Below, piece by piece: positions 1-64,000 of a stretch of DNA of 64,000 bases. The notes beneath the pieces are model-generated. The model had not been told where the DNA came from and did not search any database. It saw only the letters and a program-made list of their open reading frames with translations. This DNA comes from Convolutriloba macropyga (taxonomy: Eukaryota): the NCBI RefSeq assembly GCF_964194025.1, contig NC_134476.1, forward strand, positions 29,512,001 through 29,576,000. The letters are read 5' to 3'. The position numbers were made by a program, and so were the translations under genes. Numbering within the stretch: position 1 is the first letter of the stretch; each line of letters opens with the position of its first letter.

Positions 1-538
1 TCTGTATCTTTATTTCCCGTTATCCATTTGACTACCTTTTTTGAAACTTTTCCAGAATTTGAATTTCAGTTCTTCCTTCAGTCAAGCACGTGAAACCATA
101 CAGCAATACCGGCAGAATTAAGGACTTATATAATCCCAATTTCACAAACGTGTTTGCTTTAGTTGCAACATTTCGCTTAAGCATTTACAGAACTTTATTT
201 GCTTTCTTCTTTCTCTCTTCAATATGTTGTTTCCACGATACATCAGCCGCCACGTGAATACCAAGATCTTTGACAGTCGTGGATTTCGCCAAATCTTTTC
301 CCATCAATTTGTACTGTTGGTCTCTACCTCCGAAATTCAGATACGCACAGTTGTCTATTGCCAGCTCCATTTTGGATTATCCAGTTCTCAATCCCATGTA
401 GATCATCTTGGACTTCCCAGTAGCTTCTTTGTACAGCCAAAATTTTAAGATCATCAGCGAAGATAAAGGGCTCAGAAAACATCAGGACATCTGGAAGATC
501 GTTAATAAATATACAGAACAGTGTAGGGCCTAGGAGTT
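1..538 (-). mobile_element. Non-LTR retrotransposon (CR1/L2-like LINE) reverse transcriptase fragment, degenerate, runs off window edge
   Basis: Minus-strand translation LLGPTLFCIFINDLPDVL..FIFADDLKIL..VKDLGIHV..SWKQHI..KANKVL..LYKSLILPVLLYG contains the LINE RT motifs (LGP.LF..FINDL, FADD, KDLGI) with a frameshift and a stop. Confidence 0.85.
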
Positions 539-679
539 GACCCCCCTCCCCCCTCTGTTGCCACCCCCATCAGCCACACGGTGCACCACCGCCCCCCACC
601 CACTGCTGCGCTCATCTTACGCCCCTTCAATCTAAATCTATCCTCACTAAACGGTGGCTGGCTAAACGGTGGCTGGCAC

Positions 680-1200
680 GCTGTTCATCGTCCAAAAGGC
701 GTATATACGCATATTAGACAATGGCATTCCTGACTTTTGCCAACCTGCTCAAAGAACTTGGCGATATCGAACTAGAGCCCTATCTTCAGACTTCGCAAGT
801 TGGAACCTTTCCAAAAAAGTGCCACTACTGATGAAGACGTTCGAATAGATATCCAGGCTAATGGCTTGTTCGAATCACGATTCGGCAGATCGTTCTTGGG
901 CGTGAAAGTGTTTAAATGCCTATAAATGCCTGGAGACAATCAAGAAGCTGAAATACGAGCAAAAGATAGTTAAAACGGCCTTCTTCTAGTCGTTAATCTA
1001 CTGTACACGAGAAGCCGGTCCATCCGCATCAAAATCATACAGAGAATAGGTAACGGAATCGTTGATTTGAAAGAAGATTTGTATTTATTTGTGATCACTT
1101 ACATCAGGACATAAATAAACATCACCCTTTTGCGTAGCTCCATACACTGCCTCCTTAGCGCGCGCTCCATGCTTCGGCTCCCTGCTGCGGAAACGTCGAG
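680..1200 (+). mobile_element. Degenerate 3' (restriction-like endonuclease) region of a CRE-like non-LTR retrotransposon
   Basis: Pieces translate to TFANLLKEL.DIELEPYLQ, EDVRIDIQANGLFESRFGRSFLGVKV and ITLLRSSI, resembling the R.DI...G......DV REL region; many lesions. Confidence 0.5.
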
Positions 1201-1544
1201 CGGAACTATTATAGAGGAAGGGCGGCTGTTGTTCTAAGTCTCTATAAGTTTTAAAATTTTGATTCAAAATCATATTCTACTTATTGACTGCTATTTTTCA
1301 TATCTCTTGTTCATTATTCTGCTGTTTTTCTCTCCATCCCTCGCTTTTGATGCTTCTTTTTAACTACTGTCAGTATTTACAGTTTTATATAGGAGTTGAC
1401 TTACACTCCAGAGTCATCAATTTACCTTTGGTCTGTCTACTCATATTTCTATCAATAATGCCGAGACATTATACTTGACGTTGGCCAATTAGGTGGCGTG
1501 AGAGGTAAGTTCTGAGTTTTTAGCGATAATTTCTTTTTCAGAAA

Positions 1545-1662
1545 ATGGAGGAAAGCAACATTTCTCTTGAAGCGATGGATCAACAATTTGATGGAGGCGC
1601 ACCACCTACCGGCTATTATCCACCTACAGCAGCACCGAGCTTACATAGAGCACCGCTTCGAG
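1545..1662 (+). CDS. ARFIP: Arfaptin coding exon 1
   Basis: ttttcag acceptor at 1541, ATG 1545, G|gtattg phase-1 donor matching the next exon. Confidence 0.75.
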
Positions 1663-4600
1663 GTATTGCCAGTGTTCTAAAGCTGTATAGTTTTCCAGCT
1701 TTTTCCGTTTATGTGCTCAAATTTGCGCTTAAAGTAAACTGAAAACGAAAACGGGAACTTCTCGGAGAATGACAAAAACGAATGTAATTGGAGTCTTTAA
1801 TTTCGAACCTGTTTCAAAGCCACAAATCATAGTCTTCAGTTTATAGTCAGTCCCATAAAGTTGCAACGCCATCGAACGTTTCAAAGGTTAAAGTTCAAAT
1901 TAAAAACATACAGATATCTAGCAAAACCTATCCATTTGCAAGCCCGAACTTTTCGAACGTTCGCTTGCGTTGCAACTTAATGGGACTTACTATATCATAG
2001 CGTTATATGTTGAAAAGAAATGCAACTAACCACAAAGTTTACCAAATTTATTAAAAACGCTATATTTTTTTTGTCATTTTGCTCAACAATGTGCAACTGC
2101 TGTGCTGAGAAAGGAATTATGAAATGAAATCTTTTCTATCTTGAGTTGGCTTCGGTCTAATATATAGATTGATGGATCTTGAAAAGGGAATTGGAATAGT
2201 TGAATCCAGTTAAATTGGCTCAAAAATGAAAACATCAATTCATTGAATTTTGATTTTTTAACAATCAATTGATAGACAAGTGTTCTGCGCAGTTCTGAGT
2301 TACTAGCATGGAACTTCTTGTGAATAGTCATTTCTTTTTCGGCTCGAGTTTGAATGTTTACACGACCAGATTCAAAAATTCATGTTTAACGATCGTCCGT
2401 ATAGAAGTAACGTTTACTGACATCAATATCGTGAAAATTTTCTCTAACTTCGTTAAAGGACCTTCTTACATATTCGATCCATGTTTTTGCGATGTAAAGC
2501 AACTGTAACTGAGTTTGAGGACTTCAACTTAAGTTCTAGGATCACTGCAGTTTTTTCAGCACTTTTTCGAAACTCCAAGATGCCTGGGTATTATTCATGG
2601 TTTGGTTGAAATTGATCTAAAGCAATGCAAGGCTTGATTATCATTGAGCAGCTAGACCATATTGTGAAATTCCGAGAGGTGCAGGCCTCAAATTAAGGTA
2701 ATATTAGAGTTCTGGAACTGTTTTCAACATCCTCGGTCTAAGCTTTAGTTAGTGAATCCTAGTCAATGTTTTCTCAAATTTCCTCATTTTCAGTAATAAC
2801 TGAAGAGAAGCACTGCCAATGAGTGGCTTAGTCACATTGGCTTGCTCTCAGTGGCCTTGCGATTTTTCTCAAAAAATTTAACACTTGCAGCTAATTAACA
2901 ATAAGGGCAGTTTCAGTTGTAAGCTAAGCGTCAAAAGCGCCGTGTGCTGCTCCTGGTTGTTTATTTTGATAAGAACAGTATACACATTATAATGTGTTGA
3001 CTTTTGTACGAGTAGTATTAGTAGTTGAAGTCTAAGACTTTATTGCTTAATAAGGCAATCCATAACAACTTAAAAGTAACTTTTACAGTAACTTTCATCG
3101 CTAGTCCAGTCAGCAATTTTGTTAAACAGTGAGCTTAAATTTCGTTTAAAAGCTTGTACGTCGTCCAAGATATATCAGTCCTTTGCGTAAAGTTTGTTGC
3201 TGTAGTCCACAGATCTAACAAAAGTTGTTGATCTAACAAACGCTCGTCTTCTGCGTTTTCTTTATAGCAAACATGAGTTTTGCGAACATCGTACGGGCAT
3301 CGTATGGCGTTTCAACTCTAACAATCCCAGTTAGGAAAAGCACACGCTTTTGTTACCAGCTTGTTCTGCATAATCAGTTCTCTAAACTGAAAAAATCAGG
3401 AAATTGGGATCAAGCTTATTACAAGGCTTTTTATAATTTGCCACTTTCAACTCATTTCATACATCTGTTTTTAATAATTCTATTTCATCTTCTGTGGAAG
3501 GATGCCAGCCATACTTCACTTCCATAAAACAATGCGGAGAGTTCATAAAACTTGATCACAAACAATTTGTACTAAAGAGTGCAGTATATGGGATGTTGCG
3601 TTATAGATTGGTGAGCAAAGCAAAACAGTTCACTTCTTGTGAAATATGAAGTGTCCTACATTATCTCAAAACCTCAAATTATCTGAAATTTCAATATTTC
3701 AAATTATCTGAGATAAATATACCTAAATGTTACTTCTTGTAGAATTGTTGCCCCCTGAAGTAGCTCATAAAAACTGATCCAATGACAATGATTGCAAATT
3801 GATCTGATAATTCAGAACATATTTTCAGCACAGCTAGTTTATAGAAATCTGGTCAGTACTAAGTTTTTCTTATCTTATATCTTCAACTGCTGAGTGTTTT
3901 TGGGAGAAAAGTAAATGGTAACAGATGTTCACAAATCCATTCCAGCCAGCTATAAATCCAACGTGATTTTGCGGTTAGTGCTATAAAAGGGCTTATTTTT
4001 CCCTTGGATGGGTATATTGTGATCGGAATTTTTTTTGCAGATGCTTGATCAAATAGGTTCAACCCGCGCCTAACAAACTTAAAAAAGCAATATTCCTATA
4101 AATACGTTTCCCTTTTCTATATGAATATCGGTTCTAGATTTCACAGGACACTTGACGCCGTATCAGTCCTAATAAGTTGCTTAAAAATTGTCAAACTTCG
4201 AATATGTGGGAAGTGTGCAATTATTTTGTTTGATTCCAATTAATTGTTTCAGTATTGTCCCTTTCAATCAAAGAGAAAGAAAGAATTAATTTCTTCCTGC
4301 ATTAGTGAAAATTTTAAAGTTTAAACGAGCTCAGAAATTTTTAGAGGTTAACACAAAATTAGGTGGTCTACAATGATCTGCCCAGGATTCATGAAAAACA
4401 AAGCATCACATTAAAATTAAGGATCTTTTCCGTTTGTGCCCCCCCCCAGTACGTTATGCTCCCCCCAGTGACAGAGCACGTGTCATTACATAGTAAATCA
4501 TTATGTAAAAATATTGCACGTGCGTCTGGGGGTTGCAAATAATATGCACCCACTAAGCTGGGGGGGCACAAACGGAAAAGATCCAAAATTAATTTAGAAA

Positions 4601-7600
4601 ATGAAAAGTTAAATTGTAGTCGTAACAAACTTAAACATAAAGAAAACTCTGCTTTCTGTCGTCGATCAGGGGTTGCTACATGTTATCAGAAAAAATCCAT
4701 TTTTTGCGATAATTGTATTTTGAAATCGCAATCAAATCGAATCCCATCTTCAGTCTCTCGAAAGTGACACAACTTGACGGTCAACGCAACCACTAAAGAT
4801 GATGATAATGCTAGAGATGATGCGAGATCAAAGCCACGGGCCTATAGAAGAACTCCTTCATCAGAACGTTCGTTCGATGTTATGACCTTCACTCCATTGT
4901 CAAATTTTGTCTCAAAAGCTTAGCAGACGTATGCAATTACAACGAGTCTTAGAAAAATCCGAAAAGCGCATGATTGACCTAGAATTCAACACATTCAACC
5001 TTTTGGTCTCTGCATGAATCCGCAGCTCAGGACCTACAGCATTGAATGATCTCGAAGTGATCGACGCTAGTATCCGCGAAAATGGACAAGAATTCTTACG
5101 CATACGTCACATCTATTATGGAAACCAGGTTTGGCTTTGCTTTTCTGCGAATCTGTTTCTACTGCTTGGGAGGATGTCGTTAGCTTCAAAGAAACTTGTC
5201 ACCTCAGTTTCGTCCTCTACCATTGCTCACGAGGAGCAGCTGAACGGTTTTCTGCTCAGGTTTGAAATGCGATTTCAACCAAATTTTGTCTGCTTTATGT
5301 TCAACACTGGATTTTGAGCGTAAGAGTAATTCTCGCTCATTCTCCACGTTGGATAGATACTCGAGCATATTTTGATTGCTTCATGTTTGATTACTGCATA
5401 TTTTTGAAGATCCACTTGACAGGTCTGCATATTGTAGCATTGGTTTTTGTTAATTTAAAATATGAAAAAAGTCAAAAGCAACCGTAGTTGTCGTTAATTG
5501 GTCTTGCTCGAAGTAAAACCTCTTCCACGAAGTGAACGCGTTTTGTTCTCGATTTTTTCGTGCGCTTGAGGGATTTAATTTAAGAGTAATGATGGCTCTA
5601 CTGTTAGACATGTGAACAGACAACACCATTTTTATTAACTTCTCCCAATTTTTACTGAATAAGGGCCAAACTAGTCTAGTCAAAAGTTTGCATAAGCTGT
5701 TGAAGCAACAAGCCTTTCTGTTTGTTGCTCTGCTACCACTGGAGTCATTGCCTCCGCGCTGCCTCCTCGGCTTGTGATACATTTGTTCTTTATTGAACGC
5801 AAGGCATTTCTCACTTCATAAATCTGAGTGGTTGTCTAACGAAATCTCTATTGACAGACTACTACACCTGCCCCTGCTGCAACTTATTTTTTGTCCTAAA
5901 CTTAGTGTCTTATAGGACACTTAGGACAAAAAATTAGACTTTCACTTCAACCGCTATAAAATCAAACCGCTATAAATAGTTAGAGAACCCAGGGTACAAA
6001 TTTTTTTGGTCGCTAAAACTTGGAGGCACGTGCAGTTAGCAATTAGCACTTGCAAAAGTGGAATGCTAAGCTCTGCGGCCCTAGCTTAGCGGCCCGCTCG
6101 CAGCAAGGAAACATAATTTTTGGCGGTGAGGCCAAACCCACTAATACTTTAGACATTTCCCATCAAAACCTTTTGCAACGATTTCGATAGCGGTGAGGAT
6201 TTGGAGCAGAAAATGATTGAAATAGCTGAACAAACAGGAAAAAAAATTAGAAAAACTGAGGAAAACTTCTCGTTCAATAATTTGCAAAACTGTACTCTTA
6301 ATTTCAATTTTATTAAAGTTTAACCCCCTTCGTACCCTTTGGTTCTCTAAATAAGTTAGCTCATGAATCTTAGCCCCCCTCGGGGCCTGTGCCCAGAACT
6401 CGGACGCAAGCGCCCTCGTGTCAGGGTACTAAGTCCCTCGGTCCGCTAATATTCATGTGCTAACATAACTTGGCTGCTTCGCTATCAGAGGGAGAAGTTT
6501 GGTTTACTTCAACTCATGTACAGTTTTAAGAGAACTTTTCTTTCAGTAATCTGCAAAATTGTAATCTGCAAAATTGTACTAATCTTTCACTAATCTGCAA
6601 AATTGTACTCGCATGCAAGCGACCTCGTGTCAGGGTACTAAGTCCCTCGGGCCGCTAATATTCATGTGCTAACATAACTTGGCTGCTTCGCTATCAGAGG
6701 GAGAAGTTTGGTTTATTTCAACTCATGTACAGTTTTAAGAGAACTTTTCTTTCACTAATCTGCAGAATTGTTTTCTTAGCTTCAATTTCAAATGAAATTC
6801 CTTACTTCCGTACCCTTTGGTTTTCTAAATGCGTTAGAACAAAATCTTGGTCCCCTCGGGTCTCGTTCCCAGCACTCGGGCACAGGCGCCCTCGTGTCAG
6901 GGCACAAAGTCACTCGGGTGACTAAGATTTTGTTCTAACATGTTGTGTTTTTAGGGCCTGCTCATTTATAATTTTCTAATGTGTGATTATTTTCAGAAGT
7001 CAGGCCGCTCTCAGTCGACCAAGTGTTAGACCAGACAGAGGAAGATATGACGCCTGCGAGTGCCAGAAATAAACCAGTACGATCGGTTGAGGTACAACAA
7101 AAAATTGCCAACCTCAAAGTTTGGAGCATCAACACCTATAAATGCAGTAAACAGGCTAGTCACCTCAACTAATCAAAAGTCTTGTTATTCTTTTTTCGTT
7201 ACCCCACCCCACCCTGCTAGGTGCATCAATAGCCACCACAGAAGTTGTCTCACATAATGTGCTTGCTCTTTTGGCTGTACACTATTTGGTGGCTGCCATT
7301 AGGTTTAGAAGTCAATATCATGGTACTCTATATCGAACACAGTTTTTGCATTACCAACAACTTTTAATAAAAATTGTAATCTATTCGCAGAAATTTCTTT
7401 AGTGTGTAAAGCGAAACTGTTGTAGGTGTTGAACGAGAAGCTAGGTCGGACAACAAAGACGGTGGATCCAGATATGGAGAAAAAGATTGAGACACTGCTG
7501 GACACACAGTCCAAGTATAACAGAATACTCACGTTGGCGAAGTCACTCAACACACACATGTACAATCTCCTGCAGGCAAGAGAGTTACAACTTATTTATA

Positions 7601-10600
7601 TATGACCTCTGCCAATTAGCTTTGCGTTTTAACTTAGTAGAGCTTATTGACTATTTTCTGCCTGTTTAGGCGAATACCTATGCATTGCAAACATAGATGT
7701 GTCTTGTTGGCCATAGATTAGTGGACACTATAATGGAGCTATGGCAATATAAATTTGGTGGTTGGGGTATAATAGGAAAGTCCGAAAAGGGGCATGTTTC
7801 CTGGGTCAACGATATTAGGAGAATGTAGTTGACCGGAGTCTTGTTTAGACACAAAGATCGCTGGCCGAGCTCTTCTCTGAGCTCTCATTCAAACAACCAG
7901 GCCTGCAAACGTCCTTCACGACTAGTGCCAATACCCAAAAGTCCCTAATCAAGAACGGTGATAAACTCCTGAGTGCAATTCGATTCTTTATCGATTCCCT
8001 AGACACCCTTGTTAACAAAACTATCCAAGATACAGTTCTAACTGTCAAGCAGTATCAATCAGCCAGGGTTCAGTTCGATGCATACCGCAATGAAAACGAG
8101 CAACAAGCACTCCAAAGCCCAACAATGGGCTGTACTCCAAATGGTGCTGGCGTTTCGTCCCCAGCGACTGGGACAATTCCGAACTCGGCCTCGGATAATA
8201 ATTTGGAACAACATAAGTCGAGATTTGAGTTGCTGCATAGAGACGTTGACATAAAATTGAAGCTTCTGGATGAGAACAAAGTGAGAAATGTTCAAATGTT
8301 TTGTTGCTATCTTGCAGAGGTATTTCTCTGGAAGTATCATGACGTCTGGGTATCAATTCACGCTCAATTTTGTTACTGTAGTCATTAGTGAGATTTTCGC
8401 TCAGTAGGATTTTTGTGGTCGTCTAGATGAGAGCGTGTGATTATGGTTCTTTAGACTGTGGTCTCAACTTAGTTTGGGGTCTTGTTATTTGCATAATTTC
8501 CTCATTGGAATCTTAAATGCCATCATGTTTAATTGCCCTCAAACAAAGTTTAGCAATTATTAATTGCTCTCAAACGAAGTTTGTAGCAATTATATTAGTC
8601 ATGTCGGTTTTATGCAATTTTTCGCTTGATCGATCCCCCCCCCCCACCCAGATCAGCCCTCCCCTCACTTCACCCTATCCCGCAATCTCCACCCCTGTAT
8701 ATCGTTCTGACCATAAGGGCCACATGCAGCCAAAAACCGCCCCCACACCACTGTTGCCCCTTATGAGCCCCCCGGTGCACCCCCTCCCGCTGCGCTCACC
8801 TCACGCCCCTTCCATTAAACTAAAGCTAGCCTCACTATACCTTGGCTAGCTAGTGACAAAACCAACCGCTCGCCGGTCGTTTGAGAGCAATTCGCCCGAC
8901 GTTTGTCGCTTATGTTATTAGCCCTGTTGGTCTTTTTTGTGCGCTTTCTGCCTTGACCTATCTGACTATTATTTCGTCTGACTCATTTGACCTATCGTCC
9001 TCATTAAGTTCTCTTGGAGACTTTCAGCTCCCTAGTCTCCCAGATATGAGATTCACAGAAACTGTATTGGAGACGTATACTCATGTTGTGAAGGGCGGTT
9101 CTTGGAGTTAAACCCTCCCCACACCCCACACACACTTCACCCCTCTGTCACATCCGTCCCCCTTTCTTCATACCCCCAATCCCCACCCATGAACATTGTT
9201 GCCCCCCTCTGTTGTAGCAGTTCCATTAAATAGCTCTAAATTATCAAGGATAGTTGCAAGGGATAATGAAGGGTTGCAAAACTGCTGAAAAAGCGTTTTA
9301 AGGGCAAAATATTAAAAAAGCTCAAAATGGCTCCGAAAAAAAGTCTTATATTTTTGGTCAGATGATCAAAAACGTCACCAAAGGCACTAATACTGGTTTA
9401 CTTAGTTGGAAAAAAAACACCTTTGTTTATTAAAGTTGAGTTAAAACTACAAACAAACTGCTTTGAAAAGACCACACGTAATTGAAATCCGCTCGCTCAG
9501 CGAAAGCTCTTTCATACCTACTTTTCGCGCTCTCTCTCCCTCTCAGAATAATGAATGAAAGAAAACAACCCTAAAAACAACTAAATTTTTGACTTTTGTC
9601 CATCAGATGGACCTAAACACTTTTCTTAAGGTGAGCAATTTTACTGCCTCGAAAAAGCAGCCTCTAATATAGAAGCCACCGACTTAAAAATTTTATCGCT
9701 ATTACTCTTCTTCGAGTCGTATAAATTCGCTTCAAGGCTGGTGGTTTTTTGGCCGCATGTGGTAATTGTGCTTTGATTTTAATTATTTTAATATCCGAAA
9801 AACGATAGCACGGGGATGTTATTGGTCTTTTCTTGTTTTATACAATTCAAAGAGCGACGCTGTCAATTGTATTGGGAAGCTGTCGTTTTTTTAATAGCCG
9901 CGAAGCGATAGGGTCATTATTTTGGATATCGTGGTTTTTTTAAATTCGTCGTCTCCATCGATTATTCTTGCGACCATTGATTTTTTCAATTTCAGTGACT
10001 TGTACTGCTTTGCAGTTAAAATTGTGTGCGTGACGTCATTTGTTCTTTTAGGTCAATTGCGTGACTTACCTCCTTGAGAAAAAATGACTTCTGAACTCAC
10101 TTAAAGAACTTTGAATTTTATGAACATTTACTTGTTAAAGGTCAATAGTGTGCATCTAAGTAGTGCCAAACGTATGTGCCCTAATTCTTGAGTATAAGAG
10201 TCTTGATTTTTTTATTTAATTTTAATTTTAGTTCAAAATTTTAATTTTGAAAAGCTCTGAGGATTTTTTCTATTTAGAGCGTTTGTGTCTCATATAATGA
10301 CGGTCCGAATCTAACCCAAAAAGTCTAGTGGTCTATTAAAGGACTGGTGGTCAATCCGTCTATCTTATTTTTTTAGTTGTTTCAATTATACAGAAGGCCA
10401 CATGCATCTATAGCGGCTATTTTCTGGCAATCTGCGGGCTATGTTGATAACTGTTCACACATTTTCATGATTTTTGATGTTAAATTGAAGTGATGTTTTT
10501 GTCACGCCGAAACAGGAAGTGGAGCGAAAAAGCGAGTGATTTTGTGGCGTGAAATTGTTCACTGTGATTCTAAAAGGGAGTGGGGAAAGCGGTGTTTGAA

Positions 10601-12384
10601 CAAAAGTTTGCTTTCTCGATGTCGTTTTGTTCACATGCGGCAATTTGACTTGATTTTTGCTGTTTTTTCAACTTTGATGACCTTATTTTCTAAATTGTTT
10701 TCCCAATCCATTCATCTTTTCTTAGCCTAGTTTTTTGTTTAGTGAACGAAAATTCTTTTGAATTGCTATGTCTGCTATGTTTTTTATTTTTTCGTCGAGA
10801 TTTTTTTGAACAATATGACGTCACAATCACCTCGAACCTTACTTTTCAATTCGTTCATGCAATTTGACTTGAGCTGCGTGCGTGACGTCATTTTTCACTG
10901 TTTGTGGTAAGTTTTTTTTTGTTCATTCGGCTGATTAATTTTTTTTGTCACACGTGACTTTACCTCACTCTGAAGATTGAATTCCTCACTCTGAAATTGA
11001 CTTTAGTTGAAAGAGATAAAATCAAGGGAGTTTGTGTCCTTCTGATTGAAGTTTGTTTGAGAGCAGATAATAGAAGGAGCAATAAGTTAAACACAATTAG
11101 TTACATTGTTTATCAAAATATAATATCTCAGCATTTAATGAAAAGAAGTTTTTTTAGTCTGCTTCTTTTTATCTTTTTGAGACTACAGACCTACGAAGCT
11201 ATTGCGGCTATGTTCTGGCATCCTGTCAGCTTTATTTGATTTTCGTCACGGGGGATATATAACGGTGGATATTATCCGCCAATTTGCAGGCTGTTTTGCC
11301 ATTTTTCCGCATGCGTTATTGGCGCAATTCAGTGCTTCGTAATTCCAAATCTTATTGTACACAAGAGTTACTTAAATTCTTGTCTATTCCAAGTCTTAAA
11401 TGTGGCATAGTTATAGTTGCATATCTTGCTATCAGCTTCTTGTTATGTTTCGCAGTCTTGATGTTACTTATCTCTTTTAAAAAAAATAGGGATCAAAAAT
11501 TTGATTGGGGACATCTGCCTGCCTGGAGGTTGATGATTTAGCGAATTAAGTTGGTTATTGTTAGTGTTAAATTTAATTTTAATATAATTGAAAGCCATAA
11601 GCTATTTACCAGTCGCTTCTTTATGATACAGTTTTGCTATGGGTGTCTCTTGCATATGGTTATTAATTGCTCTCAAACGAAGTTTGTAGCAATTATATTA
11701 GTCCTGTTGGTCTTTTTTTTATGCGATTTTTCGCTTGACCGATTTTTCGTCTGACGCTTTTGACTTTTCGTCCTCAAAAACGGGATAAACAGGTAGCGCC
11801 CAGCGGGCATTAAGTACTCTTAGAGCCTTTCAGCTCTGTTTCAGCTCAAACTGTTTTGGAGACTTATACTTATACTTATGGTGTGAAGGGCGGTTCTGAG
11901 AGGTTGAGAACCCCCCCCCCGTTGACCCCCATCCCCACCGCGCTGTTGCCCCCCCCCCCCCAACCCAGTGTTGCCCCCATCAGCCCCCAGTGCACCCCCC
12001 CCCCCCCCGTTGACCCCCATCCCCACCGCGCTGTTGCCCCCCCCCCCCAACCCAGTGTTGCCCCCAGTGCACCCCCCCCCCGTGGCTAGCTACTGACGAA
12101 GCCTAACCGCTCGCCGGTCGTTTGAGAGCAATTCGCCCGACGTTAGTCGGTTATGTTTTGATTCTTTGGCTTAATCAAAAAGCCGATCCGTTTACAAAGT
12201 TTGATTATTTCGGATCATCTTGATTTTGTTCCAGCTGAAAGTGATGACAAGGCAACTCAGTCTGTTGGAAGCAGCGATGGCCTCATTCATGTCTGGGAAT
12301 GCAGAAGAACTAGACTCAGTCATAAAAGAATTTAAAGTCAAAGTTACAGAACCAGTACCGCCTTCGTTCCTGGAATTGCGCTGA
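1545..12384 (+). CDS. ARFIP: Arfaptin (AH/BAR-domain protein), about 335 aa; coding exons 1545-1662, 6997-7154, 7426-7575, 7849-8280, 12235-12384
   Basis: Joined exons keep phase and read WSINTYKCSKQ|VLNEKLGRTTKTVD..HMYNLLQ|TQRSLAELF..KNGDKLL..LVNKTIQDTVLTVKQYQSARVQFDAYR..DVDIKLKLLDENK|LKVMTRQL..PSFLE, colinear with arfaptin-2 ([48 protein letters not shown], PSWLE). Confidence 0.93.
1842..1994. mobile_element. MITE with about 28-bp imperfect terminal inverted repeats, TA-flanked (Tc1/mariner-like)
   Basis: tatagtcagtcccataaagttgcaacgc at the left vs gcgttgcaacttaatgggacttactata at the right. Confidence 0.7.
4880..5800 (-). mobile_element. BEL/Pao LTR retrotransposon relic (integrase fragment, possibly RNaseH fragment) in arfaptin intron
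   Basis: Minus strand 5590-5700 reads F*LD*FGPYSVKIGRS**KWCCLFTCLT, matching the BEL integrase GLDYFGP..VK.GR...KRW.CLFTC motif; multiple stops. Confidence 0.6.
6340..6940. repeat. Local tandem duplication (about 210-bp unit) inside a dispersed repeat; a related inverted copy lies near 60760-61060
   Basis: cctcgtgtcagggtactaagtccctcgg...gagaacttttctttc at about 6413 and 6623, partial at 6889; agagaaccaaagggtacgaa and tatagcggtttgatt at about 60807 and 60951 are reverse complements of sequence at 6330 and 5960. Confidence 0.75.
6997..7154 (+). CDS. ARFIP: Arfaptin coding exon 2
   Basis: tttcag acceptor; encodes ..QKIANLKVWSINTYKCSKQ; ends CAG|gctagt (GC donor). Confidence 0.88.
7426..7575 (+). 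CDS. ARFIP: Arfaptin coding exon 3
   Basis: ttgtag acceptor; VLNEKLGRTTKTVDPDMEKKIETL..HMYNLLQ; ends CAG|gcaaga (GC donor). Confidence 0.9.
7849..8280 (+). CDS. ARFIP: Arfaptin coding exon 4 (AH domain core)
   Basis: tttag acceptor, 144 open codons, AAA|gtgaga donor. Confidence 0.93.
8529..9210 (+). mobile_element. HINE/DINE-1-like family A: one copy (8560-8916) nested inside another
   Basis: Two successive 5' ends (taattgc[c/t]ctcaaac..agcaattat), a 3' end gtttgagagcaattcgcccgacgtttgtcgcttatgtt, then resumption of the outer copy (attagccctgttggtc). Confidence 0.7.
9891..10445 (+). mobile_element. HINE/DINE-1-like family B non-autonomous element
   Basis: 5' ttaatagccgcgaagcgatag; 3' subterminal inverted repeat gcggctatt followed by hairpin ctggcaatctgc.gg and atgtt; colinear with 41478-42021. 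Confidence 0.7.
11661..12158 (+). mobile_element. HINE/DINE-1-like family A element with internal C-rich minisatellite
   Basis: 5' subTIR aattgctctcaaacga, 3' subTIR tcgtttgagagcaatt, terminal hairpin ccgac-gtta-gtcgg, T-rich ends; duplicated C-rich unit at 11912-12082. Confidence 0.75.
12235..12384 (+). CDS. ARFIP: Arfaptin terminal coding exon
   Basis: ttccag acceptor; LKVMTRQLSLLEAAMASFMSGNAEELDSVIKEFKVK..PSFLELR*. Confidence 0.92.
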   Translation: MKVMTRQLSLLEAAMASFMSGNAEELDSVIKEFKVKVTEPVPPSFLELR

Positions 12385-15119
12385 TGGTTCGATCAAAGCA
12401 GAAACCATTGACGGACAAATAATGGGTCAAATTGCACAACTGATACCATCAACAGCTTTAACCACAAAGATTGTCATCATTGATAATAGTGATACATACC
12501 TAACGCAGCACAAATATCTACAAGAAAGTCAATAATGCTTGTACTACTGTATCATAAGGCAGCTTCAAAATCTCACTTAGTAATTGTTTCCTGCATTGTA
12601 TGTGCAACTATGCTGTATTACCTTTGCGGATTATTTAAGCATATCACAACTTTTGTAAATTAAATCAATTTGACCTACCATAATGCTTCTATTTATTTGA
12701 CTTCTAAATATTTTGAATTTTATTCAACTAATAGAAATGGTTCACGACTTACAACCCACGCACAACACGTCTACTTTGAAACTTGAGTTCGTCAAGATAA
12801 CTGCATAGCTAGCGCAAAGCCTTCTGATGTAGTAAAATTGACACAAAAATCAATGTCTTTAGAAAATTAGCTGATATTCGCTCCGAGTGGTATAACGAGA
12901 TTATCAGCGACTGATGTGGGTAAGGTTGTATGTTGCTTCATGGGTTAATTTGTCAGTGATGTATGTATAAATATGGTAACTTTAGTTTTATAAACTACTT
13001 TGATGGTTTTGTTTTAATTTTGACCATTCATTAAATGTGGAATTCTTTTTGTTTTAGTTGAAAATCTATAGTTCTGCTGATTGTGTCGCATTTCCGAGGG
13101 GTTAATAATTACTTTTTATTAATCTTCTGGAAATATTGTTTAAATTTTGCAAATTGTATAATTTCACTTAGCTTTTGTCAGGTTATGACAATAATAATCT
13201 GTCAATAATATCCAGCTCATTGTATTTGAAACTTTTTAAGCCCCAGAAATCAAATATTTTGGCGTGGGTAGAATTTTTTATAAATTGCATTGGAGTGGGG
13301 AAAGATTTCTCAGAAGAGTTAAAGTCCGCGTTGAGCTTTGTGAAATTGTCTTGTTTTTTTGGGATCGTTCGTCGCCGATCCAAAACTTCTAAAAAATTTT
13401 AATAGAGATGTTCTTATTCAAATCGTATTTTTGCGGCACTCATCTCCGAGAGCCCACATTCTGAAATATAAAACCCAAATTGCTAAGGAAATTTCTGATT
13501 TTTAGATTGCAATGTTTTCCGCGACACTTTTTGACAGTTTTGAACAGTTTTGTGCTTGAGTTTTTAATAGCCGCACAGCGATAGCTGGGGCTGTTATTGG
13601 CCTTCTCTTGGTTTTTTACAATCCAAGAATTGGATTGTATTAGTGCTCTGTCTTTTTTTTGTAAGATGTTTTCGCACCTTTTTTCATGACTTTGAGCTTT
13701 CAAAACGGGATAAACAGGTAAAGCTCAGCGGGCATCAAGTTTCATTAGAGGCCCTTAGCCGCGTTTAGTAGTTCTTCAAGTACTCAGAGTGGTGAAGCTA
13801 TTGGGAAGGCCGTAATTCAAGGTTAACAGGTCATTTTCAGAAGTTTTTGAGCCCAAAATGTTGCAATTTTTTCGGATTTTTTGTTGGACCAGTCTGAAAT
13901 TGAGGTTTGTAAAAGTTGGTAAAGGTCTTTTGCAAGACGTAATTACTTTTTATGGCCATTTTAAGAGCTATATGTATTGCTACAGCAAACATAAACACGG
14001 TAATTTTTTCTAATTTTTGAAATTTTTTCAAGTTTTTTGAATATTTTTGTTGTTTCAGCTCTTGGGTGTCACAATAATAGGTTATTTTATAGTTTCTAGC
14101 GGTAATGGAATGGTTTTCAACTTCACGAATTTTACCAATTTTTTTTGATAAAACTAGCAGTTTTTTCCAATTTTCTGACATTAATTGTCTTTATTAAAGT
14201 TTTCCAATTTTCTGACATTAATTGTCTTTATTAAAGTTTTCCAGCTCCAGGGGGCAAGAAATCTCGACTAGGATTTGCTAATATTTTAATGCAAAATTTT
14301 TATTGGCCATGGCATAAGCCAATTTTTTTCAAATTTTTGAAAATTGTCAAATTTTAGGTTTCTCTAACCTGAATAGCCAAAATATTTCCTTTAGGTTTTG
14401 ATAATAGGTTACTGCATAGTTTCTAGTGGTAATGGGTGATGTGTTTCAAGATTTTAATATTACAAATTTTAGCGATTTTCAAATTGTGATTTTTTCTTTG
14501 ACTTCCTGAAATTTTAGTCTTTTTCCTCAGTGGCCAGGGGCTTGCTGCTATTGAGTTTGCTAGTATGTTATTGCAGAGCTTGTAGTGGCAACAAAATAGT
14601 TTTCTGTTTTTTTAAATTGCAAATATAAGTGATTTTTTAAAATAAAGCTTGCAATTTAAATTTTTTTGTTTTCAAATTTTTTGAGTTTTTTTGTCATATT
14701 TTGAGTCTAACTATCTTTATTGGCCAAGAAAACTTTCTAAATGTTGCAGATAAGATTCAAGACTGAACTCCAGAGAAAAATGAATTTGAACATTTTTTCC
14801 AGACACATTTTCGAAAAATATCTTTAAATTTTTCCTTTTCTTTTGAAGATTTTTTCACATTTCTTTTTGAAGCATTTGTCATTTTTTTCGAGATTATCTT
14901 TAGTGTCAAATTAATCTCTTTCAAGGGTTTTGCGTGAGTTAATGACTATATTGCATTGTGTCATAAATGGCCTTCAGGTTAAAAGCTTCAAGAGTTTTAG
15001 GAATAACTGTTTTTTTGTTTAGTTTGATTCTTTTAGTTTCTCAACTTTCGAGATTTCTTCTTTTTGGCTGGGATTGTTCAATTGATCTGCTGGTCAGGTA
15101 CATTAGGTCTGTTTTTCAT

Positions 15120-15970
15120 TCAATTTCTTTGGATTGTATTTCAGGACTTGTCCTGCTATGTTTTTTTATTTCGTCGTCATATTGTTGTTACGACCATATG
15201 ACGTCACAGCCACTTTTTGTCCATTCGTTCATGCAATTTCAACTGAATTGCGTGCGTGACGTCATTTTTCGGACTTAGCTGAGCGAGTCGAGTGCGAAAA
15301 CGGTGTTTGAACAAAAATTCGGTTTCTCGGTAGTGGTTTTTTGTTCACATGCGGCAATTTCACTTTGATTTTTACAGTTTTTTCGATTTTTTGGATCGGA
15401 TTTTTTTCTAAATGGTTTTCCCAATCCGTTCATAGTCCGTTCTTGGTCTGGTTTTCTGTTTAGTTAATGAAAATTCTTTGAATTGTACGTCAGGACTTGT
15501 CCTGCTATGTTTTTTTATTTCGTCGTCATGATTTTTGTTACGACCATATGACGTCACAACCACTTTTTGTTCATTCGTTCATGCAATTTCAACTGAATTG
15601 CGTGCGTGACGTCATTTTTCGCACTTAGCTGAGCGAGTCTTTTGTTCATTTACTTTATTAAAATTTTGGTCACACTTTACTTACCTCACTCACAAAAATG
15701 ACTTCCTCGCTTTGAAATTGTCTTTTATTTACTTTAATTCAAAGAGATAAGGTCAAATGGGTGACACACACCCATTTGACCTTATCTAAATGAAGGTCAT
15801 TTGAGATCAGCTAATAGAGGCAGCACTAACCTATACAGATTTTTTATCAAAATATAACATCAACCTTCAATGAAAAGACGAATTTTTTTGGTCTGTCGTT
15901 ACTGTTTTTTTTAGACTGTCGATCTACGAATCTATTGCGGCTATTTTCTGGCAATCTGCCAGCTATGTTT
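15120..15970 (+). mobile_element. Family B-related element with about 350-bp internal tandem duplication
   Basis: tcaggacttgtcctgctatg..gacttagctgagcgagtc at about 15141 and 15490; ends ctattgcggctattttctggcaatctgccagctatgttt. Confidence 0.65.
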
Positions 15971-16365
15971 TTATATTTGTCTCAACTTTAATACGAATTT
16001 TTGCACTGCAATCGGGCAAGGAAATTTAATTGCCCAGGCTCATTAAATAAAATGGAAGGCGAGCCCAAATTGATCAGCCATAATACAAATGTGAATTTTC
16101 AGGATTCAATTTTTTTGTGAGCTGATTAATTCTTCAGATTTTCATAGTACTAAATGGCGGTCTACCGCAACAAGAGATATTGACAAATGTGGGTGGCTGT
16201 TGGTAATGATGATCTTCATTAAGAGTATGCAGTTGATATGTTCCGAGTCAGCAGCTTTCAAATTCAATTTTTTTTGAATTTTTCGAAAAAATTGTCACAT
16301 CCTAAACGATGTTCTTTAAACCCTTGTTCCACCTGACGTTTTGGCAAATGTTGAACGGGTTGACT

Positions 16366-16519
16366 GAAAAACGGTTGCGGGTTGACCCTAAACCAACCTT
16401 GATTAGCTGCATGAGTGGCTAACTCGAATCCATAATAAATCATCATACTTATTCTGGATTCGAGTTAGTCACTAGCGCAGCCAATCGAGGATGGTGAGGT
16501 CAACCCGCAACCGTTTTTC
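16366..16519. repeat. Long foldback hairpin (about 70-bp arms, about 11-nt loop)
   Basis: gaaaaacggttgcgggttgacc..taactcgaatcca pairs with tggattcgagtta..ggtcaacccgcaaccgtttttc; outer 22 bp are perfect. Confidence 0.85.
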
Positions 16520-17472
16520 TCGGATTTTTTGTCTTCTGATATCGGAACAAGATCTTTTTACGGAATTAACAGAGAAGCATATCACTCACTGCAGTAGAAG
16601 CAGTCGTCAAAAGCTTTGTGAAACCGTTCTAGTAGTGGAGAATAGGCATAGTTTTTAACTTCATTTTTTGACCTGCAAAAATCAGTTTTGAAGCTATGCG
16701 CGCAACAAGTGATAGCACTTCCAGCAGAACCATTCGTTGAATACCTCAATGACTCGATTTACCTGTTTTGCTCCCGATCTAACGAATCTCTGCATCTGAG
16801 CTGCAGCTCAAACTAGAGTGGATTCCTGGATGTTAGAGTTGTCTAACAGGACTTGATTTTACCGGACGGATTGAAGTCAGAACCCAGACCCCAGGACACG
16901 AAAGAAGCCTTCTAGTTAGAATCTGTGACGTCCTGGAAGTATTTTTTATCATATATTAAGTGATAAACTATGTAATTGCTGTCTATTCTTTTTCTTCCAT
17001 CTTCGAAATTTCGAAAGAGCTAACATTTATTACAAAAGTCTGAAGTTATTATTCATCTTTACGCTATGTCAACATTGATTTAGTTGAAATAATAACTCCC
17101 GGACTGCTACTGAAAAAATACTGACTACCTTAAATCCTTGATTGAAAGAGTAAAAAATTAAATATTGCAAAGCTAACCATCTTTAAAAGTAGCTATAAAG
17201 TGGCCTAAAGTGTTTCTTTTGCGATTACTATTTTGTTTGGGTGCCGGGACACATCACATCAGGTTTTCGGAAACTGTATTGACGCTCAAACTTAGTTAGT
17301 TACATACAATTATTACAGTAAATTAATAACGGCAATAAATTAATAAGCAGCCCGATCTTTAGCTGACATGAAATCATTCTTTAGTGATATCCAAACTAAC
17401 TGTACTGTGAGAAGCGAATAAATTGATTAAGTGTAATAATTTGCTTTAAGTAATTATTAAGAGTAATAATAA

Positions 17473-17864
17473 TGTGACGTTGTCTAAAGCAACAATTGAA
17501 CATTTCGAATAGTATTCCAAGAAACTATCGTTAAAGACACACTACGTACTATTTATTTAAAGTAAACACTGAACCTCACCAATTGTAAACAACTAAATTA
17601 GAGAACAGATTTATCAGCTAAAGTTAAGTTGCCATTATATCGTAACTGTAAACTTGAAAGAATTGAATAAAAGGTATAAGAACAGATACTCACTTTATAT
17701 TAATTTATCAGCTAGCTTGAAGATTGAAGGTTGTCGATCCACGCTTCTGGAGAACATCCTAAACTCAACATCTTCGTGCAGTAACCGCATGCAAGAAAGA
17801 CCACAAAACAACTGGAAGCAAGCATTACCAACCTGCAACAATACATAAATCTTGTGGCATCACA
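17473..17864 (+). repeat. 5' LTR (392 bp)
   Basis: tgtgacgttgtc...ggcatcaca; 7 substitutions versus the 3' LTR by manual comparison; contains aataaa. Confidence 0.97.
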
Positions 17865-17879
17865 TGGTGACAGGAAGGA
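17865..17879 (+). promoter_or_regulatory. Primer binding site (cognate tRNA not assigned)
   Basis: TGGTGACAGGAAGGA directly after the LTR-terminal CA; TGG is complementary to the tRNA CCA end. Confidence 0.75.
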
Positions 17880-18351
17880 AGACAACCACCATTTCTTCAT
17901 CGGCTGAAATATGGAAAAGCAGTATCTGGTGGTTTGACAGCGAAAGAAGAACAATCCTATGGAATTTGAAAGTGCTAGAAAGAAAGGCCTACAGCCAGCA
18001 GCGAACAGGTTCGTCAAAAACCACTATGTGCAATAAATTTATGATGTTTTATGAGCGCTCAGTCAAATATCAGTCAAAACTGAAATCATTTTTTTGAAAA
18101 TGAATGATGATCATGGTAAATCATTTAAAGGTGCTATTTTCTCTATTTTCATATCATCTAGCCTCTAAAATTCTGTTTTTTTGACCCTAACTCAAACAAT
18201 TAGTCTTGTTTTTGAATTCTTAGTCTCGTTAGTCTGACTTTCCACTGTCTTTTGTTGTTGTCTTCAATTTTTTTGTCTCTTAACTATAAGCGTTATAACT
18301 TTCTAAAAACAGTTTTAAGTAAGATTTTGAAAACAAATTTTCTAACGTAAA

Positions 18352-19635
18352 ATGGCACAACCAAATATTGCCTTGAAACATTACGGGGGAACTGAGAAAG
18401 AAAGTTTTCGTGAATTTGAGAGGTTACTTAGAAGTATTTTGGCAGTAGGAGGAGTTGATCCAGGTCAACATGCAAATTTTCTCCAGCTTCATCTTAAAGA
18501 TGCAGCCTTACGATTTTTTCAGTTATTGCCTGAGGCAACCAGAGCTAATTTTGAAAACAGTCTCACTGCTTTGAGAGACCATTTTTGTAACCCTCAGCTT
18601 CGTAAAATACACCTAATTAAGTTTGAAAGTGTTAAATTTGATCCAAAAACTGATTCACCGGAAAATTTCTTGGTAACGCTCCGAAATTTGGCAGTAAGAG
18701 CTTATCCTGACCCAATACCACATGTTGTTCCCGCAGCTGACCCAGCATTAGATGCAGTAGCAGAGGCCGCAAGAATAGCTGCATCTAACGCCGTAAATGC
18801 ACAGAACTTACTTTTTGCACAGACAGAGCGAGATCATCAAATAAGAAGACTTTTTGTTAAAAGTATGCCAAGTTGGCTTAGAGCAAAACTTTTGGAACAA
18901 CCGGATAACGCTACCATTGATGATCTTTGTCTTTTTGCTCGAAAACAAATTGCCATCCATAGTTTGTGTAAAATGGACGATTATGCTGACGCAGCTTTTA
19001 ACGAAGTCAGCTCAAGTACTATTTATGAGAATTTAGTAAACGCACTGTCAAAAATGTCCCAGATTCAAGAAAGTATGCAAAATCAGGTCAGCGAGTTAAG
19101 TAGACAATTTGAGGAACAGAGAGTTAGTTCAGAGAATCAGCAAGATAGAGGTCGTGAAAGAAATTTTAACAACTACAGAGGAAATAATTACAGAGGAAAT
19201 AACTATCGCGGAAATAATAATAATAGAGGAAATTACCGAGGGAATAACAACAGAGGAAACAATAATTATAGAGGAAATAACTTTCGAGGACGAAGAAATT
19301 ACCGAGGCAGAGGTAATCAAAATTTTAATCGAGGAGGAGGACAATTTACAAATCATGAATACCGAGGACCCGTTAATCATGATTATTTCAATAACCAGAG
19401 TTCGTCTAACCCTCCAATGCAGAGCTCATCTGCTCCACCCGCCCCTCAGGGGTCAGTCCAAGTTACCCCACCCCAAAATCCACAACCCCCTGACCAAAGT
19501 GGTGTGACAGGCTATACCAAAATTGTCTGTCATCTATGTGGTTTTCCAAACCACTTTGCTTCCGAATGCTACCTCAACACTAATCGAAAAAGAGGAGGAG
19601 TTAGTTTTCCATTCAGAAGAAACCCAAAAAACTAA
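18352..19635 (+). CDS. gag: Gag, 427 aa, intact: capsid-like region, coiled coil, NYRG repeats, CCHC zinc knuckle
   Basis: Retrotransposon-gag-like N-terminus (LHLKDAALRFF..L..HF), CHLCGFPNHFASEC is a C-x2-C-x4-H-x4-C knuckle; ends on an A-AAA-AAC slippery heptamer (19626-19632). Confidence 0.92.
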   Translation: MAQPNIALKHYGGTEKESFREFERLLRSILAVGGVDPGQHANFLQLHLKDAALRFFQLLPEATRANFENSLTALRDHFCNPQLRKIHLIKFESVKFDPKTDSPENFLVTLRNLAVRAYPDPIPHVVPAADPALDAVAEAARIAASNAVNAQNLLFAQTERDHQIRRLFVKSMPSWLRAKLLEQPDNATIDDLCLFARKQIAIHSLCKMDDYADAAFNEVSSSTIYENLVNALSKMSQIQESMQNQVSELSRQFEEQRVSSENQQDRGRERNFNNYRGNNYRGNNYRGNNNNRGNYRGNNNRGNNNYRGNNFRGRRNYRGRGNQNFNRGGGQFTNHEYRGPVNHDYFNNQSSSNPPMQSSSAPPAPQGSVQVTPPQNPQPPDQSGVTGYTKIVCHLCGFPNHFASECYLNTNRKRGGVSFPFRRNPKN

Positions 19636-19701
19636 AAGAGCCACATGCTATTGAAGCCAATCATCTTTTTTTAGAATAATTTTCACTAGAACCAAAATGT
19701 A

Positions 19702-20110
19702 ATGAATGGTTTTGATAATGCATGTAATTATGATAATTCTCTTGACAGTTCTTCTGATGAGGAACTTGATAACAAACTTTGTGCCGTTATACCTCTTGAA
19801 GGTGATGTCCTTAACTACGTCCGAATTGTTTTTGATGAAAAAATTCGACGTCGTGCATTAATCGATACTGGATCGTGTGCCAATGCCATTCCGAAAGCCT
19901 TATTAAATAATTTTGAAAAGTTAAATGTCAAGTTTGAAATCAAAAAACCGTGTTTTGAACAAGTTAAGCTAGCACCGGGACAGCCAGTTGACATTGAATA
20001 TGCAGTGGAAGTAGAATTTTGTCTTGGAAAAAACAAATGTTTGGACGAATTATTAGTTTTACCCAAAATGAACTGTTATTCTGGGTAACCCTTTTTTCCA
20101 AAAGAACAAG
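19702..20110 (+). pseudogene. pol: Retropepsin aspartic protease, frameshifted
   Basis: RALIDTGS active-site motif; the ILGNPFF motif continues in another frame at about 20075-20100. Confidence 0.88.
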
Positions 20111-21472
20111 TTGTGGATCTGTCCCGCTTTTAAATTACTCAAATTACCTGATATTACTTATCAATTGAATGAAATCAAACCTAAGTTTGATAGACGACAA
20201 TTTTTGCCTAAACTGAAGAAAATTCCAGTTTATCTCGCCAAAAAACATGTTTTGAAACATGCACAATCATTAGGAGTTGTTGAACGCTCCCACGGTGCCC
20301 TAAAACGTATTCTCAAGCTGAATACCAATGAGCAAAGGGCAAATTGGTATAAATATGTTCCTCTCGCTACTTATATCCATAACACCTCATTTTATTCATC
20401 AATTGGTCGTACACCTTCTTCGATTTTTCATGGAAGTGAACCAATCAAACCTCTTGATGTTCGTTTGAGTAATAGATCATTGAAAACAATGGATCCAAGA
20501 TCAGACTTTGTTATTGAACTGCAAGATGCCATGCAGGAAAAATTTGCTCACAATAAATCGAGGTTAATAAGTAGCTACCAACAGTACCGCAAGTACTATG
20601 ACCAAAAATCAGAAGCCAATCCACTGAAGCTTCATCAATTTTGTCTCGTCTTAAACCCTAAGCTCACAAACCAAAATGATTTTGCAAGCAAGTCATTGCA
20701 AGTTTGGCTACCACTATATCGTGTTGAGAAAGTTCTTACTAATTCGAACTATTTAATACGAAAAGTAGGAACCCCATTCACTCAATGTGTCCACCGAATT
20801 CGCTTGAGGCCATATGAGCCAAGCGAGCCGCCAGTAGACTTTGACAATATTGATCCAAGCCAATTTGTGCCTGAGCCAGTCTTGGGTAAATTCAGGCAAA
20901 AACCTGAACTTTTCGATAATGAGTTTCCTAAATTGTTCGATCACTCGTTCATTGACGATGTACCATCTCAAACCCCCCAACAGCTGGAAGATGAACCTCC
21001 AGCTACCACAACTTTTGTGTTCCCATTAGCCGCCCCTCATGTTCCAGCCCCAATTCATGGTCCAGCTCCGCCCCCACCCCCAATGCCGCCTCCAGCTCCA
21101 GTTCCGATGGTTCTTCCGTCACCCGCTCCACCGGTTGCTCCCCCAGTACAACCAGTAGAACAAGCAGAAGATATTAATGAAAATCATCCTCAACAAGACC
21201 AGGAGGATCAAATATTTCTGGATCTAAGAGAACCACCGGAGCCGCAAGCGCCATTGGAAGTGATAGAGGAGGAACCAGAACCAGCTCAACAGAAAGTTCA
21301 ACCGGAGTTCGAACGAGAACCTGAACCGCCTAACCCGTTCATGTTTTTTCCCGAACCAGACCCCCCAGTTATTCAACAGCCGTCTCCGAATGAAGTCCGG
21401 AGACCACAACCCCGTTTTGAATTACCCCCCCAGTCCAATTCAACCACGAACGCCGCGAAGGGTTTCATTTAA
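20111..21472 (+). pseudogene. pol: Deleted pol: protease linker fused in frame to C-terminal half of integrase, GPY/F-SH3-like domain and Pro/Glu-rich tail
   Basis: HAQSLGVVERSHGALKRIL (E of DDE), W..YVPLATYIHNTSF.SSIG.TP..IFHG, WLPLYRVEKV..SNYLIRK..VHRIRLRPY; no RT YxDD, RNaseH, HHCC or first DD motifs present. Confidence 0.88.
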
Positions 21473-21707
21473 CCCTACTGTGTCCACTAGTACTGAGATA
21501 ATTGAGACTCCGATACCACAACCTGGTCCTAGTCAACAATCCATGAGAACTATTGATGGTCCTTTTCCGCTTCCGTTTTCTCGATTTTCGAAAGAACAAA
21601 AGCGCGAAGCGATTTAAAAGTCTACACAAGATCCAACAAGACGACTTGCCTTTGGCCGAGGGCCATCTCGTGCTACTAAATTTGACAAAAAAGAGAGTCA
21701 ACGTGTA

Positions 21708-22313
21708 ATGGAGGAGCGCAAAGAACAACAACAGCAAACGTCATCGACTTCTACTAGCGCGCCTCAATCTCCAAAGCAACCATCTCCGCTACTTGATCTG
21801 ATACCAGGATCTCGTCAACGATCACGAATGAATGCCGAGCGTGAGAACGAACGCCGGAAGTCGCGTGGCGAATCAAATGCAATTTTTGGAGATAATTTTC
21901 ATCTTTACTTTAAACAAGAAGACATTAAAAAATGTCCATTTTCAGTGGCACAAGCCGTCTCAGCAGAGTCTCCGATCAAAAATCTTATAGATTTTAATGC
22001 TATAAACCCCCCTGATGTCCAATCAATCAACCCTAACTTTCAAGTAGGATCTCTAGTGTCTATTTTTGATCCACAATCCAATCGTTTTGTTTATAACTTA
22101 GTCACAAAATCTAAAGACGCTCACAAAGCATCTTACTCATGTCTTGAACAATGTCTCCAAAGTTTCAAAAAGCAGATTGATGATTTCAATATAACCAGCT
22201 TAGCCCTACCCCAGCTTGAATGCTTTGAGAATGGCCTTCACTGGCCCAAAGTCTGTCAAATTATTTTAAAAATTTTCAAAAATTCTAACCTAAATCTTTA
22301 TAGTTATGTTTAA
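21708..22313 (+). CDS. TARG1/OARD1 (Poa1p-class) macrodomain, probably the original C-terminus of pol
   Basis: RFVYNLVTKSKDAHKASYSCLEQCLQSFK..ITSLALPQLECFENGLHWPKVCQIILKIF aligns with TARG1 [58 protein letters not shown]; same frame as ORF 21390-21617 across one TAA. Confidence 0.82.
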   Translation: MEERKEQQQQTSSTSTSAPQSPKQPSPLLDLIPGSRQRSRMNAERENERRKSRGESNAIFGDNFHLYFKQEDIKKCPFSVAQAVSAESPIKNLIDFNAINPPDVQSINPNFQVGSLVSIFDPQSNRFVYNLVTKSKDAHKASYSCLEQCLQSFKKQIDDFNITSLALPQLECFENGLHWPKVCQIILKIFKNSNLNLYSYV

Positions 22314-22949
22314 ACATCATAAAAATCTAAAAAATTCGAAATTCCAAAAACATTAGCTTAGCTGTTTAGTTTTTCTAAATATTATTATCTACCACCCTAA
22401 TATCTTACCCATTCACCATTTCATTGTATTTACTATTATTTAACCAGAATTTAGACTTTGTTTGTGAAAGTCGCAAAATTTACCCCATAAAAATTGTGTT
22501 GAAAAATTGTTTTTCAGCGAAAACTCACTCTAGTATTACTTCTTTTATGTATTTTTGGCTATTCCTATCGATATCCTAATTACTATCACAGTTTCCTAAC
22601 ATTTCTTTAAGTTTTGATATAAAAACCTAAAAATTTTTCAAGGTCATTTTTCAAGGTCAAGATGACTTCTGACAAACTTTCCTTGCATCTATTTTCTATT
22701 TAACACCATTGCTATCGATTGTGACGCATTTCAATGAGATTGGAGGAAAAAATTTTTTCATCTTTTTTTCTACAAAGTCCGAAAATTACTAAATTTTTCC
22801 AAAATTTAAGATTTTTTCGCAATAACAGTTTATAAATGTTTCGGTTAAAAATGAGTTATGCGAAACCTTTTTAAAATTGTTTAAACCTATTGTCGTGTTA
22901 CTTGATTGTAAAATGAATCTGTATGACAAAAATTTTATTCATTTTGTGA

Positions 22950-24404
22950 TCACAATAGAATAATGAAATGTTCTTTTTGCTGAGTTTTCCTAACTTTTTT
23001 TGACTTTTCTGCGTCCTCACAGTCCCTATCACTCCTCAAACGCTTTGTAGCGCGAGGAAGGATTATACCATTGGCTTTACTAGCATCGTATGCGCTAGTA
23101 GATCTAAATTGTATAAAAATTAATCTTTCATTAGATCTTAAGAAACTTTCTCTTTTTCCAAACAATTATTTTGCACACAAAATATTCATAAACTAACTCT
23201 TGATCTGGAAATTCAACCAATGGCTCGCAGTGGTAACCCTGAGGTTCCTCAAAATGCTCGCAGACCAGCAGAAAAGCTGCTTGCTTGCGCTCTTGATCGT
23301 AAATCTCCCAAGGAAAGCGCACCCAAGCACTGATATCGGTGTGATACTCATAGTATACACATATATCCGTTTTCTGAAGCATGGCCATGCCAAGGAACTA
23401 AACATTTAGTTTGTTATTTTGGTTGTTAGTCAATTACTTAAAACAGCAAAAATAAAAAGTGGTTATTACCCAATAATCGCCTACGGGAAGTGGATTGTCG
23501 CGGTAATGAACAATTTCAAACGGATTAGGAGTATACCCGAGTACAGTTTCACAATGCGTTTTAAACTCCTCTCCCAGCATGTGATTTCCACATTGAAACC
23601 GTAGGGTATTACATTTTGCTTTGCGCAGACGTTCTGCTGTTCCATTGGTTTCTAAAGGAAAAACATTTAAATTCTTCGGAATAATCTGTAATATTCTAAA
23701 TGTGTGGAAGAAAAAAAATCAATTTGACCACGTGCTTGATTTTTGGCCGGTCAGCAAGTAAGACAGACTTGAAAAGATGCACTGGCCATACTCGTCTGCA
23801 AGTTTTTTGTTCCCAGTAATATCGGGAAAACCCAGAGTACAGAATCCTACAAATTTATCGCAGGGGTCATTTTTCCATCGCAGCTCGAGTTCACTGCACA
23901 ATTCCCTTTTTCTCCTTTCACCAACACTAGAGACAGTTATTGATTTTACAGCCTTGAATTCCTTGTAACACTTGTCACACCCGCGTATATACCTATAAAA
24001 TTATGCTTGTCATGTTGATATGTAAATTACAAAACGCACACAAAAACGATTCAAACAGTTGAGTTGATGATATGATGGTTCGTATACTTACTCAGTGACA
24101 GTCCGTCAGTGAAACTGGGAAGTGTAAACTCTTTTTCCATTAAAGCATCATACAGTAGCTTTTCTTGATAAATGTGCTTTCCCGACTTACTGACGTGTAC
24201 AGCCTTTAAACAATCTTCAGCTTGCTTGAAGGTGGGAACGTAAAATGAGCCCAACATTAAATTCTTTTCCTCCTCGAGAGAAAATTTAGAGAATTTTTCG
24301 TCCCAATACCGTGTGTTGTCGGATGTTATAGCCTTTTCGCGTTTGTTAAAACGTTTCCCCATTTGTAAATATCTCACTATCTTACTATACACTACTTCTT
24401 CCAT
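22950..24404 (-). CDS. Antisense spliced gene inside the LTR element: HHCC zinc-binding domain + OTU-like cysteine protease + basic NLS-like tail; predicted exons 24404-24088, 23992-~23730, ~23690-23470, 23397-23198, 23103-22950
   Basis: H..H in AVHVSKSGKH plus YIRGCDKC across intron 1; OTU-like DEYGQCIFSSLSYLLTG, MAMLQKTDICVY, W.RFP, FLL..YHCEPL; phase-consistent GT-AG introns 23469-23398 (gactaac branch point) and 23197-23104; intron 1 donor and intron 2 boundaries uncertain. Confidence 0.7.
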
Positions 24405-24606
24405 ATTAAATCTGAAAATTTTTTTTGTTTTTGCATTATTGTTTTGACATTTTTTGACTGAACGCCCAAGAATAGAAAAAACATTCTCTGAGCTAGTAAG
24501 TCGAGTAAATTAAAGTAGGAGTCAATCTAAAACAAAGGCTACAGCCTACAAATACCTAACACAAGGTAAAAAGTTTAGTCTTTAGTTTGAGTTAGTAAAC
24601 TAATGC

Positions 24607-24883
24607 TCATTCTCGCCTAAAGCATTTCTTGTAAATTGCATAGCCCACCCATGCAAGCCCAAACACAGAAGAAATAATAAGAATTATGTCAAGCACTGGA
24701 GCAGATTCCTCCCCACTGGGAGACACACACAGAGGAGGCAGCTCCTGGCTCCAAATACGAGTGCCATCAGGCACCTCCACAAAACTCCCATTGCCGCAAC
24801 AATAGATTTTGTGTGCGCAATTTTTTCTCAGTACAAGCAAAAGCGTGACTGATCAAAATGGCGACAAAACAAAGTTTCAACAT
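24607..24883 (-). CDS. Antisense small type I membrane protein (about 91 aa) with one homopolymer frameshift
   Basis: ATG at 24883 gives signal peptide MLKLCFVAILISHAFA-CTEK; removing one A of an A6 run joins NCAHKIYCCGNGS..LC..VLDIILIISSVFGLAWVGYAIY-KKCFRRE (TM plus basic stop-transfer); ttttcag acceptor 10 nt upstream of the ATG. Confidence 0.6.
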
Positions 24884-25070
24884 GATTGCAAAACTGAAAA
24901 CAATTCAAAATAACTTACCAAGAAACAGAATATTTAGTTTTACCTGAAGTCTCTCAACTCTTAAAAAGAGGAGTGACAGAAATTTAAATCTAAAACACAA
25001 AACATTGGTTAATACACATCAAAAAACATTGAAGAATTGACACCTAAAAACCTAACCTAAACCTAGTCCT

Positions 25071-27385
25071 ATGTTTAGAAATACGGTGAGGTCCAAAGTT
25101 TTACTTATATTCTGTATTCTTATTGAAGCGACGTACTCATCGGAAGTTATTGATAAGTTCGATTCAGTTTTACGCAAGGGAATATTTTTTAACGAAGAGC
25201 CGAAAATTTTACTTGCCGAGAAATTTGTCCCAGTTCAGTTTCTTGTACCATTTCCAACATATAATTTCACGCTGAAGCCTGAACTCACAAATTTATTGAA
25301 AAATCTTAATGATCGTTGGAAATTTCCATCTGTATCATGTTCACTCGACTTCGCAACTAATTTTGCATCAAACATATCATCATTTGACATCAATTGGATG
25401 CAAACCAAACTAGAATTGGAAGTCGACCAATCAAAGATTGATGTCGAATTGATTCGAAACGAAACCGCTACCTTCCTACAAACAACAATTTCAAACGGAA
25501 GATCAAAACGTGGAGCTCACGTTGGAATGTTGGCCATGGCAGGCATCGGACTTTTCGGTTCAGGCATTGCCATGGGAAGTTCTGGAGGATGCGGTCTAGC
25601 TGGTGTTTTCGGAACATGCCAAGACAAGGCCCAGACTTATGCAGCTAACATAGAACATCTGGGTACGATCACATCCATGCTCACATGTTTCGTTTCAAGA
25701 ATGAATACCGTGAATAATGAAAAATTCTTTGTAGTGAAGAACAAGCTTGAAGACATCGAGAACAATCAAAAACAGATGGAGGAGACGCAGAATAAAAACT
25801 GGGAAATAATCGAACGACAATTTGAAATAATCGACCAAAACTTCCACATTTTGAGAAACTGCGACCAAATGTTATTTTCTAATCAGCAATTGAACTTTAA
25901 CTACGACACAGCAGCCTCGTTATTATCACTTCTATTCGCTGACATAAAAGCTTACCGATCAGCTTTGTACACATACAGGATGAATGTCTTAAACGCGATC
26001 CCGACGATGCTTCAACATCTGCCAATTTCTTTAATTCCAAAGAAATCGCTGCTCGCGATAGTGAACTCTGTCGGTGATGAACTACATCGATCAGGAGAAA
26101 GACTCTCGCTTGCAATTCCAACTAACACTGATTTACTGTCGTACCACGACGCCAAGCTTCTTCGTGACGTTATTACAGTGGAAGAAGGGTTGATTCTCAC
26201 CCTTGCCATACCATTAGCGTCTCGAACGACAGCTTTCTCGGTCTACCGAGCCCATGTTATACCAATGCCTCAGTCAGGTCCTCGGATGGCCATTAGATGG
26301 GTCGTTGAAGCCCCATATTTGGCTATATCTGAATCGAAAGAGGATACAATGACGCTCTCGCAGGAACAGTATGAAGCATGTATTGGCTCGACTAGATATA
26401 ACCAGACCATGGCCTCTTACAGGAACAGACCCTCCTGCTTAGCAACCTTGCGTCTCGGATCTACACTCCGAGCAACTGAAACTTGCGACACGGAAGTCTT
26501 CTACCTACCAACCGAAGTTCAAGCAACTAACCTTGGTTATGGAATTTGGCTTTTGTTGTCGGCAACGGACAATTACGACATAACGAGTTGAGTCTTGAGC
26601 CCGCCTTAAGAGAGGAAACCCGCATCTTAAAGGGATGTAAGATTTGTCTTATAACCGTGAAATGCCAATTCCAACTTAATGTCGGGAAAAACGTGAAAAT
26701 TCGTCCGGATCTTGAAGTTTGTGACTCCATGAATGCGACGTTCATCGATGTTCAGCTACCTGACCTTTTGTCAGCACTTCTTGGAACAGTGCCAGATATT
26801 AGCGAGCTACCATTCTTTGACTCCAAAACCTCAGCAGGAGTTGAACTCATCAAGAAAGTTCGAGCAGAATTAGCACAAAGTCCAAAAATTTCAACGAGTG
26901 ACGACCTGATCAAAATAGCTCAACCAATTACAATGGACATGAGTTCTCTCAACCCATCTTTCAAGTCCTACTTTAATGAGTATGTACCCGCAAAGGTATC
27001 ATTATCGCTCACTATCGTTGTTTTCATTGGAAGTATGATCTTACACCTGATCATGTATCTTTATCACAAATGCAAAGTAATTCGGAAATATGTCCCATCA
27101 GTTTTCAAGTTTGGTGTCGACATGCCTAATGTTCGACCAGTCATGTTCATTTACCCTCCCACGACACCCAAACAACCCAACGAAATAATACAAAAACACA
27201 GTGATTCACATGTTTTTGTCATGATGTCACGCATTGATGGACGTTTATGTCCACCATATGAAGACAAGGATCCTAACAATCCGCTTTTGATATCTCAGAT
27301 CCACTTGAAATCAGACGGAAATTACCATTTGAAAACATCCCAAAACAATATAAATCAGAACACCCCAAACAACAGACAACCCTGA
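25071..27385 (+). pseudogene. env: Envelope / class I viral fusion glycoprotein (baculovirus F, errantivirus env, paramyxovirus F-like layout), split by one frameshift near 26580
   Basis: Signal peptide VLLIFCILIEATYS, furin site RSKR followed by Gly-rich hydrophobic fusion peptide GAHVGMLAMAGIGLFGSGIAMG, heptad region, Cys-rich region, C-terminal TM VSLSLTIVVFIGSMILHLIMYLY in ORF 26546-27385, N-glycosylation sequons. Confidence 0.88.
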
Positions 27386-27992
27386 AGGTCTGCTTCATCA
27401 ATAACTGTCTCCATTGATCCTAATCATCAAAATGATTCACGACTACACTCGCAACATGTCTCCCTACAAACCATCCCGAATGAACAACTAACTATCCAAA
27501 CTGATCAACATTCACCAGCAGGTGAAAACTCCGAATCTAACCTCTAGTGCAGTGAGCTGTAAAATAAAATGTAGTATACTCTCTGACGAACACCTGCACC
27601 TTTTCCGATACAATTCTCTACAACCAGCAGCTGTCGATTAACGCAACGATCAAATATGCGATTCTGACTTGGCTCTAACACACACCAATTTTGACCCACC
27701 AAAATTACTAGTTAACTCTATGAACAACACTCGACAATTTCGATCCCCACAACTTTTACTTCAATGATATTCCCATAACCGACTTCTAGTTTTCTACAAC
27801 ATGTATCACTGTTACAATATGTATTCTATCAATGGCTCCTGGCATGATGGCTCGGCTTCAATTTTGACTATTTCTTATCTCAAATGATGCTATTCTCAAT
27901 TATCTTCTCTACGTTTTATATCTCGACAATATTTATTGCTTTGGCACAAAAATTTTGGACAATAAAATTTTTATGTGTCCGGAAGCTTCTCT

Positions 27993-28004
27993 AAAGGAGG
28001 GGAG
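27993..28004 (+). promoter_or_regulatory. Polypurine tract
   Basis: aaaggaggggag directly before the 3' LTR. Confidence 0.9.
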
Positions 28005-28396
28005 TGTGACGTTGTCTAAAGCAACATTTGAACATTTCAAATTGTATTCCAAGAAACTATCGTTAAAGACACACTACGTACTATTTATTTAAAGTAAACA
28101 CTGAACCTCACCAATTGTAAACAACTAAATTAGAGAACAGATTTATCAGCTAAAGTTAAGTTGCTATTATACCGTAACTGTAAACTTGAAAGAATTGAAT
28201 AAAAGGTATAAGAACAGATACTCACTTTATATTAATTTATCAGCTAGCTTGAAGATTGAAGGTTGTCGATCCACGCTTCTGGAGAACATCCTAAACTCAA
28301 CATCTTCGTGCAGTAACCGCATGCAAGAAAGACCACAAAACAACTAGAAACAAGCATTACCAACCTGCAACAATACATAAATCTTGTGGCATCACA
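28005..28396 (+). repeat. 3' LTR (392 bp)
   Basis: Direct repeat of 17473-17864 followed by AATAA TSD. Confidence 0.97.
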
Positions 28397-30321
28397 AATA
28401 ACTCAAAGAAAACCTCGTCCATCGATTGTAATCTATAAAAAACTAACCATGAATGCACGCGTAGTGGAAGCGGGAAGGAAGACTTTACCATTTTAGACAG
28501 TTATTTCCTGGTTACATAGCAGTTGTTGCAGTCAATCCTGGACAAATAAACTTCTTACAATTACGCCTTTGTGTCAACGCTTTACGGTGTCTTTAGATTT
28601 TGCCTAAATCCACTAGAAAGTTTATGGACCGGATCTTTGATGCTCCGAAAAAACCACTCTGTAATTTACAAGTCCAGGAGGTACTGGTACTCCAGCTAGA
28701 TTAAGAACATTTTATTTTGAAGTAAGACACATCAGAAAACTTTGTGAACTCAGAGCGAAAAGCAATTTGCGCGTACACAAATTCGAGTCTCCCATCGATA
28801 GAACCACTGGATTCGGCAGCATCTGACGCAGTGATGGGAAGGACACGTTTTGCTAGAGAGACAGCGAACAGACAAAGAATTAATGTAACTGTTTACCACA
28901 GAAATGAACATGTGAAACGCCTGTTTATTTCTGTGATCCCTATGACTGGTTGGTTGCAATCAAAACTGATGGAAAGCCAACAGCTATACCAATTGAAGAT
29001 TTGTGCAATCTTGCGAGACGGCAGATTTCATTTCGAGTGTGTTGCAGGAAAGATGATCATCCAGTTGATTCAAAGAAATCAATGAAGCAGTATCCGAGAA
29101 TCTAATTAATGTTCTGCCAAAAGTGACAAGCTCAACAAGCAGCCATTTGTTGAGCTTATGTGATCTTTGTTTGTATTGTGTTAACCTAGTTTGTGAGGTG
29201 ATAAAACGGATAATATTACATCTTTTCATAGGCAGTGGAGTTTTCTCTGATTTTTAATCTTACATACCTATTGTATCGTTTCTCGTACAGGGAAGGCTAT
29301 AATCTTATTTTTGCATCCGGAAATAAGTTTTTATTCCAAGATCTTTGTGCGATCAGCTGTCATAGTAACCACGGTTAACCCTCTCAGTTTAATGGTCATG
29401 CGAACCCGTTTTTTTAAATCAACAAACCTTTCGACAGGTGGAGTTTTGGCGCTAATCAGTCCCTAGCTTGAAGCCTTATAACAACAAAATACAAAGTTCC
29501 GCAAAAGTCTAGGCGCAGTAAAATGATCTTTCTTTTAACTTTTCTGTGCCAATTATAGAAACAATGAACTACTTACTGGGTTTGAATCTTTTTAAAACAT
29601 ATTTTTTGTGAGGAGCCTCAATTAATTAAATAGCCTTATGAGCCATCAATTTCAAATTACATCGCCCATCCATATTTGTTAATTGGAAAACAGCTCGCCT
29701 TGTTTTTCATTATTTTTTTTCTATTCCTGGAAATAGATTAGTAAAATTACGTCAAAGTAAAGTTCTGTTTTTTTTTGTTTTTGTGCGGACAACAGTCAGA
29801 TTTTTGATGGTTCTTTTTGATATAGTAATTTTGGATTTTTTTACCACTCTCTGGTTACATTACAATAAAGGGCATACTTTCTGTTTTCGTCAGATTTTCT
29901 TGTCTGGAGATCTGGAGAGCGAACAGCTGAAACTGTTCAATGTTTGTAGATTTTTAAATCAGATCAGACTATTACCAATCATAGATTGTGACTACAGTAA
30001 ACAATGTAACCCCTCGTCTCTTTGTTGTCCACACTTCTGGTTCATGGTTAAGGAAATTGAATTTGACTTCTACATGTGCTCATATATTGATAAAGTTCAT
30101 TTTGAAATCAATTGTTAATATTTAAATTGTATCTATTTAATTGAATGAATCGCTTGCGAAGTTTTTTCTATCCTGTTTAATTGACCGTTATGTTCCCCGG
30201 GTTTTGGAGCATACTGAGTGGTTTAGGTATTCAAAATTGATTTGGGACTTCAAAATAATTTGTTAAGTTTGTTCTTATTTTTTCAGCGTAACAAGCAGAA
30301 ATTTCAAAATCTATTTTGAAA

Positions 30322-31317
30322 ATGCAACCTCTGTGGAACGCGTTTAATGGGCTGACATCTCGAATTGAGAGTCTTGTTTCCGAAAACAAGCTTTTGAAAA
30401 AGCGCAATCAAACTTTGGAAACTCAATTGCTACACTCTTTAAACATGGAACGAACCCAAAGCGAGAACAAGGATAGAGTTATATCTGATCTTCACAGAAA
30501 AGTCGAACAGAGAAAGGCGGAATTGAGTAATGTTAAAGTTGCCATTGATCAAGAAAAGGTTACACTTAATAGCGAAAAACATATCTTGGAAAGCCAGAAA
30601 ACAGCTTTAGAGGACGAAATAGAATTGTTTAAGAAAAAATTACACAAATCCGATTTGAAGATCCTCGAATTGCAGAACGCGAACAACGCTTTGAAAGCTG
30701 AACAAAATCAGCAGAAGGTTGAGAGGAATGATTTGATTATGGAAATTGGCAATATTAAAAAGTTGATCAAAAATTTGCAGACAATTAACAGAATTAACGA
30801 GGAGACGATCACAAAGGTCAGAACCAATATATCTGAATTGACTGACGCAAACCAGCGAATATCTGACGTAGCTAAAAACTCAGAATTGGAGCGAGAGAAA
30901 ACGGCGTTGGAACTAAAAGCTGCGGTAAAATCGACGAAACTGCTAGAAAGTTCTAGAAAAGCTCTGGAACGGGAATTAAACGATGTAAAGCATGAGGCAG
31001 CATCAGAGAAAAATGTGCTTGAACTAAAAATTGCTGGTCTTGAAAAGTGTTCTGCGGAGTCAAACGAGAAACTGAAGAAGGTTAATGTTGAAAACGATGC
31101 CCTTGAAGCACAGTTGCTACAAACATTTGACACTATTAGATCGATTAAACTGAAGGTTCCCTTCGAGAACATCCAACAGAGTCAGCCTAAGTGTCAAGAT
31201 GAAGCAAAGAACAATTTTGAGGTGAAATGCGAAGATAGTGGAGATGATTGTGTGCAAGTTTGTGGACCTAGTGATAAGGCTACTTTACACCCAAGTCCTG
31301 CTATGAATGTCATGTAG
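30322..31317 (+). CDS. Uncharacterised coiled-coil protein (about 331 aa, or a large exon)
   Basis: 1-kb open frame rich in E/K/L/N heptads; first ATG 30322 with in-frame stop at 30289; tttcag acceptor at 30286. Confidence 0.75.
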   Translation: MQPLWNAFNGLTSRIESLVSENKLLKKRNQTLETQLLHSLNMERTQSENKDRVISDLHRKVEQRKAELSNVKVAIDQEKVTLNSEKHILESQKTALEDEIELFKKKLHKSDLKILELQNANNALKAEQNQQKVERNDLIMEIGNIKKLIKNLQTINRINEETITKVRTNISELTDANQRISDVAKNSELEREKTALELKAAVKSTKLLESSRKALERELNDVKHEAASEKNVLELKIAGLEKCSAESNEKLKKVNVENDALEAQLLQTFDTIRSIKLKVPFENIQQSQPKCQDEAKNNFEVKCEDSGDDCVQVCGPSDKATLHPSPAMNVM

Positions 31318-31698
31318 AAGAATTAAGACATTAGGGAAAGTGTTTGCAGTTGAATTTTGTTTTTAGTTAGTTAAGCAATTTACAATTGTTACTCGATTTT
31401 TTTTGCAATTTCTTTAAATTACCACAAAACTCACCTAAAAGTATTTTGTTTTTAGATTCTTTGTTATGTGTCCGGAAAATTACGGCTATTTCATTTTATC
31501 TAATATGTGATTGCTAAACTCAAATACGACAGCCATTCTGAATAATAACGAGCTCCATCTGTCTGTGTGAACGGGAATCCTGACCTTCTGGCGATTAAGT
31601 TAACTTCAGTGCCATTGGTGTTCTTCGACAAACAAAGTGAACGTTGTTGGGATTGCAGTAAGCTGGTCACAAAAGTAATTTATTGATTGTGGTGAAGG

Positions 31699-32574
31699 AT
31701 GAACGCGAGTAGCGGAGACCATTTGGGTCACCATTCGACCTCTAATGGTACAAGTGGGCATACTTTCTCTGGTGATATGAGATCACTAAAGAGTATTCAA
31801 CTGAAGCTGGACCAACTGGTTGGCGAGTTTCACTCACCCAATAGGGAGGACGGGTTCCAGCAGATGCTCCAAAAGATGGAACAGGTTCAGACAATTTATC
31901 TGTTCATCATCTGGCATCTCAAGTAGTGCTTGGGGGGGTGCTTAAAGTTTTTGCTACGCTACTGTAGACATGCTAACGTCTTGTGTTGCGATTTGCTAAG
32001 TTTTTCCGAATGCGCGTTGGAGGCAGAAACGTTCTTATTTCCGTTAAGTTAAATTTTAATGCATGGCAGTGCTATGCAAGTCAAATGGGTTAACTTAATT
32101 CAAGCGAAATATTTATTTGGGTCCATTTCATATCTTAAATGATTTAAGACAATACCACTTCGTCAAACTATTTTTTGAACTTCGTTAAAAATAAACATTT
32201 TTCCTATCCCTCGGATACAGAAACAAATAGTAGAATAGAAACGAATAGTGAATTGGTACAAGTAAGTTGACCTCTGTGATACAATAAGTATCGACGTAGG
32301 TTGTCATTATTTTTGTAATTTCAATATGCTAAATGGTTAAATTTTACAGGTGCGCAATTGCCAACAGAGTTTGTGTATAGCCCATTTTGAAATGGAGAAG
32401 ACCCTAGACAGGTCAACAGATGCCCAGACCCTGGATGACCAGTTTAGGCCATTCGATATATTATCTGGCAGACTCACAGCACTAAATGATGCAATTAAGA
32501 ACCTCCATCCACACCAACAAGAGACTAATGATACTGCGACTGGAAGTGGACGCAGCACCAGCAAATACCGATAG
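31699..32574 (+). CDS. CCDC28: CCDC28-like protein (136 aa), exons 31699-31884 and 32350-32574
   Basis: Phase-0 CAG|gt..ttacag|GTG join gives HTFSGDMRSLKSIQLKLDQLVGEFHS..KMEQVRNCQQSLCIAHFEM..LTALNDAIKNLH, matching the CCDC28 pattern HSF..DV..V..ME..L..LL.DFHS..QME.VR..QE.L..LHF.L..L..L..SI..LH. Confidence 0.78.
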
Positions 32575-34329
32575 TCCAAATAATTTGATATATTTCTTCC
32601 TTTCTATCTTATTATTGTTGCAATGTTCTTTAATTTAAGCTTCTCATAGTTCAGTTAAAAAATTTTTAAAATCGAATTTTGCATTTACCAGTGGAACACT
32701 ATGTAAACTTTTCTCGATTTTTTTTTGTGTTGCAAGAACCGCCTTTTCGTTTGATTGGAGGTTAATTAATTGATTGGAATTTGAGGTAGTGATCAAACTT
32801 TTTGTCTGTAAATTTAGCAACTTCGGTGTTTTACCAATTGCATCCCCATTTTGCATTTCGTAGTTACTGTCTTTGATCACAGTGTTACTTGTTTATAGCC
32901 AGTGTTAGTGTCGGTATAGTAGAGATAATAAAAATAAAATATTAGAAGCGACCTTTTGCTTCACTCTTGTGGAATATTGAATCAGGAAGTTTGCCTTGTT
33001 TAATATAATCAGCTAATGAAAGAATACAAATTGGATGCTTTTTTGGCTGTTTGTGCTAACCTGTGATTTGTCATTTGAGCCCCCTTAGTGAACTTATTGA
33101 CCCTTAAGCCACCTGTTACCAATCCCCCGCATAAGCTGGTTCCTTTAGAATGGTGTCGCGAGCAAAAGTAAAATGAAAAGCACGCCAAATTTGATCCAAT
33201 TTTCGACTTTAAATAATATTGCTGGACTAACCTCTGTTAACCTATTGCCTGCCATAACCCCTCTTTCGCTGAAGGAGTTTTTGATAAAATCGATCTCCGT
33301 CGGCTATGTTTCCTCTTTTCATCCTGTTTTATACTTAAACTTTCAATTTTTTTGCATGGTTCAAGCGGATTGTCAATAGTGGCAAATGATTTTTTAAGCA
33401 TGGGTTATAAGCTTAGATCTTCACTATTTCCTTAAATCTGAAAAATGTTTTCTGTTCACGTTTGGCTTTTCCAAGCTGTTTTTTTTCTTGTTTTAAATGT
33501 AGTCTTTCTTGTTTTAGGTTGTCTAAAAGAGAATTGTAGACTAAAGTTATAATAGTTTTACGCATATTTGGAGTTTAACTTTTTTGAGGTTCTAACAAAG
33601 TTTTGCTGATATTTTAAAATCATTTGTTAAATGCTCGATGTTTTTAAACACTCAAGGCCAACTTGAGGCCAGTTACGAGGTCAACTTGAGGCCTGATCGC
33701 TCCAGAAACGCGCTTAAAATAGTTGTGGGCGTGGTTTTTCAATTATTTAGGGAAGTAAATCATGATGGGATGTATCATTGATACCGATCATATATTGTCC
33801 CTGGATATCATCTTTATAATTTGTATGCGTGAAACGTTTGAACAAGTTTCATCAATCAATCTCAGAAATGTCACACTCTATTTAAAGTGGAGGTAATTGA
33901 CGGCGAAGGACTTTTGCAGTCAAATTATCGTTATTTCTGTGAACTTTTTGTTTGATTACTACCTTTACTATACGACGCGTATCCTTCATAGAAAATGTTT
34001 TATGTTTTTCAAAATTCGCAATTTCGAATGCACTCGGAAAGCTATGCAAGGCACATATGTTAGAACAACTTTTGTTTTTGTGATTGAAACCATTGTTTCC
34101 ACAGGTAGCACCTTGAGCTAAGGGTCTTACCTATCGCTGGATATTAGTACTAAGCTCTAATGATGTGATGCACTTGTAATTTCGCCGCCCTCTAAGAGCA
34201 GTATTCTAAGAGTCATCAGAGATCGACTATTTTTCGTCAAAACTTGGCTGGCTACTACCGCAGCCGTGAATCCCCCGATCCTTTGGGCTTAACGAACTTC
34301 TGACAGTGAAGTTATTAAAATAAAAATTA

Positions 34330-35132
34330 TAGCGATTATGTTAGTCCTGTTGGTCTTTGTAGGACTATCGAAGAGGAGAATTATTTTCATGCAGGTTTTC
34401 TTTTAGCTGAAGCATATCTGATATAACGAATTGTGACCGCTTTCCTTTCGCACATGCTCAGTAGCTAGTAACCAATAGTGATACTCAAGTTGTAAAGGCC
34501 ATTTTGAGAAATTTCGATTCCATGACATTCCCTCCTCCCTATCCAAACAGGCGCAACCTACCTACTTACCCCAACTCAAGGCTGTCCCTCCCACCCAACA
34601 TACCCCATGCCAAAAATCTTCTAGTCTGTTTTGGGTAAATATTGCATTAAAAGTTAGGTTCTGTTGGTCTTTTATGCGACTTTTGGTATGAGTTCATTTT
34701 TTGTCTGGCAAATGATTTTTCGTCCTCAAAAACAAGAAATGCCGGGAGGGAGTTAAGTCCTTGAGCATTTCGCATAGAGTTTTACTAATCACTAAGTGTA
34801 CAAATCACTGAAGCTGCTGAGAAGGAGAAATCTTGCTATGAGGTGCAGTTTCTTCGGTAGATTAGACCCCCGGCGGAAACTCACTCCACCGCCCCCGCTC
34901 ATTCCACACCGAATACCGCATGCGTTACTAAACCGCCCCCCCCCCCCCACGAATTGTTCCCCTCTCTCTACATTAAGCTTGAGTAAGCCTTTCTAAGCCC
35001 CTCACTCCACCACTATCCAACCGCCCTCTGTTAAGGTTAAGCTGTACTCATTAGTATGAATCTAGCTATTATGGAAGCCGACTGCTCGCCAATCTTTGAG
35101 AGCAATTCGTTCGACTCTAGTCGTTTATGTTA
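34330..35132 (+). mobile_element. Diverged family A HINE-like copy or copies
   Basis: tagtcctgttggtc and cgtcctcaaaaac core, C-rich tract, 3' tttgagagcaattcgttcgactctagtcgtttatgtt. Confidence 0.6.
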
Positions 35133-38100
35133 AGTTTGAAGCGGTTGAGTTTGCTTTCCCAAACACAACTGATCAGTGTAATTCTGTAGACTTGATATTT
35201 CTATAAATTTATCCAAACGTCAATTTTGATCTTACATACTGTGGAAACGTCGGGATTGACTGTTTACAGAAATTGGATCCATTTTGCTGTCTCCGCAATC
35301 TTAGCTAGCAAAATCACTTTTACGACCCCAGTGAATTGTTTTGGCAAGAAATGTTGTACATAAGAAACATACCGCTTCATCACGAATGAAATTAGAAATT
35401 ATGCATTGAATTTTGTTTTAGAATGCCTTATTAAAGTTGAAGAGTTAGCGTTTTGGCGTAGTAGTTTTGTACTCTTCAAAAATTACGGAAATGGATGCTT
35501 GAGAAGTCAGGTCGTTTTGCTAATTTAGATAGGCTTCAAGTGTCGGCTTCGTTTTAATTTTGCCTCGGTTCGTTTAATATTGCCGTTGCACTAATCAAAC
35601 CGTACATGCTAAAGCTGTTGTCTAACTGTTAACGTAAATCTGGTACTTTGGGGTTGAATTAATGGCGGAATTGGTTTCAATTGGGGTTTCAAATACATTG
35701 CCGGCAGAATTTGGAAGTACCTGCAGTGATTACAACGCCACTTTGCATTACAGCAAGTTCTAAAGTAAAATTTTGTTTACTAATTGAGCTCTGAAGATGA
35801 CACGGGAAAGGTCGCGAGGTAGAAAGAGAGGAACAGAAAAGTGCAACGTCTCTGCAAGGAAGTCTAAAAGTCAAGATGTACCCATCAATTATGAAGGAGG
35901 TAAATGCACTTTCAATTGAGTTTAAGTTTTAGCTTAGATTTTATTTACTACCCATTGTTAAACCATATAGAAAATTATGTTTTATGTTTTAAATGGTTGT
36001 TTTGGGTTAAATTAGGCTGGATACGACTTGAAAATAAAATGAATCGTGTTTTTTGCTCCTGAATCATGTGCAATTGAAAAGCGTGTGAGCAGTGATAGTG
36101 AAAACTAGATCTTCAATGTTTATTCACCATGCCCCCTCCCCCAAAGCCATGACCTTGTCATGAAACGTTCAAATATGCGAAGGGGAAAGGGCCCGAATTA
36201 TTGTTGTGTGTGCGGCGTGCATAATAATGTAGGATGGCTATGTTATTGTGGGAGACTACAATGGGACAAAATGGCAATGTGCATTAATCGATTTAAAAAC
36301 TGGTTTTTCCGTCAAAAGTAAGAGGCAGCGGAGTGAAGCAAGGAAGAGAGGGAGGAGCAGTAGGGAGGCGTGGCTCTCGTGAAGAGGGAGGGGTGGAATT
36401 AGTTGCTACCAACAAGAGTCACTCTCTGACACCCAATCGCACGGTCAGATTCAACAGGTCCACCCATGCTCCTGCTATCCATACTTTCCTCAATCTTTTT
36501 CTCTCCTCGGCGCACCTGCTGCTTTACTATCAGTAATTAGTTAATGGGAATGGCACATGATCTGCTGTATATGACCTCTGCGGGTTATTGTGTAGCTGAT
36601 TGTTGAGCGCTGACTATTACAATTATTATATGCGATTGAATAGGTGCGAAATTAAAATTGTATATGGGCAAATTCTTCTGGTGCAGGGGGGGGGGTTAAA
36701 GTTAGGGTTAGGGGGTAAATTTCCAACGGTGCTGGTTAAGAATTTAATTACTGCCTTTTTCACTTGATATCAAAATGAGACAGAAGACTAGGAATATTAG
36801 AAAATGTATATTATAAATTAGTGGCACTCGCACCTGCTAATGTAAAATAAAGTAATTGCTAGCTAAGTGAGTAATGTACGGAAGTGTTGCTTTAACAAAA
36901 GTTATCCATGGGAGGGAGTTTGCAGTTTGATCTTTTTTCAAACAGGACAAAAATTAGTGACTCCTCCAGCGTCTTCCAATCTTTGGCCCCTTTGCCTAAC
37001 ATTGCAGCGGACGCAGTTACTAACTCCTCGGCCCCTCTAGTGCAGAGCTTGAAGGCCACCCTGGACCCCCTAAGGAGTTCTGTGCCTCAGGGACTGCCGC
37101 GGAATCGCAACTTTGCGGCAAAGTTGCCAAAAATTGAGAAATTACGCAGGAAACAGGAAGCTATCTGTGCTCTCCATTTTAGGTTGACAAGTATTCAGTT
37201 TAATTTCTTAAAACCTGCTTAGGTGAACAACAATGTTGTTCGACAATTTCGAGGAAATTATTTGATCCGAGTGACTGAATGTTCGTTTGGTTTGAATTTC
37301 ATTAAGCGTGATGATTCTTTTAATTTGATACGTTTTATGTGCTTAAATTTTTCTACAAATTATTTGGGCCCGGTTGGTCTTTTTTGACGCTTGATCGTTT
37401 TTTGCGACTCGAAGAGGAGTATTGGAGAAATTCGTTTTAACAACTCAAAGATGAGCTAATGTGATTAATAGTTCTTAAACAAAGTTTTTAGCAATTATTT
37501 TGGCTCTGCTGGTCTTTTTTGTGGGATTTTTCGTACTTCGACATTTTGCAACAAAAGTAAACTTAGATGCTAATCTGCCTGTTTTTGAAGAGCGTTGTGA
37601 ACTGGAGAATTACCATGAGCAAGTTGAACAGATTTCAATGTGGAAATCAACCTGCAGGTTTTTTACCGAAAACTCGAATTTTTATGTGGCTTTTCTTTCT
37701 AAGCGTTGGCAACAATTCCCTCCATTTGCAGTTTATTTATATAAAATTTACGGATTTTGGAATGTTACAGAAAATTTTAGATTATGTAATTTTGCTGTTT
37801 ACGTTTGTTAGCGAGTGTTGTTTTTGTCTGACCATTTGGAATTCGCATCCTCAAAAATGGTAGAAACAAAAAGCCTGGAGTCCTTATGTCGCTAATCAAG
37901 TCTTTAAGCCTTTTCTAAGCATTCAATTCACGGAAGCTGTGTAGGACAACTTCATTTTGTGAAAAGCTGCTTTTAAAATTTTGTCCCACTCACTTCACGC
38001 CTCTTTCAACCTAAGCTCCGACTAGCTATTGACAAAGCCACCCGCTCTTCAGTCGTTTCAGAGCATTTCGCCCGCCGTTAGTTTGTTGAACTCCTTTTTT

Positions 38101-38845
38101 AAAAAAAATTGATGGATTGGTTCTAAAACAGAATGCAGAAGGCGATTAAGCAAGTAAAAATTAGTTGATTTTTTTGGTTTTGAAGAAAATCGAAGAGCGG
38201 AGAGAATAAAGAGTGTTGTTTTTGTTCATACTTGTCGAATTTTTGCATTGCGCGAGAAGTTGTTTGATCACAGACCGCTTCTTTAAAATGCAATTTTGAG
38301 TGTTATTCAATTTACCGTTTCAGAAGTTTTTTTCCTCTAATTTTAATTGTATTCGAGTAGTTTATGGTTGAAGATGGTATTTTAGTAGCTTTTGATGTTT
38401 TTAGAAGATAATTGTTAAAAGTTTAACCCGAATATATTGAGGAAAATAGCTTAAACTTAGTCAAATTTTGCGCCAATATTTGTCAAAAGTAATTTTTTTG
38501 CCCCTTTTGCTCTTTTTCTAAACCTTTCGCAGTAGCTTTTAATTGCTCTTGAACGAAGTTCATAACAATTATTGTAAACGCGTCGGTCTTTTTTAATGCA
38601 AAATTTTTTCTTGACCGTTTTTAAGCTTTTCTTCTAGAAAATTCTTTGGCTTCTCGTGATTTTTCGAACGCTTTCGTTCTTTATTTTTGAGTGATCTTTT
38701 GTTCGCACTCCGAAGAACTAATTTCTGGGTGTTTCTTGGAGGAAACACTACATTATTATTATTAATTAATGATTTTAACTGAACTTAATGAAATTTGAAG
38801 CTTGTTGCTAAAATAAAAACGATTGCAGCATAGCAAGAAGAAGAG

Positions 38846-38915
38846 ACGGATAGCTTAAGGGCTAGTGCTTCAGGTGAGGGATCGTGAGGATCTTGGTTCG
38901 AGTCCCGGCGTGATC
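38846..38915 (+). other. tRNA-derived (SINE-head-like) Pol III promoter segment; not a convincing tRNA
   Basis: A-box-like tagcttaaggg at 38851 and B-box ggttcgagtcc at 38895; no clean cloverleaf. Confidence 0.55.
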
Positions 38916-39184
38916 AACTGTTTTTGCATAAAGATAAAATGATCTAGGCTCCAAACCCCTGAATTGAATCGCCTCGCCCGTCTTTCAAGGGCAATTCTTC
39001 CTAAATTAGTCGGTTTATGTTTCTTGTTCATTTTGTATAGAACTCATTTCTGGGTGTTTATTGGAGGAAACACTACATTATTATTAGTTCGCTGAACTTA
39101 ATGAAATTTTCGGCAAATTATTGCTGTTTAGTGCGTATTTATGCGGATTAAAACTCCTCATAAATATTATTGTAGGTCGTTTGA

Positions 39185-40062
39185 TTAACAGCCGCAAGGC
39201 GATTGTTGGGACTATTATTGGCCGTCTCTTAGTTTGTTCAGAATTCAAAGAATTTGAAATGTATTGAGGGCGCTCTTTTTACGACTCGAACATGAGTATT
39301 GGTGGAGCGTCTTTTTCTATCGACAATTTTGTTTAGTGTATTTAAAACAGGATGTAAAAGTCAATGCTGCACGGTGAAACCGAAATGTTTAGGTCGGTGA
39401 TTTCCAACGAAACGGTGATTTCCACAGAGTGATTTCGTTTTCATGACGTGTTTTTGAGAGAGAGCGAGAAAAGTAGGGGTGAAAACGGCTTTTTCGAACT
39501 TGTTCAGTTTTTATTTATAGCGATAGTTGAGACTATTATTTGCCTTCTCTTGATTTTTAATTGCGCACAGCGATAGCTGGGGCTTTTTTGGTTTTCTCCT
39601 GGTTTTTGATTTTTGTCATCTAGATTTTTTTACGCCCATATAACGTCACAATCACTTCAAATCTACTTTTTGCTAATTCGTTCATGCAATTTCAACTGAA
39701 TTGCGTGCTTGACGTCATTTTTCACTCTTAGCAGAGCGAGTTTTTTTTTGGTTGTTTGCGTTATTAAATTTTTGGTCACGCATGACTTACCTCACTATCA
39801 AAATTGACTTCCTCGCTCTGAAATTGAATTTTTTTACATTAATTCAAATAGATAAGGTCAAATATGTGCGTGTCACTCAAATTGAAGGGTATTTGAGGGC
39901 AACTAATACAAGGAGCAATAATTTAAACAGATTCCTAATCAAAGTAGAACATCTCAGCATTTTTTTAAAAAGTTTTTTTGGTCTGTTTCTTTTGCTATAT
40001 TTTTGAGACTGCAGGTCTATGATACTATTGCGGCTTTTTTATGGCAACTTGCCAGCTATGTT
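39185..40062 (+). mobile_element. Family B HINE-like copy, composite
   Basis: 5' ttaacagccgcaaggcgat, shared internal tgcaatttcaactgaattgcgtg block, 3' ctattgcggctttttatggcaacttgccagctatgtt. Confidence 0.6.
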
Positions 40063-41477
40063 TGTCTCTTTCCGTCGTTTTTTGTTTCGAAATGGTTAGT
40101 GTTGTTTGGTAAATAGGGTATTTGTTTAGTGAGAGTTGGCTAACGGCTGGTTAATGGCTCATGGCTAAGCCGGAGGTGCGCGAAACAAGAACGAGGCTGT
40201 TTTTAGTTTTTGCCGTGCTTTTTTTAGTTTTCCCCATATTTTCGTTACAACACCATTTGATCACGCACCAGGAAATCAAAGTTAACCTCTACCAATCATC
40301 AGCTTAATTTGTTTTGTGACTTTTGGTTTCTGATTGTCTAGGTGCATCTTTTGATAAGTTGTTTGATTATCGATTATTGAACTCCTCGACAATGCCCCCT
40401 GCACTCTGATTTAACCTAAATAAAGAATTCATTGGATGTCACCCAAATTGGATACTTAAAAGGTTATGTTGGTTGAAAGACATTTTTTGAAATTGAGTTT
40501 GAAAATATGAGAATTTGACGTCTGTTTTTTATTTGTGTGGGTATTAATTTTTTTTTTACTAAGGGCCTCTATCGTCTATTTCGCTGCTATTTTTTGGCAA
40601 TCCTTCGGCTATGTTCAACAGTTTGGAGCAAATTGATACATGAAAAGAAACAACTATGAAAGATGGTTCCGCTGCTGGTCAAATTTTAAGGGCGGGGAGA
40701 AGGAGGTGATCCGTTCATACCTCAAGTTTCGAGAGAGTGAGAAACTGAGGCGTGGAAGATGAGCAAAATTTTTTGTTCGTCTGGCTTTTTTATCAGTTTT
40801 TCTGGTTTTAGTTTTTCTATTTAAACGATTTCAATGGGCAATGACAACGAACAAACGATTATTCTGTTTTTAAGTTTTTGTAATTATAATGATTATTAGA
40901 AAACCTGACTGTTTTCAACTGTTTTTCTGAATTTTAGGCTATTTTAGCTTTTTTAACTTTTATTTTGATTTATTACATCAATTTGGATTTGACGAGACGA
41001 TCATTGCCTGCAGTCATTTTAATTTACAAATTGATTCAAGCTTTCCTTACTTAAAGCAATTGTTTAATGAGGAATATGGCCAAAAAATGGAAGAATGTTT
41101 TTTTTCATTTTCTAATTGTTTCCTCATTTTATTCAAAATCGGAGAAGTTAGTTAACTCATTATAACCTCCGTTTTATCTGTGAGCCCTTGAGTATGGTCA
41201 AGAGAGCAAGAGCATTGTTGAATGTACGAAAGTAGGTTGTCTTTACGCTTTATTATAGGAGACTTCAGATTGATTTGAATAGCTGCGATAGTTGAGTTGC
41301 AATTATTGAACTTTTCCTGGTTCTTCGTCACCGAGTTTTTTGTTACTACATTATGACATCTGCTGTTCGTTATCTTATTCATGCCATTTCGACTCAACTT
41401 TGCGACGCGTCATTTTTTACTCTCTACTACCACCACTACTACTACTATTCTTTTGTTTTCCCTTGTAAAATTATTTA

Positions 41478-42021
41478 TTAATAGCCGCGAAGCGATAGCA
41501 GCTTTTATTGGGGACATCGTGTTTTAATTCGTTGTCTCCATCGATGATTTTTGCGAGCATTGACTTTTTGAATTTGTGACTTCTACTGCTTTGCAGTTAA
41601 AATTTGTGAGCGTGACGTCATTTTTTCTGCTTTTAGTTCAATTGCCTGACTTACTTACCTCAAAAAATGACTTGTGAACTCATTTAATGAACTTTAAATT
41701 TTATGTACATTTAATGGTTAAAGATCAATAGTGTGTATCTAAGTAGAGCCGAACGTGTATGCCCTAGTTCTCGAGTATTAGAGTCTTGAGGTTTTGATTT
41801 TTAATATTAATTTTTGAAAAGCTCTATTATGGCTTTTTCCTTATAGAGCGAGCGTGTGTGTGTGTCATAAAAATGACAGTCCGATTCTAACCCAAAAACT
41901 CTAGTGGTCTATTAAAGGACTGTTTTTCAATCTGTCTATCTTATTTCTTTAGTTGTTTCAATTCAATGGAAGGTCACAAGCGTTTATCGCGGCTATTTTC
42001 CGGCAATCTGCCGGCTATTTT
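41478..42021 (+). mobile_element. Family B HINE-like element, full length
   Basis: ttaatagccgcgaagcgatag .. atcgcggctattttccggcaatctgccggctatttt; colinear with 9891-10445. Confidence 0.72.
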
Positions 42022-43018
42022 AGGTAAATTTTGCGACAGTTTTACTCCAGCACAGCGAGGGAGCGTTCAATTTGGCTTCTAAATATGGATCTTAGTATGT
42101 TTTTTATGATTGTGAAGCTTCGAGCAATTATTGTTGCTAAATTGTAGGGCAGACAGATCGAACCCTGAACAGCAAACGGGATTCAACGAAGGCGAGTTTG
42201 AAGCTATGAATCGAGCATTCAACAGGGATGTTTTGAATTTTCTCTAAAACTAAGAATCAAATTTGAATCTAAAGTCAACTTAACTCACTTCGAAATTGAA
42301 ATTTAATTAGTGCCGATCTCATTACTGTTGTAATGGCTATACCCACCCATTGCACGTGCTAAGATTCAGTATCAAGTATTTTAAGCAGAGGCGAACGTAT
42401 GATGTACCTTTGGGTTGTTTTACGACTTGATAATTTTCATCTCATCTAAGTTGATTGCTGGTTTTTAACAAACCCTTCCCAATATCCAATCTTCTCTCCT
42501 TTTTTTAAATTCGTCCTTGTTCTTAGAAAGCTTATACTGATTGAGAAATATTTTTGGCCACCATTTCTGTAAACACTGTTTTTGTAAATATTGTCTTTTG
42601 GGATAGTCATTTCAAAAATTGGGTAACCTAAGATCCTTTTTGGATGCATCTAGTCTGCATGCTGGTATCAAAGAGATCTATGATGAGATGCGACAGGCTG
42701 ATCAAGAAGAGGATGAAAGTTGCCACGATTATGAAGTTCACGGTGATGATCTCAAGTGAATATATCCGATGATTTACCCTAGGCAGAAAACTCAGATTGC
42801 AGATGTAGTTTTCTAAGACATTTAACCCATTAAAAAGTTATTTCTCATAAAAAAATTTGTTCACATTTTAGCGAGATAAAAATTGTTTTCAACCAATATA
42901 ATTTTTAATTTAATTTTGTTCTACCGCAAATTGATTTTCCAGGAAATAGTGATCAGATCAGCTAGCATAAAGTAAAATGAGGACATATATCTTTGCACAC
43001 TGATAACAAATCAAATTT

Positions 43019-43695
43019 TTAATTGCTCTCAAACGAAGTTTAGCAATTATATTAGTCCTATTTTATGCGATTTTTAGCTTGACCGATTTTTCTTCAGACC
43101 CATTTGACTTTTCGTCCTCAAAAACGGGATAAACAGGTAGAGCCCAGAAGGTATTAACTTCTCTTAGAGCCTTTCAGCTCACTAGTCTCAAGTATGCGCA
43201 TCACAGAAACCGTTTTGGAGACGTATATTTTCAATTTGACTTTTTCAATTTGTGACTTCTACTGCTTTGCAATTAAAATTTGTGTGCGTGACGTCATTTT
43301 TCTATTTTTAGGTCAATTGAGTGACTTACCTCACCAAAAAATGACTCCTGAACTCACTTAATGAACATTTGTTTTTATAAACATTTACTAGTCAAAGATC
43401 AATAGTGTGCATCTAAGTAGTGCCAAACGTATATGCCCTAATTAGAGTCTTGATTTCGAATTAATATGAGTTTTTGATTTCGAATATTTATTTTGAAAAA
43501 GCTATATTAAGGCCTTTTCCTTATCGAACGTATGTGTCATAAAAATGACAGCACGACTCTAGCCCAAGAAGTCTAGTTGTTTTTAACGGACGAGTGGTCA
43601 ATCTGTCTATCGTTTTTCTTCAGTTGTTTCAATTCCATGGAAAGCCACAAGCGTCTATCGCGGCTATTTTCCGGCAATCTACCGGCTATGTTTTA
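43019..43695 (+). mobile_element. Chimeric HINE-like copy: family A 5' half joined to family B 3' part
   Basis: aattgctctcaaacgaag..ttggagacgtat (A) switches near 43235 to ttcaatttgtgacttctactgctttgc..gcggctattttccggcaatctaccggctatgttt (B). Confidence 0.6.
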
Positions 43696-44020
43696 CTCCA
43701 CCATGCAAGTTAAAAAGTTTTTATAGATCTTTTTAGCGGAACTTTGAACGCTAACGCACCATCCACTCCCAAGGAGGTCATATGCTTAGTGAATTTTTTC
43801 TAGTTTTAGGTCAATTTGATTATTTCCGTTGCTTTTGTTTACATTTTCCGTATTTTTTGCTCAAACTTATATCAATCTTGCTATATGTTAAAGAAAGGGT
43901 GAATGGTTTTATATTCAATGATAGTGGAGGGTGGCTGGACTATTTGATCCTTCTTTTTTGGCCAAAATTAGGGTAAATGGTTGGAAGTACAGAAGTTCAT
44001 TTACTGATATGAGGGCTAAT

Positions 44021-44362
44021 TAATTGCTCTCAAAGTTTTGTAGCCATTATATTCCCGTGGTCTTGATGCAATTTTCTGTGGTCTAGTCCTGCGGTCTTTG
44101 ATGCAATTTCGTCTGACGTATTTGATTTTTCGTCCTCGAAAACGAGTAGCGCTCGGAGGGCATTAAGTGGCCGATTAGCGCTTTTAGTGCCTTACGTCTT
44201 ACAAGTCTCTAAGTATACCATGTCTACCTTCGATTGACCCCCACAATCAGCTCACCCACCCCCTAATGCTAACATCCCCAGGCCCCAGCTGGAAACTACC
44301 GAAGCCAACCACTCGCCTGTCGCTTGAGAGCAATTCGTCCGACGTTAGTCGGTTATATTTTT
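44021..44362 (+). mobile_element. Family A HINE-like element just upstream of the PARP-like exon
   Basis: taattgctctcaaag .. cttgagagcaattcgtccgacgttagtcggttatattttttt. Confidence 0.7.
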
Positions 44363-44481
44363 TTGTTTCCTGGTCAACTAAAGAGAGCTGTGGGTCTATA
44401 GAGCTGTGGGTCAACGGACAATGTGCGCAGTTATCCTCTAACATCTGGTTCAATTTTTCAGACTGAGATGTAAGGATCGCT

Positions 44482-47400
44482 ATGACTGACGCTGGCGATA
44501 TGAATGGTACCGCCGAACACACTGAGTCCGCTGCAGTTGCTGAACCAGAAAGCAAGTTGAAGACACCAGTTGAAGAAGTGGAAGCAAACGACGACAACGT
44601 AGAACAAGAAAAGAAGTCCGATTCAGTACTCGAGACAAATGACAAAAGCGAGGCGGAAGTAGTTGCTGAAAACATTGAAGCTAAATCAGAAGCTGTAAAA
44701 GAAACCGAAAATTCTGAACCTCCAATTTTGTCTCAACCAACTGCATTACCACTGTTGCCACCAGAAAAATCTCCTGTAATAGAACAATTCAGTGCTAATG
44801 GAGTGACCCTAGCTAATGTTACTAAACCTGTCCCTTCCACCCGGTCCAACTCTGGCAATGAAGATATGCTGACAATAGATGAAGGCATAACTCCAGAACC
44901 AGAAACGAAAACAACCCCTATTGATAGTGAACCTGTAATGAAGCCAATATCTGTAGATACCTCTATCTCTGCTAAAGACCCTATTGCATCGGTTACAACC
45001 CGAAATTCGGCTTCCCGGGTCTCCGCTTCTAAGACTGCGCCCAAATCAGCTCCTGCAGATAGCATTGCTTCTTCGAGATCCAAACGTCCAAGAGTTCCTG
45101 TCAGACATTTTGAGTTTGAGGACGTTGTCGAGGAACCAGAGCCGCCCGAGCAACCAATATCTCTACCTTCGTCTCAAACGTCTACCAAAAATAGTGCTCC
45201 AAAAATTGTGAAGGGAAAAAAAGCTAGCTCCGCGTCAACGACGCCAAAAGAAGCAATGTTCGATAAGGGAGACTACTGTACTGTTCGATCTGACCTGGTT
45301 GGAGAGAATTTCTACCTATGTTTACTCTGTCAAGATGTCTATGAGAACTCAAAAGCGTTGATACCGATTCGATGGCTTGAGATTGAGAAAACTCCAAACC
45401 AGTACAAGTGGTCGTTTCCTGACAAAATTGACAAAGGTTGTATTTTGACAAACGTTAGTGTTGAAAGTTTGGGCAAAGACAGAATCATATTGCCAAATAG
45501 TGAAATAATGAGGTCAATTTATGTATTGAAGAAGTCAATTCAGTCCGAAAAGGGCGAAAAAGTGACCCTGGAGTTACCACCCAAAACGGCAGAAGGGAAA
45601 GAGGAGGCGCCTGAGATGGTTTCTGAGACTAAAAAAGCAACCAATAAACGTGGCGGCGGCAAAGTCCAATCTTCGCAAAGAACTCCGACTGCTCTGAAAC
45701 GTACTCGGGAACCGAGTATTAGTTCTACGGAAAGTAGCGAGCAATTTTCAGATTTGAGCGACGAGTACGTTGTTCCACAATCTCGGAGACGAGGAGGCGC
45801 GAGAGGTGGAAGCAGTGCTACTGTTACTAGGCAGGGATCTGGTCGAACAACTACTAGGAATCAAACTTCAGGTCCAACATCAGCAAAGCAGCCATCCAGA
45901 GGTCATCAATTGGAGCTTGACGAAGATTACAATCCTTCTGTGGAAAGAAAAACGAGAGGCAGTAACCGTATAACCCCAACCAAAGCAGTCAGCCCAGGAA
46001 ATTCTGGGTTTGACCCAGATAAAACTTTATCACCCACCAAGAGTCCAGTGCGGACCGTAAACTACACTTCTCGTATTAAAATTGACCCTAATGATCAGTT
46101 TTTGGACGAAAAATATATCTTTGATGAAACTGATCTCAATTTCAAAGCCAAGCAGATCATTCGGTTGGTTTCATTTGGTGACCTAGATTTAATTAAACGG
46201 GCGCTGAGCGATCCAAAATTAGATTCTGTATGTTGCGGACGAAGCAAAGATTGTCTAGACGGACCATTTGAAACTGCTGCTCAAAATGATGATGTAACAA
46301 GCCTACTTCTTCTGTTAGACAAAAATATGGAGCTAGCGAAAAAAGCTTTTACTAGTTCCTGCCTCTTAAAGGACAAACTTTTAACGGAAGACATCAATTT
46401 GAAGTGTCGATCGTTTCCTTATGACAGTTTTTTTGAAGAATTGATGCGAACGGAACCTGAGCCGTTCAAGCTAATAGATTTCTTAGTTTCCAAAGGATAC
46501 GTCGAAACCCTGATCAAATTTGTTCATCTTGCTTTGAAAAACGGCAATCAAAAGTCGGCCCTGCATGTCTTAAAAGTCGGGAATTCTACAAACAATGAAA
46601 ATATATTGAATGTGTTGGACGAATTTAATGAATCAAAATTGGAATCAATTCTAGAATTAGCCAGCTATCAGCAAAGTTTGGGTCTGTACCTAATACATGC
46701 TGCTGCTGCTTCTGAAAACGGCCGATATTTGTCACAATTATTAGACAGAAATCAGGAGCTGATCAGCGTCTGTGACTGTTATGGTTGGTACTGTTTCCAT
46801 TACGCGGCTGCCTGCAAAAGCGCTACTAATATTGATATCTTATGTAATCGCATTGGAAACGTCATCAACTCTTACGTAACCTCAGATTCTGGCTTGACAC
46901 CATTGATGATTGCCTGCCAGCTGAACAGGGTTAAAAATGTCCAAACTTTGCTGAACGTTGCGGGGTCTATCCAGCAGCAAAAATTATTGGAAACCGCCAA
47001 TTTTGATGGAAAAACTTGTCTGCATTTAGCAGCAGAGGCCGGAAATGTGGAAGTTTTGAACATGATTTTGCCGCTATGCTTTGATGTCAACGTAAAAACT
47101 GGTACTAAACACGGTGATATGACAGCCTTGATGTTATCTGCTAGCAAAGGTCATTTCAAGAGCTGCGAAATACTACTAAACAAGAAATGCGATGTTAATA
47201 TTGAGGATGTAAATGGACGCACTGCATTGACTTTTGCGATACTGAATGGATTTCAAAATATTGTCAGTTTGCTTATATGCAGCGGAGCTGTACCGACTAA
47301 AGTTGACATTAATGGCAACAGTTTGGTGCATTATGCCACTTGTTATGGATGGTCACATTGTCTTACCTTGCTGATCGATATCGGGCTATCGCTAAGTTTA

Positions 47401-50400
47401 CCTGTGAACAATCAAGGGTTCAGTCCTATGTTCTGTGCTGTGATGAAGGGAAATTTTTCACTGGCGACCAAGTTGCTCTATTCGAAAGAAGTTGATATTA
47501 ACGCAAGATGCACTGTTCAACATCGAACTATATTGCAACACGTTGTTGCAAGTAGTGGTCCATTTTCCCAAATAAAAGATACAGTTAGCTTCTTAGTGAA
47601 GCTGTCCGTAAAACCTAATTGTAAGCTTGTCGATTCAAAAAATTTGAGTGTTGTCAACATTTTAGCAGAGAGAGCTAATCTTAGTAACGAAGAGAAGGAA
47701 ATTAGTGTCGAAATAGCTAAAATACTATTTGATTGTGGAGCTGACTTGAACATGTGTTTAGGCACTGTTGATCCACCATTTTTGGCAGCTTTGAAGTCTG
47801 ATAATGTTCCTCTGGCTAAATTTATCCTGGATAATAGTCGATTACTCTTGTCAGGTGGAGAACTTGATAATGGAATCAACGTTCTCCATCTAATTTTGCA
47901 GCATGCTTGTGTTTCGAATGTCGACGAATTGCTTCTTAAAATTCCTTCTGGCTTGTGCTGCAGTGAAGATTTTGCTAAAAATGCACCTAGTAGCGCTAAA
48001 ACGCCTCTAACAGAACTACTCAGCTCATTGGAGACAAATGTGATCAACCGTGAGAAGTTTAACCAGGGATTGAAAACTTTAACTCAACTGCTAGTTACCT
48101 TCTCAAAGTGCAACTTGTTGTCTGGAAAAGCTGGCATTGAGGCTCTGCATCAAGCATGCAAAATGGCATCCAAAGTTGAGCCAGCACAGGCTCTTGGCCT
48201 AGTTAGAACCCTTTTAGATGAAGGTTCCGATCCGAAAGAGACCCTGGACGGTGCCAACGCTTTGCATGTCGCCTTGCTCCATAGCTGCCAATTACCCATT
48301 GTGGAATTAATCGCTTCCAAAATCTCTGAGTTTAACGTGCCTTTGATATCAACCTCCGGTAGTGGCAATCTTTATAAAGGCTTTACGCCAATCATGCTTG
48401 CGTGTAAAAACGAGCGACCAGACCTTGTCCAATTTCTGATGTCAAACTCTGTCAATCTAGAGATGCTCTCCATCGATGATCGAAAGAGATCTCTGTTGCA
48501 CATAACTGTCGAAAATGTGACCTCTGTAAACGGTTTGAGCTGTCTGGAGAAAATTTTGAGCAAAGTGTCGAACCTTGATGCAGTTGATTCTATGGGAGAT
48601 TCTGCATTACATTACGCTGTGAGGCTGAATCTCGCAGTTGTTGTTGATACTTGTAAAATGCTTCTAAAAGCGGGTGTATCTGCCAAGTTGCAAAACTGTG
48701 AAGGTCAAACAGCCCTTCACTCGTTGTTCACATCCAAACGTGATTCATCAATTGAGTCATCATCGGCCATCACTACATTTGATCCCTTAGAGCTACTTCT
48801 GCTGTTTCTGGAGAACTCCAGCGCAAGTTTTGCACCTCTAGACGATAAAGGCTGTACAGCTATGCATTACATAGCTGCCAAGGGTGCCTCGCTTTGTGCT
48901 CAAGTGATCAAAGATCTGGATATTTCGCATCCACCGGATAAAAATGGAAATACTGTCCTCTGTCATGCTCTGATCAACAGAAAGGAAGACTGCGCAATCG
49001 GCATTCTGAACAGTGATCTCAATTTGGACTTGACAAAGCTATACGTATACATTCCGACTTCATTTGTGCGAAATTCAGAAATTGACGATTTCCAAGATCA
49101 CAGTGAAGGTTCGAGGAAGATTTCGGCTTTCAGTCTTATAGCTCATCTTAATATGTGGCGATTGTTCTTTTTGGCGGTGAAGCGTTTTGCGTCATCAGCA
49201 ACAAACTCATTCTTTCTGTCGCAAATAATTAGAAGCGGACAAATGAGCGCTGCTTCGATCTTCTTAAACAACATGCACCCGGATTCCTTGACGGTTGCTG
49301 AGAACAACCTGAATCATTTCCATGATCTATCTTTGGCGTACTTTGAGCTGTCTGACGAGATCGAAGCTGCAGGATTAGTTGAGCAGCTATATGCAAAATC
49401 GGTCAAAGCAATGAATCCTGATAAACCAAATAGCGTCTTGTGTTTCCATTATGCGGCCTATACAGCAAACTTGCCTCTGTTGAAAGTTCTCTACAAAGTT
49501 TTAGACTGTGACAAGGTTGCATTTGCCAAGGATGACTTCTGCAGAACGGTATTTGCAGCCTCTTTAATGTCGGGAAATTTGGAGGCAGTCAAGTTTTGTT
49601 TTGAAAAATTCTCCACTCCCAAACTCAACGATATAATCATAAGATTTGGCAAAATCCGACCCACTAGCGAATCGATCTACGAGAGTTACAATTCAGCTTC
49701 TGATGTCATACAATGTACACCTCTCATATATGCCATTCACTGCATTCAAGATGCAGAGATTTTGCGGTTCCTTGTATCGACTGGCTTGTTTGATCTGAAT
49801 AAGAGCGATGAAAACAAAAAGACGCCAATTATGTATGCCATAGGCACTGGACAGACCGATAAAGTCGATTGCCTTCTATGTCCTGATACCAAATTATTTG
49901 ATGCCAAAGAACCTGTAAGTTCCAAAATTGATTTGTCCACTCTTGATGAGGCTGGAAACTCAATAGGTCATTACACTGTGTTCGCTGCTGTGAATCATGG
50001 TGTACAAAATGAAGAAATTGTTGATATGTTAATAAATAACGAGGTAAAATTCGATGACGTCGGTGCGGCGGGTAAAAGTGCCTACGAGCTGGCTGTTGAT
50101 AATAAATATTACAAACTGGCAACTAAAATGGCCTCAAATTGTTCACGCATTAGTATGCACGATCTTAATCCACTGGAACCTACGTTGCCTATTAGTCCGA
50201 CAGCTCCTGAAGATCAGTTACCTGAGTTGAACACTTTTGACGTTGAAGCGTTAAGTGCTGAATTGTTTACAAAGTTCAATCTGCCATTAGAGAGACTTGA
50301 TTACGTAGCAGAGGTTGACAAGAATGTGGGAAACAGTGTCGGGTCTAAAGCCGAAGTTGTCATGGACGACAAGACGCCGATGGATGCAAGACTTGTCCGG

Positions 50401-51882
50401 GTCGAGACCGGAGAACCTCCGAATCCACGCTCAGTTTCCTTCCACTATTTCAAAATGCAGCTCGTGCATGCTAAGAACAAGAACGGATACTACTTGCACA
50501 TCAATTCAGGAGAAGTTGGAAGCCCGGAACCATCTCAAGTCCAGAGCCAGCCAATTCAAAGTCTTGAGCAAGCAAAACGGGAGTTCTCGAAGCTATTTAA
50601 ATCCAAAACTGACAACTCATGGGAGTCACATAGAGACCGAAAGTTCACGCTTAGACCTCGGAAATATACCGTGTTAAAAACAGATTACAGTCGAAAAGTG
50701 AAAAAACCAGCCGTGTCAAGCGAGCTATCAGATGTGTACTGTCTACCAAAATCTTCTTCCGACGTTAATGATTCTAATGCAGAAGTTTCAAAGTTTCTCA
50801 ATTCCTTGTTAGCTCAAACCTCGGCAAGCTTCAAGTTCTTAAAAGAATTCGGCTCCAATTTTTCTGACGGTGAAATAATATTAGGCGCCACATCTAAAGA
50901 TATGATTGAGCGTCTCAAAGCAGAATTACTGTCCATGCAAACATTGGTCGAAGAAGTTGACCTTGAGTTGTCGCTACGAAATCCAAACTGGGGTAAAGTT
51001 CTTATCACGTCCCACAAAATGAACACCCTTTCAAACGAAATATACTACAGCTTGCCTCTGAACTTCGATGCCTGCTTGACTCAGCCCTTCTATACAAAGA
51101 AAGGCATAAAAATCTTGGCCTCAATTGTGGACACACTTCAAAGTTTTCACTTGTATTCGCAAATTTGGTTTGCAAATCGAGCAAAATTTAATTTGGAACC
51201 AATTCAACCTTCAACTTTTCTGAGCTCAGCGTTGCTGCCTGTGAATCTAAGGATTCTCTCTGATGTTAGCCCAGTACATCAACTTATTGCCGAATCCTTG
51301 AAAAGGACATCCGTTAATTTGAATGGTGTTAAAATGTTTGAAGTGCACGCGAAAAATGGACTATCTACTGCTCAAAGTGAATCAGGAAAAGAAATCGTCT
51401 CAAACTTTCAAGATTTTGAAAATCATTCTTTGCTTTGGCTCCTAATGCCTTCACAAAATATGGTTTCAATTTTGTTTGAAGGTGTCAGGCCAATAATAGC
51501 TCAACAGCCATTCAGGTTTGCCAACAGTTGCGTTCAATTCACGGATTATTTAGCTCAAGCTCTCGAAGAGGCAGAAACGACGGCGGTAAATAATTATGTC
51601 TATCTAACGCTATGTCACGTAAATCTCGGCCGTATTTACGAGCAGCCTGAAAAGACATCTTATCACGATTTCACGATGCCAAGCAACGTGCAAAGCGTGT
51701 ACTTCAGTGATATGGCCACAGAAAAATTTGAGGTTGCTGAGAAAACTATTCCGGGAGGTGTTCGCTTTCGTGATTTGAGACGGAAGAATGGGACATCCCA
51801 AAACATCGGGAGGTCTGATTATGCAGTTTTTGATAAAAACCGTGTTAAATTAGCGTATGTGATTCAAGTAAAGCTGAGTTGA
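44482..51882 (+). CDS. Ankyrin-repeat / WGR-like / PARP-regulatory / PARP-catalytic-like protein (PME-5/tankyrase-like architecture), 2466 aa, single coding exon
   Basis: Many ankyrin repeats (GLTPLMIAC, GKTCLHLAA, GRTALTFA, GDSALHYAV); WGR fold (YFKMQLV..YYL..SGEVG..AKREFSKLFKSKT.NSW..KY); regulatory helices (LSNEIYYSLP); PARP fold remnants (NHSLLW, VQFTD, LCHVNLG, DYAVFD..VKLAYVI); ttttcag acceptor at 44461, attaaa near 51996. Confidence 0.92.
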   Translation: MTDAGDMNGTAEHTESAAVAEPESKLKTPVEEVEANDDNVEQEKKSDSVLETNDKSEAEVVAENIEAKSEAVKETENSEPPILSQPTALPLLPPEKSPVIEQFSANGVTLANVTKPVPSTRSNSGNEDMLTIDEGITPEPETKTTPIDSEPVMKPISVDTSISAKDPIASVTTRNSASRVSASKTAPKSAPADSIASSRSKRPRVPVRHFEFEDVVEEPEPPEQPISLPSSQTSTKNSAPKIVKGKKASSASTTPKEAMFDKGDYCTVRSDLVGENFYLCLLCQDVYENSKALIPIRWLEIEKTPNQYKWSFPDKIDKGCILTNVSVESLGKDRIILPNSEIMRSIYVLKKSIQSEKGEKVTLELPPKTAEGKEEAPEMVSETKKATNKRGGGKVQSSQRTPTALKRTREPSISSTESSEQFSDLSDEYVVPQSRRRGGARGGSSATVTRQGSGRTTTRNQTSGPTSAKQPSRGHQLELDEDYNPSVERKTRGSNRITPTKAVSPGNSGFDPDKTLSPTKSPVRTVNYTSRIKIDPNDQFLDEKYIFDETDLNFKAKQIIRLVSFGDLDLIKRALSDPKLDSVCCGRSKDCLDGPFETAAQNDDVTSLLLLLDKNMELAKKAFTSSCLLKDKLLTEDINLKCRSFPYDSFFEELMRTEPEPFKLIDFLVSKGYVETLIKFVHLALKNGNQKSALHVLKVGNSTNNENILNVLDEFNESKLESILELASYQQSLGLYLIHAAAASENGRYLSQLLDRNQELISVCDCYGWYCFHYAAACKSATNIDILCNRIGNVINSYVTSDSGLTPLMIACQLNRVKNVQTLLNVAGSIQQQKLLETANFDGKTCLHLAAEAGNVEVLNMILPLCFDVNVKTGTKHGDMTALMLSASKGHFKSCEILLNKKCDVNIEDVNGRTALTFAILNGFQNIVSLLICSGAVPTKVDINGNSLVHYATCYGWSHCLTLLIDIGLSLSLPVNNQGFSPMFCAVMKGNFSLATKLLYSKEVDINARCTVQHRTILQHVVASSGPFSQIKDTVSFLVKLSVKPNCKLVDSKNLSVVNILAERANLSNEEKEISVEIAKILFDCGADLNMCLGTVDPPFLAALKSDNVPLAKFILDNSRLLLSGGELDNGINVLHLILQHACVSNVDELLLKIPSGLCCSEDFAKNAPSSAKTPLTELLSSLETNVINREKFNQGLKTLTQLLVTFSKCNLLSGKAGIEALHQACKMASKVEPAQALGLVRTLLDEGSDPKETLDGANALHVALLHSCQLPIVELIASKISEFNVPLISTSGSGNLYKGFTPIMLACKNERPDLVQFLMSNSVNLEMLSIDDRKRSLLHITVENVTSVNGLSCLEKILSKVSNLDAVDSMGDSALHYAVRLNLAVVVDTCKMLLKAGVSAKLQNCEGQTALHSLFTSKRDSSIESSSAITTFDPLELLLLFLENSSASFAPLDDKGCTAMHYIAAKGASLCAQVIKDLDISHPPDKNGNTVLCHALINRKEDCAIGILNSDLNLDLTKLYVYIPTSFVRNSEIDDFQDHSEGSRKISAFSLIAHLNMWRLFFLAVKRFASSATNSFFLSQIIRSGQMSAASIFLNNMHPDSLTVAENNLNHFHDLSLAYFELSDEIEAAGLVEQLYAKSVKAMNPDKPNSVLCFHYAAYTANLPLLKVLYKVLDCDKVAFAKDDFCRTVFAASLMSGNLEAVKFCFEKFSTPKLNDIIIRFGKIRPTSESIYESYNSASDVIQCTPLIYAIHCIQDAEILRFLVSTGLFDLNKSDENKKTPIMYAIGTGQTDKVDCLLCPDTKLFDAKEPVSSKIDLSTLDEAGNSIGHYTVFAAVNHGVQNEEIVDMLINNEVKFDDVGAAGKSAYELAVDNKYYKLATKMASNCSRISMHDLNPLEPTLPISPTAPEDQLPELNTFDVEALSAELFTKFNLPLERLDYVAEVDKNVGNSVGSKAEVVMDDKTPMDARLVRVETGEPPNPRSVSFHYFKMQLVHAKNKNGYYLHINSGEVGSPEPSQVQSQPIQSLEQAKREFSKLFKSKTDNSWESHRDRKFTLRPRKYTVLKTDYSRKVKKPAVSSELSDVYCLPKSSSDVNDSNAEVSKFLNSLLAQTSASFKFLKEFGSNFSDGEIILGATSKDMIERLKAELLSMQTLVEEVDLELSLRNPNWGKVLITSHKMNTLSNEIYYSLPLNFDACLTQPFYTKKGIKILASIVDTLQSFHLYSQIWFANRAKFNLEPIQPSTFLSSALLPVNLRILSDVSPVHQLIAESLKRTSVNLNGVKMFEVHAKNGLSTAQSESGKEIVSNFQDFENHSLLWLLMPSQNMVSILFEGVRPIIAQQPFRFANSCVQFTDYLAQALEEAETTAVNNYVYLTLCHVNLGRIYEQPEKTSYHDFTMPSNVQSVYFSDMATEKFEVAEKTIPGGVRFRDLRRKNGTSQNIGRSDYAVFDKNRVKLAYVIQVKLS

Positions 51883-52902
51883 TACATAAGACTTGTTTCA
51901 AAGTGTTCTGAACTATTTGTCTATAAATACTGTCTTTAATATATGTCTTCTCAATATATTTCTATTCGCCAATTGTGATTTTTACGTTTGAAAGCATTAA
52001 AATGGTCTTTTTGTTGATCTTGAACTCTTATATGTTGTACTATTTTCTTTGTTCAGCTAATATAAAAAATTATGCGATTGAAATTTAATTATGTTATGAA
52101 AATCCTAATTTTTCTTCTTGAAAAAAAATGTTAGCGCAAGTTCTGTATAAGAAATGTGATATTGTCACAATAAAGGGCTGGTTCAACTCTTGTTGAGAAT
52201 CCTCGAACATCCTCCAGGCTGGTCAAAAAGGTAATCACTTAGCCGGACAGAAGTTATCTTTTTTTATATATAATCAAAACAATAATTAAATTAACTTGGT
52301 TAACAAAACGGTGGTTGTCAATACAACAGATCAACAGTTTATGAATCTCATTTCATCGGCATTTTTTAATTTTTCACATGTAAAATGTATGTTTTTATTC
52401 TCCCCACTTTGGTCAGGTAAGAATAAAAATACTAGAACTGCACATTGATAAGGCTCCCGTTTGTTGCAATAGTTTTGGCGACTCATCATTAAAGGACCAA
52501 TCTGGACTGTTCTTATTCTGAATTGGTTAAATCTTGCCAAAAAGAGCGTGTGCGTGTCAAAATCATTGAGGCAGACCCCTTGATCATATCTGTCGACAAT
52601 GATTGCAACAGTACTGGATCAACCATCTCCCCTCCGAGCGGTCGAGCACCCAAAAAGCAAAATAGTCTACTAGGGAGCCCGTGCCAGCAACATTTCCGCT
52701 GATCACCGAATGGCGGTGATTGACAAGGATTGCATTAGTTTACAGAAAGCTACAGACAACCCCTGCGCTTGGAAGGAACTATTGTCACTTAACACAGACA
52801 ACCGCTTGAGTGTTTTCTTGAAGTATGCCGATATCCCGCCAAGGACGCCAAGAAGTTATCTTTCAGAGCAAAAACTTGTGTTTGAGCTTCAGAGCCAATC
52901 AT

Positions 52903-55347
52903 AATGCCGTTTTTTTAGTTTATCTGAGAAAAACTGTTTCCTCAAAAAAAAATTGAATTCTGTACAATTAAAGTATTTCCTGTCCTGTTTGTCAATTCTG
53001 ATCTCATCTCTGAGAAACAGATTTTTTGGTATTTTTTTGAACTCTGACATCCTGAGAAATAACTTCCTGGCAGACACACTAGATCTGTAAAAGCACAATT
53101 ACAAAATCGACGCATAGAAAAGAGTAAAGCCTTTCTAAAAATTAAACTGTAAGCTCAACTCTTTCGGATTGTAGTATCACGAATTCTTGGAAAGCTAACT
53201 AGTGAGCCTATTTAGTGAGCTAATCAGAAAGCAGTCAAATCCTAATTAGTTTCAGATAATGTAACCTAGAACTGCAATTTGTGAAAACTAGACAAAACTC
53301 ACGCATGACTCACATAACAACTAAGCATGAATTTATGGACAAAAAGTTTGGGTATTTTTTCTTGTATGGAAAATTAAATATTTTATGACAAAAATGTTCT
53401 TAAGTTTCTGAGATTTAAAATAATGATAATAAAGATGATTGTGGCAGACAACTATTATAAGAAATAAGAAGCTCAATTTATTTCTAATGACAGGAGGAGA
53501 AAAGTTTTAGAGAATTGCTTTGAACAATGAGCTGAAAAGGAGAAAACAGATGTAATAGCAAACGCATCATTGTATTTTTAATTTCTCGAGATGTTGAAAA
53601 TTATTGGTAACGAAGGGGGAAAATGTAATGCAGTTCTTTTTAATTGGTTATATTGATTTCATTTGGAAAATTATTACGATGCAAAAATGACATTTCGTTG
53701 TCTTAAAAATTCTCTTAAAAATGTCAGTATTATTGACGATGATGTAAGATGTCAACATGCGTGCCCAGCAGTAACAGGTAAAAAAATGCGTTCTTTGAAT
53801 TGATATCCAAAGTTAACGTATCGACTTTTTAACTTTGAAACAAGTGGGGTAAACGTAGTGTGGCGGGATATTTTCACTTATGTCCACTTATGTATTGTCA
53901 GTAATGTCCACAGACAGGGGCCTCACAAAAGGCACTATTTAAATCGTAGCTGTAAAAATGAACGCTACAATAAGTAAAATGTTTTGTGTAGCAATTGTGA
54001 CATTTGTTTATTAATCTTCACTCGTTTTTTTTTCAAACGTTAAATAATAATTTCCGCTTCTAAACAAGTATCTCAGCTTCACTTCGCGATTAAAGATATC
54101 GACCAAAAAATTTCAAAGGTACGGTTGTTGGTTTTCGTGCTTGTTTCTATTGTGTTTGTTTATTAAAATGACAATGCCGTTTTTTTTAGTTTGTCTGAGA
54201 AAAACTGTTTCCTCGAAAACAATTGAATTCTTTACAAGTAAAGTATTTCCTGTCGTGTTTGTCTATTGTGATCTCATCTTTGAGAAACAGATTTTTTGGA
54301 ATTTTTGAAATCTGACATCCTAAAAAATAACTTACTGGCCGACACACTAGATGTGTAAAAGCATAATTACAAAATTGTCGTATAGAAAAGAGTAAAGCCT
54401 TGCTAATAGTTAAACTGCGAGTTCAACACTTTCGGATTATAGTAACACGAATTCTAAGTGAGATAATCAGAAGACAGTCAAATCCTAATTGATGTTAGAT
54501 AATGTAACCTAGAACTGCAATTTGCGAAAACTAGAGAAAACTCACACATGACTCACACAACAACTTAGCATGAATTTGAATATGAATAAAAAGTTCTGGT
54601 GTATTTTCTTGAATGGAAAATTAAAGGTTATATGGCGAAAATTTTCTTAAGTTTGCGAGATTTAAAATAATGATGATAGAGATGATTTTGGCAGACAACT
54701 ATTTTAAGAACTAAGAAGCTAATTTTGTTTCGAATGACAGGAGAAAAGTTTGAGAGAATTGCTTTGAAAAATGAGCTCAAAAGGAGACAACAGATGTAAT
54801 AGCGAACGCTTTATAGTATTTTTAATTTCTCGAGATGTTGAAAAACATTGGTAATGAACGGGAAAAATGTAATGCAGTTGATTTTAATTGGTTATATTGA
54901 TCTCATTTGGAAAATTATTTTGATGCAAAAATTAGATTTAGTCTCTTAAAAATTCTCTTTAGAATGCCAGTATTATTGGCGATGATGTTGTAAGTTGTCA
55001 ACATGCGTAGACAGCAGTAACAGGTAAAAATTGCGTTTTTGAACTGATATCCAAAGTTAACGTATCGACTTTGAAACAACTGAGGTAAAGTTAGTCTGGC
55101 GGGGTATTGTCACTAATGTGCACTTATGTATTGTCAGTAATGTCCACAGACAGGGGCCTCACAAAAGGCGCTATTTAAATCGTAGTGATAAAAGCGAACG
55201 CTACAATAAGTAAAATGTTTTGTGTAGCAATTGTGACGTTTGCTTATTAATCCTCACTCGTTTTCAAACGTGAAATAATAATCTCCGCTTCTAAACAAGG
55301 ATCCCAGCTTCACGCCGCGATTAAAGATATCGACCGAAAATTTAAAG
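52903..55347. repeat. Tandem duplication of an about 1.2-kb unit (52903-54118 and 54173-55347), partial third copy 55843-56183
   Basis: Colinear blocks from aatgccgttttttt..ctgagaaaaactgtttcctc to taaagatatcgacc in both copies, with scattered substitutions and indels. Confidence 0.9.
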
Positions 55348-57264
55348 ACGGAAGTACTCTAGTTTTTTTTCCGCGACAAAATTGCGGAAGATAGATTTTT
55401 GTGAATGTTGCTGTAAAATTCGAAATTTAATTAGATATGTGCACAATGCCTGTTTGCAACTTTGGACAACAAGGTCAACATCTTATCTTGTCTTTGTTGT
55501 CAACGATCACCGTAGCTCTTGCTCACGTCATAGTTCTTTGCCACCGTTACAGTATCTAATTTCCGGATTATAAAAAACGTGTCGAGTCGGAAATGATAGT
55601 CAAATCGGTTATTAATTTCTGAACGTTTCCTCGCAAAACTATTGGAAAATAATTTAAACAATTGACTGTTTTGCAAAGCTCACAAGACCAAATAAGTCTC
55701 TAAATTTGGTCTCATGAAAATGAATGACTTATAGACTAATCAAAGTTTTGTGAAGAATTAAATACTGAAACTGTGGACTGTTGCGTTATCTGAGGGTACG
55801 ATTGACCATAATTATGCGCTTTTTCCATTGTTGTCCACAGTAAACGTATCGACTTTTTAACTTTGAAACAAATAATATATAGTGAAAATGTGTCGGAATA
55901 TTGTCACTAATGTACACTAAGTATTGTCATTAATGTCCACAAAGACCGGGGCCTCTCAAAGCCAATAAATGTACTATTTAAATCGTAACTATAAAAGCCA
56001 AAACTAGCCAACGCTACAATAAGTAAAATGTTTGGTGTGTTAATATTGATATTTGGTTGTTAATCCTCACTCAGAATTATTCACGGTTTTTTGTCTTCTT
56101 CAAAGGTGTTTCAATTAGTCTCCGCTTCTAAACAACTCTCAACTTACTCCGCGACGAAAGATATTGACCGAAAAATTTCAAGATTACGATTGTTTTTGGC
56201 GCTAGTTTATTTGGTGTTCGTAAATTTTGGTTTCTCTCGTTAAAGCGGTGTTTGTCTTTTTGTAATGTCCAATGTTGGTGTGTGAACAAGAGATGAAGAG
56301 TTTTTTTCCAAGACCAAATTCCGGTAGACAAATTTCTATGAATGGTTCTTTTTAGATCAGCGGGCTGAGCTCCAAATAATAACGTGAAGAAAGTTTTTTT
56401 GTTGGTGAAGACAAAGAAAGCCGAATGTTATGTAATAGTTATGTTATCTTCAGAAATGAGACATTGTGAACATAGTGTGAATTATGTTCACAATATAAAT
56501 TGTGAACTATTTATGCTCCACTGCGACAAAGAAACAAATTACGTCCTTTTTAGAGATCTAGCGGTTCTGAGCAGCGGCAGACTGCTTTCCTGGCCATGCC
56601 TCTCATTCCCTGTTGATGTGATCGGGAAATCGCGGGTCGGTCATCGCGCGGCGCGGAATGATATGTCGATCCCCAAAATTTGTGGCTTACTTGACCTCTT
56701 TTCAGAACTGCAATTTGATTAGCTACAGCCAGTTTTTTTATTCTTTGAAAGCTAAATAGACAAAGTGCAATGATTAGTAAGCTACTGTGGTTTAAAATAA
56801 TAGAATCAATGAGCTTCTGGGAACATTTTTTCAATCTAATAGTAAAGAACACTGTTTTATAGAAATTTGCAGTAGCAAGTTTTTTTTACTACCGTTCAAA
56901 GTCTTTTCCATGTTTTCGTAAGCAAACACAAAAACATTTTTTAATTCCCACTGGGAACACGGACAATAATATTTGAAAATGTTTAAGTACAGCTTAAAAG
57001 CTTGAATTTCAATTCATTTTCGTCATATTTCATTTTCTTCATCATACAGTGTTTCATAGTCACTTACAAAAACGTCAATTATTACAAGAATTTTGTTCAC
57101 TTCTTGCCGAATTTCAATACTGATATTGTTCTTTTCCACATTGTTAGATTTTCAGTGAGAGGTAGAGGTTTTCAAATTTTAAAGTGAAATTTTACTTGAT
57201 AGTTTTTACAATTCAATGAATTTAAACTGAAGTGGTGAGCTGGGTTTTTGCGACTCGAAGAGGA

Positions 57265-57419
57265 GAATTGGTGGAGCTTCTTTTTTATCGATAACTTTTT
57301 CGGAGTGTATTTATAACGGTATGTAAAAGTCAATGCCGCACGTGAAAACTAAGAGACTAGGTCAAACGTCTAAACGTATTGAAGAGCAGAGGGATTTTCA
57401 GTCCATGCTGCGTTTTTGA

Positions 57420-57471
<52 letters not shown>

Positions 57472-60400
57472 AAGAATAGTAGGCGTGCAAAAATTGCCAG
57501 TGAAATTTTCAAGCTGTTCAAAAACTTGAGATAAGCGAGCAAAGTTTATGTTTTTGTGTGGCTTGTTCCAACAGTTTTTTATTAGTTTTCTCTCTTTCGG
57601 ATTAATATTTTTTCTAAACCATATTAACAAGTAAATGATAGTTTGGGAGTTTTTTCACCACCTCAATCATGAATTGGGTTTTATACGCAATCTTGAACTA
57701 TTTTTATGATCTCGCCGTTTGGACGCTTTTGAAGCGGTTTTGTACTTTTTCAACTTTTTAATGTCTGGGGTAACCTTTTATGGTTGGAATTAGCGTTCAC
57801 GTGGGTTTTCATGCGCTTTTATTTTTATTATCACTTGAAGTTTGTTTCAGGTTTTTTTTACTAATCACCGTTTGTTTGCATTTCAGAGTATTTTTCAATT
57901 TCATTAGTCTAAATAGGCTGCAGTGTTATTTGTACTAATCAACTGATAAGCAGAAACTGCTTCTTGAAGTGCTTAAAAGATCTGTTGATACAAGCCTTGA
58001 TGAATTTTTGGAAAAAAATTTACAGGTTGCTTAGATTTTTTCCTTTAGTTTTTTTGCTTGCTTTTGCTTTTTTGAGATGTGTCGCTTGTTTTTTTTTTAA
58101 TATGCTCCCTCATCTTATCAGCCCGATATTATACCGGCACTTTTTTCCGCTTTACCTTTGTTCACAGCTTGTTCAATTTCTCGCTTTAAACGTTTTGGCC
58201 TTCTCTAAGCTATTTTCAGGCTTCTCTCATTCTGCTTGAGGTGCTTTTAAGCCGCAGTTAATCAGAAAATTAATTTAGAATCAACAGACTCTTTATTGGG
58301 AAACCGAATTAAAAATAGAAACGAGATCAACCAATAAACGCAATTTTTAGATGCCTGCTCCCCTGCGCTTTGTTTTTTTTAGTTAATATCTCTAATGCTT
58401 ATTGCTATTGATACTAGTCTCTTTATCCCCTAATCATGACATCCGAGTATGTCTAACTACGGAATGACATCAACATAGTTTACACTTTAAATTTTTTTAA
58501 AAGTAATTTTTTAGTGCCAATGGTGGCTGTTTTTCAGCAGTCTGCCGGGAATATTAGACAATCTCTTATCTAGAATTGTTAATGGAACTGCAACTATTCT
58601 GGAAAAGTTTCCTTTTTCTCATTTTTCTTTTCCTTTCTAATTTGTTTTCTCCAGTTGTTTTTTTTTCTAATTGAATGATATGAAGTAAATGATTATGCTA
58701 ATTTAGTTAGTGTAGTGATTAGGCTAAAGCGAAAGTTAAGTTCTACTTCGTGTCGATTCCGGAGTTTTCTGGCTAGGTTTTAATTTCTCAACACTTGGCG
58801 TAGTGATTTTATTCACGCCGGGGTAGTAATAAGAGCGGAGAGAGAGAGAGAGAGATAAGTCATAAGGCGTGATATTGTTTCAAACTGCTGTCAAGTCAAC
58901 TCGGAAAAATGCGTCGGAAGAGATGTTTGGTTTTTGAGAGCGAACATTTTATTTCACGTGTGTTAATTTGAGTTCTGATTTGCTGCTTTCTCTCTAATGT
59001 CTGTGTGAATACTTTCGAAAGGGAATACGTGTGTTCTATTATTGTGCAGTTGCAGTTGTTTAAACCCCACAAACGGCAACTAATGTTTTTCAAGATTTAG
59101 GCGCTATTATTTTTTATTAAATTAAAATCATATTTGGATTTTGCCTGTTTTTGTACTTCTTTGCTTTTTCATTTACTGAGGGGTCTCAATGGCTCTCTAT
59201 TGACGTTTAGTCAAATTAAGTTACCGATTTGATTAGAACTGAAACGGTTTTAACTAATTTAACACCGATTGTTTTGAATTAAGTTTAAAGAATTTTTGAA
59301 TTTTTCCTCTTTTATCGCACTTTTTTTTCTATTAATCAGCCTCATCATTGACTTTTTTATTTTACCATTTTATTCGTGGTCTAGGTGTTCTGTCAATTTA
59401 TTTCTTTGATGATAGTTCTCATGGGCTATTTTTGTGGGCATTTTAGAGTTAAACTGTCTTTCAATTCAAAGCTGAAATTAATGGATTTGACCATACTTTT
59501 TTTCCAAATTGATTAGTTAGTTTTTTTTTAGATTTTGCGTGTTCTGCCAGTTTTCTGTGTTCCGTCACTTATTGGAACCAATGACATGTTTTTAGGTTCT
59601 TTAATTAAAAAATTCTTGAGTATTTTTAAGGGTCCTTTTTCACAGCTAACAATTTTTTCGAGTTTGACAAAATATACTCGTGATATATATTTTCAAAAAA
59701 TACTCGTGATTTCTTGGATTTCGCCCGTTTTTCGTAGTTGTTTTTTTGTCGTTTGGTTGCACAGTCATTAGAAATAGGTCTTTCGATCGTGAACTTACGG
59801 TTGTTCTCTTTTTGTTGCTACTTTTGTTACTTGGTCCCCCAATTTTTTTACCTAAAGATAGTAGGACAGAAGTTGTAGAGCTCAGGTTTTGTTTGCATTA
59901 TTCAATGACTTCTATGCTACTTATGTTCAATGGGATCGTAAAAAAGATTTTTTTTAATGTTTGTTTTATCTGTTGGTGATTTTCTACAAAGTTGGCGTTT
60001 GCCGCCTCAATTCGGAAAAGCCGCCTGCGTAAAAGTCTTTTGAAGTTTGCGTTGTTGTACCGATAACCCTGTTCTTCTAAAAGTGAAGCAGAACAAGCTT
60101 GTTTATAGATTTTTTATTATGTTTACTTTCGTCGATATTTTGGTTTCTGACTTTTATAGGAGCCCGCTCATAGTGTTGTCTTCTGATTAATCAATTCTTT
60201 GAATTTTTATTGAGGACTGGTCCTGCTACGGTTTTTATCGTTTTTTTTAAATTTAAAAACAAGAAGTCATGGGGACTTATTGGTGTCCAACTTTTTTGGT
60301 GTCTAGTGGTGCTCTCAAAACGACTGATTTCGTGTGGCCCTTTTTACTTTTCATCCTCAAAGGAGATAAATAGAAAGACCGGAGGACATTAAGCGGCTCA

Positions 60401-63400
60401 GCAGCGCTCTTGGAGCCTTACAACTTGCTAATATGTCCCGCTTTAAATTTGACCCTCCTCTCCCCTCTGTCTCCCCGATAATGCTAGTTTCTACAAGCTG
60501 GCTACTACCAAAGCCAACTACTCGATGGTCTGTGTGTTGAACAATTCGCCCGACTTAGTCGATAACGTTTAGACCCAGTTCTCTTGACGTAAAGTTGTAG
60601 ACATTTTCTGGCCGACTTATACTGTCGAATTCAGTTACTTAAGTTTCAGAGCCCATCGCAATTTGAACTATGAAAACAATTAGATGAATCCTTCGAAATT
60701 AGAGCTTGAACTTACCCATCTTTATGTATAGGTTAGAACTTAATCTTAGTCGAACGAGTGATGGACACGAGGCCCGAGTGGTCTAAGGTTTTGTTGTAAG
60801 GCTTTTAGAGAACCAAAGGGTACGAACTTGTTGAACTTCTATTGAAATTCGAGTAAATATGGCAGATTTTTGAAAGGAAAGATTTAAAAATATACTGGAG
60901 TTGATATAAACCGGAGGCCTCAGTCTCCTATAGTGAAGCAGCCGATTAATTATAGCGGTTTGATTGAAAATTGAGATTTCTTAGTTTGAATGGTTGAGCT
61001 TAGACGTAAAGTGAAAATCCTATAGAAAACTAAGTTTGGACAGAAATGAGACTTTCACTTCTTTCAATCTTTCAAACTAAGCTCTCTACCTCTAAGTTTT
61101 AATGAACGATGAAATTCTTACCATCGATTTTCTGAATTTGTTTCAATTACAGGACACGAAATTGAAAATGTTATATTTACTGTTTTTAAAAGCATTCACT
61201 GAAGTTAAAAAATGGGTTCCGTAAACCGAATTATTTTAAATTATTAAAGTATTGGCGGAGCGTCTTTTTTATCAATAATTTTTTGAATGATGTCAAAGTC
61301 AATGCCGCACGTGAAAACTAAGAGACTAAGTCAACCGGCTGAAGAAATTGAGGACTAGAGAGAAGAGAAAGTGTTTTTCTGTCCATTTTTCTGTTTTGCT
61401 GCGTTTGTGAGAAAGCAAGAAAAGCAGGCGTCAAATCCTTTGAGCGAAATTTTCGATCTGCGCAAAATTTTTGTACAAAATAATTTGATAAACAAAATAA
61501 TTTTGTTTATCCTTTCGGTGCCAACTGTATTTTTTCAAGTGGCAATTTGACTTGTGATTTGCTGTTCTCTCTCCTTTTTCTATGAGAATACTTTTGAAAG
61601 GCGATAAGTTTGTTCATATATTGCTTCATTGGAGTTTATAAACACCACAAAAGGCGACTAATGTTTTTCAAGATTTAGACGCTATTGGTCTTCATGAAAT
61701 ACAAATATTTGGATTTTACCTGTTTCGTGGCCCTTTTCGTTGCTTTGTTATTTTACGACAATAATGAGGGGTCTCAATGGCTCTCTATTGAGGTTTAGTC
61801 AAATTAGGTTACCGATTTGAATAGACATGAAACGGTTTTAACTAATTGGATACTGATTGTTCCGAGTAAAAATTAACTAGTTTTTGTGAATTTTTTCCTC
61901 TTTTATGGTACTTTTTTTTCTATTAATCAGCCTCATCATGGACAGCTCCAAGTAGCTCCTCTACGAATCTCAAATTGATCAATGTGTTGGTTTATATTCA
62001 TATCTTACGTTTATCGTAACTTTCACACACTTACGGTCAAGTTTTTTGCCACTTTTGTAACTGAGGTGTTCTGTCACTTTATTTCATTGATGATCATATG
62101 GGCCATCTTTAGGCATTTTTGAGTTAACCTGTCTTTCATTTCCGAACTAAAGTTGAGGGATTTCAGAATACTTGTATTCCAAATTTGTTTAATACTTTTT
62201 TTTTAGATTTTGCGTGTTCTGGTATTTTTCTTTGTTCCGTTACTTAGTTACACCAATGAAATGTTTTTAGGCTCCCCAATGAATAATTCTTGAGTTTATT
62301 TAATGATTCTTGTTTCACAGCTAACATTTTTTTCAACTTTGACACGACTGTTTCAAAAATACTTATGATTTCGCCGGTTTTTCGTGGATGTTTTTTGTTG
62401 TTCGGTTGCACAGTGATTAAAAATAGGTCTTTCGATTGTGAACTCTCGATTCGTGAACTTTTTTGTTGTCCAATTTTGTTGCTACTTTTTTCTGTGGTCA
62501 CCCAATTTTTTTTGCGTTCTATCTATGCATAGTAGGACAGAGGTTGAGGAACTCAGGGTTTCTGTGCAAAATTTAATGACTGTGCAAAAACTAATTCACT
62601 TTCAATGAAATCGTAAAAAGAGATGTTTGTTGTCCGTTTATAAGCCTGTTAACGGTTTTTTACAGAGTTGGTGTTTGCTGCCTAAACTTGCCCTGCGTAC
62701 AAGTTAATGTCTCTAATGATTATTGCTGTTGATACTGGTCTCTGTATCCCCTCATCATGAGACAAGAGTTTTTCTAGCTAAGGAAGGACATTAACATGGT
62801 TCACACTGAAAAACAATATTTTGTAAAAATCAATTTTTTTTCTAACCTTTCAGTGCCAATTGCGTTCATGGTAATCAATGGCGGCTTTTCCAGCAATTTG
62901 CCGGCTATATTAGACAATCTCTTATCTAGAATTGTTGTTGGAACCGCAACTATTCTTGAAAAATTGCCAAGAACATGCTTTCTCATTTTTCTTTTCCTTT
63001 CTAATTTGTTTCCTCCAGTTGTTTTTGCAAATTGAGTGGTATACTGAAGTAAATAGTTATGCTAATTTAGTTAGTGGTTAGCTAAGGCGACAGTTAAGTT
63101 CTACATAGAGTCGATTCCGGAGTCTTCTGGCTAAGGTTTTTTAAATTCTTAGCACTTGGTGTAGTGATATTAATCACTGTAGAGTAGTAATAAGAGCGAA
63201 AAGCAAGTGATAATAAGGCGTGATTGTTTCAAACTGCTGTGAAGTTAACTTGTAAAGTTGTTTAAAAATTTTTTCACGTGGCATTTTGACTTCTGATTTG
63301 CTGTTTTCTCTCCATTTTAATTAAGAATTCTTTTTAAAGATGATTAGTTTGTTCTATTAATGCATAATTGGGTTTTTAAACCCCACAAAAGGCGGCTAAT

Positions 63401-64000
63401 GTTTTAAAGATTTAGAAGCTATTAGTTTTCATAAAATACAAGTGATATTTGGATTTTGCCTGTTTCGTTGCTTTGTTATTTACTGCCATTAGTTGTTAAT
63501 TAGGTTACCGATTTGAATAGAAATGAAACGGTTTTAACTAATTTGATACCAATTGTTCCGAATAAAAATTAACTAGTTTTTGATTTTAGTTTTCTCTTTT
63601 ATCAAACTTTTTTCTATTAATCAGCCTCATCACGGACAGCTCTTAGTAGCTCCTCTATGAATCACAATTTGATCAATATGTTGGTTTTTATTGATATCTT
63701 ACGGTTTTCGCAACTTTGACACACTTACGGTCAAATTTTTTTTGCCACTTTGATATTGAGGTGTTTTGTCACTTTATTTCGTTGATGATAGATCTTATGG
63801 GTCATTTTTGCACGCTTTTTTGAGTTAACCTGTCTTTCAATACAAAACTAAAGTTGATGGATTTCACAATACTTGTGTTCCAAATTTATTTAATACTTTT
63901 CTTTAGAATTTGCGGGTTCTGGTAGTTTTCTTTGTTCCGTCACTTAGTGGCACCAATGACATGTTTTTAGGTTCTCTAATTAAGAATTCTTGAGTATATT
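57265..64000. repeat. Diverged array of about 1.7-kb AT-rich units (about 58380-60030, 61540-63280, 63280-end) with a shared leader (about 57270 and 61255)
   Basis: ctaatgttttt(c)aagatttag at about 59081, 61658 and 63396; atattagacaatctcttatctagaattgtt at about 58551 and 62907; aagtcaatgccgcacgtgaaaactaagagacta at about 57327 and 61296. Confidence 0.8.
57418..57466. repeat. (GA)n microsatellite
   Basis: About 24 GA units. Confidence 0.95.

Follow-up and report, generated by a model that had tools for sequence, protein, structure and literature searches.

The element at positions 17473–28396 of the window, the 64,000-nt stretch of Convolutriloba macropyga DNA analyzed here, is an LTR retrotransposon that carries gag, protease, an integrase tail followed by a macrodomain, and an F-type env. 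Two further genes lie antisense between pol and env, and this cassette recurs in the same order and orientation across diverged families. Gene 1 encodes a small membrane protein, while gene 2 is exchangeable: it specifies an OTU domain in the window and a JmjC domain in sister families. We interpret the lineage as errantivirus-type Ty3/Gypsy elements equipped with an exchangeable nuclear enzyme that would erase marks, most likely for anti-silencing, and place the probability of this reading at about one half.

The two LTRs (17473–17864, 392 nt, and 28005–28396, both on the plus strand) have TG...CA termini and match without gaps at 385 of 392 nt (7 differences). They are enclosed by a 5-bp target-site duplication (17468–17472 and 28397–28401), and the 5′ LTR is followed by a primer-binding site (17865–17882, plus strand), the first 9 nt of which are common to relatives, with a polypurine tract (27994–28004, plus strand) ahead of the 3′ LTR. 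These are the features of Ty3/Gypsy elements (Metaviridae), and the LTR-bounded unit given in a preliminary description is thus confirmed. The flank of the target duplication is AT-rich, and 5-bp duplications also occur in two relatives. No long inverted repeat was detected within the window element. On the plus strand, gag (18352–19635) is an open frame of 427 aa with one CCHC knuckle (zf-CCHC, E = 0.07) and 73% DNA identity to gag of relatives. The aspartic protease region of pol (19690–20088) matches the Pol of one relative at 46% and ends in a broken frame. It is followed by a pol remnant (20072–21472) in which the post-protease linker is joined to the distal integrase core, the C-terminal domain (Integrase_p58_C, E = 0.005), and a proline-rich linker. 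The distance from gag to integrase is 1.9 kb in the window and 4.9 kb in relatives carrying RT, RNase H, and H2C2; thus, a deletion near 20245–20255 has removed approximately 3 kb encoding RT, RNase H, and N-terminal integrase. Further lesions are present in pol, in the linker ahead of the macrodomain, in both antisense genes, and in env. The window copy is a recent yet dead insertion, decayed and non-autonomous, so that the biology of the element must be read from its relatives.

In these relatives, the domain order of Pol is PR-RT-RH-IN, H2C2 domain included, which is the Ty3/Gypsy order; their protease weakly matches gag-asp_proteas. The end of Pol (21618–22313, plus strand) holds a TARG1/OARD1-type macrodomain at about 21882–22310. 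Integrase, proline-rich linker, and macrodomain form a single frame in relatives, and a frame break and a stop split them in the window copy. Judged from these reading frames, Pol terminates in the macrodomain, which is not a gene of its own. The three accessory genes counted in the preliminary description are accordingly reduced to the two antisense genes; gag, pro, the integrase tail ending in a macrodomain, and antisense pieces between pol and env are all present as it had listed them. The window macrodomain alone stays below the Pfam cut-off for Macro (E = 0.0012). A nine-row profile retrieved TARG1/OARD1 from PDB with an E-value of 8e-22, and none of its 12 PDB matches was a viral macrodomain. 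Its Atlas neighbors are clusters rich in phage sequences, and 14% of the members carry Macro. In TARG1, a Lys/Asp pair is catalytic, and glycine-rich loops are part of the binding site. The Lys is retained in 7 of the 9 rows, and the catalytic Asp and glycine loop are found in a single, deep-branching row and are absent from the window clade, which makes hydrolase activity doubtful in that clade.

The env gene (25071–27385, plus strand) encodes a signal peptide, a furin site, a fusion peptide, heptads, and a TM segment, with a frameshift near 26590. The F-like character assigned to it earlier holds, given that the env of one relative exceeds the Pfam Baculo_F cut-off (24.7 versus 24.1 bits) and env matches the fusion protein 9w4c in PDB (E = 1e-5). 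Baculo_F is matched by 4 of 26 env rows, and the window env itself gave no Baculo_F match in the Pfam search; the predicted env structure was poor (pLDDT 39). By sequence, then, env is F-type and occupies the position of the third ORF as in errantivirus-type Gypsy elements. Relatives of env are widespread (2007 proteins at E-values up to 0.001, listed without genomic context), and none with flanking context was found in metagenome or viral contigs.

In every family, the antisense ORF pieces of gene 2 are interrupted at matching positions. We modeled the gene as five exons and four introns with conserved phases 2, 1, 0, and 2, giving a product of approximately 340 aa. On the minus strand of the window, the predicted exons 1–5 lie at 24092–24404, 23736–23992, 23470–23651, 23198–23397, and 22950–23103. 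The gaps between exons are mostly 57–138 nt long, AT-rich, and bounded by GT...AG. Two splice sites were placed by protein position rather than by their letters: of 29 loci, 24 have GT at donor 2 and 22 have AG at acceptor 3. Donors 1, 3, and 4 and acceptors 1, 2, and 4 were partly picked by letters, and several of them were overlooked or wrongly positioned by the automated procedure. In all six families compared, the exons have a GC content of 0.40–0.44 and no stops, and the introns have a GC content of 0.23–0.34 and contain stops. Identity does not discriminate between introns and exons (0.52 versus 0.56). In the window copy, the exon 2 donor is non-canonical and the frame of exon 1 is disturbed at its end. 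Gene 2 thus appears to be spliced. Four contig alignments gave flat cover with no joint at the predicted introns; being contigs, they have no bearing on expression. A single 84-nt joint in a contig alignment was considered as a splice and rejected, as its ends are not those of a splice and it fits a genomic deletion copy.

An acceptor-like AG precedes the start codon by 5–14 nt in both antisense genes (31 of 40 loci for gene 1). Between the starts of gene 1 and env lies a conserved non-coding stretch (24892–25027, minus strand) that has 72–79% DNA identity to nine other places and contains splice-site-like motifs; it is a candidate shared control region. We infer that an internal promoter close to the env start drives transcription of the cassette, whose RNA is then spliced. 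The packaged RNA is the sense strand and does not present antisense introns, so these introns would be kept through retrotransposition, and the cassette would act like a cellular gene.

Gene 1 (24607–24883, minus strand) encodes a predicted small type I membrane glycoprotein and is frameshifted in the window copy. In relatives, the product of approximately 95 aa has a signal peptide, a sequon, and one transmembrane segment, in agreement with the antisense membrane protein first described. Its ectodomain of approximately 45 aa is Cys-rich, with an invariant Cys, Asn-Gly, Trp, and Cys, and most relatives have the Cys cluster. Gene 1 is common to OTU- and JmjC-type elements; homologues were found in one source type only, seemingly the same host. 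This constant glycoprotein probably acts with Env at the membrane.

Gene 2 of the window is of the OTU type. Exon 2 contains a CxxC completing a zinc site, a pre-OTU segment, and the catalytic Cys; exon 3 contains the helical part of the OTU domain, exon 4 its distal half with the catalytic His, and exon 5 a short basic, NLS-like tail, the motif of which is present in eight loci. A cassette profile of exons 2–4 matched a profile of 11 Pfam-verified OTU domains of the same genome with a probability of 97.4 (E = 1e-11). Seven cassette rows scored 15.5–31.4 bits against the OTU profile, the weakest two reaching 15.5 and 20 bits against the Helitron-OTU profile, and 700 shuffled sequences scored at most 2.6 bits. 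The catalytic Cys is found in all seven rows and the His in six, in the order of the OTU motif. Direct searches of Pfam (at the PF02338 cut-off) and PDB gave no match for the gene 2 OTU, which we attribute to its predicted introns and its divergence. Hence, the antisense OTU protease proposed earlier stands as to homology, although what had been taken for an ORF is a predicted five-exon gene with an additional N-terminal domain. The reference OTU domains sit in Helitrons where this was tested (Pfam-confirmed at four loci), and the segment ahead of the catalytic Cys is common to the cassette and Helitron OTUs.

The additional domain begins in exon 1, which corresponds to an integrase N-terminal extension and the HH half of an HHCC domain. 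Its predicted model has a pLDDT of 84. Among 48,161 chains, the best two for this model were the N-terminus of foamy-virus integrase (Z 5.8, rmsd 3.1, 74 residues aligned) and then that of Ty3 integrase (Z 5.3, rmsd 4.4, 90 aligned), with the third chain at Z 3.9; at scores below 8, a match may reflect no more than a common arrangement. Foldseek also ranked Ty3 second, without significance (E = 1.8–4.7). The His pair of exon 1, together with the exon 2 CxxC, lines up with the HHCC of the element's own integrase, but the profile probability is only 5.7%. No Pfam match was found for exon 1, no longer homologue was present among 8000 candidates, and the Atlas search was empty. On the predicted model, the N-terminus of gene 2 appears to fold like an integrase N-terminal domain. 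Between the CxxC and the OTU domain, there is no space for a DDE core. No Ginger1 was seen among the genome's OTU loci in the 25 of 27 OTU matches examined, and those with enough context were Helitron-type or host-gene-like. Gene 2 may derive from a Ginger1-like transposase minus its core, or from an integrase N-terminus fused to a Helitron OTU.

In sister families, the slot of the OTU gene is taken by a JmjC gene that is likewise predicted to be spliced. All eight PDB matches of this cargo are PHF8, PHF2, or KDM7A, with a best E-value of only 4.5e-7. The metal ligands His-x-Asp/Glu...His are retained, and the fold agrees with that of JmjC. The cargo is a short stand-alone JmjC, and by homology it is KDM7/PHF8-like with putative demethylase activity. 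PHF8, PHF2, and KDM7A remove repressive histone marks. Homologues beyond this genome came from one source type only, seemingly the same host.

The genome contains many diverged families of this kind, with at least 59 env matches scored. By tblastn, the 60 env-bearing stretches (window included) comprise 35 OTU-type, 19 JmjC-type, none with both, one with exon 1 only, and five with neither, counts that are not independent because many stretches are near-copies and 15 were chosen through cassette-linked DNA. Of the five negative stretches, one has a divergent JmjC-like ORF, two have exon-1 traces, one is a deleted sibling, and one has gene 1 only. Among 20 loci chosen by env similarity alone, 11 are OTU-type, 7 are JmjC-type, one has a divergent JmjC-like gene, and one has exon 1 only. 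Furthermore, the cassette stands beside a far more diverged env in 13 of 14 additional loci recovered through weak exon-1 or JmjC matches. In L018, a near sibling of the window element (95–97% identity), a single deletion has removed both pol and the cassette; since pol is affected as well, this sibling was set aside as a refutation of a stable cassette. The LTRs of six relatives are 97.7–100% identical, and near-identical full cassettes occur nine times in one family and five times in another. We read the lineage as old and still recently mobile.

Comparison of OTU exons between families gave pN values of 0.32–0.47 and pS values of 0.68–0.87, the synonymous sites being near saturation. In an unsaturated pair, dN/dS was 0.05 for JmjC and 0.21 for both the membrane protein and the macrodomain. 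Ratios within young families are 0.3–1, as expected from post-insertion decay. These substitution patterns indicate that the cassette is under purifying selection. Two outcomes that the preliminary description had named as refuting its reading, a one-off insertion of the cassette and accessory ORFs free of purifying selection, are contradicted by recurrence in diverged families and by pN below pS, and an env-bearing Gypsy lineage with a stable accessory set is supported. Divergence is much more rapid in the cassette than in integrase or env, and the cassette does not track them. One JmjC-type and one OTU-type element share 94% integrase identity, and another pair with 98% integrase and 93% env identity has only 27–48% identity in the macrodomain and OTU exons. 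The env tree (46 rows, with 14 short-match rows omitted and some long, unsure rows kept) requires 3–4 JmjC changes, at least two of which are forced by supported branches. From these comparisons, the cassette is exchanged between lineages, and a constant membrane gene beside a fast-evolving, swapped gene for a nuclear eraser looks like a conflict locus.

For function, we propose that gene 2 provides an exchangeable nuclear eraser, either a deubiquitinase of the OTU type that carries an integrase-like zinc domain and a basic tail, or a JmjC demethylase resembling KDM7/PHF8. The enzyme would free the element's own provirus or integration complex from repressive chromatin marks, and the integrase-like domain would give element-directed targeting. 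Anti-silencing is preferred because the removal of marks from chromatin proteins is what unites a KDM7-like JmjC enzyme with an OTU that bears an integrase-like zinc domain. Many OTU and JmjC substrates are non-chromatin, and sharing of the slot is the sole link between the two enzymes. The preliminary description had instead proposed RNA-virus-type counter-defense against ADP-ribose and ubiquitin signaling, a proposal that does not hold up well, as the macrodomain is TARG1-type with degenerate loops and the OTU matches those of Helitrons. It seems unlikely to us that the accessory set blocks innate signaling (ADP-ribosylation and ubiquitin chains) during cell-to-cell spread, as in RNA viruses. 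An F-type env implies an extracellular stage, the OTU catalytic residues and the TARG1 Lys are kept, and a cassette that diverges fast and is exchanged would suit any sort of arms race. However, the glycine loop and catalytic Asp of the TARG1-type macrodomain are gone in 8 of 9 rows, the OTU carries a basic tail and an integrase-like domain of the DNA/protein-binding kind, and the enzyme that replaces it resembles histone demethylases. Chromatin, and not signaling, is what the predicted introns, the integrase-like N-terminus, and the JmjC alternative suggest.

The resemblance of exon 1 and the CxxC to an integrase N-terminal region without its catalytic core could also mean that gene 2 controls the element's own replication, with the integrase-like domain docking on integrase or on the LTR termini while the OTU shields the integration complex from ubiquitin-driven degradation, or with the product acting as a dominant-negative copy limiter. 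We judge this rather improbable; it leaves unexplained why 19 of 60 stretches hold in the same slot a JmjC gene that lacks that domain. It is very improbable that the cassette is a functionless passenger, a relic of nested Ginger1- or Helitron-type insertions. The putative zinc finger, the OTU, and the predicted GT-AG introns do outline a Ginger1 transposase minus its core (PMC2836005), the cassette OTU matches OTUs of this genome's Helitrons, and a sibling lacking pol and the cassette either moved or persisted. Nevertheless, selection that is purifying even where synonymous distance is saturated, the conservation of catalytic residues and of predicted splice sites, and retention of the cassette in very distant env lineages oppose such a view, which accounts for the origin of the cassette but not its maintenance and is largely refuted by the selection result.

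A search confined to openly accessible papers found no element with this organization, in line with the earlier remark that no described element with this combination was known. Each part is precedented somewhere; for the combination, the predicted introns, and the swap of OTU for JmjC, the papers covered gave no precedent. The most similar elements described are the "ancient errantiviruses", Env-carrying Ty3/Gypsy elements with an F-type env (Chary and Hayashi, PMC13524379), which share the LTRs, gag-pol-env, PR-RT-RH-IN (in the relatives studied here), F-type env, and young multi-copy families. In contrast to them, Pol here ends in a macrodomain, and a cassette with predicted splicing lies antisense between pol and env; the main text of that article contains no occurrence of macro, antisense, accessory, or OTU, and acoel worms are not named in its supplements. 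OTU domains are known in Ginger1 and Helitron transposons (Bao et al., PMC2836005). Gene 2 resembles the former, as that paper describes it, in its C-terminal OTU, in its predicted GT-AG introns (1–4 in Ginger1), and in a possible counterpart of the H2C2 zinc finger, and the latter in that animal Helitrons, those of this genome included, carry OTU. Unlike Ginger1, it has no DDE core, shows no terminal inverted repeats, and lies antisense inside an LTR element. Plant Retand, Grande, and RIRE2 elements also have antisense ORFs (PMC11963269, PMC7264820), but they are presented there as lacking env and encoding proteins of unknown function, and introns have no occurrence in the review. Bdelloid LTR elements carry exchangeable enzyme cargo as well; this cargo (GDSL, DEDDy) forms ORF3 and, in the sections concerned, is not described as antisense or spliced (PMC5408684). 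Oikopleura Tor has an internal promoter near env, as proposed here, and no such cassette in the relevant passages (PMC4402516). Macrodomain ORFs occur in fish epsilon-like ERVs, LTR retroelements that, as classified in the source, belong to Retroviridae (PMC4977317).

A functional parallel is VANC of VANDAL transposons, an anti-silencing factor that, like gene 2 in the reading preferred here, is an accessory gene product proposed to lift the silencing of its own family. It differs in belonging to a plant DNA transposon and in being non-enzymatic, as reviewed in PMC6719617. That review, from 2019, knows of three cases in which a transposon counters silencing, each of them in plants, and calls their scarcity surprising. 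It is possible, and we advance it tentatively, that the modular, intron-containing antisense operon, with an exchangeable and self-targeted chromatin eraser (a deubiquitinase guided by the integrase domain, or a demethylase acting on repressive marks), represents enzymatic transposon anti-silencing in animals, swapped like a viral immune-evasion locus.

The antisense orientation lets a retroelement keep a gene that is, as we infer, spliced, and ORF-based surveys of env-bearing elements would miss such genes. The lineage also shows that Metaviridae can attain the organization of complex retroviruses. With dozens of related members in a single animal genome, it offers a natural experiment in which one backbone carries two alternative enzymes in one slot, in both young and old copies.

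The macrodomain at the C-terminus of Pol is in different states among relatives of the window element, a decayed env-bearing Ty3/Gypsy retrotransposon. At L054:3718–4146, in a deep-branching JmjC-type element, it retains the TARG1 glycine loop and Asp, whereas the macrodomains of the window clade have kept neither. L018, a near sibling of the window element, carries one deletion spanning pol and the antisense cassette and is flanked on either side by additional LTR-containing pieces. In distant env lineages, extra sense-strand ORFs lie between the cassette and env (L097:1272–2646 and L099:4913–5377); a Pfam search returned no match for them.

Around the element, the window contains one exon of an arfaptin-like host gene (7849–8388, +), a coiled-coil-like open frame of 341 aa (30292–31317, +) with no hit in a Pfam search, and arrays of duplicated 1.2–2.7 kb units with 60–91% identity (53034–55264 and 58950–64000). 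A 2471-aa open frame (44467–51882, +) combines ankyrin repeats, a WGR domain, and a PARP catalytic domain; this PARP-type gene is unusual in lacking introns, lies 16 kb away from the retrotransposon, and is probably unrelated to it.

Helitrons at L081, L085, and related loci (~2500 aa) bear an N-terminal OTU domain, and several are grouped on contig C10. At L110, a BEL/Pao-type element (422–3136, +; DUF1759 and DUF5641 domains) is accompanied, 3′ of its integrase, by an antisense JmjC-like ORF (3736–4656, −), which matches the JmjC cargo profile with an E-value of 1e-8 but gave zero matches in a Pfam search. The presence of such an ORF in a BEL/Pao-type element as well suggests that the cargo crosses between LTR superfamilies. 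Elsewhere in the genome (G000), cargo-like JmjC pieces form tandem arrays with 1–2.5 kb spacing at C2:27.10 Mb, C11:25.44–25.46 Mb, and C15:20.72 Mb, as do exon-1-like pieces of gene 2, the exchangeable cassette gene, at C7:53.29–53.31 Mb. These arrays may be satellites or cassette-derived host silencing clusters.

Follow-up and report, generated by a model that had tools for sequence, protein, structure and literature searches.

What does a macrodomain do at the end of a retrotransposon polyprotein, and does it act there as part of the integrase? The question is raised by a 64,000-nt stretch of the Convolutriloba macropyga genome (hereafter the window, to which all coordinates refer), in which an earlier note had placed a TARG1-like macrodomain at the C-terminus of an integrase, the site where chromoviruses carry a chromodomain. 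Our answer, which we hold with slightly more confidence than doubt, is that the domain is a captured ADP-ribosylhydrolase, probably cut free from the integrase, which is likely active in the sister branch within its Pol lineage and survives in the branch of the window as a folded pseudo-enzyme under relaxed selection, and that it is not a chromodomain-like tether.

The element and its macrodomain

The pol gene bearing the macrodomain lies within a complete LTR insertion at 17473-28396 on the forward strand, the parts of which are collected in Table 1. A 5-base target-site duplication, AATAA, precedes the 5′ LTR, which is followed by a primer-binding site starting with TGG. Because the Pol of an unbroken relative, P0005, has the order protease (PR), reverse transcriptase (RT), RNase H (RH), integrase (IN), and because its best PDB match is Ty3 Gag-Pol (E 4e-46, with foamy virus second), we assign the insertion to the env-bearing Ty3/gypsy elements. 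The protease region of the window aligns to the part of P0005 that has a weak Asp-protease match.

Table 1. Features of the LTR insertion in the window
Feature	Position	Strand	Remarks
5′ LTR	17473..17864	+	392 nt, TG...CA; 7 mismatches in 392 against the 3′ LTR
gag ORF	18352..19635	+	RGNN-type repeats, C-terminal zinc knuckle, position in the element; weak zf-CCHC match (E 0.07)
pol protease region	19690..20254	+	frame break near 20070-20090; 67-69% identity to P0005 aa 47-234
Integrase C-terminal half	20255..20960	+	86% identity to P0005 over 228 aa; Integrase_p58_C E 0.005
Pro/Glu/Gln-rich linker	20961..21869	+	about 300 aa; 57-62% identity to P0005, 6 internal gaps
TARG1/DarG-type macrodomain	21870..22313	+	runs to the pol stop
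Candidate protease site x-N-A-I	21873..21884	+	just before the macrodomain; polar first residue, imperfect match; same place as FNAI, VNAV and LNSI in relatives
Antisense open frames	23437..24509	-	inside the element; one motif reminiscent of OTU proteases
env-like class I fusion protein gene	25071..27385	+	signal peptide, RSKR site, fusion peptide, TM; broken near 26530-26590
3′ LTR	28005..28396	+	392 nt, TG...CA; polypurine tract before, AATAA after

The copy in the window is dead. An internal deletion of about 1,025 pol codons, absent from the earlier note, joins the protease region in frame to the C-terminal half of the integrase near 20255, removing what corresponds to about aa 235-1260 of P0005, that is, RT, RNase H, the integrase H2C2 zinc finger and the first half or most of the DDE core. 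Together with frame breaks in the protease region, the linker and env, it leaves a copy that makes neither integrase nor macrodomain. Two of the lesions had been reported before, a C7 run at 21425-21431 and a TAA at 21615-21617, and both are present; alignment to P0005 bears out a frame change between about 21411 and about 21438, with the TAA inside the aligned stretch, but its exact site falls anywhere within 21412-21440, so that the C7 run is a plausible rather than a proven location. Assembly error is not a favoured cause, since a single 5,617-base contig, found in two of the four sequencing runs (possibly of the source sample), spans 19457-25073 with 0 differences, and the breaks that it covers are not obviously assembly errors. 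Six runs are listed as containing the sequence, none of them from RNA.

Two further contigs, both from runs X1 and X3, concern the wider family. One links the end of gag straight to the env region (window 19589-24989), and a pol-less gag-env derivative of the family thus exists; the other, of 9.7 kb, matches integrase, macrodomain and env piecewise (window 20560-26332) and represents a diverged family member whose genes are arranged alike. Between protease and RT, P0005 carries about 300 aa (aa 190-500; lost from the window copy beyond about 20255) that have no Pfam match, part of which may be a degenerate dUTPase fold. Elsewhere in the window (8800-16000, 38000-44400 and 53000-64000), there are several families of dispersed repeats, 70-230 nt long and in 2-5 copies, that are probably small non-autonomous elements.

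The env-like protein, which has no match in Pfam and none by sequence in the PDB, scores 0.95 in Atlas to clusters with PF00523 Fusion_gly on 26-33% of their members (paramyxo-type), Baculo_F being lower at 0.91 and 0.89. The antisense frames have no Pfam, NCBIfam or homologue match, and their best Atlas score (0.81) is to an unnamed cluster, with OTU at 0.77. They show apparent splice-like signals and a flat single-copy depth, and contain one stretch reminiscent of an integrase-type H..H/CxxC zinc motif and another reminiscent of the catalytic motif of OTU proteases; they may be an accessory gene or inserted DNA.

The macrodomain itself is readily related to human TARG1 (phmmer E 4.8e-9), whereas its Pfam Macro score of 19.2 bits stays below the 22-bit cut-off, and routine annotation therefore misses it. 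The earlier note had begun the domain at 21390; its identity is upheld by phmmer and by fold, but it starts at 21870, the preceding part belonging to the Pro/Glu-rich linker that the note had also recognized. An AlphaFold2 model built from 50 sequences, mostly canonical, reached a pLDDT of 91.5, and Foldseek ranked TARG1 first (E 1.7e-11, TM 0.80) and DarG next, with VIA-align superposing 132-138 residues on TARG1 (Z 19.2, rmsd 2.1-2.5). This model confidence rests on the canonical relatives: built from 7 branch sequences alone, the model was poor (pLDDT 54.5), with TARG1 and DarG still top-ranked. The closest known proteins by sequence and by fold are thus human TARG1 (OARD1/C6orf130, ALC1-like class) and bacterial DarG, with which the window domain shares the core and the equivalents of K84 and S35; it differs from them in being part of a retroelement Pol, in the replaced pocket residues of its branch and in an identity of only 21-23%.

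That the macrodomain ends the integrase polypeptide, as first proposed from the broken copy, is borne out by one unbroken ORF in its relatives. A search for longer proteins retrieved P0001, an RT-RH-IN-macro protein with a macrodomain 65% identical to that of the window, the cluster of which holds P0005 and P0006, two 1,943-aa Pols with PR-RT-RH-IN-linker-macro in one ORF. A profile search gave 33 matches among 7,999 candidates, including P0164, P0170, P0173 and P0174, Pols of the same lineage that are 71-75% identical to P0005 over the RT thumb and RNase H. Three sister clusters have 37 listed members, of which 24 extend as far as the C-terminal region of the integrase; 19 continue from there into the macrodomain, and the other five stop early at scattered places. 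The fusion is therefore real, and a separate macrodomain gene was rejected. Of the 150 matches listed, those to Cadherin and Cna_B proteins are repeat artefacts, and none of 19 pattern matches in viral contigs was confirmed as a relative.

The ADP-ribose pocket in two branches of one Pol lineage

Residues were numbered after TARG1 by means of the PDB alignment, with an offset of 6 that puts G43, I44, K84, G123 and D125 at their published places. In the window, LVTK (its K at 22107-22109) aligns to TARG1 LITK, ECFEN (22218-22232) to GCGLD and SPIKNL (21969-21986) to the MGAGI loop, exactly the three correspondences that the earlier note had given, MGAGIA being the loop as then written; the equivalents of K84 and S35 are retained, and those of G43, G121, G123, D125 and H32 are replaced. 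These substitutions recur in diverged relatives, which suggests that the domain is indeed catalytically altered. In the window branch, where the window and four rows of a single cluster are nearly identical to one another, Gly is found at G123 in 0 of 7 sequences and at G43 in 0 of 7, Asp at D125 in 0 of 6, Lys at K84 in 8 of 8 and Ser at S35 in 7 of 7, with E/D at the position of G121 in all eight. The sister branch, by contrast, keeps G123 (26/26), G43 (24/29), D125 (24/25) and K84 (27/29), much as do the 122 other matches (112, 102, 112 and 118, respectively); G43 lies in a gapped loop, and its alignment column is less sure. P0037, P0026, P0182 and P0187 were left out of the motif table by the length/score filter.

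In the two glycine columns of the window branch, the residues are bulky and vary (F, L, Q, S and I, K, T, A for G123 and G43, respectively), whereas the adenine-pocket Asp is retained and an invariant Q, E and E are new in the pocket loops. In the sister branch, I44 is replaced by L, and the adenine-pocket Asp is mostly N, which tempers the case for its activity. In TARG1, for which K84 and D125 are described as the catalytic pair (PMC9967889), G43E, I44E and G123E each abolish ADP-ribose binding and activity (PMC5928194). Judged by these mutants, the window-branch domain has probably lost ADP-ribose binding, and the sister-branch domain is a likely active ADP-ribosylhydrolase. This undercuts the two roles that the earlier note had offered, a reader tethering the integrase to ADP-ribosylated chromatin and an ADP-ribose decoy, since both binding glycines are absent from all seven branch sequences that cover them. 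A third suggestion, that the domain blunts PARP responses at integration sites, suits the pocket-keeping sister branch better than the branch of the window.

In a quick macrodomain tree, the four window-branch rows form a clade (SH-aLRT 99) on a long stem (0.99), nested in a larger clade (97) of 42 rows that takes in every one of the 28 sister rows, which argues for one capture followed by remodelling. The backbone of this tree is mostly open, and of the gypsy elements the trees cover those with a macrodomain; the label of P0184 as another gypsy element is to be ignored, as it is without any retroelement domain. Conservation within the window branch tracks that of the family (rho -0.41, p 1e-6, 132 columns), the exceptions being the two glycine columns, which vary freely, and the window macrodomain has no indels against P0005, compared with six in the linker. 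The fold is thus maintained in the window branch under relaxed selection. Identity to P0005 is 65% for the macrodomain, 57-62% for the linker and 86% for the integrase (60, 44 and 75%, respectively, in a sister pair), and because the value for the macrodomain is hardly above that for the linker, slow decay is also compatible with these data. The predicted pI of the window-branch domains is neutral (6.6-7.6), whereas that of the sisters is basic (8.8-10.4). TARG1 binds RNA outside its pocket (PMC5928194), an activity that the difference in pI makes less likely for the window-branch domain than for its basic sisters.

Position in Pol and a candidate cleavage site

TARG1-type domains also occur in three further gypsy RNase H lineages and at several places in Pol. 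The macrodomain follows the integrase in P0070 and P0228 and RNase H in P0116/P0231 and ends an IN-RT-RH Pol far from the integrase in P0230 (source name Nucella lapillus), whereas P0086 (source name Athalia rosae) has two macrodomains between RNase H and integrase. Two additional matches, P0152 and P0148, have it behind gag or gag-protease-like sequence. These macrodomains scatter in the poorly resolved tree, which suggests separate captures. The first macrodomain of P0086 (aa 618-751) is canonical and the second (aa 906-1042) degenerate, an independent pseudo-macrodomain in a gypsy Pol. Outside retroelements, the DNA ligase III-like proteins P0107, P0185, P0186 and P0183 have a canonical TARG1-type macrodomain inserted before the BRCT domain.

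In both branches of the Pol lineage, a short motif (FNAI, VNAV, LNSI or VKAI; SNAI in the window) stands 8-9 residues before the first TARG1 strand, even though the linkers of the two branches are only 24-37% identical. The pattern hydrophobic-N/C-A/S-I/V/L, which was chosen post hoc after the sequences had been seen, occurs four times in P0005 against 1.1 expected: where PR starts, behind RNase H, and ahead of both IN and the macrodomain; a looser version has seven places, three of them away from domain edges. It fits the V/I-polar-polar-V/I profile of Ty1 protease sites, which have V/I at P2/P2′ and polar residues at P1/P1′ (PMC6952103). The motif is absent from P0070, P0189/P0228, P0086 and P0101, and the AlphaFold2 model draws its residues as a strand of the domain. 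On balance, release of the macrodomain from the integrase by the element protease seems reasonably probable.

The nearest parallel for this placement is found in chromoviruses such as MAGGY, which likewise have an extra globular, host-derived domain after the integrase. Here, however, there is no chromodomain (no Chromo match at E<=1 in P0001 or P0005), the domain is set off by a 300-aa linker with a cleavage-like motif, and domains of the same type occur at other Pol positions. The analogy with chromodomain placement, from which the earlier note had started, is weakened accordingly.

Explanations and wider setting

We favour the following scenario. An ancestor of this env-bearing Ty3/gypsy family would have taken up a TARG1-type ADP-ribosylhydrolase at the end of pol, where relatives carry it in one ORF. 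There, it would be made together with RT and IN and packed into the particle, and the element protease would probably free it as a protein of ~145 aa, as the motif suggests. RNA-virus macrodomains erase host ADP-ribosylation, and by analogy the sister-branch domain, with its full pocket, most likely erases host ADP-ribosylation of element proteins or nucleic acids. In the window branch, the phosphate loops were remodelled once, as the shared substitutions and the long stem show, and the domain would no longer bind ADP-ribose, to judge from the TARG1 mutants, persisting as a folded pseudo-enzyme. Any use of the pocket-dead form would lie in a surface that binds proteins, and a role in protein contacts is our preferred guess.

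Were the domain instead a functionless vestige, its decay slower than that of the linker only because the polyprotein would suffer from an unfolded tail, its divergence at almost the pace of the linker and the drop in pI from the sisters to the window branch would both be expected. Yet a stop after the integrase would drop such a domain at no cost, the domain is full length in sequences only 32-67% alike, and branch-specific surface-loop residues are invariant, so that we regard this account as unlikely. The invariant new pocket-loop residues, together with the kept K84, S35 and adenine-pocket Asp, count against our favoured scenario in another way, as they could belong to a remodelled active site, in which the Lys and the new acidic residues would serve a different substrate, such as another NAD-derived adduct or a modified nucleic acid end. 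DarG works with the Lys and apparently without the TARG1 Asp, and Lys, Ser and an acidic residue (E/D) at the G121 position are present in every branch row that covers them; the varied bulky residues at G123 and G43, however, indicate released constraint rather than a new site, and a Lys in a core strand is conserved anyway, which makes a remodelled enzyme or binder quite unlikely in our view.

Very unlikely, finally, is a domain that stays on the integrase and guides insertion to chromatin bearing ADP-ribose or other marks, or one that soaks up ADP-ribose. A flexible linker does lead from the integrase to the macrodomain within one ORF, both in the lineage of the window and in a second one (P0070, P0228), and targeting by a chromodomain is established for MAGGY (bioRxiv 10.1101/2021.11.30.470311). 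Against this stand the loss of the binding glycines, the cleavage-like motif before the domain and the presence of the same domain type after RNase H in the IN-RT-RH Pol P0230 and between RNase H and IN in P0086. For the sister branch, a tether is possible.

The architecture is real and widespread. Macrodomain ORFs in LTR retroelements with env have been reported for fish epsilon-like endogenous retroviruses (Basta et al. 2009, as cited in PMC4977317); there, they are additional ORFs in Retroviridae, whereas here the macrodomain is the terminal domain of a Ty3/gypsy Pol, a placement for which we found no report in the openly readable literature. RNA viruses likewise carry the macro fold in polyproteins (alphavirus nsP3, coronavirus Mac1, and TARG1-like domains in virga-, negev- and flavi-like viruses and in Kadipiro virus VP8), and the nearest viral models reach a TM of 0.75-0.81; the present case differs in involving a retroelement with a DNA integration step and the TARG1 rather than the MacroD class. 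Degenerate viral forms have precedent, as all but a few viral TARG1-like homologues lack one or more of the essential residues (PMC4245714).

These parallels suggest that retrotransposons, like RNA viruses, are armed against host ADP-ribosylation. As a tentative and rather doubtful extension, animal Ty3/gypsy elements may have repeatedly captured TARG1-type erasers as an additional, protease-released Pol product that undoes host ADP-ribosylation of their own proteins or cDNA ends, which would reveal PARP-based restriction of retrotransposons, and the window branch may then have turned its copy into a pseudo-enzyme acting on a host factor through protein contacts. Macrodomains of viruses are a sign of an arms race with host PARPs, and the occurrence of TARG1-class domains in no fewer than four RNase H lineages of gypsy elements, at three Pol positions, suggests that invertebrate hosts and their retrotransposons are engaged in the same race. 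Moreover, within a single Pol lineage, enzymes that are otherwise 65-75% identical bear either an intact or a pocket-dead domain, and such a matched pair brings the question within reach of a test.
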